A stretch of DNA of 64,000 nucleotides, the filler included, from Circinaria calcarea (Eukaryota): NCBI GenBank assembly GCA_051942165.1. It is 7 parts of 7 records of this genome, joined end to end, with 100 filler letters (N's around TTAATTAATTAA, not from the genome) between each part and the next. Parts side by side here need not be neighbours in the genome. Positions count along the whole stretch, not along the records: positions 36,678 to 45,739 come from JAVECS010000992.1; 6 more parts are not named here. One strand, given 5' to 3'. Numbering within the stretch: the stretch's first letter is position 1; every line of letters begins with the position of its first letter. Positions 1 through 64,000 of the stretch are shown here, one piece after another. The notes below the pieces were generated by a model. That model was given only the letters and a program-made list of their open reading frames with translations. It made no database searches and had not been told where the DNA came from. Position numbers and translations under genes: made by a program.

Positions 1-1
1 T

Positions 2-619
2 ATTGCAAGTACTTTCCTCTCGGCAGAGAAAGCATTTGCCAAAAAGTCAAAACGAACGCTTGAGCAGCCTGCCGATGATGACCCTCCCGATGATCCTGGA
101 TCCGAGCCAGAAGACTCATCCGACGAAGAGGAAGAGGAAGATGGACAAGATCGCCGAAGTCAACACCGCCGGGCGGAGACTCTACTCGCCGAGAGGCGCC
201 TCTGTGAGCTTACCGGCAAGATTGTCCTCGCAATGGTAGGTCGAGTGCTCGATGCATCAGGGCCTAGTAGAGGTCGGCTGCGAAAACGACTTCAGCGAAA
301 TAAGAACAGGCTAGGGCCTAATTTTAAGGAAGTACTTGCGTATTTGGATGAGCCGAAAACCAAGAAGGCGCCGAGAGGGAGGAGGAAAAGTACTGCCAAA
401 AGGATAGAAAAGGAGAACATAGGAATGAAGTCGAAAGCCGTGGTTACGGAAGAGGAGGACGATGAAGGTGATGGGGAGATAGAAGATGTGGTGGAAGAAG
501 GTGGGGAAGAAGATTTACGGAGGAAGGAGCTAGATGTTATGGAGGATGGGAGTGGTGGGGAGCAGAGGAGGGAGGATGAGGGGCCGGATGAAGCAGAGGA
601 GGATATTATGGGCGACTAA
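2..619 (+). CDS. C-terminal fragment of probable cohesin subunit Scc3/Psc3 (STAG family), 5'-partial
   Basis: Frame 2 is open from base 2 to TAA at 617-619. It reads ...LLAERRLCELTGKIVLAMVGRVLDASG...RLQRNKNRLGPNFKEVLAYLDE followed by an acidic tail. This resembles my recollection of Pezizomycotina Psc3 C-termini; not verified by search. Confidence 0.55.
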   Translation: MASTFLSAEKAFAKKSKRTLEQPADDDPPDDPGSEPEDSSDEEEEEDGQDRRSQHRRAETLLAERRLCELTGKIVLAMVGRVLDASGPSRGRLRKRLQRNKNRLGPNFKEVLAYLDEPKTKKAPRGRRKSTAKRIEKENIGMKSKAVVTEEEDDEGDGEIEDVVEEGGEEDLRRKELDVMEDGSGGEQRREDEGPDEAEEDIMGD

Positions 620-3568
620 AGGGGTGTATGTCTGTAAGTGTGACGTGAGTCGGCGAGCCGAAGCTGTATGAGGTCTCGGTACTTGAGGTATGTTGTTGAA
701 TCGCAGAATGAAATGCGAATGTGGACTTTGCTACGGACATAAGAGAGCGGTATGTAGTAAACTAGCTTCATAGCTTACAACACTTCCAATATGTTCACTA
801 GGGATAGCCAAGGGATGTATGTGCGACATCTGTTGCTCCACTTTTTCTCTCTGCTTTGCCTCTGTGCTTACCCTTCTCTTTGCCTCCGAACCCTTATCGC
901 TTATCCCTTCCTTCGCCCGTACTGCATATACAGAAACATGCCTCCGACATTGATCCCGCGAAAGGCACTATCAGTGAGAATAAATGTTAACTTTTCTCCT
1001 ATTTCAGATGACTATACACTGGCTGGGAGCCAATGTTTTAAAAGGACACGACTATCCGCATAAACGTCATACTTCATTCGTACTAGTTTCGGAGCGACAA
1101 AGTCCACAGTGCACGACGGTGGAACTGGTAGTATCCCTGTCTGGGTTGCTCTAGAGGGCTACCTGGCCGCGTATCTTGGTAAATTCGGATGCGAAGCTCC
1201 AAAAGTTTATGTACGCAGATCATATCCTACACGGTGGATAACTGACATCTCTCTAGGTATCACCCGTTCGACATCACAACCACATATTCGGCCTGAGTTC
1301 CAAGCATTACATTAATTATGCACCTCCTATGGTAAGGAATGGTCTGCAACCACCCTCCCGTACCGTCGACAATGAAGCCATCCTTTGGAACTTGATCGTC
1401 AAGATATTGGCGGTGATGATCGTCTGAGGTCGGCTTTCTGTGCTGCAAAGAAGGATAGGGACACTGCTATAATCAGGATTTCCTTCGAGGTGAACCTGTT
1501 ACCACAGCTACACGAGTGACTGTGCAGAGATTGCAGGAAGATGCGGCGGTAATGATGCTCTTCTCCCTCTTCGCAGCCGGTCAAAATTCGTGGGAGTCAA
1601 CGGCGTCTGTATCATTATCAAATGGAGAGACCGTTCAGTGACATAGCTCTGAGGCTGTTGAGGCAAATCTGTCTCCCCTCAATTAGGAATTTCGTAAGTC
1701 ACGTATCATAGTACCAACAATGATGGGAGCGCGGTCCATGGACTTATCTCCAAATATCTTTGACGATCTCTAGGACCTTGATGATGCTTTCAACTTGCTC
1801 ATTGTGGGTGTACCCGATTGGCCCCCTATCAGGGTAATGAAAAAAGGCAAAAGTTGCTCGTACTCGATTGACCAATACGCTTGTCAAGTTCCACAGAAAT
1901 ACGACGGAAAAGCTACCGACAAAGAGATAGCAGAATTGAGCGATGTGAGCATCGGTCTGAAGGAGAGAATCCAGGCTCACAGGAGCCACGGCATCACTAC
2001 TGTCGATAGGCGCCCAGTTCACTTGGGTCTTTTATGGGCGTTAATCTCGTCTTCATCAGGATGGAGATACTCGGGTGAACTCGAGATAGGATGAACGCAA
2101 ACGCTAACAGCTTGGTATTTTGGATCCTGACTTGTATCTGGGCAGTACCGGGACTTGCGACGGAAGTGCGACTGGAAACAGATATCTTTACCGGAGTCCA
2201 CTAATCTGATCCGGCTTCTGGATTGCTTAGGAATGCCCAACTCAACATCAGCTCGTGCCCAGTCCTTAAAGCCTACTACCTGGATACACTCCGTCTCACC
2301 GACGAACCCACATCCGTTCGGCACATCCAAGAAGACTTCCACCTCCGAAGCTCTCCCATGGATACCCAAACACCTAACGCATCACCCACCTCCTCAAAGC
2401 AGGCAGCTTCGTCACCATGTCCCCTTCCATCCACCAACACTACCCCCACGTCTTCCCCAACCTCAGCCTCTTCAACAAAGACCAATTCCTGACCCACGAC
2501 ACCGAAAGCAACGGAGCCCTCATCTCCCGCTATGGCACGCTCAAACCACAGGGCGGGGGGAAGGGCAGGCCATGTGCAAGGGGCGCACCTCTGCAGAATG
2601 ACAAGTCTTAGTGATTGTAGAGGGGATAATGGCGCTTTGGGACTTTGAGCTAGCGAATCCGGGAAACTGGCGGGTGCCTGGACAGCGAAGGCGACGGGGT
2701 GAAGTATCCGGCAGGGGATTTATGGTTGTGGTTAAGAGGAGGGGGAGTGGGTCAATGGGGTTAAGGGTTATGGGGAGAGGAAGGGGCTGGTTTGGATTCA
2801 TCATGATGCGTGCAAAGAAATATCAAATAGGTGATGAAGTTCAATTTTTTACCAGGTTAGCCATAGCCACATGGCCGCATACCCTAAAGCTGATAAATGG
2901 AAAACTGAATAGATAAAGAGACTGTGTGGATTCAAGTCACCAAATGTTTAGGACAGTCTCCCCACTTTACCATTCAAGAGCTTGCTTCAAGCCAGATCTG
3001 AGTCTTTATAGTAAATACATCCTTCCATACTGTTGATATGTCAACCACTTCGGTCATTGCATCGATTCTACTCGAACTTGAAAAAGATAATTTACTCGCT
3101 ACTATTAAATACGGGTCTAGTAGGATCGTAGATTGGTCGGCCCAAGGGCTGACCCTGGATTGGCTGAACAACCAAGGACGACAATTCATCTTGGTCTTTT
3201 GAACATACTCAACAAGTGGGGATATATTTTTGGCTTATCGGACTGATGAACTAGATTATCTTGTTAGCCGCTTCTCTCTCTATCTCTTCTGATCACTCAG
3301 CTAAAGTGCCACGCAAGTTGCTATGAAGGTAACCTTTCTTGAATTGATAGTCAGATCCGTTACTATATTTGAATCCAGTTTTGCGGCCACGTCTGGTTAG
3401 TGGTCGCTACCATCTGCGTTCTTCACGTGAAGAGAATTCTACCATTATTGCTTTGTCCTCTGTCGAGTTATTTGGGTGTCATTGATGATACCAACATGGC
3501 CAATGAATGCCCGGCTGCCTATCAACTTACCAGCCAAAATTCACCTTTAGATATGGAAGGCGGTACTA

Positions 3569-3947
3569 GTGCAGAAAGAACAACCCACGAGACCAACAAT
3601 GTCCATGCCTAAACCGAGTCTGCCTTATTCCTCACTCTCCATGCTGTTGGTGAATCAACCCATCTGTGAGGAAGCTACGCCTATCTTCTACCAACACAAC
3701 CAGCTCCCCTTCCCTTCAGTGGATGTTCTTGTCATTCTCAACGAAAAAGGCAATTGGTCTACTCAATATGGCGAGGACGTCTACTTCGGCTACCGCCCTG
3801 CAAGAGCAGACTAGACCTGGCAGTCGCTTCGAAATGCCTGGCACGGTTAATCTCTTTTACTTCATCCGATCCGTCTTCCCCCTTCGCCTCGCCTCATTCC
3901 AGATCTCTTCCGTCAAAGGAACCATTTACAAGGGAGTCGAACGTTAG
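3569..3947 (+). pseudogene. Possible decayed hypothetical-protein gene
   Basis: The fragment SMLLVNQPICEEATPIFYQHNQLPF resembles the common fungal LLxxxxIxEEAxxIFYxxNxFxF motif. Surrounding frames are short and broken. Confidence 0.3.
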
Positions 3948-6760
3948 GTCGAATGAAGCCCAGTCTGGCAAGAACACAACACTTTACTTGCAACACATGA
4001 AGCAACGGGTTTGAGCTAGTCGATGGATAATTTTATCCCACTTTATGTTGACGGTTTAGTCAATCATTACGCTTCGACCTGTGGGGCGGGAGACTCTGCA
4101 TATACCGATTGCTGACCCAACGATGATACCTACGAGCTATGAAGTTCTGCATCTTTTGTCGATATCGAAGAAATCAAAGGCATTTGTCACGGCCGGTAGG
4201 CTGCTGCAAAATCCATCTCCGAATACAAGCGTTTTCATAACTCCTCGTGGCATTGAGTGTTCGCCGACATATTGTCCCATCACCATCTCCCTTTCGACTT
4301 GTCTAATATCGTAGCAATGGAGATTATTCTCCCTTCTCTTCTAGCTGCCCCTATTCCCAAACCGCAAAATCCCCCAACACCCAACACCTCTTCTCACCAC
4401 ATTTCTCTCCCGCTCCCCTCCCTTCCCTCACCATCTCCTCCCTCCTCCTCCTTTCCCTCGCCATCTCCTCCATCCTCCTTCTTCCTCCTCCTTCAACCTC
4501 CCTGCCATAGCCCAATTTCTCCGAATCTCCCTTGCTCGATTCCGACTCCCTTCTACTCTCTACTTGTCTCTCCCCCTCGAGTTTTCTCCAACCCCCCCTC
4601 CTTTGCCCTCTGAACCCCGCCAAGACGGTAACTGAAAATCGGAAGAAGGGGAAAGGGAAAAGAGAGGGAGAGAGTTTTTAAAGAGGAGAACCCAAACCGA
4701 GCCGGAGGATATAAATAGCAAGAAACCGTATTGCGCTTTCTCGCGAAGGTCCTGACAGAAAACATCTCGATATTGTAGGGATTTATACACGGGGCGCGCG
4801 GAATTTTGGAATTTGAAAAAAATTGGGGACACAAGTGGGAATTTGTCCTTTTTTGTTTATTTTACCCTAGGCAGGAGGCGGTTAACGTTACCCGTGTACA
4901 TACACTGTATACATAAATACGTACGTACACTCACACGGTAGATGGCCCTATGAGATCCCACCCCATAAGGTCCTCTATGTATACAGAACCGGGCCGAGTT
5001 GAATGTTATCCGGAGCTCCCTGCTTTCGCTTCCCCCCATTCGTAAACCACCCTTGCCTCACTCAGCTTTGAGCCTCCAGAATGTGGAGCTACGTTTGCAA
5101 GGGGCAGGGAGCGAGGTTGGATTGGCCTGATAGATTGATTGATTGATGGGGAGTGGTGAGGACACGAAAATGAGCTAGTAGACATGCCTTTTTCTATACT
5201 AGAGACAATAGAGGATGGGAAAATTTATGGTGGCCGTGACTCTACGCGAGTGGAGAAGATGCAAGAACATGTGGTACATCCGGAGAGCCGGGTTCTTGGA
5301 GTGTGTAGTACGGTTGCTTTCGTAATAGTAGCTACCTAGCTAATTAGATCTGAGTTTGTTCCCCGTTCATGATGCTAATCTAGGGCTCAACGGCGGGTCT
5401 GTGCGTATTTCGAACGTTCAGGATGGAGGGCTAAGCGAGATGACTGCTCATTGGCTCCATTCTTACCTGCCCCAGCCACTTCAGCTCTGTCCGAAATTTG
5501 GAGGGCATGAAATTCAAAACACATCATCTCTTTCCCTCACGACTGCCGAATCCGACAGTCCCGCAGTCGTGTTAATTTACCGTCTCCTTCACGACTGGAG
5601 CGCCCAAATGGAAGGAAGTAGCATCGAGACAGTGAAACAAATGAAGGACACACTCCGCTGGGCTGGGCTGGGTACTCGGATTGCCGAATGCGGATAGGTA
5701 GTGATATGTGCCAACTAGTCAACCCGCAGTTTGGAAAAAAGAGGATTGGAATCAGGTATACACTTTCTGGCCAGGGGCCATCGAATCATTGTCGACGGTT
5801 GCGGATGACGTGCTGCCTACCTAGGTACAGCCGGTGGAAGCAAGAACATGGGTTCAGGTTTGCTGCTGGGAACGGCAGCTCCCTAGCTTCTTTCCATACT
5901 TTGAGAAACAAGGGACCCTTTTGGCGTTTCTCCCCCCATATTTTGATGGTCCAAAACCGTTAGCAATCTGGACCTGTCTCGGAAAGATGGAATTGAGTGG
6001 GGTGCATGCGCAATGCAAGGGAGGTCGAATATGCATCGCGCAAAAAACGTAGACGAATCTCGGTTCAACTATCGGAAGCAAACGAGTGGAGAGCCCTGCG
6101 AGGTCGCTAGATCCCTTGCTGCACAACAGCCCCCCAGAAACCCCAGGGATGATGGCAATCTTTGCATCTGTCACATTTGACATCGGTCCAGTCAATACTT
6201 GCTCTCATCCATCATTTTCATCCTATAGAAGAACAAAGAGGGGAGGAAGCGCACTCAAGATAGTGAGTGATAAGAAAATAGGGTGAAAGGTCGCACGAGA
6301 ACAACACATGTTCCAGAGCAGCACCTCGTACCGTCTTCTGTCGTATTAAATTGTTCCTGCCGTAGGTGTTTGCGTGTACCTGCAGTAGAAGCCGTAGACA
6401 TGTTCTTGAACACAGGGGTACGAGACCTATATAAGAGGTGCACCAAACTATCTCTTCCTCACGCCAGATCCCAAACGCCGTACATTAATTCCCAAATGCC
6501 AGAACTGTACCCTAATGCGCGTTGGCGTCTCGGTAGCCCTTTTCCTTACATCCTCTACCCTTTTCCGCGCACACAACTTAACCCAACTTGCCTTCAACAC
6601 CTTCATGTGTAGAAACGATTCGCACATATCCGGCTGAAAAGCCACGCTTTCCTTTTCCTGTTATCGCCTTCAGGTAGAAACTCGCGCACAGCAGAGCGCT
6701 GTTCCAGTCTTACTCCTGGTATACCAAAGACTCTAGTTCAATCTATCAACACCAGCCACC

Positions 6761-8283
6761 ATGATGAAGGCTGCCCTTTTGACTGGAGACTTGGGAATTG
6801 GTGGCCGTAGTTTGGGATTCGTCATCATCTCCATTGTTTTGACCACCATTTCCTTACTGTTCGTGGTTCTGCGCGTTATCTCCCGAATGACGTTCCGAGG
6901 GTCACGTCTTGGTCGAGACGACGCAGCCATTGTCTGTTCTGTAGTAGGTCCATCCATAAGTCTTGACCTGAAAAGATGGCCACGGAACGAGACACTTGCA
7001 ATAGGAGCTGAGGACGGCGATGAATCGAGCTAATCCTGCATATTCAACAGGTCTTCTCACTCGCTATGGGTATTGTCAACTGTATCGGTGCGTGCCTTGA
7101 ATGTCTGGAGAATGTTCTTTCCACTGTATGCTAACCCGATCATCAGCTGTGACCCGAGGTTATGGTAGACGATCCAAAACGCTCGCACCGAAAGAACTTC
7201 GTCTGGCTCTGACAGTATGTAGCCTTCAGGACTGATATCCTCTTTTTCCGTACAATAGCTGACCTTGGGATATAGTATTTCTGGATCCTTCAGATTCTGT
7301 ACAAATTTACCATCAACCTCACCAAAATCTCGATTGGCCTCCTGTACATGCGCATCTTCCCCGACAAGAAATTTCGTCGTTGGGTCTGGGTCATCATAAC
7401 ATTCGTGGGTTGCTACGCCGTTGCCAGCATAGTCGCAACAATACTAGAATGCTCCCCTGTTGCTCGTGTCTGGGACAGGTCCCTTGCCGGTCATTGTGTC
7501 AACTTAACGGCTTTTTGGTATGCCAATGGCTCTGTGAACATAGCTACCGATCTTATCCTGTGGTTTATGCCGCATCGTATGATCCGTAAACTCAACATGC
7601 CTCGTCAGCAGAAGTTTTGGTTGATGGGGATCTTCCTTCTGGGGGTTTTGTAGGTTGCAACTCCGTCGTCAAAGCAACTGCAGAATGCTGACCGTGGCAT
7701 CCCTTTCAGTGTTGTCGTAACATCGATTGTACGAATGTCAGTCCTGAATCCAGCATCGAAATCCACTGATACAACATATGGGACGCTCAAATCCACCATC
7801 TGGACCACGATAGAGGCTAATGTAGGAATATGGTGCGCTTGTGGTCCTACTTTGAGAGGCCCGGTTGCGGCATTGTTTCCCCGTATATTCTCAAGGTCCT
7901 CTGGTGCAAAGAGCGACGAGTGGCCACCATCTGGTGATCGAGCACTTGTTAGCATTGGGGGGTTCGTTAGGCACAAAGCTCCTCCTCCAAAGCAGGACAC
8001 CTTGGGGCATTTGGGGAGTGAACAAAAACCCGAGCGCAAACTCCCGTACGCCAGCTCGGATATGACACGCGCAAGCACCCGTACCTTTGGGAGTCAAGAT
8101 GCCATTATGAGCTTTGGAAAGGACGAAGAAGACGGCACCATGTCCGTCCCGCTGAACACAATCGCCAAGAATACGAACGCTAACAGTGAACTTGGGTATG
8201 GTCAGAGGTTGGCCACAGCTGAAAGCCACGTGGGAGCTGTCTCTCATGCCACCCCTCCTGCGAAGGCATTGGCACCTCGCTGA
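6761..8283 (+). CDS. PTH11-like / fungal rhodopsin-domain integral membrane protein (multi-exon)
   Basis: Motifs: LRVISR...LGRDDAAI, TKISIGLLYMRIF, ILECSPVARVWD...GHC, NIATDLILWFMP, IWTTIEANVGIWCACGPTLR. GT-AG introns join the pieces. No CFEM domain seen. Confidence 0.85.
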
Positions 8284-8497
8284 TAGTGATCAGTTTTTCA
8301 ATCGGCAGGCGCTGTTCGGGTTGAGAGGGCGCTGGCAGATCTGTTCTAGTTGTGTGACTAGTTCACCTCATGAAAAGTTTTAGATAGAAGAGCGGATCAG
8401 TCCGACTGTGTAGATACACAGTACTTGCTAAATAGCTATGAAAGGAACGGAAGGAATGAAAGGAATGAAAGGAATGAGACATGAGACGGTTCAATCG

Positions 8498-8535
8498 TGT
8501 GAAGTCCTTGTGAAGTCCTTGTGAAGTCCTTGTGA
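8498..8535. repeat. 11-bp tandem repeat (TGTGAAGTCCT)x3.5
   Basis: Read directly. GAAAGGAAT repeats lie just upstream (~8440-8476). Confidence 0.9.
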
Positions 8536-9073
8536 GACGTCGTTCCCGGGTCCATTTGATGCAGTCGCAGAAGACAGGAGACTCGATGACGCTACGGGGC
8601 GGATTAAGGTGTCTCCGAGTATTCTACCACCGTGTGTTGCCTCCTCATTACTCTCACTACTCCAAGATCAATGGACGAGGGCCCATTTATATTGATGACA
8701 CAGTCTAAATCCTCAAGCATCCGTTGAGTGATCAACTTGTTACCAATGCTGATTGTGACATAAGTACAAGAGTGGTTCTGAAGCGACAATCGCCTCGCCC
8801 TCATACTCCAACAGAAGGTAACAGGTCCGGGGACTCCATGGTCCGTTGAACTACCTTGGTAGATACTCGTCGGGTATTCCCCATCACTAATACCATTCAG
8901 ATAGTCAGACACCACCGAGTTTGCGGCACCGTCACTTCCGCAGTGGGCATCCGGTCAAGCTTCGTACTTGGGCAACGTCTCATACGAACGTCTCTCCCCG
9001 AGACACGAATCATATGATGGGGGAACTACATACGACTCATAGATTGGAAGAGTTGCTGCTTCCCCTAATTCTG

Positions 9074-9173
9074 NNNNNNNNNNNNNNNNNNNNNNNNNNN
9101 NNNNNNNNNNNNNNNNNTTAATTAATTAANNNNNNNNNNNNNNNNNNNNNNNNNNNNNNNNNNNNNNNNNNNN
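9074..9173. other. Artificial contig linker
   Basis: N-run + TTAATTAATTAA (stops in all six frames) + N-run, 100 bp. Confidence 0.98.
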
Positions 9174-9500
9174 TTAATAAAGCCTTCTAGGACTTTCTTT
9201 ATTAATTTTAAAAAATATATAAATAATTTAATAATTAATACTTTAAATATAATATTTTTAGTTTTTTTAATCTCGTATAATATTTTAATATTTAATTCTT
9301 TATAAACGGTTATATATTTTTAAATATTAATAAAATAGATATTTATATCGGGTTAATAAAATTTCCGTGATATATTAATTATTAAATAATAGCTAATATT
9401 TTAGGTAATAATCTACCGGTTTTAATAAATTATTATAATATTATTTAAAGGAGTTATTTCTAAAAATTTATTTTGAGCTGTGGTGTATAGGTAATTTAAA
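9174..9500. repeat. AT-rich, TpA-rich relic, probably a RIP-degraded repeat or transposon
   Basis: Abrupt very AT-rich, TA-dense tract at a contig end with no ORF. Confidence 0.55.
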
Positions 9501-9752
9501 TGGTGGGGAAAATTAAATATGGGCAGGTGCTGACTAAGCTCCACACCGATTATATAGTACGGAGTATTATAGCGAGGTCAAGGCGTTGCAGACTATACAG
9601 CGAGCATCGGCATAATATAGCTAATTTCACGGAAAGGATATCTGATTGGGTATTATATATATTATTTTGGGCCTGTTCCTGCTAAAACCTAGCAGGTCGG
9701 GATACACCGCCTGATAAAGGAACGCTGCCTCAGGCCTTATCTGTAACGGTAG

Positions 9753-9928
9753 CACGCGCTTGCCAAAAAAACGCGGACACACAAATCTGCCCGACCGTAG
9801 AATTACCACCCAATTCTTGCCACTAAGTTTGTGAGGACTGCGGAAGCGTAGGGGCTTCTTAGGCTGGACGGCATCGCTAATTACGGTCGCCGAACTCTGG
9901 GTGTCCGCGTTTTTTTGGCAAGCGCGTG
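9753..9928. mobile_element. MITE-like element with perfect 28-bp terminal inverted repeats
   Basis: CACGCGCTTGCCAAAAAAACGCGGACAC (9753-9780) is the exact reverse complement of 9901-9928. Imperfect pairing continues inward. No coding capacity. Confidence 0.6.
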
Positions 9929-10134
9929 GGTAAGCTCACTTGTGCGAACGACACGGCAAGGGACGCATTACCTCCCCCTCTCGTGCAACCTGCTTTTGGC
10001 GTGGGTGAATGTATAAAGGGCAACCTTGACAAGCCTGATTTCTATCTGATCCGTATTTCTCATCCGCCTCAGAAACGTCTTCCAAACGACGTTAGCAAGC
10101 AGACTTCCCCTGAGCTGTTCAATAATCGAACATA

Positions 10135-10578
10135 ATGCCTTATATCATCCTCATCTTCGCCTACCGTAAGCCCGGCCTCTCCCTCGCCGCCTTCAAGTCC
10201 CATTACGAACACAGCCACGTGCCGCTGGTTCAATCCATCGCCGGTCCACACTTCCCCAAAACGCACACGCGACGTTATCTCCAGCGATTCGAGGGCAACA
10301 CCACCGCTTCGCCTCCCTCGACCGAGAGCGGCGCGATCAACGCCAACTCTCCAGCTACAGTCTTGGTCGGGACGCAGGCCGAGTTTGAATACGATGCGAT
10401 CGCAGAACTGACATTTGACAACGAGGCCGCCTTCCAGGCCTTTTTCGCGTTGGTGAGCCAGGGGGAGGCGGCAGAGCGGATTGCCAGGGATGAAGAGATG
10501 TTTTCGGACCGACCGAAAATGAGGATAGTTGTCGTAGATGACTGTGCTGTGACAACTGGGCCCATGACGAGTGGGTGA
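10135..10578 (+). CDS. EthD-domain (dimeric alpha/beta barrel) protein
   Basis: Intronless 147 aa. Motifs: RKPGLSLAAFKSHYEHSHVPLV, YDAIAELTFDNEAAF, IARDEEMFSDR. TATAAA at ~10012. Confidence 0.85.
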   Translation: MPYIILIFAYRKPGLSLAAFKSHYEHSHVPLVQSIAGPHFPKTHTRRYLQRFEGNTTASPPSTESGAINANSPATVLVGTQAEFEYDAIAELTFDNEAAFQAFFALVSQGEAAERIARDEEMFSDRPKMRIVVVDDCAVTTGPMTSG

Positions 10579-10985
10579 GCTGAGCGCAGAGGGCGAAGGT
10601 CGGCTTGTGGTAATGACTTGTATAAAGCAGGACGGGATACATGTATCTTGCTTTCCCAAACTAATTTCACGAATAGACGAGGAATGACAGGAATCGCTGC
10701 GGGCAAAGAGCTACGATGATACATAGACAATCACTGCTACATCTGTTCAACGCTTGCTAACCCTGCTCGAGAACCCCTCGGCCAACACCCTGTACTGACA
10801 TTTGATACGTCTGAACTACTACATATAATATGAAGCAGACTCTGTAGTAAGAGCCTTGGCTCATGGCCATGAGGGATAGAAAAGGATGTACTCAAAAGAG
10901 CGTCTACCAAACAATGTCTCCGTGTGCCTACCATCACCACCAGACCATTATACTCTGCTTAGTGTACGTATCTAAGCCTCCAAAC

Positions 10986-13900
10986 CTAAGAAGTCCATGC
11001 TTGTTCAGCGGCTTGTAATGCTTCTTCGCGAGCTTTGAGCTCATGAGCCTGCAGTGATTTTTGAAAATCCAACGTCGAATCGCGCATGTTCGCCCCAGAA
11101 TTTGAGCTTATTTCACGCAACGATCGAGGTCCAGATGGAGCCGGGAATGAAAGTCCCTGCAGCTGAGACATTGGAACCTCCCTGACTGAAGCTTCCTCAT
11201 TGTCTCGAGGATAGGAAACGCAATCTTCATACAGCTTCGACCATATGTTGGCACTTCTACCGGTGATCTCATCGTCCCTAGAATAAACTGTACCCTCGCG
11301 GCTGGCAATCGAGGTGAAAGCACCATCGGATCCCGTAAATTGGGCGGAGTTTCTCTGTTCGTCGAGAGAGGGTAATGGTGACAATGGAGGTAAGACTTCG
11401 AGCTCTGGAAGCTTCAATTCCCCGCCCATTGAGACAGAGGAACGGAATCCTCTCTCAAACCGTCTCAAATCGAAGCTGCGAGAGGTATAGAGTCTCCTCC
11501 AAGATTTGACTAGGTTCTTGCCAAAGGTCATGCTCCGACTCTTCTTCCTACCAAGCAGGGAAACTCTTCTTTTTCGGTCGCCGCCTCCCTCCACCCGAAA
11601 TGAATCTGTCACAAAATCGCGTGCCTCTACCGAGTCGGCCTTGCCGGCCGGCGTTGCTGAACGGCTTGCTCGAGAATGGCTGGGGAAGCGACTCCAAGAA
11701 TCCAAGGACCTGGTCGATTGATTGGGCAATCGTTGGACCTTGACAGCAACTCTATTAGTATCTGCCACGACCTCGTCTCTTCCAATCTGGTTGATTTCGC
11801 CACTCATATTCATGAGGATACTAGGGGTTTTAGTGATCATTAAAGGCGGACTGCTCTGGACCCTCCTAGTGTGTGTTCTGTTCTTAATGCTGTACTTGTG
11901 AGCACCTTTTTCCGCATCTCCGTTCAATATAGAAGATGCTTCTTTGGCGTGAGCTTTGAGTGTGCGCTCCCAAACGTTAGTTGCATCCTCATTTCCTCCA
12001 GTCAAAAACCCGTACCCGTATCCGCTACGTGTGCCTGCAGAGTACCATTCTTCATTCCCGTTATAACTGCTGTAAGCACGCTTCGCATTGTTCCTAACCG
12101 CAAGGAGAGGATTCCCTCCGTGCCTAGTGTCATACTTTGACTGGGTTTCATAAACTTCCTGAAAACGACTACCTCGGGGGAGACTAGAACTTTTAACCCG
12201 AGGAAGAATTCGCGATTCGGTAGCTCCAGGCTCCTGATCCCAGTTGCTCTCCGAACTCGATTGAATACTAGAAGTATCGGTAGTACGTCGCCTCATTAAT
12301 TCCGATTCGAGTGAATCAAGAGGCCCTTGGAAGTTGCCTAACGGCCTCGGCACTCGTATGAAGGAATTGCTAGGACTCGACAAAAGACTGCCAACTCGAG
12401 ATGTGTAAACAGATGAGGCGTTGTCCTTTGGAACAAAGCCGTATTTCTGTGAAAAGAACGAGTCAGCCTGCCCCGAGGGATATCTTCGGTGTTCTAGGAC
12501 ACTTTGATTCAAACTTTTCATCGACTCGTCACCAGTCGACTTTCCTCGCTCGTGTTTCGCGCGGGCCTCCAGTTGCGGCATCGAGGCACCCAAAAGGAGG
12601 CTTCTTGATGGTCTAGGCTGTAAGATATGGACATCATTGTCGGGTTGGCCACCATTAGACATGAAACTATTCGGGGCTTTGCTAGAAGTATGACCGAAGT
12701 CTATCGTTGGTTGAGGTACAGCGTCAGAAGTTCCATCCCCATCCAGACCTCCGAACTTCAGCTCTTCAGTAATTGGGTCACATCTTGACTCATTCCTCGT
12801 ACTGTGACTTTGATCGTCTAGAGTGCCACCCTTTTCCTTTCCCCAGTGTTCAGATGGCTTCAATGACCCTGAGGCGCCTCGAAGCCAACTAGTGGAACGG
12901 ACCGCAGAGTGGTTTGCAGAGCAGTTTGTAAGTGTATCCTTATTAATTGATTCAGTATTGGAAGGTAGTGGTGCTACACTATAGGATTCGTGAGGAATCG
13001 GCTGGGCTTGCAGAATCCAGTCTCGCTGGACTGATTCGGTGATACTGGGCAGACGCAGGGGGAGTAGGTCAGGAGCCAAAGGGATCTCTACCACGTGAAA
13101 ACTTCCGGCCCTGGCTGTTTTCTGCATCATTGAACCCGTCGACCTGGTACGTCGTACAACGATATCGAAAGCCTGCAGCCCCATCTTTGGCGAGGCATTG
13201 GCTGGCATCGAGATTATGTCTCTCCCAATTTCACTTGAGTTCGGTAAGTGCCTGCCATCATCGGGTCGTACTGCAGGACTGGGCTGCTGATTGGAATCTT
13301 CCCAGTGATCCTGATCACGGAACACTGGCTCATCGTTGTCCTGCTTCTCATGCACAACTGTTCCTGATGACATATGCAGCCTATGAACCGAAATGTCGGT
13401 TCTGTCTTGTTGATTGTGCATCGAGTTCAGAGACTCCCGCTGTTTGATGATATTGCTGAGTCGCTGCGGACTGGTTTTGATTGCTCCACCGCTTCTACCG
13501 GACATGGCTCGTGGGGTGGCAATCATCTCTGCATCCGTATCGTATCCGCCTTGGCTCGCTGTTCGATCATCTAGAATGTCTTCCTGTACTTGTTTCGGCA
13601 GCGTTTGCCTCGACTCGTTACGACGCTCAATTTCGTCTTGTCTTGGCATGCTCCTGAGTTCTTTCTTGGAGCTTCGTCTTGAGAGTCCGGAGTCTCGCGA
13701 GAATCTCTGACGTATGGCGTGCGATAGTCGACTATTGCTACCTCTCCAGTCGTCATGCGCCGATGACCGAGAAGGTTCCTGGTTACCTATCTCTGTGGTG
13801 GAAGAAGCGAAAATCTTGCGTATCTCCTGTACTTCCTCATCGCTCTTGGACGACTGGGCGGTATCAAGTGCGTTCGGTAAGGTAGATCGTACGAGACGGT

Positions 13901-14021
13901 CATCACGTAATGGTCCCCCATGTCTAAGATTCTGCAATTCGGGTGATGGCTGATGGCGAGCGACGCAACAGAGTAGACCAGGCATTGTCAATAGAAAGAG
14001 ACGGTGGACCTGAGATATCAA
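10986..14021 (-). CDS. Large Ser/Arg-rich, probably disordered hypothetical protein (true start probably the Met of MPGLLCC)
   Basis: Uninterrupted 1011-codon ORF with no recognisable catalytic motif. Confidence 0.7.
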   Translation of the reverse strand: MISQVHRLFLLTMPGLLCCVARHQPSPELQNLRHGGPLRDDRLVRSTLPNALDTAQSSKSDEEVQEIRKIFASSTTEIGNQEPSRSSAHDDWRGSNSRLSHAIRQRFSRDSGLSRRSSKKELRSMPRQDEIERRNESRQTLPKQVQEDILDDRTASQGGYDTDAEMIATPRAMSGRSGGAIKTSPQRLSNIIKQRESLNSMHNQQDRTDISVHRLHMSSGTVVHEKQDNDEPVFRDQDHWEDSNQQPSPAVRPDDGRHLPNSSEIGRDIISMPANASPKMGLQAFDIVVRRTRSTGSMMQKTARAGSFHVVEIPLAPDLLPLRLPSITESVQRDWILQAQPIPHESYSVAPLPSNTESINKDTLTNCSANHSAVRSTSWLRGASGSLKPSEHWGKEKGGTLDDQSHSTRNESRCDPITEELKFGGLDGDGTSDAVPQPTIDFGHTSSKAPNSFMSNGGQPDNDVHILQPRPSRSLLLGASMPQLEARAKHERGKSTGDESMKSLNQSVLEHRRYPSGQADSFFSQKYGFVPKDNASSVYTSRVGSLLSSPSNSFIRVPRPLGNFQGPLDSLESELMRRRTTDTSSIQSSSESNWDQEPGATESRILPRVKSSSLPRGSRFQEVYETQSKYDTRHGGNPLLAVRNNAKRAYSSYNGNEEWYSAGTRSGYGYGFLTGGNEDATNVWERTLKAHAKEASSILNGDAEKGAHKYSIKNRTHTRRVQSSPPLMITKTPSILMNMSGEINQIGRDEVVADTNRVAVKVQRLPNQSTRSLDSWSRFPSHSRASRSATPAGKADSVEARDFVTDSFRVEGGGDRKRRVSLLGRKKSRSMTFGKNLVKSWRRLYTSRSFDLRRFERGFRSSVSMGGELKLPELEVLPPLSPLPSLDEQRNSAQFTGSDGAFTSIASREGTVYSRDDEITGRSANIWSKLYEDCVSYPRDNEEASVREVPMSQLQGLSFPAPSGPRSLREISSNSGANMRDSTLDFQKSLQAHELKAREEALQAAEQAWTS

Positions 14022-14844
14022 GAAGCGGGCTCCAAAATGATAGTCAGGATAGTAGCAAGTGTTCCTCCTCTCGAATATACCGACGGCTCAATTTAAAACC
14101 AGGTAACTATGTTTACCTTGACGCTTAGTGAGAATAACATAGTAATATTGGAGCGCTCACCCGTATAATGTTGCCCAATAACCCCAGCAAAAGATCGACC
14201 AGAGTGAGAGCCGAGCCCAGTAGTTAGATATGTATCAATGCATGAAGTCTGCTCTGCTGTCTCTTGACAGCGTAACCAAGAATCCAAGAAGGCGACCGGA
14301 CAGAGCAGACAAGCGAAGAGTAATCACAGCAAAGGAGTATTCTCAATCAGACGAGATAAACAATTTTCGGTTCATACACGTAAGAAATGAAAATCCTGCG
14401 CTGTAAAGGAAGGCGCCATTGGTGCAAATCCTGAACGATCAGGTATAAGTCGCTGCTGCTTTGGTTGTGTGGGTTTGGGGCTACAATCTGACATTGGCAG
14501 GAGCGGACATGTGTGAAAAGTATCAGCAAACGTTCACGAGCAGTAAGACAAAGTAACGAAGGATGTTTTGAATTGGTTAGAATGTCGCTATTTAAATACT
14601 CCTTGAGCTATAAATCAGAGCCGTCTGAACCCTGTTGAATATGGGACCAGCCTGTGGCATTTCCGCCATGCAATGTTGAACGCTACAAGTCTATGGAGCT
14701 TTTAGTCAACCGAGTTTTCGCACTCATCATACCTCGTTTGCTAGTGAACGCCGATGTTGAGATCGAGACCTTTGAAATGCAATCATCGAGTCATGCTGTT
14801 GAACATTTCGTCGTTATGCATTCAGACTAAGCCGCTGGACTCGC

Positions 14845-17346
14845 TTAAGAGGTCTTGTTGTATTTTGCGCGGTAGAACTTAGCTGCATTCACCATGTTGG
14901 TCAAGGCAGCCTTCGTTTCCTTCCATTGACGAGTCTTTAGACCGCAATCGGGATCGATCCAGAGTTGATCTGGCTTGAGGTACTGAAGCATCTCCTCGAT
15001 TCTGTCTTTAATTTCCTGTTCACCCGGTATACGCGGCGAATGGATGTCATATACACCGGGACCGATGTGACGCGGATAGGCTTCATCTACGAAGACCTTC
15101 AGCAACTTGGCGTCCGATTTGCTGTTTTCTATGCTGAGAACATCAGCGTCCAGCGCCGCAATGGCGTGGAAGAAGTCTTGAAATTCGGAGTAGCAAAAGT
15201 GGGAGTGGACTTGAGTGGAGTCTTTAACACCAGCAGTAGAAAGGCGGAATGACTTGACCGCCCAGGATAAGTAATTCTCACGTTCCAAGCCTGCACGTAA
15301 CGGGAGACCTTCGCGAAGGGCTGGCTCATCAACTTGGATCACATAGATGCCTGCCGATTCTAAATCTATAACCTCGTCCCGGAGTGCCAAGGCGAGTTGC
15401 TCAGCCTGTACTGATAGGTGAATATCGTCGCGCGGGAAAGACCAACGAAGACAGGTAATTGGCCCTGTGAGCATACCCTTCATAGGCTTCTTTGAGACGG
15501 ATGCGGCATATTTGGATTCTTTGACAGTCATCGGGGCTGGTCGAGAGATATCGCCGACGATGATGGGAGGGCGTACACATCGAGACCCGTAACTTTGGAC
15601 CCACCCGTGAGTTGTGAAGACATACCCGGTCAATCGCTCGCCAAAGTACTGGACCATGTCATTACGTTCTGGCTCTCCATGTACATAGACGTCAAGGTCA
15701 AGCTCGTCTTGAATCTTGACAACATCGTCAATCTCCTTCTCGATAAACTTCTCATACTCCTCGTTAGTAATCTCGCCCTTGGTAAATCGGTTCCTTTGTA
15801 TTCTGATTTCTTTGGTTTGTGGAAATGATCCAATCGTTGTGGTAGGGAAAAGGGGGAGCTTGAGCGATTTTTGCTGCTGTGCTATTCGAATTGGGAAGGG
15901 AGATTTCCGGTTACACATCTCTTCTGTAACCTTGGATTGTCGATCTTTGACCGTAGGGTCATTTGTACGCTTCGAGCTTGCACGAGCTTGCATCGATTTC
16001 GCGTTGGCTTCGATATCCTCACGAACAGCAGCTGGACCCTCGGTCACAGCCTTTGCGATGATTGAGAGTTCGTGGGTCTTCTCTACGGCAAAGCTGAACC
16101 AATCCCTAACTTCCGAGTCGAGTTTCTTCTCGCTTGTAAGAGTGTGGGGAGTATGCAATAGGGAACTAGAGCTGGCGACAATGACACGATCCTTGCCGAG
16201 CTTTTGAATTGCGGTCTCAACTTTTTCAATCGCCCGTTTGAGGTTCGTTTTCCAGATATTGCGACCGTCAACGACGCCGGCAGACAGAGTCTGCTGAGGA
16301 CCGAGAGCACCAATGACAGTATCTAACTGTTCTGGATTACGGACGAGGTCGACATGGATACCATAGGTGCTCTGAAGTGATGACAGGACATCAACATTAT
16401 GCACAATATCGCCGAAGTATGTTGCAACAACCAACTTGGGGATTTTCTGCTCGAGAGCGGCAAACCTCTCGTACGCTGGCTTAAAAGCATCCTTGACCTT
16501 CCTCCCAAGGTCAAAGACTAAAGCAGGCTCGTCGATTTGTACGAACTCGGCACCGGCTTCCTTGAGCTGGATAAGAAGTTCCTCATAGGCGGGAAGAAGT
16601 TTGTCAAGTAGGGTAATCGGCTCCACGCTTTGTCCACGATCAGCCTTGGCGAGAGCTAGGAATGACACTGGTCCCACGAGGACTGGACGCGTGACTATGC
16701 CGGCTTCCTTCGCCTCAAGAAACTCGATAACAGGCTTTGGGTTCGACTTGAGCTTGAAGGTTTGACCGTCCTGCAGCGTTGGTTTAACGTAATGATAGTT
16801 GGAGTCGAACCATTTGACCATTTCCTGAACGAATAATTAGATTGAAATAGTCCAACGAAGGAGGGTGGTTCAATCTTCACAAACCAGACTAGGAACATCA
16901 ATCGCTGCTTCGCCTTCTTGCCCAGGCTTCTGCAGACCTCTTCCCATGGCAAAGAATTCATCGATAGGTGCGAGTTTATATTTACTATATCTGTCGGGAA
17001 TGGCCTGCAATGATGGTTTCATTAGTATCTTAACTGTGCATCGCTTGTAAGTCAAGCAACTCACACCAAAGAACTGTATGTGGTCAAGAACATGATCGTA
17101 GAAAGAGAAGTCATTGCTCGGGATGATATCAATCCCGGCATCCTTTTGAATCTTCCAATGCTCTTGACGGAGCCGCTTGCCCTCGGCGAGAAGCTCGTCC
17201 TGGGAGAGCTTCCCAGCCCAGTAAGATTCTGTTGCCTTCTTCAGATCTCGGTTTACTCCCATACGGGGAAACCCCAAAACCGAGCTATATTGACATGTCA
17301 GATGTGTTGGAGGAACTCAAAATCAGCACGCTTACGATTGCACCAT
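14845..17346 (-). CDS. MET6: Cobalamin-independent methionine synthase
   Basis: Exons: MVQS / LGFPRMGVNRDLKKATE..NDFSFYDHVLD / MVKWFDSNYHY...TTIGSFPQT, HGEPERNDMV, HSHFCYSEF, PDCGLKTR. Confidence 0.97.
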
Positions 17347-17727
17347 GTCAGCAGGGAGGGTAGAGCTTGCGAGCTGTCGGCGGAACCGGTTTGTATGCAG
17401 CAGCTGTGAATAGTCTCGGTACAATCTAGAAGCCCTCAGCACTAGTATGGCAGGAACTGTCTCTTGCAGGTATTTGAGGATTGTAAATATGATCGCGTTT
17501 AAGAGAGTGCAATGAAAATTCCCAGTCTCAAGCAAATTTCTCTGCTATCTGACGGTGGGGTAAAATAGGGTTTAGCGCTATCTAGGCCCTCCGGAGCCGG
17601 CTCGGAACTGAATTTGCAAGGGTATTATGTGGGGTTCTATCATGATGTGATTAATGACTTCACTCTCCGACATTTATTAACTATAAACCCAAGCCCATAT
17701 TCCAATTCCACAAGCATCAAAGTAAAG

Positions 17728-18244
17728 ATGGAGCTTATCAGCTCATGGCTGCCGCCGAGTCGCGAGCACTGGGAGCTGATTACATGGCTTTGGCAGTTCT
17801 TCCCTTTGGTTTGAGCTCTTGCTCATGGACCTTACGCAAAGCATTGACTCTGGATTTAGGTTACGATATTGCAATGGATATTGGATTACTATCCGCAAGG
17901 CAAAACATCCGTGGAATCTCGCTTCAACATTCCAGGGAAAATAGCATGGGCGACAATGGAAGCACCTGGCTTTATAACGGTACTCTACCTGATGTTCACC
18001 TTACCGCAGCGGAATGGTATTACCCAGCTTCCTGGACCTAACTGGCTCATGGCCGCACTATTCGTATGTTGGCCAGGTTCTATAAGTGATTGTCAAGTAG
18101 CAACTGACGGAAATGCTTTAAGACCATCCACTATCTCTACCGTGCCATAATTGCGCCTCTTTATCTGAACCCTAGCATGTCTCCCATACACATCGTTGTT
18201 TGGACATCGGCATTGGCCTTCCAGATCATCAACGGACTTTGCAT
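17728..18244 (+). CDS. Steroid 5-alpha-reductase family membrane protein, 3'-partial
   Basis: MELISSWLPPSREHW... / YYPQGKTS..SRFNIPGKIAWATMEAPGF / IHYLYRAIIAP. Cut by the contig end; divergent from MET6. Confidence 0.75.
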
Positions 18245-18344
18245 NNNNNNNNNNNNNNNNNNNNNNNNNNNNNNNNNNNNNNNNNNNNTTAATTAATTAA
18301 NNNNNNNNNNNNNNNNNNNNNNNNNNNNNNNNNNNNNNNNNNNN
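18245..18344. other. Artificial contig linker
   Basis: N-run + TTAATTAATTAA + N-run. Confidence 0.98.
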
Positions 18345-18677
18345 ATGGTATCCTCTTCTCTCAGTGCATCTTTACATGCGGTCACTGTCCGCTCTAGCAG
18401 ATGTCGGGTAGTAATACATTCCCGAGAGCGGATGATAGCATGGGGGATTTCAAGGCCTTGAAGAACAGCTTTGATAGTCAGGCTCTTCCCCGTGGCTTCT
18501 AATCCGTATAACACCAAAGTCGCAGGACTGGGGAAGCTGGGCTGTCTATCAATTAGCAAAGTTGCTTGATTTCTGATACGGATCACTTACGTTTAGCAGA
18601 CTAGCTAACTGTTGGATTTGGAGCTGCCGACGGGGGATTTGATCGTTGAGGTACAAAAGGAGAGCTTCTGGAAGCAT
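18345..18677 (-). CDS. ORC5: Origin recognition complex subunit 5, 3'-partial
   Basis: MLPEALL...PRRQLQIQQLASLL, then an intron, then PSPATLVLYGLEATGKS (Walker A) and SRECITTRHLLERTV. Confidence 0.85.
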
Positions 18678-18920
18678 ACTTCGCTACGGAGAGATATGGA
18701 CATCGACCTTCCATCTCTAGTCGTCCATAAAGGCCTAGCCCTATTCTACCCTAGTAAAGTAATTCGCGCGGCGCGTTGTCGGCCGAAAGTGGGCTTTCGC
18801 GACAACTTCACAAGTTTACGGCCTCAATCCTTCACGTTCTGCGAGTAACCCACGAAGCAATTTGGTACCGATCACTCGATCTGCTTTCTCACTCACGTAC
18901 GCACATGCCAGCTACACAAG

Positions 18921-19403
18921 CTGAGTAACCAAAACGCCAGTACGAGTGTCGCTAGCGAAAGCGTCAATTCATCAGAACTACAATCTGCGTCGAAAGGCAA
19001 GGGCAAGGCGGTTGACAATAACCCACAGGATATGAGTATGGATGAGGACGATGATAGCTCAGATGAAGAGACCGGGGCCGAAGAAGAGGTATGCCGAATT
19101 TCAAGTTGCCCCAATTGACTTTCTAACTTATCGCTGACTGCTGCACATAGACCCATGAAGTTGGTAAGACAGCTATCATCTGTTAGTCGGCTGTGTTGAA
19201 TGCTAAAGACCACATCAGAGGAAGAGGATCTCGATAACATGGAGGAAATCAGTACCGAAAACATCATCAACACTGGTCGCCGCACTCGCGGTAAGACGAT
19301 CGATTTTGCCAAGGCCGCCGAAGAAGCTGAAGGCGACCTTGATGATGATGAAGATGACGACGATGATTTCGAGGAAAAGGAGGACGATGCGATGCAGGAG
19401 TAG
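18921..19403 (+). CDS. CHZ1: Histone H2A.Z chaperone Chz1 (multi-exon; start uncertain)
   Basis: KGKGKAVD, an acidic tract, and the CHZ motif DNMEEISTENIINTGRRTRGKTIDF followed by an acidic tail. Confidence 0.8.
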
Positions 19404-19995
19404 GGCTACTTCCAAGGTTACTTGGGACATTTAGATTGGCGCATTGTGTGGCCATTACGACTATTCCTTTGTTCTTGCCTTGACAATACCAAGTATGGGT
19501 TTCAGGGGTTGAAAACAGTAGACAAAAGTAACTACCAGTTGCTAGATGGTGGCGAAACCTGAGCATGAACAATACTCTGTATCCGACGGGGGTGATGTCT
19601 GTGGACTGGCATTTGGGAGGCTGTCATTAAAGCAGGAGTTTCAAAAGCAAGACCTCATCACTTTACTTTGAGCTCTGCGTATCATTGCTTCAAGGCATCG
19701 ACTACATTCCCAATCGCAATTTACCAAAAGTTCAGTATCTGACTGTCACTCTCAGCATAAACTTTTGCATTCCAGCAGTGAAAGTAGAACAAACAATATC
19801 ATCTGCCACAATAAACTCCTTGACTATCTATTCAGTTTGTATGGCCAGCAAAGTCGCAATGTTTTAACATGGAGGTTCCACGGAATTGCCCAGAATTCAC
19901 CCGGTCAATCATCGGCAAAAGGCGCGTCACCAGCGTAGCGTTCCAAAATCTGTAAAGAACACCGTTTCCTGCATAAAGGGACTTTAACTAGAATT

Positions 19996-20755
19996 ATGGC
20001 ATCAAGGTAGGCAATTTTGGCACGGCGGTGGTCTACGTATACAGGGCTTACATGTATATGTTGCACGACTTGCAGATTTGGTCCATCTGCCCTCCATCAA
20101 CGAGATCCCCGTTCCGCCCTTTTCGAGAATTACACCGGCGACCGGAACAGTCGTCCAAACAGTCAATCGCCAGCGCGATTGACCGGAGGGTATGGCTACA
20201 ATGGCGCAAGTGGGAGTGGCGGCGTGAATGGGGGTTTCAGACCGGCGACGCCGAATAGGAAGTCAGTCTCTCGAAACAATGCTACGGTTATGGATTTAAA
20301 GGATGGCACCAGAGATGCGGTTAGCTTATCCAATGGGCTATGCTGATGAATGGAGGAACGCAGAGGTCAATACAGCGATGCCGTGCTCTCCGAACTCGAG
20401 AACCAGAACGAAAACGAGGTGGAAGGGATGAGTGCAAAAGTCAAACAGCTGAAAGATGTCCGTTGAACCTTCCAGACCTTGTACCACTTCCACTCCCAAG
20501 CTCCAACGAGGCCAAAGAAACCTTAACTGACTCACTGGGCTCACACAGCTCACCCTCGCCATTGGGGACGAAATTCGCGATTCCTCGAAACTAGCGGATC
20601 GAATGAATGACTCGTTTGATAACACAAGGGTACGGTTACGAGGGACGATGAATCGGATGCTACGGATGGCCGAGCGGACGGGTGTTGGCTGGAGGGTTTG
20701 GCTAGGGTTCTTCGCCGCCGTTGTAGTGTTGTTTTGGTATGTTTGGCTGTTTTGA
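19996..20755 (+). CDS. BET1: ER-Golgi SNARE Bet1 (multi-exon)
   Basis: MASRFGPSALHQRDPRSALF..FRPATPN / YSDAVLSELENQNE..MSAKVKQLKD / LTLAIGDEIRDS..RLRGTMNRMLRMAERTGVGW, then a C-terminal TM helix. Confidence 0.88.
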
Positions 20756-22109
20756 TGAGGAGTGGTTGGGAAAAGATTACGGATTTTCTGGCATACTATG
20801 GCTGTATTAGGAGTTTGGAAGTGTATGATGGGATGTATCCGAGTGCATGAATGGTTCTGGGAGTTGAGGTGTTTGGCGAAGACATCACTTGTCTATGGCG
20901 AGGGGGGAAGGAGTTTGGAGATTCATCTGTGTGTGTCAAGGGCTGGGGATCTTGGTTGACGCTTCTAGCCTCCTATTTCACTAGTGATCCGACTTGATTC
21001 CAAGACTCCACGGCTGCGTGTCCCGTGTTGGGTTGTTCAGCACCTCCAGAAGGCGGGAACATTCTTGGTCCTCACCAAGGTGGGCAGCTTTGCGTTAGGT
21101 AGCAACAATCATAACTACATACACATACAGAGGTCTTGTAATTAGAGTGATCTTCTTTTTGCTCGCCATCAACCGTTCCACAATCTGTGGTATCTTTAGC
21201 AAAGGAACTCTGTAACGCTTCTGCCATCCTAAATTGGGCAAATGGTATAGGATGCTGCTGACCAAGTTAGCCTTGGAAACCACCACGATCTTGCCGTTTC
21301 TGATAACTAGGCATCCGCAGACTAATGTTAGGGTTAGGAAGGTCTTCCAGGGTTCCTTCAGAGGCCGCCTATTTAGGGATTGAGCTAATTAATAATCTCT
21401 GGCTAGTTAATCAAATAATTGTTTTTTTGAGTCTCCTCCATCACATACAACCATAAACTCAAGAGAATTGGACAATCTCCTCACCCCTGAATAATAGCAT
21501 CTAGATATAGATGGTTTGAGCGCCGCTTCATGATGCCTTTGTGCTATTATATGAACGGGTCGTATTGTGTTCCTAGGTAGCTTTCCATCGCTCTTTTTAT
21601 ATGGTTTATTCTTGAGCTTCATTAAACCGTTGCTGCCTACTGTGTGTTGTGTCTCATGTTTCAGCCATGTCGCTCACGATCGCAGAATACTGCGATGATC
21701 GGATACTTTCTACAGCTGCTGCTTTGGCAGACCGAACTGTGCCACCCTAGTTCCATAACGCCTACTATGAAGTAAGTACGCCACTTATTACCTTGTTCCT
21801 TGGGTATAAAAAACTTACCTGAAATGTTAAGGGAGGAAAGATGTATTGAAGAAGGAAATGGCCGATCTAGGTGTATACATATAACATGTATACCACGAAC
21901 TTGTGAATGTGGGATACAGCATCCGAGATTGGAAGGTAGCAGGTCTATGTTTCTTGATATTGATTTGGTCGTTTAAAGCTTGCGGCGTATAAATCATGAC
22001 CCTTCAATACTGCGTTCTCTTGTGTAACTGTGACAGATATCCGCTGACCACCGTGGTCTCATCTAATATTTAACCAAGTCAAGCTCCAACGTCTAGAGAG
22101 ACAAGTGCC

Positions 22110-23848
22110 ATGGCTGATCGTACGATGACCGGACATCATTCTGATCTGCAGTTGGTCAGGAATGATATCGCAGCTAATGCACCTGAACGTGATCGTTCTG
22201 CAACTGCTCCAGAGGTTTATACAACAGAATGTGCACTTGAGGTGAGCCCAAACTCCCTATCAGATTATGAAACTTCGATTGACAGCTAGTAGCAAGTGAT
22301 TGGTTCTGGTGTTGAAGTCGCATATTCCACAGAACCTCCAATTGTTGCCAATGAAAGAGTGCGGAGAGATGTATCCGACAATGAAAAGAGAGTATCCAGA
22401 CACAGACTGTCAAAGAAGCTATTCTGGACTATACGGAGTATTGGATTGAGCGCTATAACCGTTGCTATTGGCCTTGGGGTCGGACTGGGAGTTACAGCCA
22501 AGAGATCATCCGCCGCTACCTTTTCACTTTCGGTGTCACCGTCAAGGTAGAAGACCATCAAGCTACATATATGGTCAATTTGCTGACTGGAACTAATAGT
22601 ACGGCAAGCGCGCAGCCTTCCGCTTCTGTTGCGTCTCCAGCACATAGCTTTCTAGACGATACATCTTTCGCAGTCGCCGCAGCTTCAGATGGGAATCGGC
22701 ATGTTATATTTCAAGACTCGAGTGGAGCCATTAGAGATGCGGTTTACTCGCACACAACTCTATCATGGACATCAACTGCTTCTTGGATTATTCCTGGAAA
22801 TGCCCGAAACCATACTCCCTTTTCAGTGATTACTCAAAAGTTCGCAAACACTAGCCAGGAGGTAAATTAGCCTGAAACTGAAGATTAATACAAGCAATGA
22901 AATCTAACAATTATATAGGGAATTCATTTATTCTATATTGATACCTCCAATAGGCTTTCCATGGCACTTTATGCAAACGGAGATTGGTTTGACGGTGCCT
23001 ACAAAAGTTATAATATTGGCAACCTTAACGATATTACGACTACTTCAACATCTAGAGCACTGACTGTTATCCCAATTCGATACATGTCAGGCAAAACAAG
23101 CAATGCTACGGATGCATTTAGGGTTTGCTTATTCTATCAATCATCCAATGGTAGCGTTTCCGTTTTACTTGGCAAACAAGTTGACCAGGGGTACTCTTAC
23201 TATAGCGGGCTATCTCACCTCTCGTGGACCTGGCAGGACATGACCAGCAGACTTTCCAGCGTTCGTCCAGGGACAAGATTTGCTCCTCCGTTCGCAGTTT
23301 CCAATTCATGGACCCAATTCCCAGGATTTCCAACAAACGGTACTTTCCAGCCTTTTGAAATTTACCTCTTTGATTCGCATAACTATACCGACTTTTCCTC
23401 ATGGCAGTATTATCCGGACAATAATACCTTCATAAGTAGTAAGTCACCCACAGGTGCTGAAGTAAAAGCTATTATTGACCTGACTAAAGCTGGGAGCGGA
23501 TTCGATATTCTGGGTCTAGCCGCTGATTCAAACGAGACTGCTCTGATGCAAGCATCTGATGTTTTCGTACCTAGTGACCCCAGGAGTTTTGGGCTGTGGG
23601 TGAAAGAGACGAAGCTGATCATGTTCGCATTTGGAGGGACTCTTATGGTTCCAGACAATGATAATGGTGTACCCTCCCAGAAAGCTCCAGCATCTCCGTT
23701 TCCATTCGCACGATTTGCTGCCATCAATGATACTGCATTCTATCTGTACCATCAAATCAACTCAAGTGTTTTTGCAGAGGATATTTGGGACAGCGGGGCC
23801 CGTAACTGGGTTTCCTCTCAAAACATCAGCATATCGATATGGAATTAA
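22110..23848 (+). CDS. Single-pass membrane protein with a putative fucose-lectin-like beta-propeller ectodomain
   Basis: TM segment IGLSAITVAIGLGVGLGV followed by repeats of the DTSFAVA..GNRHVIFQDSSGAIR / RVCLFYQSSNGSV / FYLYHQIN..FAEDIWD type. The fold is inferred. Confidence 0.55.
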
Positions 23849-24323
23849 AAATTGGTTTGGAATATGAATGATATATAAATAGCCATGGGGAGAAGGCTTA
23901 TTAACATGAAGTTTAACACAGCTGATATTGCTTTGGGCTTGGTGGATAGGAGTCTTGAGCTGAAAAGGGGAGTTTTTTTCGGCCAACGACTATTTTTGTA
24001 AGGGTCCTTTACGAATAGTATAACGATCTTACGATTAAGGGTCGGTAAACTGTGCTTAATTGGTTCGCATAGCGTATGAAGTATTGTTAAAGAACTCTGG
24101 TGTAACGCTTCGCGAGAAAACCTTCCTCGCTAAGCCCATACCTCGTGACCTCGGCATATAATTCACCCATAGGGTTCGTAGGGAGTCCTCTACCAGAGGC
24201 CCCTTACAGTCGCTGCCGAAAAAATAATAATAAAAAATTAGAAAACCCCTCACGTAAAACGTTATGGCGCACGCCATACTATGGTTACACATATCAAGAG
24301 CTGGAACGGAGGGACTAGGAGAC

Positions 24324-24423
24324 GGGTGCTCCCAGTGCTCCCAGTGCTCCCAGGACTTGGCGACGGGAGCAAAAGGAGCAGGGCACGTGATATGCTCCGG
24401 GTGCTCCCAGTGCTCCCACTGGG
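24324..24423. repeat. Two clusters of a 9-bp GTGCTCCCA tandem repeat
   Basis: x3 at ~24326-24352 and x2 at ~24401-24418. Confidence 0.85.
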
Positions 24424-24589
24424 GATCAATGGGAGCCACGGGGGCAAGACTACTATATAGGCAGGCTATTCCCACTCTTTAGAATAGCATGCTTATAGCA
24501 ATTTATGAAGTAACAGTCGATACCCACTACGCTTCTAGTAATCGTGCACCACGGAGTGCTCTATCCCTTATACCAGTCTGGCATATCCC

Positions 24590-25185
24590 AGCACCATTGC
24601 AAGAACAGCGTCAACACGGCCAGGAAAGCGGTGAAGGAGAAAGATTAAATAGCATGGCCTGCGAGTTGGATATTGTTTCCTATTGTTGGATCTTTCTGGT
24701 TAGACTGGGATGAGCCAACCAGAGCTGCGCCGGCAATTCGTATAGTCGTGGTCAGAATGTCGACGGCAACGAAGCCCCACAGAATTACTTTCGGTGCAAG
24801 CCACCAACGATCGGCCTCAAAGCCATACGATATGGCCCAGGTGATGAGTTTGTTAAGGCAAATATATATGCTAGCCGAGATGAAGACGGGAGCAACGACG
24901 ATGAGGAAGTACGGGACCACGAACCAGATGATGTTGTACGGATTATCCTTCGACGAGAGCGAGCGGAATATGTAGCCCACCGCCCCCAAGAGGCAGGCTA
25001 GCGTAAGAGGTGTGAAGAACCAGGCTTTGCAGCGCAACAGCTGCAGAACATGCACAGCGCTGCTTATAGCGAAGAGCACGATGGCCAGGATGCAAAGAGC
25101 AAACGAAGGCGTGTAGCTGCACTCGAAGCCTAGCCATCCGCTCGATAGCAACGACCTGACAGTTGCTAGTCTGAGACTTACCCAT
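24590..25185 (-). pseudogene. RTA1-family membrane protein pseudogene
   Basis: RTA1 motifs GYIFRSLS, VAPVFISASIYICL, VDILT..IAGAALVG. In-frame TAA at 24645-47 where Gln is expected; the hydrophobic helix SFSFTAFLAVLTLF continues past it, then similarity is lost. Confidence 0.7.
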
Positions 25186-25692
25186 AGATGATCACTCTTG
25201 CATCATGTGGGACCGTGCCGATTGGGGAAATTCGGGTTCTGAAAGCCAGCCCCAGTGGGAGAGTACGGTGAGGCAGAAGTGGTGGTTGCCATGGCAAGGG
25301 ACGGCAGCCAACGATGGTAATTCATTATAAAGGTTCGCAGCAAGAAACTCCCCTACCACAGGTTGATCGATTGTAAGAGCGAATGTCCGAAGGCCGACAG
25401 AATAGCGTGAAAATAAGCGAATACGCCGAAATCTCCCGAGTGCCACTAAGCTCCCGGATGGACTGAGGTGAATCCCATTTTGCGCAGACTTGATCCTCTG
25501 GCTTTCTGTTTGTCCTTGCTCTCAGCGCGGAACGACCCTGTCCCCGATGCCTGGGCCGGGAGATATCAAGTGCGTCACCAATTCCTGGGATCCTCGCCGA
25601 TCACTCGTCTTTCCCGCCGCGACTCTGTCTGCCGCATTGCCTCTCTCGCTACGCTCATCTCCCTTCCTGCCGTCGAGACTGTAGGTGGAGAA

Positions 25693-27412
25693 ATGTCAAG
25701 GTCCACGGATATGGCGAATTCCCTATCAATCTCGAATACAATACTGCTCTCCATATTTGTCGCCTTCTTGCTCAGGAAATATGCCTGTTTGTCATCCATG
25801 GGGTTCTCACTTCTTTCAGGAGCGTCCATCATCTTCTTGCTTATCAGTACCGCTCGCGTGATATGGGCTTGTTACATTTACCCTAAATATCGAAGCCCCT
25901 TACGCCATCTCCCAAAACCTCCGGACGAGCCTTCACTCTTCATGGGTCATTTCTGGCAGATGATGGAGGCAGGACCAGGGGATGTTCTCCGTTCGTGGGC
26001 AAACAGCGTGCCGAACCATGGTCTTATTAGATACCTGGACTTTTTCAATTTAGAACGAGTGGCCATCGTTAGTCCAGCCGCGCTGGCCGATGTCCTCGTT
26101 CACAAGTGCTACGACTTTGAGAAGCCACCGCAGCTGCGAAAAGGTATCTCCCGCATCCTGGGTATGGGCCTGTTTCTGGCCGAAGGGGAAGTTCACAAAG
26201 TAAGCAAGCTCAATCGATTTCTACTCAAGCTCCTGTCAATAGTACTCACAGCAATAACAGAAGCAGAGAAAGAATCTTATGCCTGCTTTCGCTTACCGGC
26301 ACGTTAAAAATTTGTACCCGATATTCTGGGACAAATCCAGGGAACTGGTGGCCGAGATCTTGGCATCCACGGACAGTTCGCGCAACGATGGTTCTGGCAA
26401 GGGTATGTGTATCGAAGTCAACGAGTGGGCTAGTAGAGCTACGCTTGACATCATCGGCCAAGGAGGCTTTGGGCAGAGCTTCGGGGCAATCCAGGACCCC
26501 GATAACGCGCTTAGTCGGACGTACCGCAGCATCTTTGTACCGGGTCGTACAGGACAGATACTCGGAGTCCTTGGCTTTCTGATGCCGCAGTGGCTTGTTC
26601 GAAGGTTGCCGTGAGTGGTAGATGGTCTTTCCTAATACTTAAGATAAGGCCAAGGGTTCGCTAATACATCTAAGATAGCTTTCTACGAAACGACAAGATG
26701 AAGCACTCTTCTGACCTCATCCGATCATTCTGCCGCTCTTCGATCAATTCCAAGAGACAAAAACCCAAGATTGAGTTGGAAGGCGAGCTCGATATTCTCA
26801 CTGTTGCAATGGACTCGGGCGCATTTTCGGATGAGGATCTTGTCGATCAAATGATGACCTTCCTCGCAGCAGGTACGCTGACCTGTTCTTCTGGGATAGC
26901 ATGCCCGTTCATGAATCTCTGATGCTCTTGAGCTGACTGCGATGGTCGCCTGGCCCTTGGTGGGCTAGGAACGACCCGCTAGGTCACGAAACTACAGCAT
27001 CAGCCCTCACGTGGGCAATTTATCTTCTAGGAAAGCACCCACAGATACAAGAACATCTCCGCGACGAAGTACAAAGTCAGCTTCCATACCCATTAGGGGA
27101 CCAATCCTCGATCGTGACATCAGAGATCATGGAGAAGATGTCCTACCTTAACGCTGTTTGTCGGGAAGTCCTCAGGCTTTTCCCTCCCGTTGCTGTGACT
27201 ATCCGGATTGCGGTCAAGGATACAGTTATCTGTGGTCAGCCGATTCCCCAAAACACTGTAGTAATGCTACCCCCATGGGCTGTCAACGGAAGTACAGAAT
27301 TATGGGGCTCTGATGCCGCGGATTTTAGGCCAGAGAGATGGCAGCGAAGCGCGAGTGATCCTGCTCCTGACAATAAAAGCACGAATTACAACTTCCTTAC
27401 CTTTCTCCACGG
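25693..27412 (+). CDS. Cytochrome P450, 3'-partial
   Basis: N-terminal anchor, SPLRHLPKPP, GLFLAEGEVHK, MTFLAAG/HETTA (I-helix), EVLR (ExxR), FRPERW. Ends at FLTFLHG, just before the heme Cys. Confidence 0.93.
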
Positions 27413-27512
27413 NNNNNNNNNNNNNNNNNNNNNNNNNNNNNNNNNNNNNNNNNNNNTTAATTAATTAANNNNNNNNNNNNNNNNNNNNNNNNNNNNNNNN
27501 NNNNNNNNNNNN
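27413..27512. other. Artificial contig linker
   Basis: N-run + TTAATTAATTAA + N-run. Confidence 0.98.
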
Positions 27513-27553
27513 CCATTAAATTATTCCGGCCCGCCCCTCCCCACAACCAAACA

Positions 27554-28117
27554 ATGACCGAAACGGAAGACGAAGCTCTCCAAGAAGTAACTTACTCACT
27601 CCGCATGCCCTTCCCTCCCCCGGGGAGTTCCTTCAAGCTACTAAAAAATAACTCAAACAGCGTCTCAAATCCGCCCTCTGGTTCTCCATCGGGAAAATCG
27701 TCGATGAGGAAACCCTCAAACTGGGCGTGAACGCAACGCCCCAATTCATCGGCGCCTTGACCGAGATGGTCTGGACGCAGATTGGTACTTTCCCTTTCCT
27801 TTCCTTTCCTTCCTCTCCCCAAGTAAGGGGTTCAGAGAGCTGTGGAGCTCATGCACCCGGGCACTGTACTGTAGAGAATACGAGTCGAGATCTGGAACGG
27901 TTCTCCAAGTAAGTCGGCCCCGATTGATCGGATGTAAGGGGGAGGTAGGTGGGAATTTAAGGGGTTAATCACATGTGGGTATAGGCATGGTGGACGTCAG
28001 ACGATTTCGGTGGACGATGTGATGCTGCTCTCGAGACGTAACGAGGGCTTAGAGGCAGTACTGAGAGGATTCCTAGATGGGTTGAAGGGGGCCGGGAAGC
28101 TAAGGGCTACAAAATGA
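27554..28117 (+). CDS. MHF1: CENP-S/MHF1 histone-fold protein (multi-exon)
   Basis: RLKSALWFSIGKIVDEE..NATPQFIGALTEMVW / DLERFSK / HGGRQTISVDDVMLLSRRNEGL. Confidence 0.9.
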
Positions 28118-28360
28118 TAATCTCGACAAATGTTGGGATGATCATCATGGACAGTGATAACACTTTTGAAAAAGGAAGCTATTAATACAGAAGTTCATAA
28201 ACAAGCATCAACGCTCCAAACACTATGCAAGCCACAATACAAGCCTTGCAAAGCAATAACGCTCAAGTGCAACAGACAGCCTCCTCCAATGCAATCATTA
28301 ACGTGACCTCATCGCCACATATCACAAAGACAAGTTTAGTCCTTTCCATGGTTGTGCCAG

Positions 28361-29376
28361 TCAATAGTTGGTACGCCCATATGTTGTTTGATTAAAGTCG
28401 TGAGCAATGGTACCTGGCATCGGACCGTGGGGAACTTGACCACCGTGACTTGGAGGCTCGATGTGCGGGTATCCGTTGTTATGAATGTGCGGAGTGTCTT
28501 CTGCAATCAAGTTGGAGTGGTGACCAGTCGGCTGGCCATCATAATTATTGACTAAAGTTGCATGTGTTGGGTCGTGCGTGTATTTGTTACTGTAGCCTGT
28601 GTCTTGGTTGGCTGCAGTAGAACCAGTCATGGCTGTGTCATGAGACGGGCGAATAGTGCTGTTGTGCTGGTTGTGCTTCTCGGTCGCTACAGCACTGCCT
28701 GCTCCCACAGCTCCAAGTTCCATATCGCGAGTATTTTTCTTCTTTCGGCTCCAGAAGGGCTTCTTTCCAGTCGTGGCACTGCCTGAAGTGTAGCCGTTCT
28801 TAGGGCTCGGACCATACCTCTTCTCTTTTTTGTTATGATTGTATAGAAGGTATTGAAGTACCGCAGATAAAGCGAATAATACACTACGAAGGATATTAGC
28901 AAGACTCAACATGTACCAGACCATCCCACTTACGCAGCGGCAATGGCAACGGCGAATACAGCTTTTTGTAGCTTGCACGCGGTGCTCAAGCTGGTTCCTG
29001 CACTTGCCCTGTCCGAGGCTTGACCAGCTCCGAGCGGGGTCGAAACAAATCCGCGACAGCTGTTTGCACCGTTCCTGAGGCGGACGGCAATCGCAATAAA
29101 GCAGCCCACGAAGCAAATATCGAGGATGATGGCCAGGAAGGCGAAGACGGAGATACCCCCGACAAAGCAGGTGAGTAAGACACCAATGATACTGTACAGT
29201 ACCGCTGCGCCCGACATGCCTTCAATCGCCCTCGACCATGGTTCGATGGGTAGATCATTTCTGGAGAGAACCGCGAGGAAGTAGGAAAAAATCCCCAATG
29301 CGACGGCAGAACAGAGGAGCTGCAGGGCTCGAATGAGCGTGGTGTTACCACGAAGAAGGAGGTTGCCAATCGCCAT
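28361..29376 (-). CDS. MARVEL-domain four-TM membrane protein with a long hydrophilic tail
   Basis: IRALQLLCSAVALGIFSY..AILDICFVGCFIAIA..CKLQKAVFAVAI, one intron, then RYGPSPKNGYTSG. Confidence 0.75.
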
Positions 29377-30529
29377 TTCACTGGAATGGAAGAGGCGAAC
29401 TGAAGATGATCAATGGTTACTGAGTAGTAGATTTGAATGATGTCGAAACGGTTGGTGATCTGGAGGTAGGAGAGAATCATATATGGGAAAAAACCCGATA
29501 CGTAATATGTGGCTGTGCGGATGACCTTTTGACTTCTTGGGTTGCATAACTGACGCGGAGCTTGAAAACCTGGTGATCTAAAAGGAAATGCTACGACTGG
29601 CTTGGTGACCTACACTTTCCGATCTTTCCGATCTTCCCCATCTTCCCCCCGGTTGTTGTTTGCTAAAACAAGAAATTGGAGAAAGTGGTACATCACACAA
29701 TCTTGGCTGAATATTGGAAGAATGACGCAGCCTCCGTTTGAAAGGCTGTGGCGTAATTGCACTGATCGGGTTGAGCGGGCAAGCCACTCCACCACTAGAT
29801 GGGTACTGGGAACAGGGAATATAGATGATCTGGAATCATCTTCAAGAGAACTGCACACATCTTTGCTGTAGCGCGCAGTACAAGTACGGTGCCTGTCTCC
29901 ATCTAGCTACTTTGGCCTCTTGCTATGCTGCAAGGGGAGTTTGGTCAAAACATCATTTTGCAAGAGGGTTGTCATGTACTGGAGTCCGGCACCGATAGAT
30001 AACCTTCAGTCAAAAATCGTGAGGACCGGGTGGCAGGCCTACCATGCACGGCAAGTTAACCGTTACCTCTTAGCTAACATGTCGAAATTCTATTAAGAAT
30101 AATTGGTATTGGGAGTGAGCCAAGGACGCTTGCACATTATTCTTCTCTTGTTTTTTGATCAAACGGAAGCATGTGATTCTCGATGATCTAGAACGATGGA
30201 TTTCTCCAACCGCGATCTAGTATGGCCAGATCTCGGCGGGGCTTCCTTGATGCTTACATTTTATCTATCCCAACTTCATGCGCTATCTCACACTCGTATG
30301 CGGTCTCGGAGAATGATAATTCCCTTTGGCAAGAGAAGTTCAACCTATCGATTGGCCGAGAGATGGTCTGGTGCGTATCTGACGCACATTACGGAGTCCG
30401 GAAGTTCTTACGGGTGATGAGGTAGTGACATAATGCAAAGAGCCAGCCCCGCCAGGTACGTCCTCAATCTACACAGCTTTCATTCCACATCATTGGAATA
30501 TCAGACTCCAATCCAGCTTACTCACCACA

Positions 30530-31879
30530 ATGGGCTACCCAGACACTTTCGAAGGCTTTCAGGTCAACTCGACGGAGAAATGGAGTGAGTTCAAGAAACA
30601 AGAGGTGGGGCCGATACCCTGTTGCGCGCATTCTCACAGATCAACGCTGATGCGAGATATAGTTCAAACCAAAGCCATTTGAGGATCAAGACATCGACAT
30701 CAAAATCGTATGTTTCATCAGAAGTGATTTCGATCTGGGACTTTAAGCTGATCAGCCTTCAGGACTGCTGTGGTGTTTGCGGTTCTGATGTTCATTCAAT
30801 CACTGGTGGCTGGGGCGAGATCCCCTTACCGCTTTGCGTTGGCCACGAGGTCATTGGCAAGGCTGTCAAGGTTGGAGATAAGGTCAAGGGGGTCAAGGTC
30901 GGAGATCGCGTTGGTGTGGGCGCTCAGATCTCTGCCTGCTTGGAGTGCAAGGTCTGCAAGTCGGACAACGAGAACTACTGCCCAAAACAAATCGGTAATT
31001 TTGATAAAGGATTGATTTCTTAGGGTATTAGCTCATGTTTTAGACACCTATGCGGCACCATATCCTGATGGGACCATCTCTCAGGGTGGTTACGCCAGCC
31101 ATATCCGAGCACATCAATACTTTGTTTTCCCAATCCCGGAGAACATCCCGTCTGAGGAGGCGGCTCCTATGATGTGTGCTGGTCTAACTGTCTGGAGTCC
31201 CCTGGTACGTGCTGGGACGGGTCCCGGTAAGAAGGTTGCCATTCTGGGAATGTAAGTAGGATTTGGTGGTCCCGCTGAGCATGAATGGCTGATGTTGGAC
31301 AGTGGTGGCCTCGGCCATTTTGCTTTAATGTTCGCCAGCACACTTGGAGCGGAAACATACGCAATCTCTCACTCTCCGGACAAAAAGGAAGATGCCTTGA
31401 AACTCGGAGCTAAAGAGTTTATTTGTACTCAGGAGAAGGATTGGGCCAAACCATGGGCCTTTGAGTTCGATTTCATCCTCAACACCGCCGACATGACCCA
31501 CACGTTTAACCTACAAGAGTTCATGTCTACCCTGGCTGTCAATGGCGAATTCCATAACGTCGGCCTCCCAGATAAGCCTCTTCCTCAGTTGATGGCTCAG
31601 GACTTTGCTCCTAATGGGTCAAAGATTGGTGGGAGCCACATTGGATGTCGGACGGAGGCTTTAGCTATGTTGAAGCACGTTTCGTATGTCGGCCTTAACA
31701 GTTCTTACCCCATTTCTTGCTAATACTTGGACAGTGAGAAAAACATTCACCCAATCATCGAGACAATTGATATCAGCGAGGACGGATGTAAGAAAGCTGT
31801 CGAGAATGTAAAGGTCAATAAGGTGAGATATAGGTACACCTTGGTCAATTATGACAAGGCTTTCCCAGGCCGCGAATGA
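30530..31879 (+). CDS. Zn-binding NADP-dependent alcohol dehydrogenase (Adh6/cinnamyl-ADH family)
   Basis: CGVCGSDVH, GHEVIG, C-x2-C-x2-C-x7-C structural Zn site, APMMCAGLTVWSPL, GGLGH, VRYRYTL. Confidence 0.93.
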
Positions 31880-32792
31880 AATGGAACGAATAGAGAGGCA
31901 TATGCAGGTAGTGATTGATTGGAGAGTTAAGATTCTCATATTGGATGATAGATCCGGAAAAATACCATGTTAGTATACGATATTGATTCATCATATGAGC
32001 CTCATACGGCACATATCTCCATGGCAGTGAATTTCATGTCCAATTCGATTGGGGTTTATTGTGGTTGTTTAGTGCTTTATAGCTACTTGCGGCAGATGAT
32101 TGTACATATGATAACTAACAGGGTCAATGCTAAGAGTGGGTTGCGGGACACCTGAATTAGGGCCGGAAAGGGGACCCATTATTCACTACCTTTTTTCTCA
32201 TGCTGTGGCATTCCTTTATTACACCTGCTCTCACCTCCAAATCATCCCTACCAAGAGAGCTTAGACATTGTATCCTAATTTACACAATTGTTAAGTTCAC
32301 GAAGGTGGGCTTTATTACTTAAACTGAGTGCATATCACCGCTTCGGAATCGATTACGAGCAAAGGAACGCATGGTTCCGTCTTCCAGAGCAATAGACTAA
32401 GGGATAGTACTAGAGGACACCTCACACAGGAATCATAACTCTTCAAACAACTTAAAATTTTGAACTTATCAACGTCGAGTTTGAAAGACTCGCGTTCTAG
32501 GTGGTAGAAACAGAGCACCCCTTATACACTAATTGTTTTGTTTGGTCACGACTTTGCACACCGGCCTCGAGTCTGGATTTAGGGTTCGCAGCGGTAACGT
32601 GCTAGAGTATATATTAGCCCGTAAAGTTAGCGTGATCTTACAAGATCTGATCTGATCTGATATACGTCATTGCGACAGGGTCCTCAGGTCTCGAGGCTTA
32701 ACGACCAAAAACTCCATCCAGACCTTGGACAGCGCGCAGCCCTTTCTTTACCTGTCTCTCATCATTTCTTCCAGCATTCTATCCTTATCTGG

Positions 32793-35406
32793 ATGATTAA
32801 ATATGGCATCTGTCTATGCTTCTTGAGCTTACAATTTGCGCCTTCTCGACATATCAGTGCCTTTCGCTCTTCTTTTCATTTACATCCCATCAGACGATTT
32901 TCTTATTACCCAAATGTTACTTGCATATCACCACACGGAGCCAGAACATCAACTATAGATATCATGGCCAAGGCCAAAAGGAAAAGCGTGTCCTCGTTAG
33001 TGCAAGCTGAGCCGTCGCATCTACATTCCTTCGCCGAGGACTTTCCTGCACCCCCTAAACCTCGCGCAAGCAAACGAATACAATCAATCGAACAAACTCC
33101 AATGATTTTTACGAATCCTGAACAAAATGCTGATATCCTTGATGGAGTCAAAGCACTGCGCGCGTCCCCAGATGCAGAAGAGAAGGATGAAAGATTGGAT
33201 TTTGACAAGCTAGGCATAGATCCGAGCAAGCAAATCAAGGAGGAGGACGACGAGGTACCCTCTTTGGTCGCTGGCGAATCTGATTCATCATTGTCGGAGA
33301 TGTCAGATATAGAATCTCCAACCAAGCGCACAGCTACCAAAGCTTCTGGTCCTGCAACGAAGGTGGTCGGTGACCAAGATAATGCTAAGCCGACAGCAAG
33401 GAAGGCAGTCACCCTGAAGACAAAAAATGAGTGCTTTAAGGAGACGCAATTTTTGGATCCAGAGGCAGACGGTGAAGAAGAAGCCGACGAGGAAGAAATC
33501 CAAGCGGCATTATCTCGGCCACCGCCTGTGAACAGCGATTATTTGCCATTGCCGTGGAAGGGACGGATAGGATATGTGAGTTCCAAACGTCGAATTGATT
33601 TCTTCAGCTGAATATCTAGGCCTGCTTATGTACCTATTTACGCTTCTCAAATCCGCCAGTATTCAGTTCACGTACCTGTCGCATTGCCTCCATCCTAGAA
33701 AACCGACATCCTTTAAAGGACCCAGACCAGCCCCCGCATGCCACTAAGAATAGACCAGACCGAGAGCAACCTGCCAGTATCGCTCGAGGTCAGGCCTATG
33801 TTGAAAGTTTAGGCCTTGCCAATGCTAGGGACGTGATTAAGATGCTTAGATGGAATGATAGATACAACATCAAGTTCATGCGGCTTAGCAGCGAGATGTT
33901 TCCATTTGCAAGTCACTTAGAGTATGGCTATAAACTTGCACCCTTTGCTTCTGAAGTCTTGGCAGAGGTTGGGAAAGTGGCTGCTGAATTAGGTCACCGT
34001 CTGACCACTCATCCCGGCCAAGTTAGTTTATGACCAAAGAATTGAGATATCGAGGATGCTGACCTTGAACCTAGTTTACGCAGCTAGGGTCACCTCGAAA
34101 ACCGGTCATTGAAAATGCCATTCGAGATCTCGATTACCATGCAGAACTACTAAGTTTACTGAAATTGCCACCGCAGGAGGACCGTGATGCTGTGATGATC
34201 CTACATCTTGGCGGGGTATTTGGGGATAAAGCAGCAACGTTGGATCGGTTTAGGGAAAACTATGCTAAACTACCCCAAGGCGTCAAGGACCGGTTGGTAC
34301 TGGAGAATGATGATATGAGTTGGTCTGTTCATGATCTACTACCGCTCTGTGAGGAACTAAATATTCCAATGGTACTGGATTTCCACCACCACAACATCAT
34401 CTTTGACCCGGAGCAAATTCGCGAAGGGACAAAGGACATAATGGATTTGTATCCCCGTATCCTGGCGACATGGAAAAGGAAGAACATTAGACCCAAGATG
34501 CACTATTCAGAGCCTACACCAGCTGCTATAACAGGTTCGCAACGAAGAAAACACAGTCCTCGGGTTGCGACATTACCGCCATGCCCCCCCGACATGGACC
34601 TCATGATCGAAGCCAAAGATAAAGAACAAGCAGTCTTTGAGCTGATGAGAATTTTCAAGCTGCCGGGATACGAAACCTTCAACGACATTATCCCTCACGT
34701 CCGGAAAGACGACAACAAACCTGTTGTTCGCCCTAAAAAGAAAACTCCCCGCAAAAGAGCAAAGAAAGTCAAAAAGGACGAGGATGCATTGGATGCCGCT
34801 GAGGAATTGATGGAGGCTGATGAAGAAGAAGAATTCATCCAAGAAGTCATTCCCGAAGACGATATCGGTATGGGCGGGCCTGAAGGCCGTGTCTACTGGC
34901 CTCCTGGGATGGAAGACTGGCTTCGCCCCGTAAAACGGATAATCAAGAAAAAGGACCCGGCCGAAAAGGAAAACGAGAAGCTCACTCCAGCCAAGAAACG
35001 GAAAGCCGCCGAGGAAGCCGCCGCATCGGCAGTCAAGATGGAAACCGAGGTACATGAAGGGAACCTGGAAGAGGGGGATAGAGTAAGGGCCCCACCGGCA
35101 AACAAGAAGGCGAAAACGGCGCCGACGGGTGGAAGGAAGAGAGCGCCGCCTGCGAAGAGGAATGGTAAGAAGAGTGCACCCGAGCCGGTGCTTTCCGAGG
35201 ATGAGGAAGTCTCGGACGCTCTGCCCAACTTGTCGGAGGAGGAGATGGAGGAGGGGAGTCCGAAGCCGGTAAAGTGCAAAGTGGTAAATGGGAAAGGGAA
35301 CGCGAAAGCAAAGGCGGTGCCTGCCCGGCAAAGTGCAAGAGCAAAGAAAATCAGCTATGCTGAGGCCGAGGTGGATGGGGAGGAAGAGGAGGAAAAGGAG
35401 GAGTGA
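32793..35406 (+). CDS. UVE1: UV-damage endonuclease (UVDE)
   Basis: PPPVNSDYLPLPWKGRIGY/ACL, FMRLSSEMFPFASH, RLTTHPGQ/FTQLGSP, RLVLENDD, VLDFHHH, KMHYSE, DLMIEAKDKEQA. In-frame ATGs at 32793 and 32964. Confidence 0.95.
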
Positions 35407-36577
35407 AAGCGGTAGGGCCGTCAAAGGGGGGTCAGGTATTTCTGAGATGTCTACACTCCCCCTCTCTACCATCCTACCATGCTGTGTATGTGTATATATA
35501 TCGCCCTACATCTCTGCAAGCGTTCACGTAGCATATATGTACTCTTACTCTACAATATACATACCAATCTCCACCCTGGTTCCCTTATATCTACATCCCC
35601 ATCATCCGCCCATGCCTATTTCCGACGACAAACCCTTTGACGCCAAATTCTCAGCCGCGCGATTCAAAGCCGGAGGAGTGTTTAGCACGTGTATCAAAAG
35701 TCAAGCACGCTACGCCAGGGACCCCGTTCACTGTGCCAGTGTTGGGGCTTACGTAAGCCGACCAGTATTTTAGCGAACTTTCTTGCTCTTACCTAGTTAC
35801 ACGAACATGCAGAAAATTCCATGATCCTTGAACGTAGTGCATTGCAGGAATACACCAGGGGCCCTGCCAGCCACCCGCTATTAGCGTGGAGCCAGGGGAG
35901 TCGCTAGGGCGACTCCAAACGTATATACTAAGGCATTGCGCCCACCTTCACATAGCAAGTAATCAAGCGTTCAACCACATCACTTTGACAACGTGCAGGC
36001 CGCCACCCTTTTCTATATCTCCTTTTCCCATTTCCCATTTCCCATTTCCCATTTCCCCTCAACACCACAAATTCTCAAATTCTCAGCGTGCATGTCGCCT
36101 GTCGCTTGTCGATTTCGCTATGGGAATATCGACCTCACCTCTTTCATTATTTGTGTTAGAGGCGAGGAGAGTGGTTAGATTGGTCTGCGGGTAGCGCTTC
36201 TTGTCTTTCCTTTTCTTTTCTATTCCTGTTTATTCTTTTCTTAGATCCGAGTAAGGTAGAAAACGGGAAGGGAGGGGTTCTCCACAAGTATGGCGACTGG
36301 CTCCTGGCGACTGGCTACTGGTTGTGGCCCTTGATTTGGAGTTCATGCGGGGTTAGGACGCTCCTGCTTCCGCTCTTATCTGCTTTTATAGGAAAGAAAG
36401 GAAAGGAAAGGGGGTTTGAGGGGTTTGGAGTTCGAAAGGAGGGGGGTTATACGTCGGTGCTCTGTCTTTGTCTTTTGGGGGGGGGGATCGGCTGGTTTCT
36501 TGTTTCTGTGCCTGGGGTACTCAGGAGCTCTTACTATATTATTATTCAGCTGGTGCGCTGGGGGGTTAGTTTAATAC

Positions 36578-36677
36578 NNNNNNNNNNNNNNNNNNNNNNN
36601 NNNNNNNNNNNNNNNNNNNNNTTAATTAATTAANNNNNNNNNNNNNNNNNNNNNNNNNNNNNNNNNNNNNNNNNNNN
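36578..36677. other. Artificial contig linker
   Basis: N-run + TTAATTAATTAA + N-run. Confidence 0.98.
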
Positions 36678-36896
36678 TACGAAAAAATTAAGGATAAAAC
36701 TAGACGGAGAGTAACATGAGTTATATGAAAGCAACATACGGACATACATGTCAACTATGAAGAATTTAAAAAGTCTTGAAAGAGTGGTACCAAAATAAGG
36801 GAGGAAATTAAGAAAGACGTAACAAGCTCAAAAGAACTTAAATCCTTTAAAAAGATAAAGCGAACTATAGCCTGATTTTTTAATCCTAAGGAATAA
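36678..36896 (+). CDS. Plasmid accessory ORF-L, 5'-partial (code 4, 72 aa), Trp-rich domain
   Basis: YEKIKDKTRRRVTWVIWKQHTDIHVNYEEFKKSWKSGTKIREEIKKDV...WFFNPKE*, with four TGA read as Trp. Homologous to ORF-R. Confidence 0.75.
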
Positions 36897-36917
36897 TTCA
36901 AAACAAAAAAAAAAGTT

Positions 36918-36984
36918 TTTGTCTAGAGACTTTATAATATCTAGTACTGTGTTTTTATAAAATAAATTAAATTAAAAAAAAAAA
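36918..36984 (+). promoter_or_regulatory. Conserved leader or putative promoter of the DNA polymerase gene
   Basis: TTTGTCTAGA..ATCTAGTACTGTGT..A-run-ATG; homologous to the RNA polymerase leader. Confidence 0.6.
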
Positions 36985-39858
36985 ATGAAATATAATTATG
37001 AATTTACCAACAAAACAGTTACAAATAAGAACTGTATACTTGCATCACGTAAGAGATTAATCTCTACATGAAGACAAAATATAAGATCTTTATATTTTGA
37101 CTTTAATAACTTTGAGTTAAATCTTTTTACACAAATGATATTGGATAATTTTAATGTGGGTATTACGTACTCATTACTATTAAAGTTGCGATATGACGTA
37201 AATTATTATGGTATGGGGGGAGGTCAAATAGGGTTTAGACTATCAAATGTTAATGACTTAGAGTCAATAAAGAGGTTATATCAAGATTTTAACAACAAGA
37301 TTAGAATGTTTGAAGAAATTTATAACGTAGAAGAGGTAGAGGTAATACAGATATTATACATAGAAATATCAGAGATCTCCAAGTTAAAACTCCAAAATAT
37401 TAATCATATTAAATTAAACAAGGAATTTGTAAAGATTAAAGAAGTTAAGAAACAATATGGTTCTACATTTTTGCCTTTAACAGTAAATACTAATTACTAT
37501 GGTAAAATAATGCGTAACGATACACTTATTACATATATTAACTTGATTAATAGTCAGTTGGAGCTTATACACAGTGGTTTATTAAGTTCCAATGTACTGG
37601 AAAGCATGTATCTATATAACGGGGAGTATATAATTGTTAATAAAAAATTAGAGTTTAATGTATTTAAAAGAGAGGTGTATAGTGCTAAATCTGGTAGATT
37701 ATACTTGGAGGCTCTAGATAGTATATTAAACCAAAATACTTTTAAGAGAAAGATTGGGAATGTGACATTAACTATAGAGAATAGCATAGTAGTACACTTA
37801 GAGATATCTAAGGAATTATCATATGTAAAGCAGCAGTATAAGCCTTATAAAGAGTCATCTAATCCCTTTATAGGTAGTTTAGATTTAGAAACATTTGTTG
37901 ACTCAGACGGATATTCAAAAGTGTATGCATTAGGGTTTGTGACGAGAAAAGAGGAAAATAATCCTGTAATATTTTATTTGAAGGATTCATCTTCTAGCTC
38001 AGAACAATTAATCTTGAATTGTTTTGAACTTTTATTATCTAACAAGTATAATGGTTATATTTTTTATGTTCATAATTTTGGAGGTTTTGACGCTGTATTC
38101 ATATTAAAGGCATTGATTGAAGCTAATAAAAACAAAGGGAGTGAATACTATAAATTATCTACTCTATATAGAGATGATAGATTATTAAAGTTGGATATTA
38201 GGGTTAATAAAGGATCAGGTTTTAATAAAATTAGCATTGTAGATTCTTATAATCTATTAAGTGGTAGTTTGGATAAATTATCACAGTCTTTTGGTTTGGA
38301 AGTTACAAAAGGTAAATTTCCTCATGAATTTGTCAGAAGAGATACTTTAAGTTATGTGGGTAGTACACCATCTATCAGTTATTGAAAGGACTTGAGTAAA
38401 GAAGAGTTTAAAAAGATTTATAGAATAGACTGAGATTTAAAACAAGAATGTATTAACTACTTAGAAAAGGATCTTCTGAGTCTTTTGAAAGTAATGGATA
38501 CTTTTAATAGGTATGTTTTTAACAAATATGATTTACAAATGACTAATAGTTTGACTATATCCAGACTAGCTTTAAATATATTTATTAAGGATTATTTAAA
38601 AAAATCCAAACTACCAATTATAACAAAAAATATGTTTAGTGATATTAAAAAAGCTTATTTTGGAGGTGTAACTGAGGTATATAAACCTTATGGCCGAAAC
38701 TTATATTATTATGATGTTAATTCATTATACCCTTTTGCATCACTAAATAGTATGCCTAACACAAGTTGTATTTACATAGAAGATCATAAAAATAGTCTAA
38801 ATATACAAGACTTATTTGGTTTCTTTTATTGTGAGATAGAAAGTAAAGATAATTATCTAGGTTTATTACCAGTTCATAGCGAAGGAGGTTTAATTATGCC
38901 TAATGGTAAGTGAATTGGATGATATTTTTCAGAAGAGTTAAAGTTCGCAAGTATTAATAATTATGATATAAAAGTCATTAAAGGGTATACTTTTAACAAA
39001 CAAGAAAACGTATTTAATGAGTATGTAAGTCATCTATATGAGATAAAATCCAACAACGAAGGATCAATTAAAGTTATAGCAAAAAGTTTATTAAATAATC
39101 TTTTAGGTCGGTTTGGATTAGACATATATAAACCTGTTACTGAGATAGTAAATAGAGTAAAATTAGAGTTTATCAGTTCAACGTGTAAAGTAGTCTCTTA
39201 TAAGAATATAACCGATAGAGATTTTTTAGTTGTTTATTACCCTGAGGTCTCGAAAGAAATCTGTGAATCACATGGTTTAGACTATTTTAAAGTCTTGGGT
39301 GAAAAATCTAAATACAGCTTAGAGAAAGGTACTGAGTTTAAAGACGTATCTTTAAGTACAGCAGCTGCGGTTACATCTTACGCAAGAATATTTATGGGTA
39401 AAATAAAGCTAGACATTTTAAAGAATGGAGGCTCTATTTATTATACAGATACTGATAGTATAGTCACTAATAAACCTTTACCAGAAAAACTAGTCGGTGA
39501 TAAGCTAGGGCAATTTAAACTTGAATATGAAGTCCAAAGAGCGTATTTTATCTCATCAAAAACATATTGTTTGTTACTTAAAGATTGATCTGTCATAATA
39601 AAAGTTAAAGGGGTAAAGAATGATTCGTTAACTATTAGTGACTTTGTAAATATGTATAAGGGTATTAACGTCGTAGGTGTTAAACAGGATACAATCACTA
39701 GTTATGTAAAAGGATCTGTAGTAATATCAACTAAAAATATCAAATTGAATTATAACTCATATACGAAGAGAGAAAAAGTGTACAAGAACGGTCTGTGAAC
39801 GGGTACTAAACCTTTGATCTACAACAATAGTAATAATTGCTTGGCGGAGGGTAAGTAA
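36985..39858 (+). CDS. Protein-primed family B DNA polymerase (code 4, 957 aa)
   Basis: One frame with 7 TGA read as Trp. ExoI LDLET, ExoII YVHNFGGFD, ExoIII YLEKD, motif A YYDVNSLYP, motif B KSLLNNLLGRFG, motif C YTDTDS, C-terminal KREK..W..TKP. Confidence 0.96.
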
Positions 39859-40015
39859 AAAAAAAAACAAGATTGAATTACTTTAATGCACAAGGGATAG
39901 TATATCAAACTGTAATAATAGTATTTCTATTGCTAAACGTGTATCTAACATAAGTAAACCAAACTACATATCAGTATATGTTATATTATCTTGTTAATTA
40001 GCACTCTAAATAGTC

Positions 40016-40055
40016 GTAAAAAAAGGAAAGTAAAATTTTACTTTCCTTTTTTTAC
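40016..40055. terminator. Perfect 40-bp palindrome between the convergent polymerase genes
   Basis: GTAAAAAAAGGAAAGTAAAA|TTTTACTTTCCTTTTTTTAC. The terminator role is inferred from its position. Confidence 0.55.
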
Positions 40056-40069
40056 TTTCCTTTTATTAA

Positions 40070-43000
40070 CTAGCTCACTATATAGGAACTAGATTTTATA
40101 AGTTCAATGTCTAAACGTGTACTTAATACCAATTCAATATCGGGGAATTTCATTTTGGGAGTATTCTCTATCTTAATAATATTATTAAGATCATCGAAAC
40201 ATTCTTTACCGTAATGAAATTTAATATGTTGCCTAATTTCTCTATCTATTTGTCTTAAATAGTTATCATCTGAGTATATCTTAATATACACAAGCTTTAA
40301 CAATTCCATAAGATTCTCTACATTATTTGCCGTAACAGCAAAACAATCATGTATGGCATATATATTCTTGACGTCTGATGAATAATTATTAAAATAAAAA
40401 TCAGTTAACAAAGCAAGTGAAGCTGCATCCAATGAATGAACTAAGTTAGGCATGAAAGCACGTATCTGTTTGTTAGTGTTATATTTATCTTTATTGGGTA
40501 TCTTTAGTATAAAGCTACTTCTGTCATGGGAAAAAGGTCTTAATTTAGCTTCTTTTGTAGTAAGATAACTTTGTCTAACTACAACTCCTGAGGGTAAACC
40601 TCAAGGTATTACAAGATTTAACCTTGTACATATTTTAGCTATATCTTTTAAATATTTAATTAAGAGCCCTAACTTCATGAAATTATTATCTAAAACTACT
40701 CTTAAACCTGTTGCGATTAAACTGAAATCATTAAATCTTAGTCTAATATTAGGATCATCTATAAATTGATATCATCCGTTCTTAGTATTTAACTGGTCTA
40801 TATCTGAATCACTATCTTTACATTCTACAAAGTGCTCTTGTATATACTTTATCATTTGATGTGTAGTAACATTATATGCTATTGTCATAATAGCTTTCTT
40901 TATAATAGACCTTTGTATACTTAAATTACTTAATCTAGTGTAATTATCTCGATCTTCATCCGATAAATCCTTTAATTTTAGTTTATCCCTAAAATAGTCT
41001 ACTAAATTAACAGACAAAAAGTTGTAAAAATCTTTAGGAACATCCTCTCAAGTTGATTCTATTAAATTTAACTCTTTAGCAAGATTAAAATCACTGCTCA
41101 ACATAGAAAGGTGTTGATATCCATTACAAGTAGCATCTAGTTGTATCGGTAAATATGTTTCAAAATAAATAGTCTCATTTATATTATATGACTGTAATCA
41201 TCTAGTATATTCAAAACAAAAGGCAATAAATAATAATTTACTCTCAGCTTTAGATATTAATATACCATTTTCAAAGTCTATAATATTATTAATGTTGTCA
41301 TCAATTCATTTTATTCTATCAAATCAGGATTTTTTATCTAACTTATTACCATAACAATTTGCTCCAAATGCTTTTAGATAGTTTATTGCTTTTATATCTG
41401 TTTTCATTATTCTTTCAGGTTTGCTATAAATTAATAGAGATTTAGCTAATTCATTTGACTGATAGTTTAAGTATTGACTAATACAATTCATTCTACCCCT
41501 AAAGTCCAACCTGACTGGTAAATAAAATTCATGGATATTAGAGTATACTTTAGCTAATCCTAATATGTTCTCTTGTAGTTCTAATTTAGCCATAAAACTT
41601 TCTACCTGTAATCTTTCTTTTTTTGATAGTTTAGATTTTTCTAATAAATTATTTATGTTGTCTATATAAATAAGAAGATTATACTTACTACCATACTTAC
41701 TAATAAAGTTTAAAACGTCTCTATTTATCTTATAACCTACTGAGTTCATGTTATTAACTAAATCATATGCTACATTGCTGCTTTTTACACTAGAGGCTTC
41801 TTTTAATTCTCAATTATCAATAATTAACTTATCTGTAATTTTTATATCGTTTAATAAATAACCACCTAATCTTTCTACTGGCTTATTGTTAATTATCTCT
41901 CTAAAATAGGGTTTAGGTTTTACTATCATAGGTATTCTTACTGGTAAATGCATTAATTTTTTAGTGTTAACTAAACTAGATAGTACCTCATTAGTAGGTA
42001 CTAAATAACTATGCTTTTCAGTTTTACTCACCACAACTATCTTATTCTGTACTAACTTAGCTTCTTTTAATCATTCTACAACTATACCTCCTATATTACC
42101 CTTCAGAGTTTCATCATTGTAAACACTTACTAAATCAGTATTTTCTGCTTTTCAGTCCGTCAATGTATATCTATCGCCATTGTCCTGATGTTCTCTCTGT
42201 TTTATGTATAAAGAATAGAAATAATCTCTAATTAAATTTTCACTTATATCAATAAAAACGTTAGTAGATATATTATTATTATAAAAGTCATTATAATTAC
42301 TTATAATTCTAGCAAATCTACCCAACATGATAGATATTAACTCTTCATTACTTATTTCTTTTAATAATCTAGACAAATAATAACGACTAATCACATTTTG
42401 ACTTTGTCTAACTGACTTTGTATTTAAATTATAGGATCTTGCTCTAAAGTTATTTATAAACCCCAAGAGTATTCCTTTTGAATCTAATAACAAATTTTTT
42501 ATCTTAAGACCACTAAATAAATCATAATTTATAGATGAATTTTTAGAATTAGGATCTATAGATATATAAGAATAATCCATCAAAAATTTTTCTATACTTA
42601 TTTGTGTCTCTTCATTAATGGGTGCTTTTTTAAAAAACGTTTCTAGACTATTAAAAATAACTGAATCTTCTTTCATAGATTTTTTACTTACCGAAGCTAT
42701 TCTATCCTTAGATCTTTTTGCACTCGTCGAAGAATATCTTACTAAACCTAAGTTCATATGTATATTCTTAAAAGAAAATTTATTTATACCTAATTTTTTA
42801 ATGAAATGACGGCCTTTACCTGAAAGGTTAATCTGACTAGAATGAAAATCATTATGAGTGTATAGAGCATACCTGAAATCACTATCTAAAAGGGATAATG
42901 AGCTAGTTAATGTATTGATTGAACCTCTGTATTTCTTAGGCCCTGCATTAACTTCCATACCATTATTCTTTAAACTCTTTAATAGAAGATCTAAATCTTC

Positions 43001-43939
43001 TACTATAAAGATACATCTGTTTAAAATATTATACTTACTATCCATACCGTGATCAGTAGAGGACTCTTTAATAAATTCCATAGAATAACCCGTAGCTACC
43101 TCTAAGAATGTTCTAAGATTCCTATTAAAAGCTAATTCCATAAGATAACATGTTTTTTCATTATCTGAAACGATTACATTTTGTGCTGACTTCGATAATT
43201 GTCTCATAAAATCATATAAACTTCTAGGAAGCTCACTATGTATTTTTTTTCTATAAGATTCTGTAACTGCAGTTTGAAAACCTTCCACTTCATTTCATAA
43301 GTGAGACAGATAGCCATCCCCCATTAGATCATTTACAATAAATAAATTACCATTAAAAGCATTATAATAACGCTTTTCATTTATTTTAAAATTATTAAAT
43401 AGGAATGCGACTAAAACCATTGTAAATATGGGACTATAGTAGATATTATTATAAACCAAAACATTTTTACCCTCATTCTTAATAACTCTAAATGCTACAA
43501 CATAAATACCTTTATATTTTTTATTAGGAGATTTGAACTTATTAGTCCCCAATTTATAACCATTTTCTAATGCATCTTCTAACTCACCGCTAATTAAGTA
43601 ATTATTTTTTCCAAACGTATGTTTCACTTCTAGTTTCTCCGAATTTAAATCGCAATCTAGATCGTCATCATCCATATAAACAATTTCATCTTCTGCTATT
43701 GGTGAATTATTGTCTACTTTAAGTAAAAGATTGTCTGATAACTTAGGCAAATTATCTTCTCTTCTAGATAAGTTATTATTTAAAGAGTTGGAGACCGCTA
43801 AACCATTAACTGCATTGCTACCAGATTCATTTATATCTAAACCTATTGATTCTATGCTTGGCTTCGTAGAATAAAGTTCGACTTTATTGCCCAAATTGTA
43901 ATTCGAAATTTTTGTTGTTTTATTCATTATTTTAATCAT
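40070..43939 (-). CDS. T7/T3-type single-subunit DNA-dependent RNA polymerase (code 4, ~1289 aa)
   Basis: Six ORF-track fragments share one frame, separated by TGA codons. Motifs: PMIVKPKPY, LDFRGRM, LPIQLDATCNGYQH, RSIIKKAIMTIAYN, WGLPSG..VRQSY, PNLVHSLDA, IHDCF. Confidence 0.96.
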
Positions 43940-44018
43940 TGTTTTTTTTTTATTTAAATACGATTTATATACACAATACTAGATTTATAATGAATATTCA
44001 TTAAAGGTTCTAGACAAA
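43940..44018 (-). promoter_or_regulatory. Conserved leader or putative promoter of the RNA polymerase gene
   Basis: Minus strand reads TTTGTCTAGA..ATCTAGTATTGTGT..A-run-CAATG; homologous to the DNA polymerase leader. Confidence 0.6.
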
Positions 44019-44056
44019 CCTAATTTACGAAAAGTAAAATAGAGTAAACTAATTTT

Positions 44057-45739
44057 CTATACTATACTCCTTTTATGATTTATGTGATGTACATAACCAT
44101 GCTTACGATGTACATACCCATGCCTTTGATGACCATGTCTATGATGCTCAGATCCGTGGTGTCTATGCATTCTAGAAGTTCTAGAACTCTTATTATTGCT
44201 ATAACCTTCTGACTCCGAAACTTTGACGGGTCTGTGATGTCTATTACTTCTTTCAACTAGAAGAGCTCTATCATTATTACTATCACCTACATGACTAGTA
44301 TTAGTTACACCATTTCTAGCTACAAAACCTGTATTTTGTTTCACATGAATGTTAGCTCCTTTACGATTTCTATCCGCTAAATAATTAGATTTATTTCTAT
44401 CTTGTATTGGATTATCAAAAGGACGCTTTTTATCTAAAAGATTCTGGACCTTTTTCTCTAAATTAATTTTTAACTCATCTTTAATAGTTTTTCATATCTT
44501 AGTATCCGGGGATCAAGAATCCTTAAATTCTGCATAAGAACTGTAATTACCTCTTCTATTTTCTCAAATAGTTCAAAGTAGCTTACGTCTACCTCAACTA
44601 TCATATTTAATATAAATACTATTAAGATTAGAATCTAGAGATTTAAATCCCAATTTTATCTTACTAAATAAACCGGGTTTAGCTATTACAACTTCTTTAC
44701 TTGAGTAACCTCTGTTTAGTTCCATAAGAATTCCTTCTCTGATCTTTCGTCTTCGATTACTAAATTCTTCTTCAGTATTTATAGTAGGGATTGTGTTATT
44801 AGACGTATGTTTGTTAGAGACACTATCCGATTTTAAGCCATCTAGAACTTGTCCATTAACTTTAGCCGGACTAACTCTTCTTTCACCTACATTTTGGCTA
44901 TCTGAAGATGATGGGAATAATGGAGACATTGTGTTAGGTGTTGTTAAATTACTAGCTTTTATTCTAGGAGGTATATTAGGTGAATGGTTTGGTGTTGTAT
45001 TTACAACTAAAGGTGTACGATTTGGTGTGGTATATTGTGTGGTAATTGATGGAGATGATGGAAATAGAGGTGACATTGTACTTGGTGTTGTTAAATTACT
45101 TGGTCTAGGTGCTTGACCGAGTGGTCTATTAGCAACTTGTGGTGTCTTTTCAAATAAAGGAAGATTTCCACTTGCTGCGGGAGAAGGTATTATACTAGGT
45201 ATATGTCTAGGCCGTGATGGTAATACCTCCGATACCATATCTTTAGTTGGTGCTTTTATTCCAGCAGATCTATATAACTCTGATACAGGTCTACTATAAG
45301 ATATAGAATCCCTATTAAAACTTGGAGTAGGTGCATACTTTAAAGGTACTGAATAAGTTGTTGTGGCTCTAGATGTAATGGACGCCCTTGATGCATGCGA
45401 TGATCTAGAAACATGAGATGATCTAGATATATTATCATTCGGATTATAAGCAACTGGACGTAAATATGTATTGTTTGTAGATTTGTACCTATCTCCCTCA
45501 TTATCTATGTGAACACTTTTACCTTTATCCTTTCCTTCACATAAAATAGGTTTAAATAAATCTAACTCAGGTATATATGTATAAATTTTTAGAATAAGAG
45601 AAACTAATAGACCAATAAGGAAAAAGTCCTTAAAACTAGATAAATCGTAGCTAAAGTAAAGGACGATATATCAACGAACGGTGAAAGAAAGAACCAAAGT
45701 AATAGATAAGATAGCTAAACTTCGAAGAGTAAATAAATT
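44057..45739 (-). CDS. Plasmid accessory ORF-R, 5'-partial (code 4, >=560 aa): 2 hydrophobic segments, S/P/T-rich linker, Trp-rich domain, His-rich tail
   Basis: Translated by hand: open from the contig end to TAG at 44057 when TGA=Trp. It joins ORF-track pieces 44594-45238 and 44057-44344. Confidence 0.85.
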
Positions 45740-45839
45740 NNNNNNNNNNNNNNNNNNNNNNNNNNNNNNNNNNNNNNNNNNNNTTAATTAATTAANNNNN
45801 NNNNNNNNNNNNNNNNNNNNNNNNNNNNNNNNNNNNNNN
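45740..45839. other. Artificial contig linker
   Basis: N-run + TTAATTAATTAA + N-run. Confidence 0.98.
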
Positions 45840-47125
45840 GCACAGCGAATTTGCGAGCGTGAAAATGCCGCAAGGAGCTTATCATGCTCTCCTTGGAGGA
45901 TCTGATGTGCGAGAGACTTCGTACTGAGTTGATGTTGAAGTTCTTGGAGATGGGCTGTGTGAGGGGATTTTGGCAGTAGAAGCGAAGGTGACATTGGAGG
46001 GAGGATATTGGAGCTCGTTGAAAAATTCATCGAGGAGGGCGAAGGGAGGAGACGGCTTGACAGCGGAGCTTGCATTGGCGATTGTGGCCGAGTTAGGATG
46101 GTGTTAGCTAGGGGGACGGTGGGATGAGGGGATTGAATGCCATGGTGTAGAAATTCTCCGACGCTGTTTCTGCGGTCTTGTAACGTTGGTTTACTGCTTG
46201 CTATTTCTGGAAGTTTGGAGCCGTCATCACTCTGTCGCGGAGAACCTTGCGCATGTCCTACATTGGCAATGCTATATCGTTCCTCACTCGTGACCTCGCC
46301 TGGGCCGCTCGACCTACTCCGGATGCGTGGGTTATTGGGCAACAACGCACGCGTAGTGTTTCCTAGCGGAGACACGTCTGAGGTTATCAAAGCTTTTACC
46401 ATCCGAATACTGCAGTCGACTTTGCCGAGCACCCAGTCGAGTGATTGACATAGTCCTTTCTGACCTATATCCTGCACTCCTCTCTGGTCATCAGGCTCCT
46501 AGACGGTGGCTCCAATCAGTGAAAGTACAATAAGAGGAATGGAGACTCTCGTACCCGGGAAATTGGATAGTCCGGTGTTTTAGTAGCCAGAACAATTGAT
46601 AATTCTCTTTCTAGCCTGCAAAGTCCGCTCACAATACAGGGTACAACGCCTTGTAAAGTAGAACATGTTGTGCATTGGCCCCTTTGTCCTGCACTCCTGC
46701 CGTCGTCCGTGGAGGTCTGGTAAAGTGGCTCTGAACCTTGGCTCGGACGCCGAAGCAGATTCTGCTCGCAGGATACCACTGCACCGATTTTCAGTGGCAT
46801 CGCACGTTCTATTGTCTCGTACATCTCAGCGCTTCTTCCCAAACCTATACTATAGCGCTCAGCACCCGCGGTTGCGGACGTACTACCTAGGACCAAACGT
46901 ACCTTGCGGCTGGAGACCATGGGCGCCGCCTTCACCCCGTCCTCCCTGAATAGGAATGGATGCCTCACCTACCAGTTGGGAATGGTCGATCCGTTGCCGT
47001 TTATGGCCGTTTGTGTATGACAGTGGATTCTCTCTGTGATTCTGGAGTCTTTTGTCTGATCCGGCCAAAAGGCCGACATGCCGGTGAGGACTTGGCGATA
47101 GTATGTGGGGAGGAAAGGTAGCCAT
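45840..47125 (-). CDS. Hypothetical Pro/Ser-rich coiled-coil protein, 3'-partial; exon structure uncertain
   Basis: Low-complexity N-terminal ORFs lead into the heptad-like HLQELQHQLSTKSLAHQILQGEHDKLLAAFSRSQIRC. Confidence 0.55.
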
Positions 47126-48466
47126 TGAGTCAGGAATGGTGCGGGGAGGCAGCCTCTTTTCCTCTAGACTCCATCCTCGGTGTTCATGCTCATGTTCCCA
47201 AGTGTCCATCCAAGCAAGCGTGGGTAGAGGACGATCAGATCGTCAGTCCATTACGAGAAGGAAAATAAGGTAAGACTAACCAGGGCCGGTCAGCTTTGCG
47301 GCGTTCCGAAGCAGAGGAAGGATTACTTGTAGCATCGACGTCGTACCGTATGACAGATGACGCATTGTTTGCAGCAGAGAAGGTCAGCGCAAGACTTGGA
47401 TTATCATTCGAGCCATCGGCTCTCCACTTGCGCTAGGTGATTATTGCCGTGAGTCCATCTTCGAGCGAGAAACATTATAACTTGGGGGGTCGAATCATTG
47501 AATTTCCCGGCTACGCAGCGTGTGGCGTTTTCGCCGCTAAAAGCCCACGCCCGCCGAGAACTGCAGGTGGAGCGTTACAAATCACAGCACTTCCGGTCGA
47601 GATTGGCGGAGAAGCGAATTACCATCAGATCCTTGCATTCAAGGGGATCCACAAAAAGCCGTTGCCCATCAAAGAGAATTATTAAGCCACTCTCTAGAAC
47701 TAGATAGTGATATAATTCTTTCAAGATTTGTACGTACATTTCCCACAGTAGCCTCCTGACGACCTTTATTCCAATAGCGACTTAATCTTCTCGGGCAAGT
47801 CAACCCGGTTACTTATTCATTTTATCTTGCGGGTGTATATCAAGGTAGTAAAGAAAAGAGCCTCATCCCCAATCGTCGCCGTTTACACGCCGGCCTAAAC
47901 TTTCACACGCCCAGACTCAAGTTCGGCCGTCCGTGTGAGCCGCCAACAGTCAAAGTCAGCACGGCCTCAATTCTCTTGGAGGAAGTCAGCGTTTGGACCC
48001 TCTAAAATATCAATGCTGCCCCGTCTGGCTGGATCCTTGGACCATCGCCATGATAACGTAGCCAAGTCGGCTTGGCAGAACTTAGTGAAGGATTGCAGCC
48101 GACAGTGGGAAGGTAAATGTGTGCAACAAGACAAGAAACCTAGCCTTTTTCAGAACGAACCAGTCATACCTTTCGATGTTGCTCGGCTGATTGGGCGTCA
48201 GGGCCCAAGCATTGCTCAGCGGACACGCATCAACGAGGAACTGCCCAACATGCATGAGGAGAGTTGTCTCAATCCTGGGAGTAAGAACGGAGTAAGCACT
48301 ACTGGATGTGCCGAAGTAGCGTATGTGATCCTTCCGGCCCAACTCATTAGTCATCGATGCCCTAATCCGTAGCCGAGCCAACCATCACCGAAGTTTCCGG
48401 TACAGTACTTTCAACTATGCCTCTGCTGGCTCTAACATTGTCTGCTTCGGGTCGAGTAAAAAATAA

Positions 48467-50099
48467 CTAGCGTTCTGATTTATACAATATTTTCACCTCT
48501 ATCATTTCGCTCGCCGGCTTATTGGAGGTGGCGTATAATGCATTATATTCTATAAATGGATCTGTATCATTCGCAAAGTTTAAACCAAATATTTCTTTCT
48601 CCTCCGCCAAGAGTATCCTAATCCTCTCGAATTTCTTTTCTCTTGAGTGGTATAAGAGACTCCGGAGATTTTTTGTGACCACTTCAGCCGACGTCCTTTG
48701 TACACGAAGAAAGGTTCGAAGGAAGATATATCCTCCAATATGTCTTTGAGATGCACAGGGTATTGCACCTCTAACCATGTTTCCGCCGCTTCCAGCACGG
48801 TTTGCTCGGGTTTAAGCCAAAAGTAATAGGCCTTTGGCTCATAAAGCATTCTCACCTCTACCATTTCACTTACCGGCTTGTTGGAAGCGGCGTATAAAGA
48901 ATTGGATTCGGTAAGGGGATCGGTGTTATTTGTAAAGTGTGAATCGAACCTTCGTTTTTCCTCCGCGAAGAGTATCTTAATCTTTCCGAATCCTACTTTT
49001 CTTGGGTGGTATAAGGTACTTCATAAATTTTTCTCTGACCACTTCAGTCGACGTCCTTTGTACACGAAGAAAGGCTCGAAGGAAGATATATCCTCCAATA
49101 CGTCTTTGAGATGCACAGGGTATAGCACCCTCAGCCATGCTTCCGCCGCTTCCAGCATGGTTTGCTCGGGCTCGAGCCAAAAGTAATAGGCCTCTGGCTC
49201 ATAGAGCATTCTTACCTCTATCATTTCACTTGCTGGCTTGTTAAAAGCGACGTATAAAATATTAGATTAGGTGAGGGGATCAGGGTTATTCGCAAATTGC
49301 GAACTAAACGGTCGCCTTTCTTCCGTAAAATACCCTGATCCGTTCGTATCTTGTTTTTTTAAATAATAAAAGGGACTACCGGATGCTCGAGGATATATTA
49401 ATTGTTTTATCCAATCTTCATCACGTCCGACCTCCTCTGCTTGTAGTCTCCACAGATTTTATGTCTTTGAGATGCACAGGGTTATTGCACCCTCAACCAT
49501 GTTTCCGCCGCTTCCAGCATGGTTTGCTCGAGGTCGAGCCAAAAGTAGTAGGCTTCTGGCTCATAGAGCATTCTTACCTCTATCATTTCACTTGCTGGCT
49601 TATTAGAAGCGACGTATAAAGTATTGGATTGGGTGGGAGAATCGGGGTTATTCGCAAATTGCGAACTGAACGTTCGTCGTTCCTCCGCAAAGAGTGCCCT
49701 GATCCGCTCGTATCTTTCCTCTTTTCGGTCGCGGGAAGGACTGCCGGATGCTCGAGGATGTAGTAGTCGTTCCATATAATCTTCATCATGTCCGACCAGC
49801 TCTCCCCGTAGTCTCCACAGAAAATCGTGCTCTTCTTCCTCTTCCATAAGCTCTCGAATTCGCGCCGCTCTTTGCCTGAGTTTCAGGCTCATGGTCGTCT
49901 TCTTCTTGTCTCGTGACTGTAGGTCTTGGTGTCGTAGTTGTCCCCGGCACATTGGACAACTCGGGCGGTCTCTGTTTTCAGTGACCCAATCGAATATACA
50001 GTCCGAATGATACCACGCGGGTGACAATAAATCTAAAGTAATTTTCCAAGCCGTTTTATGCTTTCTATGTACGCACTTTGTTTGATTTCCCCGGCTCAT
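48467..50099 (-). pseudogene. RING-finger gene with a decayed ~360-bp tandemly repeated C-terminal module
   Basis: YHSDCIFDW...SCPMCR (second half of a RING), then about 3.5 copies of a module with stops and frameshifts. Confidence 0.65.
48470..49820. repeat. ~360-bp degenerate tandem repeat, ~3.5 copies
   Basis: GAGATGCACAGGG recurs at 48748, 49108 and 49469. ACCTCTAYCATTTC recurs four times at the same period. Confidence 0.92.
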
Positions 50100-52335
50100 G
50101 CCCGCTATTACCGTCTTGAATCAGAACGGAGTCCTGTTTTGCTTGCAACCATGGCTTTAAAATAGGTTTAGAATCTGACTAGTGTACACCTGCTGTGACA
50201 TGTTTCCATTCGTATTCGAGGTTATTTTATAGAAGTAAATAGGCGACTTGAAATTGCAATTACCTGCAGCCCAGTAATGAAATTATTTTGGGTTTTTCCA
50301 TGTCAGGATCATTACTATGCTGTATACAGTCGCCGTAGTATCGTTGGCCTGGCTTTCGAGTGGCCCGGAGCTTGCCCTGAGAGTCTCATCTGAAGTAGAT
50401 TTCGTCGGTGAACTGCACGCGCTTCCGCTCCCTTGGGTGTTGGTCCCTTGGGTGTTGGTGGCTACGTAGCATTCGTTGGGTGTATTAGAGGCGTCGTTGC
50501 GCTGTTTTCGAGTCCACCTACCTCTTTTGAGGAGTATTATGTTTAGTAGTAGTAAAATGCGCCTATTGTACGCTGAGTTGTTCGTCCAGAGACCTCGTGA
50601 GTAGTTTTGAAGCCTAATTATTTCCATACCAAAACTCGACCTTCTAGTCCTTCTGTCTTTAAACTATGCTCTATTTTCCCGAAGCTGTTCTGGGGAAATG
50701 AGCGATTTCCGGCCCCGAGTTTCACGTTTCTCCAGATCATTGTGGAGACGTCAAGTAGAACCAGAGAGAGACTGTCAGCCTTGATGATACTTGACATTGA
50801 AAACACGAAAGACGTTTTCTTTGAAGTATGGAATACCCATAGCCACGCAAAATTCAATGGCGCCTTGAACTTTGGCTTACTAGGAGTCTTATAGTGGGCT
50901 TAAGAAGGACTATTGACGACAGGAGTAGTCGCTCCATTCATTATACAATTAACAACAGTTCCCCGATATTTCATATATAAGTTGTGTGGTGTAGAGCAGA
51001 GAAATGTCGAGGTGAAATGTGGGAGCTGGTGCGGGGTTTGGTGGGGGTCGGATCGATTCACTGCTATCCGGCATCCGTTATCGGTCGATTTTACTGTGGT
51101 CACAGCCATAACAGATGTTAGCGTGGTTGTCTTGCAATAATCATAGAAGGCCCAAACAACAGTTTGATTTCATAGAGGAAGACGGAATATATACCGGAGG
51201 ATGCCCTCCATATTAAACCTCTTTTTTTTTTTAAACAGAATCTATACAGCCTCTGCCGAGTATACCGGAGTTGGTCGAAACCCGCGCTAACATCTGTAGA
51301 CACAAGGCGTAGGTGTTTTCTTTCCGCGGGGCCAGCTGGTAGTAAATCATGCATAAATTTACCATCATAAACCGCTGCGATGTGAAAGGAAAGCGCGTGT
51401 GCGCGCAAAAGGCTCCAGGCGGGGAATACTGCCGTATGGGCAAGATTGGGTTCAAATCCCATTAGCACTGCCTTTGGGTGGCCTGATGGTTTCCCCCTCC
51501 TGTTTTCCAACACCATTCCAATACTGTGTGATACATCGGGTGGGTTGGAGGCGGCCTTGGCCCTCCTATCGAAAGTATGATCCCGACGAAACCTTTCTCG
51601 GCTTCCCTTGCAGCTTTGGGCGTTCAGAGTGAAGAAGAAGAAGAAGACGCGATGGGTGCTTGGAGCCGATGGAATTGGGGTAATTTGCAGTTTTACCGGT
51701 AGGCACTATTGACCCTTCCCGTTGCGGCTTAGCTCTCGATACCGCATCCCACTTTCCATGTGTACCCAACAGCCACAAACGTCGAATACGGCAAGGGGCT
51801 TATATTGGGGGCTGTTATTGGGGCTGTATTGGAGTGGCATGGAGGCGGCATGGACGAGAGGATTGAAGAAGCCGACTGGCCCTGGATGAGTGAGAAAACG
51901 GTTGTACACAGAGAGAAACACATGGCTGTGCAGCGATAACGAGGAAGAACCACCAGCATCTCGTCGCCCTTGCGCCTCTTCTTCTTCTTCTCCTTCTTAC
52001 CATCGCACACATACAGCCAGCAGCCTCAATGCGCAGCCAACTGTAGTCTCTCTTTTAGTCTGCCTCTCCTTCTCTTCGGTCAGCCGATAACATCCTCAGG
52101 CTGTATGTGTATCTCTCTTCAGTCAGGCAAGGACCTTGCCGTTCACAACTCTAACGTCCATACAGACCAATAATAATCTTAATCATAATAATAGTCGAGC
52201 GGTAACATCAAAGCTCATCCGACAAATCACGCACCCAAGGTCATTCCGGTCAACTCCCCGTCAAGACGCAGCTCCCCGCCGATCCTTTCCCACTCGATTG
52301 GCAATGCTCGAGTTTCCATCCCGAGCCTATCAGCG

Positions 52336-53607
52336 ATGAGTCCGCTACCCGACTCTGGCATCCTGAGCCCGACATGTCTCCATCCAGGGGAGACGACGAG
52401 CAAGTGGGGAAGCAAATCGTCCAAGGTCGAACATGTCGTTGCAGATTCATCATCGCACGAGATCAAACCACGGCCGGGTCGGCGCCGGGGAACAACGCCC
52501 GTACTGGCGCAAATCCTCCTCTCCGCCATCATCCTCCTAACAACGATATGTGCGACGTCGGAAGCAAAGGTTCAATACCACAGGAATTCCGAGTTTGCGC
52601 GGTATGCGAGAAGAGGAGAGATACTGGTTGAGCGACGGCCCGAACCACCACGGGCGGATGGGAGATTATATGCTCGACAGGGTGGGGATCCATTCGACGT
52701 GTCTTCGGCGACGGCTTCCTCTACCAAGGCGAGATCAGCTGCCTCCGTCTCAACCTCTGCCTCGACGTCGCTATTGGCTTCCATTACTCCCCCAGTCAGC
52801 TCCAGTACGGCCGACTCCTCGCAAACTGCCTCCTCCCTACCTTCCACCTCCACTTCCGTTACAGTTACCAACTCAGCCCTTCCACGCCCTTTCGACACCA
52901 GCCTCGGCAGCAACTTCACCGTGTCTAGCTGCCCCTCCTTTTTCAGAACCTTCCTCGCCAATACGACATTCACATCATGCCTCCCGTTTTCTCTCCTGCT
53001 TCAGAACAGTCAATCCTTCTTCCAATCGACTCATTCCCTTGTTCTCATCACCCGAACCCTCGACGCAACATGCAACGTCAACTTCCCCATCTGTTCCTCG
53101 CTCATGTCCTCGCTCGCCACCCAAATGCGCGACAACTCAAACTGCGGAGCGGATTATACGCGCGAGAACCCCATTGTGAGACAAGCCTATGCGGGTTTTC
53201 TCTCCTACGCGTCCTTGTACCAAGCGTCCTGTCTCAAGGACGGCAAGGGAAACTACTGCTTCGCCAATGCCATTACAAATACAACCTCTCCTACCGACAG
53301 TTATGTATACTACCTACCTTTGGGCGTCAATCTTCCCGGTGGATCCAGACCGACATGTTCATCATGTCTTCAGCAGACCATGGCCGTGTTTGCAGAAACG
53401 GCAGGAAATCTATCGCAGCCGATCAGTACGGACTACGTCTCCGCTGCAACGCAGATTACTTCCGGATGCGGGCCTAATTTTGTAAATCAAACTGTCACGC
53501 CGATTCAGGGATCGGAACCATCGACTTCTGGGACCGTGTTTAGGACCGTCAATTATTTGCCGTTCCTTGTCGCGACATCTGTCGGGTTCTTGCTATTTTG
53601 GGGATAA
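52336..53607 (+). CDS. Cys-rich extracellular, probably membrane- or GPI-anchored protein with a Ser/Thr-rich stalk
   Basis: 423-aa ORF: hydrophobic segment, S/T tract, PRPFDTSLGSNFT..CPSFF..CLPFSLLL..CSSCLQQTM domain, hydrophobic C-terminus. Confidence 0.75.
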   Translation: MSPLPDSGILSPTCLHPGETTSKWGSKSSKVEHVVADSSSHEIKPRPGRRRGTTPVLAQILLSAIILLTTICATSEAKVQYHRNSEFARYARRGEILVERRPEPPRADGRLYARQGGDPFDVSSATASSTKARSAASVSTSASTSLLASITPPVSSSTADSSQTASSLPSTSTSVTVTNSALPRPFDTSLGSNFTVSSCPSFFRTFLANTTFTSCLPFSLLLQNSQSFFQSTHSLVLITRTLDATCNVNFPICSSLMSSLATQMRDNSNCGADYTRENPIVRQAYAGFLSYASLYQASCLKDGKGNYCFANAITNTTSPTDSYVYYLPLGVNLPGGSRPTCSSCLQQTMAVFAETAGNLSQPISTDYVSAATQITSGCGPNFVNQTVTPIQGSEPSTSGTVFRTVNYLPFLVATSVGFLLFWG

Positions 53608-54899
53608 AATCATCATACTTATACTCGGGATAAAAACGGCGTACTCGGAATCCCTTCACTCTACGATAATTCATGGCCTTTACTTACTTCTATCCAATCT
53701 ACATCGATTGTATTCCCACTTTTTACGGTCCTGTCTATTCTACATGTTTTGTTGTACATTTCCAGGGGTGTCTGTTGCCGCTTACGAGCGTCGGGGTCCC
53801 GAACAGACCCTTTTCTTTGACCCTTCAAAATAACGGAGGCACGGTCTCATTTATCAATTCTACATTGGGAAGGAAGGATGCTAGAATCGGGAGGGGAACG
53901 GCCGGATATCGCAGGCATATATACTGGTCGGCGTGCCAGCTGGCGTATTCGAATTTTTTATATAATTTCAAAAGAATATACTCATTTTTGTATTGAGGAG
54001 ATATTCTACCATATCTGTTCTATCTCTGCTGTTGTTTAATGGGCATACGTATTACGGAATACCCAGGTTCCCCATAACGATGTTGCCTGTGAACCTAGTC
54101 TGGACCTACCACCTATGACTAGGTAAATTTGACTTCATCGTTCATCCCTCCCATCCGGTACCAGTCCTACTTCCCCCCTCCCATCTTCGATCTCCTCTTT
54201 TTCCACCAGCGTCCCGTAAGAAAGGACACGGGCACTTGGGAAGTTTGGAAGGAAATTTGTTAGTTATCGGGGAATGGCTATGTACGCGCGGAGAATAACC
54301 ATGGACTCAGCCAAAAAATACATACCCAGCACGGAAGGCACCCCCTCCCCTCCAGCCTAGCTTTTAACATACACATAGCTCCGTTATCCATGTCCAACGG
54401 GAACTACTATATATTACATTAATAAGAACCTTTCCTAACCCAATATCCAGGGGGGGGGGCGTATATTTCCATATGCCCAACATGATGATCCTATAGGCCC
54501 TAAAACCTGCTGCTGCTATCTAGATTTTATATTACGAATATTTATTAGACTTGTGAAGATATACTCCATATCGGGTGCCGGGGGGCTCCCCCCTCCCCTC
54601 TCCTCCCCATATATATAAATAATAAATAAACCTCCTTGCAAGAAGGGTTTTGGTTAAAACACCCCTTAACTGTTTTACTATTCCCGCATCCCATAGAAAA
54701 CCCCCCATTCTAGTCGAAGAAATTGAAAAAATCCCCCTTCTGGCCGTTTACTTCCTTGCTGATTCGCTTTTCTCTTTTTTCCCCCTCTTTTCATCCCTTT
54801 TCCCCTCGAAACCCCCCAAAAAGCCCTCCACCCGAACCCGGGGATCGATTCCTCTATGGTATTCCAACCCATTCTCCAACGTGTCTGAGGGGGGGGAAC

Positions 54900-54999
54900 N
54901 NNNNNNNNNNNNNNNNNNNNNNNNNNNNNNNNNNNNNNNNNNNTTAATTAATTAANNNNNNNNNNNNNNNNNNNNNNNNNNNNNNNNNNNNNNNNNNNN
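54900..54999. other. Artificial contig linker
   Basis: N-run + TTAATTAATTAA + N-run. Confidence 0.98.
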
Positions 55000-55052
55000 T
55001 ACCAGATCATGCCTATGTAGTCGAACTCCGCAGTGTTACGAGTTGTACAAAC

Positions 55053-58000
55053 ATGGACCAACAGAAGTTTGTAGGGCTCCTAGAGAACGTCCTTGCTCGT
55101 AAGTTCAAGTTCCAGGCCAAATCGCTCAGTAGGTAGCTGATCAGATTCAACAGCGGATACCGAGCGCGTCAAGCTTGCAACTGCGGAGCTACGAAAAGAA
55201 TACTACACCTCCCCAGACTCCCTTGGTCTGCTGCTGCAATTGCTCACTTCACATGAATCCCCTCAACTACGGCAGCTAGCTGCAACTCAGGCCCGCTCTT
55301 TGGTCCCAAAACACTGGCAGTCAATACCAGAAACACACAAGCCACAGATCCGAACCCACCTTCTTCAAGCTACCCTCAACGAACAGAATTCCCTGGTCAG
55401 ACATTCGGCAGCGCGTGTCATCGCTACTGTTGCCAAGATCGACGTTGAAGATGGAGAGTGGGCGGATCTTCCCACTCTTATGCAACATGCTGCGAGCAGC
55501 TCCAATGCTCAACACCGGGAGGTCAGCACCTACATCCTGTTCACAATCCTTGAGGGCATGGGCGACGGCTTCATGCACAGATTTCATGAGCTCTTCAGCT
55601 TGTTCGAGAAGACGATTCGTGACCCACAGAGTGCAGAAGTTAGAATAAACACAATGCTAGCATTAAGCAAGATGGCCATGATTATTGATTCTGATAATGA
55701 CGAAGAGTCCTTGCAATCGTTTCAGAACGTTTTCCCGCAGATGGTCAGGGTATTGAAAGAAGCTATCGACTCGGGGGATGAGGGGCGAACACTACAGGGC
55801 TTTGAAGTTTTCCAAACCCTATTGACATGCGATTCTAAACTGCTGAATAAGCATTTTGGGGATCTGGTCCAATTCATGGCTGGTATTGGTGTGGATAAGA
55901 CAGTGGACGACGACGCTCGAACGCAAGCCATTACCTTTTTGATCCAGGCAGTAACATATCGCAAACTGAAGTTCCAATCGTTAAGAATCGGGGAGCAACT
56001 CACGATGGGTATTCTGGAAATCGTGACCGAGTGCGGAAATGATGCGGATGATGAAGATGATGAGCTCACGGTGGCTGGAGCAGCGCTGGGTCTGCTCAGC
56101 GAAATGGCCTCCAATCTGCCGCCCGCTCAGACCGTGGTTCCTTTGTTACGTGTCTTCAACACCCACGCGAATAGCACAGACCCAAATAGGCGGCAAGCTG
56201 CGATTAAGGCACTGGGAACGTGCGTCGAAGGAGCACCCGATTTCATCAGCACCCAATTGAAGGAATTTTTCCCAACAGCTCTACGTTTGTTGGACGATCC
56301 AGTTTTGGGTGTCCGCGAAGCCGCTTTGAGTGGTATCCGGCTGCTAGCTGACCAGCTTGCTGGGGATATGGGTAAGGAGCATCAGAAGCTAATTCCTGCA
56401 CTGGCAAAAAACCTCGATCGTGCTATGCAGGGTTTAAGAGGACCAGATGCAAAGGTGAACCTTGGTATAGTGACAGCCAGCTGCCATGCCATTGAATCGC
56501 TGGTCGAAGGTCTAGAACCTGATGACGTGAGGCCATACCTTCCCGAACTAGTTCCTCACCTGAGCCGCCTTTTCTCATATCCTGACTTGAAGGTTAAGAG
56601 TGCAACCATAGGTGCTATTGGATCCATAGCGTTGTGTGCAAAAGAGGAATTTCTGCCTTATTTCGCAGAAACCATGACCGCGTTAGCCGAATACGTTCAG
56701 ATCAAGGATAGCACAGAGGAGTTGGATCTGCGGTGTATGGCTTGTGACACAATGGGAAATATTGCTTTAGCTGTCGGATCCGAACCATTCCAACCTTATG
56801 TTATTCCTTTAATGAATTCGACCGAGGAAGGGCTTCATCTCGGTCATTCGAGACTCAAGGAAACAAGCTTTCTATTCTGGGGTGATATAGCTAAGGTTTA
56901 TGAAGAAAGCTTCAAGCCCTTTCTCCCGGGAGTAGTGAAAGCTCTTTTTCAGAGCCTTGAACAGGAAGAGGTCAGTACGGAAGTAGAATTAGGAGAGGAG
57001 GCTGCGGACCTAGTCGGCCAAGAGGTGGTGATTGCAGGGAGGAAAGTAAAAGTTGCCGCAGCAGAAGCCGAAAATGGAGACGTCACCGACAGCATGGATG
57101 GAGTTGATGATGAGGAGGAGGAGGACGAAGATGATTGGGACGAAGTGACGGGCGTGACTGCCGTCGCACTGGAGAAAGAATGCGCTTTAGAATCCCTTGG
57201 ACTCGTGATTGCACATACTAAGGGCGAGTATCTTCCATACCTGGAGAAAAGTATTCAAATAATTCTACCTCTCGTGGAGAATGCCTATGAAGGTGTGAGA
57301 CGAGCGGCCATCAGTACTTTGTTTCGTGCGTATGCCTCGTTGTGGAACTTGCAGAATGAAAAGTCGGAGAAATGGCAGCCAGGTCTACCGTTGAAGGTTC
57401 AACCGACAGAAGACATCAGAAAGTTGGGAGAAGTCGTTATGACAGCCACCCTCGCGGTTTGGCAGGGAGAAGATGATAGGTATGTAAAGTCTCATTGAAT
57501 GATAAGTAATCCTTCGTTTCCTTCAACTCATGATGACACATATGTCGTTAATCCCAGCTCACTCAGATGTACTCTGTACAACTGACGAGAAAACGAATCT
57601 GTTCCTGACTATTGTACCTTTCCTCTCTCAAACTGTGCCATAGATTGCATCTTCAAATAGCTGACTATAGTTTGCACCATTAGGCAAACCGTTATAGACA
57701 TTCACAGTAACCTTGCCGAGACACTCAGACTCTGTGGTCCAGCGATAATTTCGGGGAGTGGTGTAATCGAGCAGATTACAAAGCTTGTCATCTCCGTAAT
57801 CACAAAGAAACATCCTTGCCAACAAGATTTTGGAGATGAGGAAGAAGAGGACGACCTACAGGAATCATCAGAATACGACTGGCTCATAATTGACACTGCC
57901 TTTGACGTGATCATGGGCATGTCGTCAGTTTTAGGGGAGCAGTTTGGACAGTTATGGAAGATCTTCGAGAAGAGCATCATGCAGTACGCAAGCAGCAGTG

Positions 58001-58682
58001 AATCCACGGAGCGATGTTCTGCTGTGGGGGCCATTTCCGAGTGTATCCGGGGAATGGGTAATGGTATAACGCCATTCACCACCGGACTCCTAAAGCTCTT
58101 GTTACATCGTCTTGGCGACGAGGATCCACAGACGAAAGCAAACGCTGCCTTTGCAATTGGACTCCTTGTTGAAAACTCAGCAAAGGACCAGGAAATTCTG
58201 AGATCTTACAATACGATACTTGGAAAATTGGAACCTTTGCTGCATGCAGGGCGGTCAAGACAGCTGGATAATGCAATCGGATGCGTAAGTCGGATGATTA
58301 AGAAGCACAAGAATAATGTCCCTCTCTCTGAGGTGCTGCCGGCGCTGGTGGACCTGCTACCCCTAAAGGATGACTACGAGGAGAACGATCCAGTGTATCA
58401 AATGATTGTCCAACTCTGTAGGTTTAATCCCAGAGTATGTTGTATGATTACGCAGGATTTGACCACTGATTATCATTTGATCTAGATTCTGCGGGTGAGC
58501 CTACTATCACAAGCCTCACTCCTCGTCTCATCCCCGTCATTGCTCAAGTTATGGGCCCTCCCGAAGAACAACTGACCGATGCAACCCGCGAGCGGCTCCT
58601 CGAACTTGTAACATTCGTTCATAGCAAGCAGCCCGCTCTGGTCAAGCAACACGCCGTCTTAATGGCCGCCCTACAATCTTAA
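55053..58682 (+). CDS. KAP123: Importin beta-4 / karyopherin Kap123 (multi-exon)
   Basis: MDQQKFVGLLE.., LRQLAATQAR, HEAT repeats, CVEGAPDFI, ESSEYDWLIIDTA, LDNAIGCVSRMI, LPLKDDYEEN. Confidence 0.9.
57530..57610 (+). ncRNA. Intronic box C/D snoRNA, snR71/U29-like (guide for LSU rRNA Am2946 in yeast numbering)
   Basis: Lies in the 204-nt intron 57480-57683. C box ATGATGA (57530), guide CCCAGCTCAC followed by a D' box CAGA, C' box TGACGA (57583), D box CTGA (57605). The guide is complementary to conserved LSU GUGAGCUGGG. Confidence 0.8.
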
Positions 58683-59229
58683 GTCGAATCCTTGCTACTT
58701 TTGCTGGTATCGCATAGCGAAGTGGGTATTTATGAATAACGTTGTACATGATCATGAGTCAGGAGGAAGTACACCGATATTAGATGTGATGATAGTGTGA
58801 ACTTTGACGGAGAATGTCTTACTGACAAGGAAGCTATTCTCTGGTGGCATATGTTCTTTGGCTAGGCCACGGCGGCATCTGATGTCCAACGCGTTTAGTA
58901 GAGGGTTCGCTATTGTGTAAATACCAAGTTGCGTTAAAAGCATTCGGAAGATCATTTGTTTTCGAAATTCATACCTGTCAATGATCGTTGGAATTGATAG
59001 CAGTTTTCATATGCCTCCTTGCAGTTGACTTGGCCCATAACCGTACCCCACTAAGCTTCTGCTTAAGCTCAGTGTGGACGATTATACAATGAATTAGTGG
59101 ATGTCATCGTTCGCGAGACTGCCGCCGAGAGACTGATCTTCAGACCCACTTAAAGTTTTGGCTTGCCCCTATTGCCAGTATGGCCTGTAAGAATCAGCTG
59201 ACGGCGATATCTCCTCTGTAACCGCATAG

Positions 59230-59912
59230 CTATCGCTTCTTTTTCCCCACGACTTTCGTGAAGCCTTCATTATCCACCTCGGGCTGTACCTTTTCCCTTG
59301 GCGCCCTGATAAACTCCAGCGCATCCGCCATCTCCGCATCGTCGGCATCTTCGCCTTCATCCATATGATCACTATCCCAGTCCGTCTCATCTTTATCCTG
59401 GCCCTCCTCCACCAGCTGGAACTCCACCGCCCTACCCCCCCTCCTCTGCCTTTCCTCCCAACTCCTTTGCATCTCATCCACTAGGGCGAAATCTCCCTGC
59501 AGCGTCAACTTCCTTAGCCCCACAATCTTGGCCGCCACCTCTTCGGCACTCCCGTCCTCCAGATTGGCGTCAAACTCATCATTCATCACATTCAGCAGGA
59601 ACTCCTCGACGTACTCGACATCGGCGTCAGGGGCCGCGGCGATGAGATCGGAGATGGCGCCGGCGAACCAGTCGCGCTTTTCGGAGGATTCGGGACCGCC
59701 CCAGGAGTTTTGGACGGCGAGGGAGAGGGCGGGCCAGGCGTGGAGGGCAAGGGCGATGGAGAGGTCGAATTTGGCTTGGATCTTTTCTGGCGCTTTTTAG
59801 TAGTTGCGTGCACGATGGGAGATTTTGGCAGCTTGTGCCTACCTGGCGTTGGAGGCAAGGCGACTCCTCCCGATGCCAATTGAGTTCCTGACGGGCGATT
59901 TACTGCGGCCAT
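59230..59912 (-). CDS. TSR2: Pre-rRNA processing / eS26 escortin Tsr2
   Basis: HAWPALSLAVQNSWGGPESSEKRDWFAGAI..VEEFLLNVMNDEFD..EDGSAEEVA; C-terminal VDNEGFTKVVGKKKR; one intron. Confidence 0.92.
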
Positions 59913-60280
59913 TTTGGTGATGGGATGGAAGGTTGTATACGGAAGTAAGGCTGAAATGGACCCTTTGCATGTCGATCGTTTCGATGACCCCCTGCGTGCA
60001 TTGCGAGCCTCCGAATAAACTCCGTACACAAATACTGGTACATGCAATAAACAGTCAGAGCGTTGCACTCTTGACAAGTCTTTTTCTTAATGGCAATGGC
60101 TGCACGCATTTTCTCTACTTTCATTCTGAGCATTTAATGGAACCGTGATCAATTTCATCTTTCTAGGGCATTTACTTTCCCTATTTGTACTCCTTGGACG
60201 AAACTGGAGGAAGGAAACGTAGTTTCTTTCCTATTGACTACACACTCTTTAGTTCGCAAATTCTGTTGGTGCTGAAAAGT

Positions 60281-63138
60281 ATGGTGTTGAACACTATCAC
60301 TGTCGGCGCAGCTGTTACGCCTACCGTTGTCAAAACATACACTTCTCATGTAAGCTACGCTTCCCTGTGCTGATGCGAGATATCTGCTTACCCTTTAGTA
60401 TCTCAACCGAAAACCCCGACGGCAAAGGCCCACAGCACATATTTCGTACGATGAGGGCCTCAACCTCATCCGGCAGTTCCTTCATTATGCCTCACTCCAT
60501 ACGGTCGAGGAAATCCAGGCATTCACCTCGCAATGGGTACCGGTTCCTCGGTGGGTCAAAGTCGAAAAAGTTGCCATTCCAGAAGAGTTCATCTCCAAAG
60601 CGGCGGATGCCATAGTCTCTCAGCTAGGTCATAAGGGTATTGCTAAGGTTGGCGGAAGTACCTGGTGGCGTTGGAGAAGAGAGGGGACTACGTTGAAGGC
60701 GGAGTGGATCGAGATGAGGACCGATTATGACAGGCGGAAGGAAGCTGGTGACAAGGGAAACCGAGTCATGCTATACGTACATGGTGGGGCGTACTTCTTT
60801 GGAAGTACAGACGAGCATCGTTACCAAATGCAGAGGCATGCAAGGAAGCTTAAGGCCAGGGTTTTTGCCCGGTGAGTTCCATGATGAAAGGGGAACTGGT
60901 TGCGAGGGACTGACTGGCTGTAGTGGGTTAATTGACTACGCCTCCCTAATCCACGTGGCTAATGGGCCTTAGCTCGATATCGATTAGCACCTCAATTTCC
61001 TTTTCCGTGCGGTCTTCACGACTGTCTTTCTACGTACTTATACCTGTTGACGGTACAGGACCCGTCAACGATTATTCTAGCTGGTGATTCTGCAGGGGGC
61101 GGGATGGTTGTGAGGTACGTCAAAACCCTCATACGGGAGTATCACTACTAATAATGTGTCCTAGCATGCTAGTGATTCTACGTGACCAGGGTATCCCGCT
61201 GCCGGCAGGTGCAGTGCTGATATCGCCATGGGTAGATCTAACTCATTCTTTTCCAAGCGTCGTTGGTGACAATGCACTCGACTACATACCTACACATGGC
61301 TTCTTGCATAGACCATCACCTGCGTGGCCCCCTCCCAACGCAGATGATATGGAGCAAATTGCATTGCATGGCGTGGAGCAAGTTATCGGAAAGCAAATGC
61401 CAAGCAAATCTACACAGCAAGCGTGGAAAGCAGTAACCGAGGAAGCCGTCGAAGGCTCCTCGGTAGTTTACAACCCAGAGCATACGCTTCCAGAGGAGAA
61501 CCAACGAAATCCCGATATGGCTGAAGGCACCGAGGCAAGACCGGGAATTACAGCTCCACGCGCTGGACATGATCTCGCTATAAATCTCGACGGAAAGTTA
61601 ATTCAAATCAAAGACCAAATTCAGATGTATGCCTCCAATCAGCTAATCTCTCATCCTCTCATTTCGCCGGTACTACAACCATCATTAGGCGGCTTGCCCC
61701 CATTGCTCATTCTTACTGGTGGTGGAGAAGTACTTCGAGACGAACAGATATATTTGGCGCACAAGGCAGCAAACCCATCAAAGTACCCCCCAGGCGAGGC
61801 GTATCTCGAAGAATACCCAGGAGCCAGAGAAAGCATCGGAAAATGGAAACCGACTGATGTCCAACTCCAAGTTTGGGATGACCTATGTCATGTTGCACCC
61901 ACACTTAGCTTCACTCGTCCTGCTAAGTACATGTACCGGTCTATTGCACAGTTTGGCGCTTGGGCTCTTGCTCGTGCTCAGAAAACCGAGATTGAGATCC
62001 TAGACGATGATGATGTTTCGATCATCTCTTCTGGCACCGACACAAGTAGCGACTCTTCTGTGCTCCAAAAGCCCAGAGAGCACAACATCGCAATGCAAAA
62101 TAGCGTTGCACAAGGTGGGGCTATCTCAACGGACAGAGTTGGCAAAGCAGGTGACGCTCTTCCCCCTTTTCGTTCTCACATGATCCGCCAACGCGTCGAC
62201 CGTCATGGCACAATATATCCCCTAGAACCGGCTTCGTCTTTACCAGCGCTAAAGGTTCCATCTCACGAAGTTGGCGTCATAAAACCTGGTCCCGTCCGTA
62301 AGTGGCTAGCAGCTAAGAAAGAGTGGGACACTAAATTCGCAAAGGAGAAGCGTAAAGTGCAGAAGCAGAGGGCTAAGGAGATGGCGAAGGGGTTTCAAGG
62401 GTTTGGGGACGAAGAGGTACCACCCCCTAGTGCACTGGCGGGGAGAAGAGGATTGGATATGCCAAAGGAGGAAAAGCGGAAACGGAGTTGGGGGATGACT
62501 CTCTGGAGCTTGTGGGGAAATTCTCATGATGAGAAGACTGTGAGCTCTGCATCCAACGTGGTCAGAAGAGTTCATGCAGCGCTAACATAAAGCAGATCCA
62601 ACGTGAAGAGAAAGCCGATCGAGACCTCGAAACTAGCACAGCTACTGAATACGACGGCGCAAATGCTCGACCGGCTCATATTTCAGCCATCAATCCTAAA
62701 TCTCGTTCTCGTTCTCGTCGGCGAAACGTTACTGACACAGACCAAACTAACGGCTCAAACGGAAGTGTCAACGAAGACACCTCTGTCGCCGACATCCTCC
62801 GTCTCCGAGAGCAACAGCCAAACTATCCAGGCGAACCTACCGATCACTCCCTCCTTTCTCCTTCTTTCATTCCTCTCCCACAGAGTCCAAGCACCGCATC
62901 CCCGGCTGCGCTAGCGACTGACAACGATTTCAAAGGTAGAGTTTCGAGCCCCGAAAGGCCCACCGCTGGCGGTATGGTATCTCCTTTTAAGCTGGGCAGG
63001 AGATTGGGAGATGACGGCGTCAATGCTAGTACGTTTACGCTAGAGAGCGAGGAAGGTGTTTTGGGTAGGGAAGGGAATATGTCGGCGGAGGGAAAGAGAC
63101 CGGAGGTGGAGAGGTGGGAGACTGCAAAGGAGGGGTAA
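60281..63138 (+). CDS. Alpha/beta-hydrolase, HSL-like lipase/esterase (multi-exon)
   Basis: [58 protein letters not shown]. Confidence 0.9.
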
Positions 63139-63463
63139 TGACAAGGGGTGGCGGAGAATGGAGAAATTGGATGCGTATGGTCACGGGGCATTAGCGGTTC
63201 TGAAAGCATAGATGGCGGTTTGATTATTTTATCGAGGCATGCGGATACGGACTGGGGATTACGATAAATTGGAGCTAATGTTATCAATGAAGGTCGATAA
63301 TGGTAATCCTTAATACAGAGGTGATACTATTGTTCTGATTCTTTACACACAGGTTTTCTTCTGCAAACCATAATCGTCATCGGCATCGGCCTTTTAAAGG
63401 GGGTTGGACGCCGTGCTGGTTCTTGTCACAAAGCTAGCGGACGGGTCTAAGCGTCAGCATCTA

Positions 63464-64000
63464 TTACATCCCCAACTTCCCCGCCAACCCTTCCGCGATC
63501 CGCATGAACACCCGCGCATGCGCCCCTTCCGGATCCGCCACCACCGTCGGCTTCCCGCGGTCCGCATCGCTGCAGATGCTGGCGTGCAGCGGGAGATCGC
63601 CGAGGAATTCGATGGCGTGGGTGGCGCATTCGCGCAGGACGCCTTGGGAGCCGAAGATGGGGGTGCAGTGGGCGCAGTGCGGGCAGGTGAACGAGGACAT
63701 GTTTTGGATCATGCCGAGGAGCTGGGGGGTTGCGGGTTGGTGGTTAGTAATTATGGTTTTGGGGGTAAGAGCCGGGTGGAGGGAGGGGACGAACGGGAAC
63801 GTCAACTTTACGGAACATGCCTATGCCTTTTACGGCGTCTTTGAGGGCGATGTCTTGGGGGGTGGAGACGATGACGGCGCCTGTTTGCATGTTAACGATT
63901 GATATTAACGTGAGCCTTGTCAGAGACTGAACCATCAAGCTTGATTTGCTGTGTGATCGTCAACTGCGTATCCCCGGTTCCTGGCGGTAGATCCAGGACG
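63464..64000 (-). CDS. IND1: Mrp/NBP35-family Fe-S P-loop NTPase, Ind1/NUBPL-like, 5'-partial
   Basis: [17 protein letters not shown] / [19 protein letters not shown] / [31 protein letters not shown]. Confidence 0.8.

Follow-up and report, generated by a model that had tools for sequence, protein, structure and literature searches.

A likely invertron-type linear mitochondrial plasmid from Circinaria calcarea with related accessory genes on both arms

The invertrons of fungal mitochondria, such as kalilo, maranhar, pAL2-1, pClK1, pFP1 and pBgh, are AT-rich linear plasmids with terminal inverted repeats (TIRs) that read TGA as tryptophan and carry genes for a protein-primed family-B DNA polymerase and a T7-like RNA polymerase converging in the center. 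A third open reading frame has been reported for Pleurotus ostreatus pMLP1 and for other plasmids, and in pMLP1 it is described as a single small basic ORF, with no pair. Like the plasmid reported below, pMLP1 (mlp1, 9.9 kb) is an invertron some 10 kb long whose coding capacity exceeds the two polymerases. Table 1 of Smith and Keeling (2013), which ignores hypothetical ORFs, gives 13 fungal plasmids with one or two protein genes (PMC3673629). According to that paper, the polymerase genes of known fungal invertrons themselves extend into the TIRs, and linear mitochondrial DNAs and plasmids undergo subtelomeric gene duplication and homogenization; its plasmid examples involve either the two polymerase N-termini or parts of the DNA polymerase gene (PMC3673629). 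Two of the loci in our comparison, L036 (766-nt TIR) and L048, follow this known arrangement, with polymerase genes reaching into the TIRs. The clade of the present plasmid differs from the known invertrons in that a separate accessory gene, with its own promoter-like box, lies between each TIR and the polymerase gene.

The window, the whole stretch of DNA analyzed, comprises 64 kb of Circinaria calcarea sequence, in which seven contigs of about 9 kb are joined by falling length. Positions 36678 to 45739 are one whole contig of 9062 bp, with a spacer (44 N, TTAATTAATTAA, 44 N) at either end. Its GC content is 28% (0.282), compared to 0.48-0.50 in the neighboring segments. These segments are unrelated nuclear contigs separated by the N spacers, so that the cases named in the preliminary description as counting against a plasmid, nuclear flanks or flanks of ordinary mtDNA ORFs, do not apply. 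Translated with code 4, the contig reads as the 3' piece of an accessory gene (ORF-L, plus strand), the DNA polymerase gene (plus), a palindrome, the RNA polymerase gene (minus) and a second accessory gene (ORF-R, minus). This layout had been proposed before, including the leaders in front of the polymerase genes, and every named element was recovered at its place. The frames of all four genes are open only with TGA as tryptophan, as expected of an invertron-type plasmid under a mitochondrial code: re-translation yielded 27 TGA and no TGG codons and no frameshift. Cytoplasmic linear plasmids of yeasts (pGKL) use the standard code and a non-canonical two-subunit RNA polymerase; an element of this type was rejected on the basis of these frames and of the T7-like RNA polymerase (PF00940).

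The DNA polymerase (36985 to 39858, plus strand) consists of 957 amino acids and belongs to the protein-primed family B, matching PF03175 with residues 354-764 (E 1.1e-97). The Pfam match is preceded by a 353-residue N-terminal region, which is presumed to be the terminal-protein part; a family-B polymerase with such an extension is characteristic of invertrons. Relatives that are 55-59% identical are found on contigs of 8-12 kb, and in 15 relatives the catalytic Asp and other columns are invariant. Of the seven TGA codons in the gene, six fall in tryptophan columns of the alignment of relatives, and four of these positions are tryptophan in 14 of 14 relatives. The RNA polymerase (40070 to 43939, minus strand) is a T7-like single-subunit enzyme of 1289 amino acids, matching PF00940 with residues 849-1244 (E 3.7e-61), and its gene contains ten TGA and no TGG codons. 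The two genes lie on opposite strands and converge, ending at 39858 and 40070.

Both ends of the contig are cut inside accessory genes, and it is therefore missing roughly 1 kb, about 0.4 kb on the right and 0.6-0.9 kb on the left; the missing ends would hold the starts of the accessory genes and the TIRs. The contig shows no terminal inverted repeat, no terminal protein and no physical end, and no 12-mer of its first 200 nt recurs in the reverse complement of the remaining sequence. Integration of linear mitochondrial plasmids is common, and a contig free of TIRs could represent a recently integrated, non-autonomous copy in the mitochondrial or nuclear genome, its ends being assembler breaks. 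Relatives of ORF-R and of the DNA polymerase are also located on contigs of 45-178 kb, and in L039, L041 and L065 family members sit beside broken polymerase pieces. The integrated copies in L035, L057 and L069, however, have fragmented polymerases, unlike the present contig with its four open frames and in-frame TGA codons at tryptophan positions. Furthermore, no mitochondrial gene or tRNA was found on 36678-45739, and a contig that ends inside plasmid genes on both sides fits, by its length, relatives of 10-10.7 kb cut at the repeats. We consequently consider integration improbable. Very probably the contig makes up about nine tenths of a linear plasmid of the invertron type, whose genes are translated in the mitochondria of a fungus and which carries paired accessory genes, as explained below. 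Judged by sequence, the linearity and autonomy of this plasmid rest on its relatives.

Between the convergent polymerase genes lies a perfect 40-bp palindrome (40016 to 40055; A-run, stem, T-run), composed of 20+20 nt that are 100% complementary with no loop. None of 100 spacer shuffles gave a stem longer than 12. Folded as RNA, the palindrome reaches -21.3 and -22.0 kcal/mol (z -6.4 and -5.6), values attained by none of 200 shuffles. A similar hairpin occupies the same position in 19 of 25 loci, with stems of 13-23 that were unmatched by any of 100 shuffles. The sequence has the build of a hairpin-type (intrinsic-like) terminator, namely a stable stem preceded by an A-run and followed by a T-run, and it lies where the two convergent genes meet. 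The palindrome is thus probably a two-way transcription terminator, and the central hairpin would end transcription arriving from both sides.

Each polymerase gene is preceded by a bipartite box, consisting of TCTAGA followed by TCTAGTACTGTG at 36922 to 36951 (plus strand), 33 nt before the DNA polymerase ATG, and of TCTAGA followed by TCTAGTATTGTG at 43972 to 44014 (minus strand), 32 nt before the RNA polymerase ATG. The leaders at 36950-37015 and 43910-43975 show 73% complementarity, rising to 91% in a core of 22 nt, a similarity exceeding that of 200 out of 200 shuffles and bearing out their earlier designation as homologous. The bipartite pattern matches twice in the 64-kb window, compared to 0.00 matches expected. 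Only this bipartite form is specific; the 12-nt box alone also occurs twice inside the coding sequence of the contig. The gene-start module, a TCTAGA hairpin and a box at a fixed distance before the ATG, likewise precedes genes in relatives, and in the plasmid group as a whole the TCTAGA box is located 19-36 nt upstream of the ATG of nearly every gene. Among the bipartite sites in the loci, 34 of 37 have, 19-36 nt further on, an ATG at the head of an open frame of 60 codons or more, compared to 324 of 2000 random positions. From its sequence and placement, the bipartite box is probably the promoter of the plasmid. It would serve the plasmid's own RNA polymerase, and each gene would therefore form a separate transcription unit.

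The accessory gene on the right arm, ORF-R (44057 to 45739, minus strand), is a long-form gene of 560 codons whose start is missing; aligned with its relatives (P0001-P0014), it is about 22-25 N-terminal codons short of P0001. The preliminary description thus correctly placed an accessory gene here, albeit one that lacks its beginning. ORF-R is composed of two N-terminal hydrophobic segments, a linker rich in S, T, P and N, a Trp-rich domain and a basic, His-rich tail. Two 19-residue windows exceed 1.6 on the Kyte-Doolittle scale. The linker carries two TTP(S/N)TMSPLFPSS motifs, encoded by an internal direct repeat (44903 to 45100, minus strand) of 51 nt that is 84% identical and 147 nt apart, and the TTPxTMSPLFPSS motif is invariant or almost so across the ORF-R family. 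All six tryptophan codons of ORF-R are TGA, with no TGG. Its 14 full-length relatives (E 1e-10 to 1.5e-136) are found on contigs of 1.6-10.7 kb and 85-111 kb. On the left arm, ORF-L (36678 to 36896, plus strand) is open at the contig end and comprises 72 codons and a stop, the 3' end of a short-form accessory gene. It had been described as a gene; it is a member of the accessory family, represented here by its 3' end, and with its 5' part beyond the contig end only the C-terminal Trp-rich domain region is present. This region is 79% identical to residues 98-168 of the 169-amino-acid protein P0221 and shares 43% identity with the C-terminal end of the short form in L032.

The two accessory genes are related through the Trp-rich C-terminal domain, which in ORF-R comprises residues 339-462 (44354 to 44725, minus strand). 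In a pairwise comparison, ORF-L and ORF-R are 40% identical over 40 amino acids (E 3e-7); ORF-L matches the ORF-R family profile (E 5.4e-9), and against the iterated domain HMM ORF-L and ORF-R score E 6.2e-19 and E 2.7e-24, respectively. Both contain the signature R/K-x-x-x-W-x-x-W ... Y-x-S-Y-x-x-F-K-x-x-W, in which alignment shows W51, Y64 and F67 to be almost invariant. The domain profile retrieves 464 cluster representatives from public data at E <= 1e-3, and 309 at E <= 1e-10. An AF2 model of the domain (pLDDT 77) consists of three strands and four helices. No Pfam family was found for the accessory proteins and no fold match in the PDB or BFVD by Foldseek (best E 0.24 and 0.11, respectively) or in VIA (best Z 4.0). 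In the domain tree, short copies are placed with short and long with long, irrespective of the plasmid that carries them, with middling support over about 100 columns (long-form clade 88/72, short forms 55/76). By these sequence relationships, the domain exists as an old short form, represented by ORF-L, and an old long form, represented by ORF-R. The N-terminal hydrophobic helix pair is present in ORF-R and, for ORF-L, in its close relative P0221, which can be aligned at its N-terminus to residues 32-78 of ORF-R. The L032 short form and ORF-R share 59% identity in their N-terminal parts (E 2e-14). The short-form model adopts a helical hairpin (residues 2-46 and 49-76, pLDDT 83).

As ORF-L is seen only as 72 codons and its likeness to ORF-R is short, one could regard it as a degenerating relic of an earlier and longer TIR copy of ORF-R, the likeness being a leftover of the repeat and the two forming no functional pair. 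The conservation of the short form argues strongly against this. The short form has a C-terminal K-x-T-x-x-W-F-x-N tail that is absent from ORF-R, and it recurs undamaged in many plasmids as well as in 32 database proteins; the 169-residue P0221 provides a close relative, and all four tryptophan positions of ORF-L are kept as TGA (4 of 4). Moreover, in close pairs the dN/dS of accessory genes is 0.37-0.49 (short-form genes 0.37-0.45) and that of polymerases 0.19-0.43, and by this measure the relatives of the plasmid genes are under purifying selection. A remnant is thus very unlikely, and we treat ORF-L as the short-form partner of ORF-R.

DNA from soil and rock contains many related plasmids in which the paired layout recurs. 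The accessory family is present in 17 of 18 contigs of two related DNA-polymerase clades, and the accessory gene is positioned between the plasmid end and the polymerase gene, on the same strand, for both copies in the present contig and for the copies in those 17. Twelve of the related contigs cover both arms, with at least 250 nt on each, and nine of them carry the family on both. These frequencies, together with the sequence likeness of ORF-L and ORF-R, bear out the proposal of an extra paralogous gene on each arm. In L009, L062 and L026, the other three, the family is missing from one or both arms, and L026 has other ORFs in its place; L001, L027 and L061 have a long arm gene without the Trp-rich domain. 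Wherever the domain occurs on both arms, one short form is paired with one long form (6 of 6 such contigs). The short form precedes the DNA polymerase in the present contig and in L014, L020 and L023, and the long form does so in L008 and L018. The mirror symmetry originally suggested accordingly holds for the presence of paralogs on both arms; these are two distinct forms, and the arm of each is not fixed. Similarly, the proposed plasmid type with an accessory module is borne out by the recurrence of the family; it constitutes a clade within the invertrons and no new kind of plasmid, since extra ORFs on linear mitochondrial plasmids are already known.

Misjoins can occur when AT-rich repeats are assembled from short reads, and one host can harbor several plasmids (73 plasmids from 46 strains, PMC9925561). 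A chimera put together by the assembler from two different plasmids, or from a plasmid and mitochondrial DNA, with an artefactual four-gene order is hardly credible, as order and orientation are repeated on independent contigs from other samples (the gene order is the same in L001, L008, L014, L018, L020, L023 and L061), short contigs from a rock metagenome run are at least 99% alike along the polymerase and ORF-R regions, and base composition is even along 36678-45739.

In the relatives, the accessory genes are tied to the terminal repeats. L061 has an exact TIR of 831 nt, and both of its accessory ORFs start at nt 319; in L001, L008, L018, L020, L023 and L027 the accessory ORFs likewise start inside the TIRs and have common N-termini. 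The promoter box and the N-terminal membrane part are therefore kept identical on the two arms, and the C-terminal unique parts diverge. Together with the grouping of the copies by form, this agrees with the old inverted duplication tied to TIRs that had been put forward for the contig. Since the inverted repeat includes the 5' part of both end genes, this part is identical in the two, and subtelomeric homogenization is accordingly displayed by the accessory pair in L061, L018, L020, L023, L008, L027 and L001. It differs from the described plasmid cases in affecting a dedicated paralogous pair whose unique parts are also related, as seen in the relatives, the ends of the present contig being missing. 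The long forms that L008 and L011 carry on the DNA-polymerase arm cluster with those found on the RNA-polymerase arm in L020 and L023 (100/98), whereas the DNA polymerases of these plasmids fall in different clades of the two. In the L020/L023 pair, dS on the arms exceeds that of the polymerase genes by a factor of 2.7-4. These observations suggest that accessory cassettes swap between arms and between plasmid lineages by recombination, which might make use of the TIR at one flank and the conserved box at the opposite flank.

The accessory proteins may reside in the inner membrane and serve plasmid maintenance. In phage phi29, the small membrane-anchored proteins p1 and p16.7 hold replicating DNA at the membrane. 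The resemblance is one of functional analogy only, in that a protein-primed linear replicon encodes small membrane-anchored proteins; no likeness in sequence or fold to p1 or p16.7 was found, and membership is not claimed. We tentatively speculate that the accessory proteins could act as membrane tethers for the protein-capped DNA or its replication complex. A bolder proposal, which we consider rather unlikely, is that the short and long end genes constitute an obligatory maintenance module, in which two membrane-anchored proteins, one encoded at each end and both expressed from the plasmid's own promoter, would keep the protein-capped termini, or else the replication complex, attached to the inner mitochondrial membrane. 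Such a module would be a mobile cassette, exchanged between arms and between plasmid lineages through recombination between the TIR and the conserved promoter box. If this proposal is true, the module would be a eukaryotic-organelle counterpart of the membrane anchoring of phi29.

Within the 64-kb window, the plasmid finding is confined to exactly one contig, 36678-45739 (9062 bp), which has a GC content of 0.282 compared to 0.48-0.50 in the other six. The window comprises seven unrelated contigs of 9073 to 9001 bp, sorted by falling length and placed end to end with spacers of 44 N + TTAATTAATTAA + 44 N, and any feature across 9074-9173, 18245-18344, 27413-27512, 36578-36677, 45740-45839 or 54900-54999 is regarded as an artefact. 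The neighbouring contigs encode ordinary nuclear-type eukaryotic proteins (importin-beta/IPO5-like, cobalamin-independent methionine synthase MetE, the UV endonuclease UvdE and DUF7729; genes at 10986-16836, 34075-35406, 52195-53607 and 55141-57498) and are therefore not flanks of the plasmid element; they mark the host assembly as a eukaryote, probably a fungus, of about 48-50% GC. Nuclear flanks, which the preliminary description had named as part of a case that would speak against a plasmid, thus do not arise, as the adjoining nuclear-type DNA belongs to separate contigs across N spacers. No tRNA genes are present on the plasmid contig. Six sequencing runs from rock, biocrust and soil metagenomes share a small part of its sequence words (0.05-0.13), with no RNA run among those listed. 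Four of these runs yielded short contigs only; in one of the rock metagenome runs (X1), some of them are at least 99% alike to the plasmid contig. A few cross its ends.

Re-translation with table 4 yielded the four genes in the order and on the strands initially proposed. ORF-L (36678-36896, plus strand), the accessory gene outside the DNA polymerase, comprises 72 codons and is open at the left contig end. The DNA polymerase (36985-39858, plus strand) consists of 957 amino acids and matches PF03175 at residues 354-764 (E 1.1e-97). It is separated by a 211-nt spacer from the RNA polymerase (40070-43939, minus strand), which consists of 1289 amino acids and matches PF00940 (E 3.7e-61). ORF-R (44057-45739, minus strand), the accessory gene outside the RNA polymerase, comprises 560 codons and is open at the right contig end. 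The four frames contain 27 TGA and no TGG codons for tryptophan, and the standard code breaks them up. When the DNA polymerase is aligned with 14 relatives, six of its seven TGA codons fall into Trp columns, four of them with Trp in 14/14. While the layout is as first described, ORF-L represents just the end of a gene, and ORF-R is short of approximately 22-25 N-terminal codons when judged against the relative protein P0001. The contig ends carry no inverted repeat; the left end as an inner boundary of the terminal inverted repeat (TIR) is unsupported, because it has no k-mer in common with the right arm.

The two accessory genes are related, as had been suggested from the sequence, with ORF-L and ORF-R being 40% identical over 40 residues (E 3e-7). 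In a collection of 5.8 billion proteins, ORF-R has 14 relatives (E 1.5e-136 to 1e-10), most of which come from contigs 7-10.7 kb long and some from longer ones (85-111 kb). Cluster look-ups returned no name for these relatives past "hypothetical protein", and Pfam holds no family for ORF-L, ORF-R or any of 10 full-length relatives. A profile of the shared C-terminal domain, built from 30 sequences (alignment A4), was run against 1.84 billion proteins and picked up 464 cluster representatives (50% identity) at E <= 1e-3, of which 309 reach E <= 1e-10.

The DNA around DNA-polymerase relatives, taken from metagenomes (78 loci) and IMG/VR (5 loci; L001, L002 and L007 are a single contig), was searched in code 4 with the family profiles. 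The family-bearing plasmids form two starred clades on the DNA-polymerase tree, the family being present in 9/10 contigs of the first, which includes the window contig, and in 8/8 of the second. The exception in the first clade is L026, in which the RNA-polymerase arm (9441-11525) holds two other ORFs, one of 350 aa and one of 301 aa with some six hydrophobic segments. In twelve of the clade contigs, the sequence beyond each polymerase gene measures 250 nt or more. Nine of these bear the family on both arms (the window contig, L001, L008, L014, L018, L020, L023, L027 and L061), two on a single arm (L009 and L062) and one, L026, on neither. The extra paralogous gene on each arm noted in the preliminary description is hence a recurrent trait. 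On the DNA-polymerase arm of L043 (3-2010), we also observed two tandem accessory genes, each having a box of its own upstream and a Trp-rich domain of the long type.

The C-terminal domain of the accessory proteins occurs in two forms. The short form, to which ORF-L belongs, closes with a K-L-x-L-x-K-x-T-x-x-W-F-x-N tail. The long form, represented by ORF-R, has a K-L-G-F-K ... V-Y-V-K-Y strand region before the domain and further helices to R-P-F after it. Wherever both arms carry the domain, which is the case in six contigs, one form is short and the other long. In the domain tree (34 rows), the long forms constitute one clade with a support of 88/72, and the short forms lie outside it with a weak support of 55/76; the tree is based on approximately 100 columns, and its support is middling. 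The domain copies cluster by form and not by plasmid; on this tree of middling support, the duplication of the accessory gene therefore appears to be older than the plasmids in which it is found. The proposed mirror symmetry holds insofar as both arms carry the family, but the two genes are distinct old forms rather than mirror images. The extent of a complete short form is illustrated by P0221 (169 aa), which matches 71 residues of ORF-L with 79% identity (E 1e-41) and whose N-terminus aligns with residues 32-78 of ORF-R (E 1e-5). Similarly, the short form of L032 (175 aa) is 59% identical to the ORF-R N-terminus at its own N-terminus (E 2e-14) and 43% identical to ORF-L at its C-terminus (E 3e-14). 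From the sizes of these two proteins, a complete ORF-L would therefore have about 170 aa or more, with at least 97 codons absent on the left.

Structurally, ORF-R begins with two hydrophobic windows in its first 60 residues, followed by a 265-residue linker, of which 46% are S, T, P or N. The linker contains two copies of the family-invariant motif T-T-P-x-T-M-S-P-L-F-P, coded by a direct repeat (D1) with a spacing of 147 nt, and is succeeded by a Trp-rich domain and a tail with 34% K, R or H. In the AF2 model of the ORF-R domain (mean pLDDT 77), three strands precede four helices. The model of a whole short form (pLDDT 83) shows a helical hairpin (2-46 and 49-76), followed by three helices that make up the domain core. 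The ORF-R domain model has no match among solved structures (Foldseek PDB, best E 0.24), among viral predicted structures (BFVD, best E 0.11) or in VIA-align over 48,161 chains (best Z 4.0). A complex prediction for the long-form and short-form domains of one plasmid type (P0080 with P0092) scored 0.00, with no verdict. In close relative pairs, dN/dS is 0.37-0.49 for the accessory genes and 0.19-0.43 for the polymerases; the accessory genes are therefore maintained by selection. The DNA polymerase has a 353-residue region N-terminal to its Pfam match, as expected of a fused terminal protein, and since this presumed terminal-protein region is already in place, the accessory genes are not needed in that role. 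Phage phi29 has membrane proteins, which provide an analogy for membrane anchoring. Judging by architecture and position only, our best guess, held with low confidence, is that the accessory proteins may anchor the plasmid, or else its replication complex, to the membrane.

Terminal repeats are preserved in relatives of the plasmid. L061 (12,214 bp) has an exact 831-nt inverted repeat at its ends, and both of its accessory ORFs begin at nt 319, inside the repeat, sharing approximately 170 N-terminal residues, including the hydrophobic segments, before they diverge. The same pattern of a common N-terminus and later divergence recurs in L001, L008, L018, L020, L023 and L027, contigs that stop inside their own repeats, with an end complementarity of 123-139 nt. 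The suggested link between the arm genes and the TIRs thus applies to these seven relatives, the window contig itself being devoid of an end repeat. Subtelomeric homogenisation in linear mitochondrial DNAs and plasmids has been described by Smith and Keeling 2013 (PMC3673629), where polymerase N-termini are the homogenised parts; in the relatives studied here, it is a dedicated pair of accessory genes. The shared N-termini of the relatives are a case of such homogenisation, which is seen in the relatives and not in the window contig because both of its gene starts lie beyond the contig. L036 and L048, from sister lineages that lack the family, have the leaders of the polymerase genes within the repeat, as in kalilo-type plasmids. 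By comparison with relatives, we infer that the right end lacks about 0.4 kb and the left end 0.6-0.9 kb, which would give a whole molecule of approximately 10-10.5 kb, near the size of the contigs encoding P0002 (9,967 bp) and P0001 (10,657 bp).

The assignment of the two forms to the arms varies between plasmids. The short form precedes the DNA polymerase in the window contig, L014, L020 and L023; L008 and L018 instead have the long form in that place and the short form before the RNA polymerase. The long forms of L008 and L011, located on the DNA-polymerase arm, cluster with those of L020 and L023 on the RNA-polymerase arm (100/98), and the short forms of L008, L020 and L023 cluster as well (91/91). 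The DNA polymerases of L008 and L011 belong to one starred clade and those of L020 and L023 to the other. Between the closely related L020 and L023, the two accessory genes have diverged at synonymous sites by 0.52 and 0.77, compared to 0.19-0.20 for the polymerase genes (2.7-4 times). These patterns suggest that accessory cassettes have been exchanged between arms and between plasmid lineages. We postulate that each cassette would be delimited by two sequences which both arms have in common, on its outer side by the terminal repeat and on its inner side by the conserved leader.

The leaders before both polymerase starts are indeed homologous: over 66 nt they are 73% complementary, rising to 91% in a core of 22 nt (inverted repeats I1 and I17), and their similarity exceeds that of 200/200 shuffles. 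The leader module is bipartite, consisting of a small palindrome around TCTAGA (consensus GGTTTRTCTAGARCC) and, after 5-35 nt, the box (A)TCTAGTAYTGTG. The pattern TCTAGA-N(5-35)-TCTAGTAYTGTG is found at 36922-36951 (plus strand), the box ending 33 nt before the DNA polymerase ATG, and at 43972-44014 (minus strand), the box ending 32 nt before the RNA polymerase ATG, with 0.00 occurrences expected in the window from dinucleotide shuffles. Both polymerase starts are immediately preceded by runs of 10-12 A (36970-36984 and 43940-43956). A slightly looser pattern gave 37 sites in the fetched loci, 34 of them with an ATG opening at least 60 codons within 19-36 nt, compared to 324/2000 random positions. 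The sites stand before polymerase genes, accessory genes and further small ORFs, and in L061 a variant of the box stands before the accessory ORFs inside the repeat. On the DNA-polymerase arm of L027 (847-2506) and L028 (1429-3088), four to five bipartite TCTAGA boxes occur in series; most are followed by a small ORF, suggesting that additional small genes are lined up there. We infer from these sequences that the bipartite module is probably the promoter used by the T7-like polymerase of the plasmid itself, and that the 5' leader would be short and A-rich; by the placement of the box, every plasmid gene would then form its own transcription unit.

The spacer between the polymerases holds the 40-bp palindrome reported initially, a perfect 20+20 nt repeat at 40016-40055 (I18). 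As RNA, it folds with -21.3 kcal/mol on the plus strand and -22.0 on the minus strand (z -6.4 and -5.6), values reached by 0/200 shuffles. Its build is GTAAAAAAA-stem-TTTTTTTAC, so that a hairpin with a U-rich 3' side would result in either direction. In relatives, a similar palindrome lies between the convergent polymerase genes, in most with an A-run and a T-run, and its stem length of 13-23 is reached by 0/100 shuffles in 19 of 25 loci. The simplest reading is that of a candidate two-way terminator. The only Rfam matches, two hits of miRNA models to the palindrome, stay with 32 and 30 bits below the gathering threshold of 70, and we attribute them to chance.

Further variation was observed among the polymerases. 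Many close DNA-polymerase relatives (P0017, P0022, P0031 and others) have 1190-1260 aa, with a C-terminal extension of about 230 aa containing a hydrophobic segment that the 957-aa enzyme of the window lacks. Fusion with ORF-L was rejected as a reading of these longer enzymes because the extra part is C-terminal. Two relatives of about 1250 aa, P0048 and P0051, also contain RNase III domains (PF00636, PF14622), an unusual fusion with a plasmid polymerase. In L037 (60-7189) and L038 (136-7954), RNA and DNA polymerase lie on one strand, a non-invertron order matching that of pCGr, pCC2 and pMR1 (PMC9925561). The contig L003/L070 has two DNA polymerase genes and, upstream of a DNA polymerase, a 712-aa ORF (3797-5932) that weakly resembles (E 1e-5) the N-terminal, hydrophobic region of the accessory proteins.

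The usual account of linear mitochondrial plasmids is that of selfish replicons with two genes, and extra ORFs on them are not new. Two genes are likewise the standard picture of fungal invertrons in Table 1 of PMC3673629 and the introduction of PMC9925561. In searches of the openly accessible full-text literature, we found no description of this accessory family, of its paired short and long forms straddling the repeats, of arm exchange, or of the box and hairpin as shared expression signals; the box sequence itself returned no relevant paper. The family may overlap with a described "ORF3". The contig and its relatives represent a large, widespread group, in which two old sister genes for putatively membrane-anchored proteins lie in the subtelomeres and straddle the terminal repeats. 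They offer an unnamed protein family to characterise and a clear case of apparent cassette exchange at the ends of linear replicons, and annotators gain a means of recognising plasmid-derived ORFs in fungal mitochondrial genomes. Furthermore, they supply a candidate promoter and a candidate terminator for a mitochondrial T7-like RNA polymerase encoded by a plasmid, which could be put to use for orthogonal expression.

Follow-up and report, generated by a model that had tools for sequence, protein, structure and literature searches.

The window, i.e. the whole stretch of DNA analysed (64,000 nucleotides; 64 kb), is a chain of separate and unrelated contigs of about 9 kb sorted by length and not a single molecule. 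Six N44-TTAATTAATTAA-N44 spacers split it into pieces of 9071, 9068, 9065, 9062 and 9060 bp and two end pieces. The piece of 9062 bp at 36678-45739, which has spacers on both sides and a GC content of 22-38% as against about 45-57% in the adjoining contigs, is an incomplete linear plasmid of the 'invertron' type, of the fungal mitochondrial kind and read with genetic code 4. An insertion of the plasmid into the nuclear genome is ruled out at this place, since the flanking DNA belongs to other contigs lying beyond the spacers.

Read with table 4, the contig contains four frames directed inward, namely ORF-L, a family-B DNA polymerase of the protein-priming type (PolB), an RNA polymerase and ORF-R, in which Trp is encoded 27 times by TGA and never by TGG; translation with table 11 breaks up each of the four. 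PolB (36985-39858, plus strand; 957 aa, 7 TGA Trp) matches PF03175 with an E-value of 1.1e-97 over residues 354-764 of 957, preceded by an N-terminal extension of about 350 aa, and has 510 relatives at E-values of 1e-20 or lower. The closest named relatives are mitochondrial proteins of Peltigera malacea (59% identity), Xylaria hypoxylon (55%) and Dactylella (50%), followed by the Podospora anserina plasmid protein DPOM_PODAS (48%, PolB core) and by proteins of Trametes (48%) and Moniliophthora roreri (47%). The nearest of these named relatives point to Pezizomycotina, lichen fungi among them. The single-subunit T7-like RNA polymerase (40070-43939, minus strand; 1289 aa, 10 TGA Trp; PF00940, E-value 3.7e-61) is encoded convergently with PolB, i.e. 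in inverted orientation, and the PF03175 and PF00940 matches each form one stretch running across TGA codons.

A leader of 66 nt lying upstream of and across the PolB start (36950-37015, plus strand) forms an inverted repeat with a leader at the RNA polymerase start (43910-43975, minus strand), the two being 73% identical overall and 91% identical in a 22-nt core. A perfect 20+20 palindrome (40016-40055), which lies between the convergent polymerase genes, is predicted to form as RNA a hairpin of -21.3 kcal/mol (z -6.0). No tRNA genes were found on the plasmid contig, nor was a terminal repeat found within its 9062 bp, both ends of which are cut. Comparison with P0006, a database relative of ORF-R, and with L073, one of the related contigs described below, indicates that the plasmid lacks roughly at least 270 nt on the right and, on the left, the first ~100 codons of ORF-L and the repeat. 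Six DNA sequencing runs share plasmid DNA, with small shares of 0.05-0.13, and the sequencing-run search listed no RNA runs with plasmid sequence. Four of the six DNA runs were aligned to the plasmid and gave short pieces 90-99% alike; close relatives of the plasmid therefore exist elsewhere.

The two remaining frames occupy the arms of the plasmid. ORF-L (36678-36896, plus strand) is a short-form gene of which the last 72 codons and the TAA are present, the 5' part being missing at the contig start; its Trp-rich module (36678-36827, plus strand) matches positions 58-107 of the family profile with an E-value of 2e-11. An orthologue of 169 aa with 79% identity (P0011), located on a 111-kb contig, suggests that a complete short form would comprise an anchor, a short linker, a C-terminal module of ~55 aa and a tail of the K-x-T-x-x-W-F-F type. 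ORF-R (44057-45739, minus strand) is a long-form gene of 560 codons open to the contig end, and then TAG, from which about 24 N-terminal residues are absent in comparison with P0006. It carries two hydrophobic 19-mers (residues 3-21 and 32-50; 45590-45739, minus strand), predicted by hydropathy to be an N-terminal membrane anchor, and a linker rich in Ser, Thr, Pro and Asn (44777-45559, minus strand; 46% S+T+P+N) with an internal 51-nt repeat at a spacing of 147 nt (44903-44953 and 45050-45100; 84%). These are followed by a conserved domain of ~124 aa (44405-44776, minus strand; family profile positions 2-125, E-value 1e-41) with 27 K+R against 17 D+E and a net charge of +10, and by a basic, His-rich C-terminal tail (44060-44404, minus strand; 115 aa, 22 K+R, 17 H).

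A preliminary description of this DNA had reported the same Trp-rich stretch of 48 aa on both arms, at 36678-36821 (plus strand, within the ORF-L module) and 44614-44471 (minus strand). Its two translations are exact under table 4, and its count of 18 identities in 48 ungapped positions (38%) is reproduced, as is the encoding of the three shared Trp (W14, W17 and W34) by TGA in both copies; the ORF-R stretch contains two TGA Trp beyond the three shared ones. Standard-code gene calling does miss the domain, as had been stated there: under table 11 the ORF-R domain falls between the broken ORFs 44594-45238 and 44057-44344. The notion of a free-standing 48-aa domain, on the other hand, had to be abandoned. 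In ORF-R the stretch (44471-44614, minus strand) corresponds to residues 55-102, the C-terminal half, of the ~124-aa domain, and the ORF-L copy is truncated where the contig ends. Position 36678 is the first base of the contig, directly 3' of a spacer, and the left copy starts there because the assembly ends there, the boundary of the "48-aa domain" being an artefact. The paralogy of the arm genes is wider than the 48 residues, with the N-terminal hydrophobic anchor also common to both. P0011 gives two collinear matches with ORF-R and with P0006, one over the anchor (E-values 1e-5 and 6e-5, respectively) and one over the module (5e-8 and 3e-10).

BLASTP of the 72-aa ORF-L fragment against ORF-R gave 33.1 bits (E-value 3e-7, 16/40 identities). 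The shuffle test suggested in the preliminary description was run in three forms, and the observed ungapped BLOSUM62 score of 97 was reached by none of the 5000 shuffles in any of them: shuffling ORF-L gave a mean of 30.3 (sd 4.5, maximum 57), shuffling ORF-R a mean of 29.5 (maximum 54), and shuffling both copies within the basic region a mean of 29.3 (maximum 69). These scores speak against a reading in which the similarity is without function, arising by chance in sequences of biased composition or as a decaying remnant of a longer terminal inverted repeat, the ORFs not being genes. Such a reading has on its side the AT-richness of the contig, the mirror orientation of the two stretches on the two arms, like that of a decayed inverted repeat, and the fact that ORF-L is here a 72-codon fragment only. 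However, identity by codon position is 0.52/0.60/0.42, with second positions the most and third positions the least conserved, and synonymous sites are saturated, so that the likeness has been kept at the protein level while the DNA diverged, as the preliminary description had proposed. Moreover, orthologues of each copy with open frames are present in many contigs, dN/dS is below 1 in 12 of 12 orthologue pairs computed, and the two copies fall in separate old lineages (both treated below). The non-functional reading is thus hardly credible and may be regarded as refuted as far as sequence can go. ORF-L and ORF-R are old paralogues within a single unnamed family.

A word-indexed search with the ORF-R domain identified four unnamed relatives (P0005, P0006, P0007 and P0008) with the same overall layout, and a profile of the domain searched against 1.84 billion representatives matched 378 at E-values of 1e-3 or lower, 176 at 1e-10 or lower and 16 at 1e-30 or lower. 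The domain consensus ends in Y.KY.di.KRKf.W.iWEk..gnY.SY..FK..wdp.t.iwkeI. In agreement with the preliminary description, the Trp-rich domain belongs to no named family among those searched, Pfam, PHROG and PDB profile matches all lying below threshold. Pfam yielded 0 families at E-values of 1 or lower for ORF-L and ORF-R, and its cut-off was reached by none of the 50 family members scanned; the best PHROGs match had an E-value of 0.038, with nothing below 0.03; a PDB sequence-profile search returned one match (E-value 0.19), and an ESM Atlas search with residues 345-480 of P0006 no usable match. The names of the 24 family proteins looked up read 'hypothetical protein' only; a link to 'pMLP1 ORF3' may exist. 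Among 112 full-length-like members, hydropathy places a hydrophobic 19-mer within the first 120 aa in 94; the domains are net basic and many of the tails are basic and His-rich.

A Myb/SANT repeat, whose three Trp lie in a three-helix bundle at intervals of 18-19 residues, was considered for the Trp-rich module and rejected. There is no Pfam Myb/SANT match at E-values of 1 or lower, the first two shared Trp are 3 residues apart on a predicted strand, and the place of the fourth ORF-R Trp is taken by Arg in ORF-L and the majority of short forms.

As gene callers and back-translation miss Trp encoded by TGA, metagenome contigs were searched with a degenerate DNA pattern allowing TGA or TGG at the Trp columns. 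The pattern has one match in the window (0 expected) and matched 115 loci in the metagenome contigs, none of them the window's own contig and the best at ~72% nucleotide identity, while the viral contigs showed no match with the ORF-R domain, PolB or the degenerate pattern. The relatives' contigs, 116 counting that of the window and many of only 0.6-3 kb, were analysed by six-frame code-4 translation and the family HMM. Matches starting at or before profile position 35 were classed as long-type; short forms keep profile positions ~58-111. A long-type match is present in 109 of the 116 contigs, a short-type match in 50 and both in 43. Among the 13 contigs with both polymerases, nine carry one family ORF per arm, reading inward (the window contig, L026, L031, L040, L043, L045, L069, L073 and L078), with the long and the short form on opposite arms; L050 has the long and short forms in tandem on one arm, and L032, L047 and L066 have the long form only. 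In about 30 further loci the long and short forms lie on one strand, 0.2-2 kb apart. Where a long match has at least 3 kb on both sides, a short-type match is also found in 11 of 21 loci.

In the longer contigs, the genes around family members include cox1, cox3, cob, nad1, nad2, nad3, nad4, nad6 and atp6, as well as rps3/VAR1-like, LAGLIDADG and GIY-YIG endonuclease genes. The family therefore lives in fungal-type plasmids and mitogenomes. The neighbour scan covered 78 of 139 ORFs of at least 150 aa, in six of ten long loci, leaving out L021, L048, L049, L080 and some overlapping opposite-strand ORFs.

The short forms differ from the long forms in sequence as well as in length. They mostly have Arg where the long forms have the last Trp (I-R-x-E-I versus I-W-K-x-I), and a C-terminal motif of the K/R-x-T-x-x-W-F-F type occurs in 20 of 40 short-form rows, ORF-L included. 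On a module tree of 115 sequences (94 long, 21 short), built from 55 columns only and with many forks unresolved, the long/short label changes twice, as against a mean of 19.7 on shuffling and a count this low in none of 500 shuffles; monophyly of the 19 short forms in the first tree was not rejected (p-AU 0.225). The nearest rows to ORF-L are P0011 and the short forms of L073, L050, L029 and L069, and those to ORF-R are the long forms of L069, L088, L098 and L044. ORF-L is thus placed by its sequence in a separate "short" lineage that has retained just the C-terminal module of ~55 aa, and ORF-R groups with the long forms. With separate long and short lineages on the tree, the duplication would predate the spread of the plasmids, both copies having been kept.

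Pairwise dN/dS values (Nei-Gojobori, table 4; 12 orthologue pairs) support the protein-level constraint that the preliminary description had proposed. In comparison with L073, dN/dS is 0.24 for the ORF-R domain, 0.55 for the whole of ORF-R and 0.35 for ORF-L (against the L073 short form), and nine other orthologue pairs range from 0.23 to 0.92. The highest values (up to 0.92) are those of whole short-form genes of very close pairs, for which the counts are small.

The contig ends were compared in the eight two-arm relatives. In seven of the eight, the inner part of one arm recurs in inverted orientation at the contig end of the other, over 94-130 nt with 97.7-100% identity in six relatives and over 36 nt in L073; these repeats are apparently the trace of a terminal inverted repeat that collapsed during assembly. 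Exactly at the overlap, an identical in-frame stretch is common to the long and short ORFs in five of the eight (29-42 aa; L069, L026, L031, L040 and L043); the two ORFs have 22 aa in common in L078, 7 aa in L073 and none in L045. In 23 of 32 loci with both forms, the regions preceding the domain resemble each other at E-values below 1e-3. Judged from these assemblies, the terminal inverted repeat of the related plasmids includes, for either gene, the promoter-proximal part and the hydrophobic N-terminus. Since both genes start inside this repeat, one 5' segment would serve two proteins that have a common anchor but differ in their heads.

For the window plasmid, both termini of which are absent, a terminal inverted repeat and a full ORF-L are inferred from the relatives. 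Homology to the inner end of the terminal inverted repeat of L069 extends over the final ~148 nt of the contig (45592-45739), and the ORF-R anchor stretch (45590-45739) is homologous to the inner repeat end of L073 as well. A run X1 contig of 251 nt follows the plasmid sequence only between 45594 and 45737 and diverges from it beyond either limit.

The ORF-R domain was modelled with AlphaFold2 from 103 sequences (mean pLDDT 85.5, pTM 0.71). The model has a helix at residues 2-21, strands at 24-31, 39-47, 50-59 and 65-72, and helices at 81-86, 93-102 and 107-116, so placed that the module of the preliminary description spans the end of strand 3, strand 4 and helices 2-3. The model of the short form P0011 (40 sequences, pLDDT 73.6) shows a long helix at the N-terminus, then a disordered linker, and a C-terminal part made up of helices only. 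The 'helical' module of the preliminary description is therefore matched by the prediction for the short form, which is all-helical, and not by that for the long form, a beta-hairpin plus two helices. The modelling of the module as strands in one form and as helix in the other makes its actual fold in ORF-L doubtful; the short form may need a partner to fold, which would fit the divergent predictions. The invariant positions are for the most part occupied by aromatic residues (W68 and Y81, with F84 nearly invariant), which may have a simple core role.

A four-stranded sheet with helices also raises the question of whether the domain belongs, as a strongly diverged member, to a known class of nucleic-acid-binding folds of this build (PUR/Whirly-like), in which case it would add a branch to a known superfamily and not be a new fold. 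This is improbable in our judgement: structural scores of the Pur-alpha and Whirly-like ssDNA/RNA-binding folds against the ORF-R domain are at noise level, there is no sequence signal, and the ORF-R domain differs from these folds in an extra N-terminal helix and three C-terminal helices.

The working model that we consider most likely, and put forward tentatively, is that the pair tethers the plasmid DNA or its replication machinery on the matrix face of the inner membrane. Both proteins would be synthesised within the mitochondrion and enter the inner membrane by means of the anchor that they have in common, and their strongly basic C-terminal parts would remain on the matrix side, where the plasmid DNA lies. 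This orientation is expected because these parts are large and highly charged: the positive-inside rule and Oxa1-type insertion keep large charged C-terminal parts of matrix-made proteins in the matrix. The Trp-rich module, with assistance from the long form's basic and His-rich tail, would bind plasmid nucleic acid or the terminal-protein/polymerase complex, and the short form would probably act with the long form as its partner or modulator. Binding would tie protein-primed replication or plasmid inheritance to the membrane, as p1 and p16.7 of phage phi29 do. Nucleic-acid binding by the module is a reasonable inference from charge, aromatic residues and context, and the basic aromatic domain and the His/Arg tail of ORF-R would fit the binding of a polyanion. 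The relaxed constraint on whole short-form genes in close pairs counts against the tether model, and so does the presence of the long form alone in 3 of the 13 two-polymerase contigs.

The Trp-rich basic module could equally bind a membrane surface, and the main rival to the tether model builds on membrane action. In it, the pair acts through the Trp-rich basic module and an amphipathic tail at the inner-membrane surface, altering membrane or mitochondrial behaviour of the host (fusion, inheritance, respiration) to the benefit of plasmid spread, or forms an addiction-like pair in which the short form counteracts the long one. The N-terminal hydrophobic anchor of 94 of the 112 members and the tight pairing of the two forms are consistent with such a role, as are the Trp/Tyr/Lys-rich composition, typical of interfacial peptides, and the retention by the short form of half of the domain and of the K-x-T-x-x-W-F-F type tail (20/40 rows). 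The available text of two papers (PMC4201751, PMC10234125) also describes transmembrane intergenic ORFs of no known function near plasmid-derived genes in Heterobasidion mitogenomes. However, the long-form domain is predicted to be a compact globular alpha/beta fold (pLDDT 85.5) and not an amphipathic peptide, the long His/Arg-rich tails fit polyanion binding better, and Pfam and PHROGs show no similarity to a known toxin or pore family. An action on the host membrane is considered rather unlikely and ranks behind the tether model.

Taken to its full extent, the tether model would describe a two-protein system not described before, in which the terminal inverted repeat serves as the shared promoter and first segment of two genes, both products carry the same anchor, and a new Trp-rich alpha/beta nucleic-acid-binding fold holds the replicon at the membrane; this complete version is doubtful. 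In the literature covered, which lies outside most subscription journals and the original plasmid papers, no description of the domain, of the long/short pair or of a shared N-terminus borne by the terminal repeat was found. The repeat-borne start of both genes, seen in the relatives, is an economical layout with one anchor for two proteins. Linear mitochondrial plasmids are usually described as two polymerase genes with "unknown ORFs"; some of the latter constitute a large constrained family (378 cluster representatives) that has no Pfam entry, name or solved relative. The family profile helps to annotate orphan ORFs in fungal mitogenomes, where standard-code gene calling breaks them at TGA, and whether a plasmid carries its own membrane tether or a host-manipulating pair has become a testable question.

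Among known systems, the 'putative plasmid' ORFs (ppl, pplORF) and the non-conserved transmembrane ORFs of Agaricomycete mitogenomes are described, in the available text of PMC4201751 and PMC10234125, as unnamed ORFs near plasmid-derived dpo/rpo genes, mostly predicted to be transmembrane and of unknown function. Family members are likewise found in mitogenome contigs, beside cox3 and nad6, a likeness by description only; no shared domain, long/short pairing or terminal-repeat-borne N-terminus is described in that text. The membrane proteins p1 and p16.7 of phi29, according to the available part of PMC4974454, bind both ssDNA and terminal protein and keep replication attached to the membrane. 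The likeness to them lies in a protein-primed linear replicon and in an N-terminal anchor (here by hydropathy only) with a soluble C-terminal head. The ORF-R family shows no sequence similarity to p16.7 (PHROGs), and the comparison is one of analogy and not of membership. The head of p16.7 is a helical homeodomain-like dimer, unlike the four-stranded sheet plus helices predicted for ORF-R, and no p16.7-like chain is present among the Foldseek and VIA rows for the domain, a missing match that does not exclude a relation. If the tether model is true, the pair would be an organelle counterpart of p1/p16.7 and the first accessory function assigned to linear mitochondrial plasmids.

The closest likeness of the element as a whole is to the invertron plasmids, including pAL2-1 of Podospora anserina, with which it shares a PolB with a long N-terminal extension, a convergent T7-like RNA polymerase, an AT-rich linear element of ~9-10 kb and the use of TGA for Trp, its relatives having terminal inverted repeats as well. 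Kalilo and maranhar of Neurospora are linear mitochondrial plasmids of the same type. In classical two-ORF linear plasmids the polymerase genes themselves start in the terminal repeats, whereas the window plasmid has two extra genes, one per arm, the 5' ends of which lie inside the terminal inverted repeat in its relatives. It is thus a known type of plasmid with an uncharacterised and widespread accessory gene pair.

The window carries the spacer N44-TTAATTAATTAA-N44 at positions 9074-9173, 18245-18344, 27413-27512, 36578-36677, 45740-45839 and 54900-54999, and the contigs lying between these spacers become progressively shorter along the window (9071, 9068, 9065, 9062 and 9060 bp). The spacers divide the window into separate contigs; therefore, the sequence flanking the linear mitochondrial-type plasmid (36678-45739) is unrelated to it and readings that span a spacer carry no meaning.

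Within the plasmid contig, an inverted leader is common to the starts of both polymerase genes (36950-37015 and 43910-43975), its 22-nt core, with 91% identity between the two copies, consisting of an A run flanked by TTAAATTA and ATG. This shared leader is likely to serve as a promoter or leader for the plasmid-encoded RNA polymerase. Between the two convergent polymerase genes lies a perfect 20+20 palindrome (40016-40055), which as RNA is predicted to form a hairpin of -21.3 kcal/mol, with equally good folding in none of 200 shuffles; it probably acts as a two-way terminator or processing site.

Pieces 90-99% alike to the plasmid contig were found in rock, biocrust and soil metagenomes. The match of a 251-nt contig of another metagenome (record 8 of sequencing run X1) is limited to 45594-45737, with both flanks differing from the window, and its lower break (45594) coincides with the homology-predicted end of the terminal repeat. 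A 771-nt contig from a third metagenome (run X3, record 24) spans 45233-45739 and extends beyond the end of the plasmid contig.

The linker of ORF-R, the long-form arm gene, contains a direct repeat of 51 nt (84%, spacing 147 nt; 44903-44953 and 45050-45100), such that a Ser/Thr/Pro-rich peptide with SPLFPSS at its end is present twice. Near-alike hydrophobic N-termini were observed on several adjacent ORFs of mitogenome contigs in two related metagenome loci (L001:2885-3754, L001:3920-4753 and L001:9491-11518; L061:10331-11290). By-eye inspection of the translations revealed N-L-N-K-I-I-I-I-F followed by G-F-I-S-R as their common N-terminus, while their C-terminal parts differ and only one carries the Trp-rich domain. 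Judged from these translations, the hydrophobic anchor may be a reusable module.

In P0013 and P0161-P0170, 476-aa members of one database-protein cluster, the domain was matched twice per chain. At L053:4650-5105, in a related metagenome locus, a code-4 stop closes a short-type ORF, and the 'two-copy' proteins may therefore be gene-caller fusions; the sequences would then represent tandem short and long genes merged by the gene caller.

Among the PolB relatives, P0246, P0248 and P0250 (~1250 aa) carry PF03175 together with the precomputed RNase III domains PF00636 and PF14622, a combination that is an unusual fusion for a plasmid DNA polymerase.

What the first reader, a model, noticed from the sequence alone, without database searches (positions are those of the whole stretch)
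36918..44018. Homologous inward-facing leaders before both polymerase genes: candidate promoter for the plasmid RNA polymerase
Seen: TTTGTCTAGA is exact in both (36918-36927 on +; 44018-44009 on -). ATCTAGTA(C/T)TGTGT matches 13/14 (36939-36952; 43984-43971) and lies 32 and 31 nt before the respective ATGs. Both leaders end in TTAAAT plus an A-run before ATG. The RNA polymerase copy has an extra 16-bp palindrome, TAATGAATATTCATTA (43988-44003), between the boxes, a possible autoregulatory site. Established: T7-type enzymes recognise short conserved promoters, and invertron promoters usually sit in the TIRs. Here the shared signals are internal.
Basis: partly seen in the sequence, partly recalled or inferred. 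Interest (0 to 1): 0.7.

Follow-up and report, generated by a model that had tools for sequence, protein, structure and literature searches.

The report
Folded gene-leader signal of mitochondrial plasmids
The two matching stretches in front of the polymerase genes of this fungal mitochondrial plasmid are copies of an apparently undescribed small knot-folding signal that sits about 30 bases before nearly every gene in many related plasmids, more likely working on the messenger RNA than as an ordinary promoter.

Summary
The boxes are real and beyond chance. They lie on a 9,062-bp fungal mitochondrial invertron contig whose terminal repeats are not assembled. In relatives the same two-part signal precedes 46 of 75 polymerase genes and 26 accessory ORFs, but no host gene scored. 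The boxes are not a linear promoter: their spacing varies from -1 to 52 nt, and box 1 pairs with box 2 with compensatory changes (53 of 74 fully paired, against 31 expected). The flanks of box 1 form a second, interleaved stem, which gives an H-type pseudoknot followed by a conserved TAYTGYRY tail, a median 33 nt before ATG. A separate T7-like motif lies near relatives' plasmid ends, upstream of the first element, and terminator-like hairpins occur only between the convergent polymerases. Best reading (0.55): an RNA signal, one per gene, for translation initiation or 5'-end maturation of read-through transcripts. Main rival (0.3): an N4-like, structure-dependent promoter. The folding strand is unresolved and no RNA data were available. 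No Rfam match.

The parts
36678..45739 (.). Contig of a fungal mitochondrial linear plasmid (invertron type), 28% GC, genetic code 4. Terminal inverted repeats are not in the contig; free or integrated state unknown.
   Evidence: equals G000:C992, and both ends stop at sequence repeated in mitochondrial contigs
36678..36896 (+). 3' end of ORF-L (72 codons, open at the contig end), a paralogue of the ORF-R C-terminal domain
   Evidence: translation; domain HMM E=5.7e-10; no Pfam family
36912..36952 (+). Leader element before DNAP. Stem 1: 36912-36917 with 36928-36933. Loop 1: 36918-36922. Stem 2: 36923-36927 with 36940-36944. Conserved tail: 36945-36952.
   Evidence: 28 bits; coordinates; stem-1 register of this copy read by eye; family covariation
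36985..39858 (+). Protein-primed-type family B DNA polymerase, 957 aa, intact
   Evidence: PF03175 E=1.1e-97
40016..40055 (.). Perfect 40-bp palindrome (A-run, stem, T-run) between the convergent genes; candidate bidirectional terminator or 3'-end hairpin
   Evidence: arms of 12 bp or more in 22 of 37 convergent intergenic regions
40070..43939 (-). T7-type single-subunit RNA polymerase, 1289 aa, intact
   Evidence: PF00940 E=3.7e-61; 416 homologues
43971..44021 (-). Leader element before RNAP. Stem 1: 44021-44018 with 44008-44005. Loop 1: 44017-44014. Stem 2: 44013-44009 with 43983-43979. Loop 3: 44004-43984. Conserved tail: 43978-43971.
   Evidence: 43.5 bits; coordinates; covariation
43988..44003 (.).
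   Evidence: 1 of 25 RNAP leaders, 0 of 21 DNAP leaders; other long spacers fold into unrelated weak hairpins
44057..45739 (-). ORF-R (at least 560 codons, open at the contig end): hydrophobic N-terminus, low-complexity middle, conserved C-terminal domain of an unnamed family
   Evidence: no Pfam family; 230 clusters at E<=0.001; fold search without a clear match

Best explanation
The two boxes are the halves of one folded, single-stranded signal that works on the mRNA. SHOWN: it is an H-type pseudoknot pattern. Stem 1 has a 2-bp core (up to 4-6 bp) around box 1; loop 1 is 4-5 nt and T-rich; stem 2 is 5 bp between box 1 and box 2; loop 3 is free in length; a conserved TAYTGYRY tail follows. 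It sits a median 33 nt before the ATG of nearly every gene of these plasmids and before no host gene scored. INFERRED: the plasmid RNA polymerase starts at a separate T7-like motif near each plasmid end, reads through the accessory ORF(s) into the polymerase gene, and stops at the central bidirectional hairpin. Each gene then needs its own entry signal, and the pseudoknot plus tail supplies it. It does so either by positioning the mitoribosome, alone or through a bound protein, in place of a gene-specific host translational activator (slightly favoured, about 0.3), or by fixing and protecting a processed 5' end against 5'-3' decay (about 0.25).
For: Presence: 46 of 75 leaders score 17.6 bits or more, the other 29 score 8.2 or less. 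90 hits against 3 in reversed controls over 917,798 nt; 81 of 90 precede an ORF, 26 of them accessory ORFs not used in training. Pairing, on an alignment made by sequence alone: stem 2 fully paired in 53 of 74 against 30.8 expected (max 44 in 5000 permutations); of 18 non-consensus cores 12 stay paired and 0 are direct repeats; the two core pairs of stem 1 each p=0.0002. It holds when halves are permuted only within a plasmid: stem 2 p=0.0001, stem 1 core p=0.015. The tool count agrees. [quoted passage not shown] A separate terminal motif ranks 1st in its locus in 7 of 8 leave-one-out tests, is found in 3 held-out plasmids and lies about 90-300 nt upstream of the first element; the same order occurs internally in L058/L062 and in an integrated copy in G000:C239. 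No hairpin arm of 12 bp or more in 0 of 54 gaps before elements against 22 of 37 convergent gaps. The element is nearly unchanged in plasmids whose RNAP is 39-44% identical, yet absent from L049 (54% identical), whose polymerase genes start in the terminal repeat.
Against: No transcript end, start or ribosome position was observed. The G-T over A-C excess on the sense strand (17 vs 6, p=0.017) vanishes once the strand's own mutational skew is allowed for (p=0.25), so RNA against template DNA is unresolved. The 20-40 nt distance is also that of the per-gene UCS promoters of yeast cytoplasmic linear elements (PMC6211774, passages). The tail reads like a T7/N4 initiation region (TAYT then G in 60 of 74). 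The outer and inner pairs of stem 1 are not above permutation (p=0.25, 0.59), and 6 of 18 variant stem-2 cores are broken. ViennaRNA, which cannot model pseudoknots, recovers stem 2 only for the RNAP leader. The terminal motif rests on 11 hand-picked ends and is unspecific at 13 bits (30 hits vs 19 control); for this plasmid the ends are not assembled. T7 itself has many internal promoters sharing one terminator (recalled), so missing terminators do not exclude internal starts.
Confidence: 0.55

Rival explanations
1. Structure-dependent, per-gene promoter for the plasmid polymerase, like N4 virion RNAP promoters: the stems form in DNA (extruded, or on a strand displaced during replication) and transcription starts about 4 nt after stem 2, at the G of TAYT|G.
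For: N4 promoters combine conserved bases with freely variable but paired stem bases (PMC4496689, passages), as seen here. One copy per gene at 27-40 nt from ATG parallels UCS promoters at 20-40 nt (PMC6211774, passages). No other promoter-like motif precedes internal elements (3 of 54 score 13 bits or more). The strand test is neutral.
Against: The candidate +1 is not a purine in 11 of 74. Two interleaved stems cannot both form in a cruciform. Loop length varies by 50 nt, whereas N4 promoters are short hairpins centred at -11. A better T7-like motif lies upstream of the first element and of two internal ones. The element does not follow polymerase similarity.
Confidence: 0.3
2. One reading: a short duplex T7-type promoter made of two sequence boxes, with the palindrome as an autoregulatory operator.
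For: Shared, conserved, plasmid-specific boxes before both polymerase genes.
Against: Spacing between the boxes runs from -1 to 52 nt; changes in box 1 are answered by complementary, never identical, changes in box 2. The palindrome is in 1 of 25 RNAP leaders.
Confidence: 0.06
3. The element is itself catalytic or a nuclease target: a small self-cleaving RNA, or a tRNA-like or RNase III-type site that cuts the read-through transcript before each gene.
For: Compact pseudoknot with an invariant tail, placed a median 42 nt after the upstream stop codon.
Against: No Rfam family, ribozymes included, matches either leader. It also precedes the first gene, where no cut is needed. Few invariant unpaired bases.
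Confidence: 0.06
4. A promoter or signal of the host mitochondrial genome borrowed by the plasmid, or a chance or gene-conversion likeness without function.
For: Copies lie in the host's mitochondrial contigs.
Against: Host core-gene leaders score -2 to -18 bits. Box 2 alone hits 5 times in 112,466 nt of own mitochondrial contigs, never before a core gene. Compensatory change across divergent lineages needs selection.
Confidence: 0.03

Closest known systems
Invertron-type fungal mitochondrial linear plasmids (pAL2-1, kalilo, maranhar, pClK1, pFP1)
   Same: Convergent family B DNA polymerase and T7-type RNA polymerase genes, code 4, AT-rich, decayed copies in host mtDNA. The pAL2-1 RNAP is 48% identical. 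Definition as in PMC9925561 (passages). Transcript starts inside the terminal repeats of kalilo, maranhar and pClK1 are recalled, not read.
   Different: Accessory ORFs lie between the ends and the polymerases, each with the folded leader. The locus nearest pAL2-1 in the tree (L049) lacks the element. DNA of the named plasmids could not be fetched.
Yeast mitochondrial translational-activator binding sites in 5' UTRs
   Same: [quoted passage not shown]
   Different: Those sites are gene-specific and read by nuclear-encoded proteins; this is one shared, self-folding element before all plasmid genes. No binding protein is shown.
Exoribonuclease-resistant RNAs (xrRNA) in intergenic regions of plant viruses
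   Same: Pseudoknot-containing folds between ORFs that can end up in the 5' UTR of downstream RNAs (PMC10520033, passages). Fungal mitochondria have a 5'-3' exoribonuclease, Pet127, partly hindered by structure (PMC9014873, passages).
   Different: No sequence or Rfam likeness; much smaller stems; nuclease resistance untested.
Phage N4 virion RNA polymerase hairpin promoters
   Same: T7-family enzyme; conserved bases plus variable, paired stem bases (PMC4496689, passages).
   Different: N4 has one short template-strand hairpin centred at -11; this has two interleaved stems and a loop of very variable length, and the folding strand is unknown.
UCS promoters of yeast cytoplasmic virus-like elements (pGKL1/2)
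   Same: One conserved signal 20-40 nt before every ORF of a linear protein-primed DNA (PMC6211774, passages).
   Different: UCS is a 6-nt linear motif for a multisubunit-type cytoplasmic polymerase giving monocistronic RNAs; this element is structured, mitochondrial and unrelated in sequence.

Membership tests
Invertron-type mitochondrial plasmid | Family B (protein-primed type) DNA polymerase gene | tested here: met
   PF03175 E=1.1e-97
Invertron-type mitochondrial plasmid | T7-type RNA polymerase gene in inverted orientation | tested here: met
   PF00940 E=3.7e-61 on the opposite strand
Invertron-type mitochondrial plasmid | Terminal inverted repeats | tested here: inconclusive
   None in the contig; both ends break at repeated sequence. 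Several relatives show inverted end repeats.
Invertron-type mitochondrial plasmid | Free linear DNA with 5' terminal proteins | not testable with these tools
   Needs long reads and biochemistry
T7-type duplex promoter (the element) | Fixed spacing of recognised bases | tested here: not met
   Gap between boxes -1 to 52 nt over 74 elements
T7-type duplex promoter (the element) | Purine start after a TATA-like melting region | tested here: inconclusive
   TAYT then G in 60, A in 3, pyrimidine in 11 of 74; +1 not mapped
N4-type hairpin promoter | Variable but paired stem bases around conserved bases | tested here: met
N4-type hairpin promoter | Hairpin on the template strand | tested here: inconclusive
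   Wobble bias 17 vs 6 towards the sense strand, not significant after skew correction
N4-type hairpin promoter | Initiation by the cognate polymerase next to the hairpin | not testable with these tools
   Needs in vitro transcription
H-type pseudoknot | Two interleaved stems, both covarying | tested here: met
   Stem 2: three pairs p<=0.0004. Stem 1: two core pairs p=0.0002. Within-plasmid control.
H-type pseudoknot | Both stems formed at once rather than as alternatives | not testable with these tools
   The stems use different bases and are compatible; needs probing
Curated RNA families (Rfam 15, riboswitches, ribozymes and xrRNAs included) | Covariance-model match over the element | tested here: not met
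   No match over any element in five plasmids at E<=5 or over the two leaders at E<=10. Covariance models do not score pseudoknot pairs.
xrRNA | Stalls a 5'-3' exoribonuclease | not testable with these tools
   Needs a Pet127 or Xrn1 assay
Host mitochondrial promoter or leader signal | Occurs before host genes or rRNA | tested here: not met
   the host mitogenome is fragmented and only 112 kb (partly overlapping loci) were scanned

The most novel reading that the evidence does not exclude
A widespread group of fungal mitochondrial plasmids has evolved a roughly 35-nt self-folding RNA pseudoknot that recruits the mitoribosome to any downstream ORF without a gene-specific host activator: a portable mitochondrial ribosome-entry element. 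It may be read by the plasmids' own unnamed, probably membrane-anchored ORF-R/ORF-L protein, which co-occurs with it (19 of 28 vs 1 of 14).
Probability: 0.28. Interest if true: 0.9.

Novelty: new variant of a known kind. Interest (0 to 1): 0.72.

Why it matters
How invertron polymerases find their promoters, and how plasmid genes get translated in mitochondria whose own mRNAs rely on gene-specific nuclear activators, are old questions with little data. This work gives two separate, short, testable sequences: a T7-like end motif and a per-gene pseudoknot with natural compensatory variants that define the mutants to build. Either leading outcome is of note: a self-folding translation or maturation signal in mitochondria, or a second example after N4 of a structure-reading T7-family promoter. 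The motif also marks gene starts in these plasmids and in their remnants in mitogenomes, and could serve as a part for expressing genes in fungal mitochondria.

Tried and rejected
Single-protein scans of viral contigs found no relatives; the alignment query did. No RNA holder was listed for the contig; four DNA runs laid on it gave scattered pieces and nothing on transcript ends. A first pairing-based descriptor was useless (685 hits vs 625 control) and was replaced by a sequence-only two-block matrix. A loose genome-wide pattern gave 35 hits vs 31 control; 12 further pattern-hit loci have 43-51% GC and are nuclear-like. The wobble argument for an RNA strand was dropped after the skew control. 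Autoregulation by the palindrome and the TTAAAT/A-run as a signal were rejected. Long spacers fold only weakly: 6 of 37 at p<=0.05, 25 of 37 at p<=0.2. The sigma-70 scan is at chance (50 vs 58.7). PLSDB holds no relative. The ORF-R domain model (pLDDT 83) has no clear fold match (best Foldseek E 0.2, best Z 5.5), so an RNA-binding role is unsupported; no language-model look-alike search of it was obtained. The careful tree did not finish; the quick tree is used. No terminal-repeat contig was found in the own genome. Host organisms of the close relatives remain unnamed. The classic papers on plasmid transcript mapping are not in the library, so the known start sequences could not be compared. 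My early note that all host-mtDNA copies precede ORF-R-family genes was wrong: this is shown for two; the others precede short, unassigned frames.
Full report
CONTEXT. The window is a chain of unrelated ~9-kb contigs joined by 100-nt spacers. The finding lies on one of them, 36678-45739 (G000:C992, 9,062 bp, 28% GC), among fungal nuclear contigs. Under code 4 it encodes a family B DNA polymerase (36985-39858, +) and a T7-type RNA polymerase (43939-40070, -), both intact and convergent, flanked by two ORFs cut by the contig ends: the last 72 codons of ORF-L and at least 560 codons of ORF-R. Both ends stop at sequence that is repeated in mitochondrial contigs of the same assembly, which also hold broken copies of both polymerases. 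No terminal repeat was recovered, so free or integrated state is unknown.

OBSERVATION. The boxes, distances and palindrome are as written, and the leader likeness exceeds 2000 shuffles. Box 1 also occurs once inside the RNAP gene. The TTAAAT/A-run ending is not conserved.

RELATIVES. An alignment of the window RNAP with 34 homologues found 200 confirmed stretches in metagenomes, of which the best 80 gave 76 loci, plus 8 viral-collection loci of which I used 2. From polymerase ORFs of at least 850 codons with an early ATG, after dropping five duplicate loci and leaders under 60 nt, 75 leaders remained. A two-block matrix seeded on the window's two leaders and using sequence only split them cleanly: 46 at 17.6-45 bits, 29 at 8.2 or less. 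Scanning whole loci gave 90 hits of 12 bits or more in 917,798 nt against 3 in reversed sequence. Of these, 33 precede RNAP, 22 DNAP, 12 ORF-R-family, 14 other ORFs and 9 no ORF; the 90 include four rows that reuse one box 1 and three duplicate loci. The 26 accessory-ORF hits were not in the training set. An exact-pattern scan of the viral collection gave 20 stretches: 3 stretches (2 contigs) are AT-rich plasmid-type leaders, one contig new and carrying an RNAP remnant; 15 of the other 17 lie inside open phage-type frames and look like chance. On a quick RNAP tree the label is clustered but needs 8 changes; 14 of 15 rows in the window's group carry it, and the exception (L051) shows a compensated variant by eye.

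STRUCTURE. In 74 distinct elements the gap between the blocks runs from -1 to 52 nt, which a duplex-reading promoter cannot use. CTAG is self-complementary, so the variants decide between repeat and pairing. The fifth pair is A-T in 38 and T-A in 19 (58 of 74 paired, 36.9 expected); the inner pairs show G-C, A-T and T-A swaps; of 18 non-consensus cores 12 remain paired, 6 are broken and none is a direct repeat. All five pairs hold in 53 of 74 (expected 30.8). The two bases before the TTTRT run pair with the two after box 1 (65 and 66 of 74, p=0.0002 each), while the outer and inner neighbours of that stem are not above permutation. Permuting only among elements of one plasmid keeps the signal (stem 2: 347 vs 332 cells, p=0.0001; stem 1 core: p=0.015). 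The pair-counting tool on a MAFFT alignment gave 88.9% paired, 7 of 9 pairs with changes on both sides, 0 of 500 shuffles on four of five measures, and slid controls of 28-48%. That alignment held 61 of the 74; the 13 left out, mostly long spacers, include five of the six broken cores, so it overstates the fit. The stems interleave (1a, 2a, 1b, 2b) and use different bases, which is an H-type pseudoknot; two alternative hairpins cannot be excluded. The tail TAYTGYRY is conserved as sequence. Rfam has no match.

WHICH STRAND. G-T exceeds A-C on the sense strand (17 vs 6 at lineage level), but fourfold sites show a 1.85-fold skew the same way and the excess is then not significant (p=0.25). The data do not tell RNA from template DNA.

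NOT A HOST SIGNAL. Leaders of eight host core genes in the own mitochondrial contigs (cob, atp6, atp8, nad3, nad4L, nad5, nad6, cox3; names recalled from their N-termini) score -2 to -18 bits. Box 2 alone hits five times in 112,466 nt of own mitochondrial loci, rRNA-bearing ones included, and never before a core gene. Two of these copies precede ORF-L/R-type starts; the others precede short, unassigned frames.

A SECOND MOTIF AT THE ENDS. In 11 hand-picked terminal regions of relatives a Gibbs search found a purine-rich block (information 14.8 against 9.7-10.8 in 12 shuffles run with fewer restarts). Anchored on ATAG/ATGA plus a purine run, it was present in 8 of 11; left out in turn, the true site ranked first in its whole locus in 7 of 8 and second in 1; the matrix then picked up three further plasmid ends, internal copies about 60 nt before the RNAP element of L058 and L062, and a copy 173 nt before the element in G000:C239. 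It mostly lies within about 45 nt of the assembled end, resembles the TATA|G-purine start of T7 promoters (recalled), and is often followed by a complementary pyrimidine stretch. At 13 bits it is unspecific (30 vs 19 control). The window contig has no such site (best 10.5). A long hairpin with A- and T-runs lies between the convergent genes here (40016-40055) and arms of 12 bp or more occur in 22 of 37 such regions, against 0 of 54 gaps between an upstream stop and an element (median gap 42 nt, often too short to hold one).

MECHANISM. These facts fit a layout of end promoter, read-through, central terminator and one folded signal per gene (inferred). Stem 2 ends a median 33 nt before ATG whatever the loop length (65 of 74 measurable), where yeast translational activators bind (PMC12916500), so ribosome positioning is slightly favoured over 5'-end protection from a Pet127-type nuclease (PMC9014873; viral analogy PMC10520033). 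The element is nearly constant where the RNAP is 39-44% identical and absent from L049 (54%), whose polymerase genes start in the end repeat; this suits a host-read or self-acting signal better than a cognate promoter. The serious rival is an N4-like structured promoter (PMC4496689), helped by the UCS precedent for per-gene promoters at this distance (PMC6211774) and by the TAYT|G tail. The ORF-R/L domain co-occurs with the element (19 of 28 vs 1 of 14, Fisher p=2e-4, confounded by kinship) but has no Pfam or fold match; a role as the element's reader is speculation.

NOVELTY AND LITERATURE. The plasmid is a new member of a known class; the element seems undescribed. Ten library searches were run. 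The motif strings hit only four papers on unrelated subjects (listing only), and pseudoknot plus mitochondrial plasmid returned only two VS ribozyme papers and a ribozyme review (listing only). I saw search passages, not whole texts or supplements, of PMC9925561, PMC12916500, PMC9014873, PMC10048350, PMC1864894, PMC6211774, PMC4496689 and PMC10520033. The 1990s-2000s subscription papers that mapped transcripts of kalilo, maranhar, pClK1 and pFP1 were not available and are recalled only; they may have noted one of these motifs as a putative promoter. Earlier scan notes describe other shared leaders in mushroom mitochondrial plasmids but no look-alike of this one; they are unchecked leads.

VERDICT. 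Observation confirmed; interpretation partly supported. A real, deeply conserved, covariation-supported structured leader with open function. Interest 0.72.

Noticed in passing
window 40016-40055: Perfect 40-bp palindrome with A- and T-runs between the convergent polymerases; the position is conserved with free sequence in 22 of 37 relatives. Likely bidirectional terminator.
   Followed up: yes
ends of L035, L040, L042, L043, L046, L058, L062, L063, L066, L075, L103/L104; L013 minus strand 2698: T7-like motif (ATAG or ATGA plus purine run, then a complementary pyrimidine stretch) near plasmid ends; best candidate for the true polymerase promoter.
   Followed up: partly
window 44057-45739 and 36678-36896: ORF-R/ORF-L belong to a large unnamed family (230 clusters) with a hydrophobic N-terminus and a conserved aromatic-basic domain; many plasmids carry one long and one short paralogue, one on each arm.
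   Followed up: partly
L013 (G000:C239) minus strand 2740-1806: An integrated plasmid end in host mtDNA keeps the terminal motif, the element and an intact 211-codon ORF-L-type gene while neighbouring polymerase copies are broken; possibly still expressed.
   Followed up: partly
G000 contigs C671 vs C3104/C3101; C507 vs C3120/C1450: Two differing sets of mitochondrial cox1 and large-subunit rRNA pieces: the assembly may hold two mitochondrial genomes or duplicated pieces.
   Followed up: no
L050, L052, L073, L082 polymerase leaders: Element-less plasmids of another lineage share a different leader hairpin ending in CTCTT or CCCTT before both polymerase genes: a possible parallel solution (by eye).
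   Followed up: no
L015 (G000:C1807) minus strand from 4392: A decayed element copy precedes a broken frame that ends in cox3-like words: a chimeric remnant.
   Followed up: no
L013 2484 and 1743, L018 1425 and 629, L019 2410, L103 RNAP leader: In host-mtDNA copies and one relative the tail is extended by a short ACAG-containing stretch that can pair back on the tail.
   Followed up: no
window 9074-9173 and every ~9.17 kb after: 100-nt spacers (44 N, a 12-nt six-frame stop linker, 44 N) show that the window is a concatenation of size-sorted contigs; neighbouring genes are not linked.
   Followed up: yes
L085 1983-2052; L043 8501-8582: Tandem or doubled copies of the element or of box 1 before one gene.
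   Followed up: no
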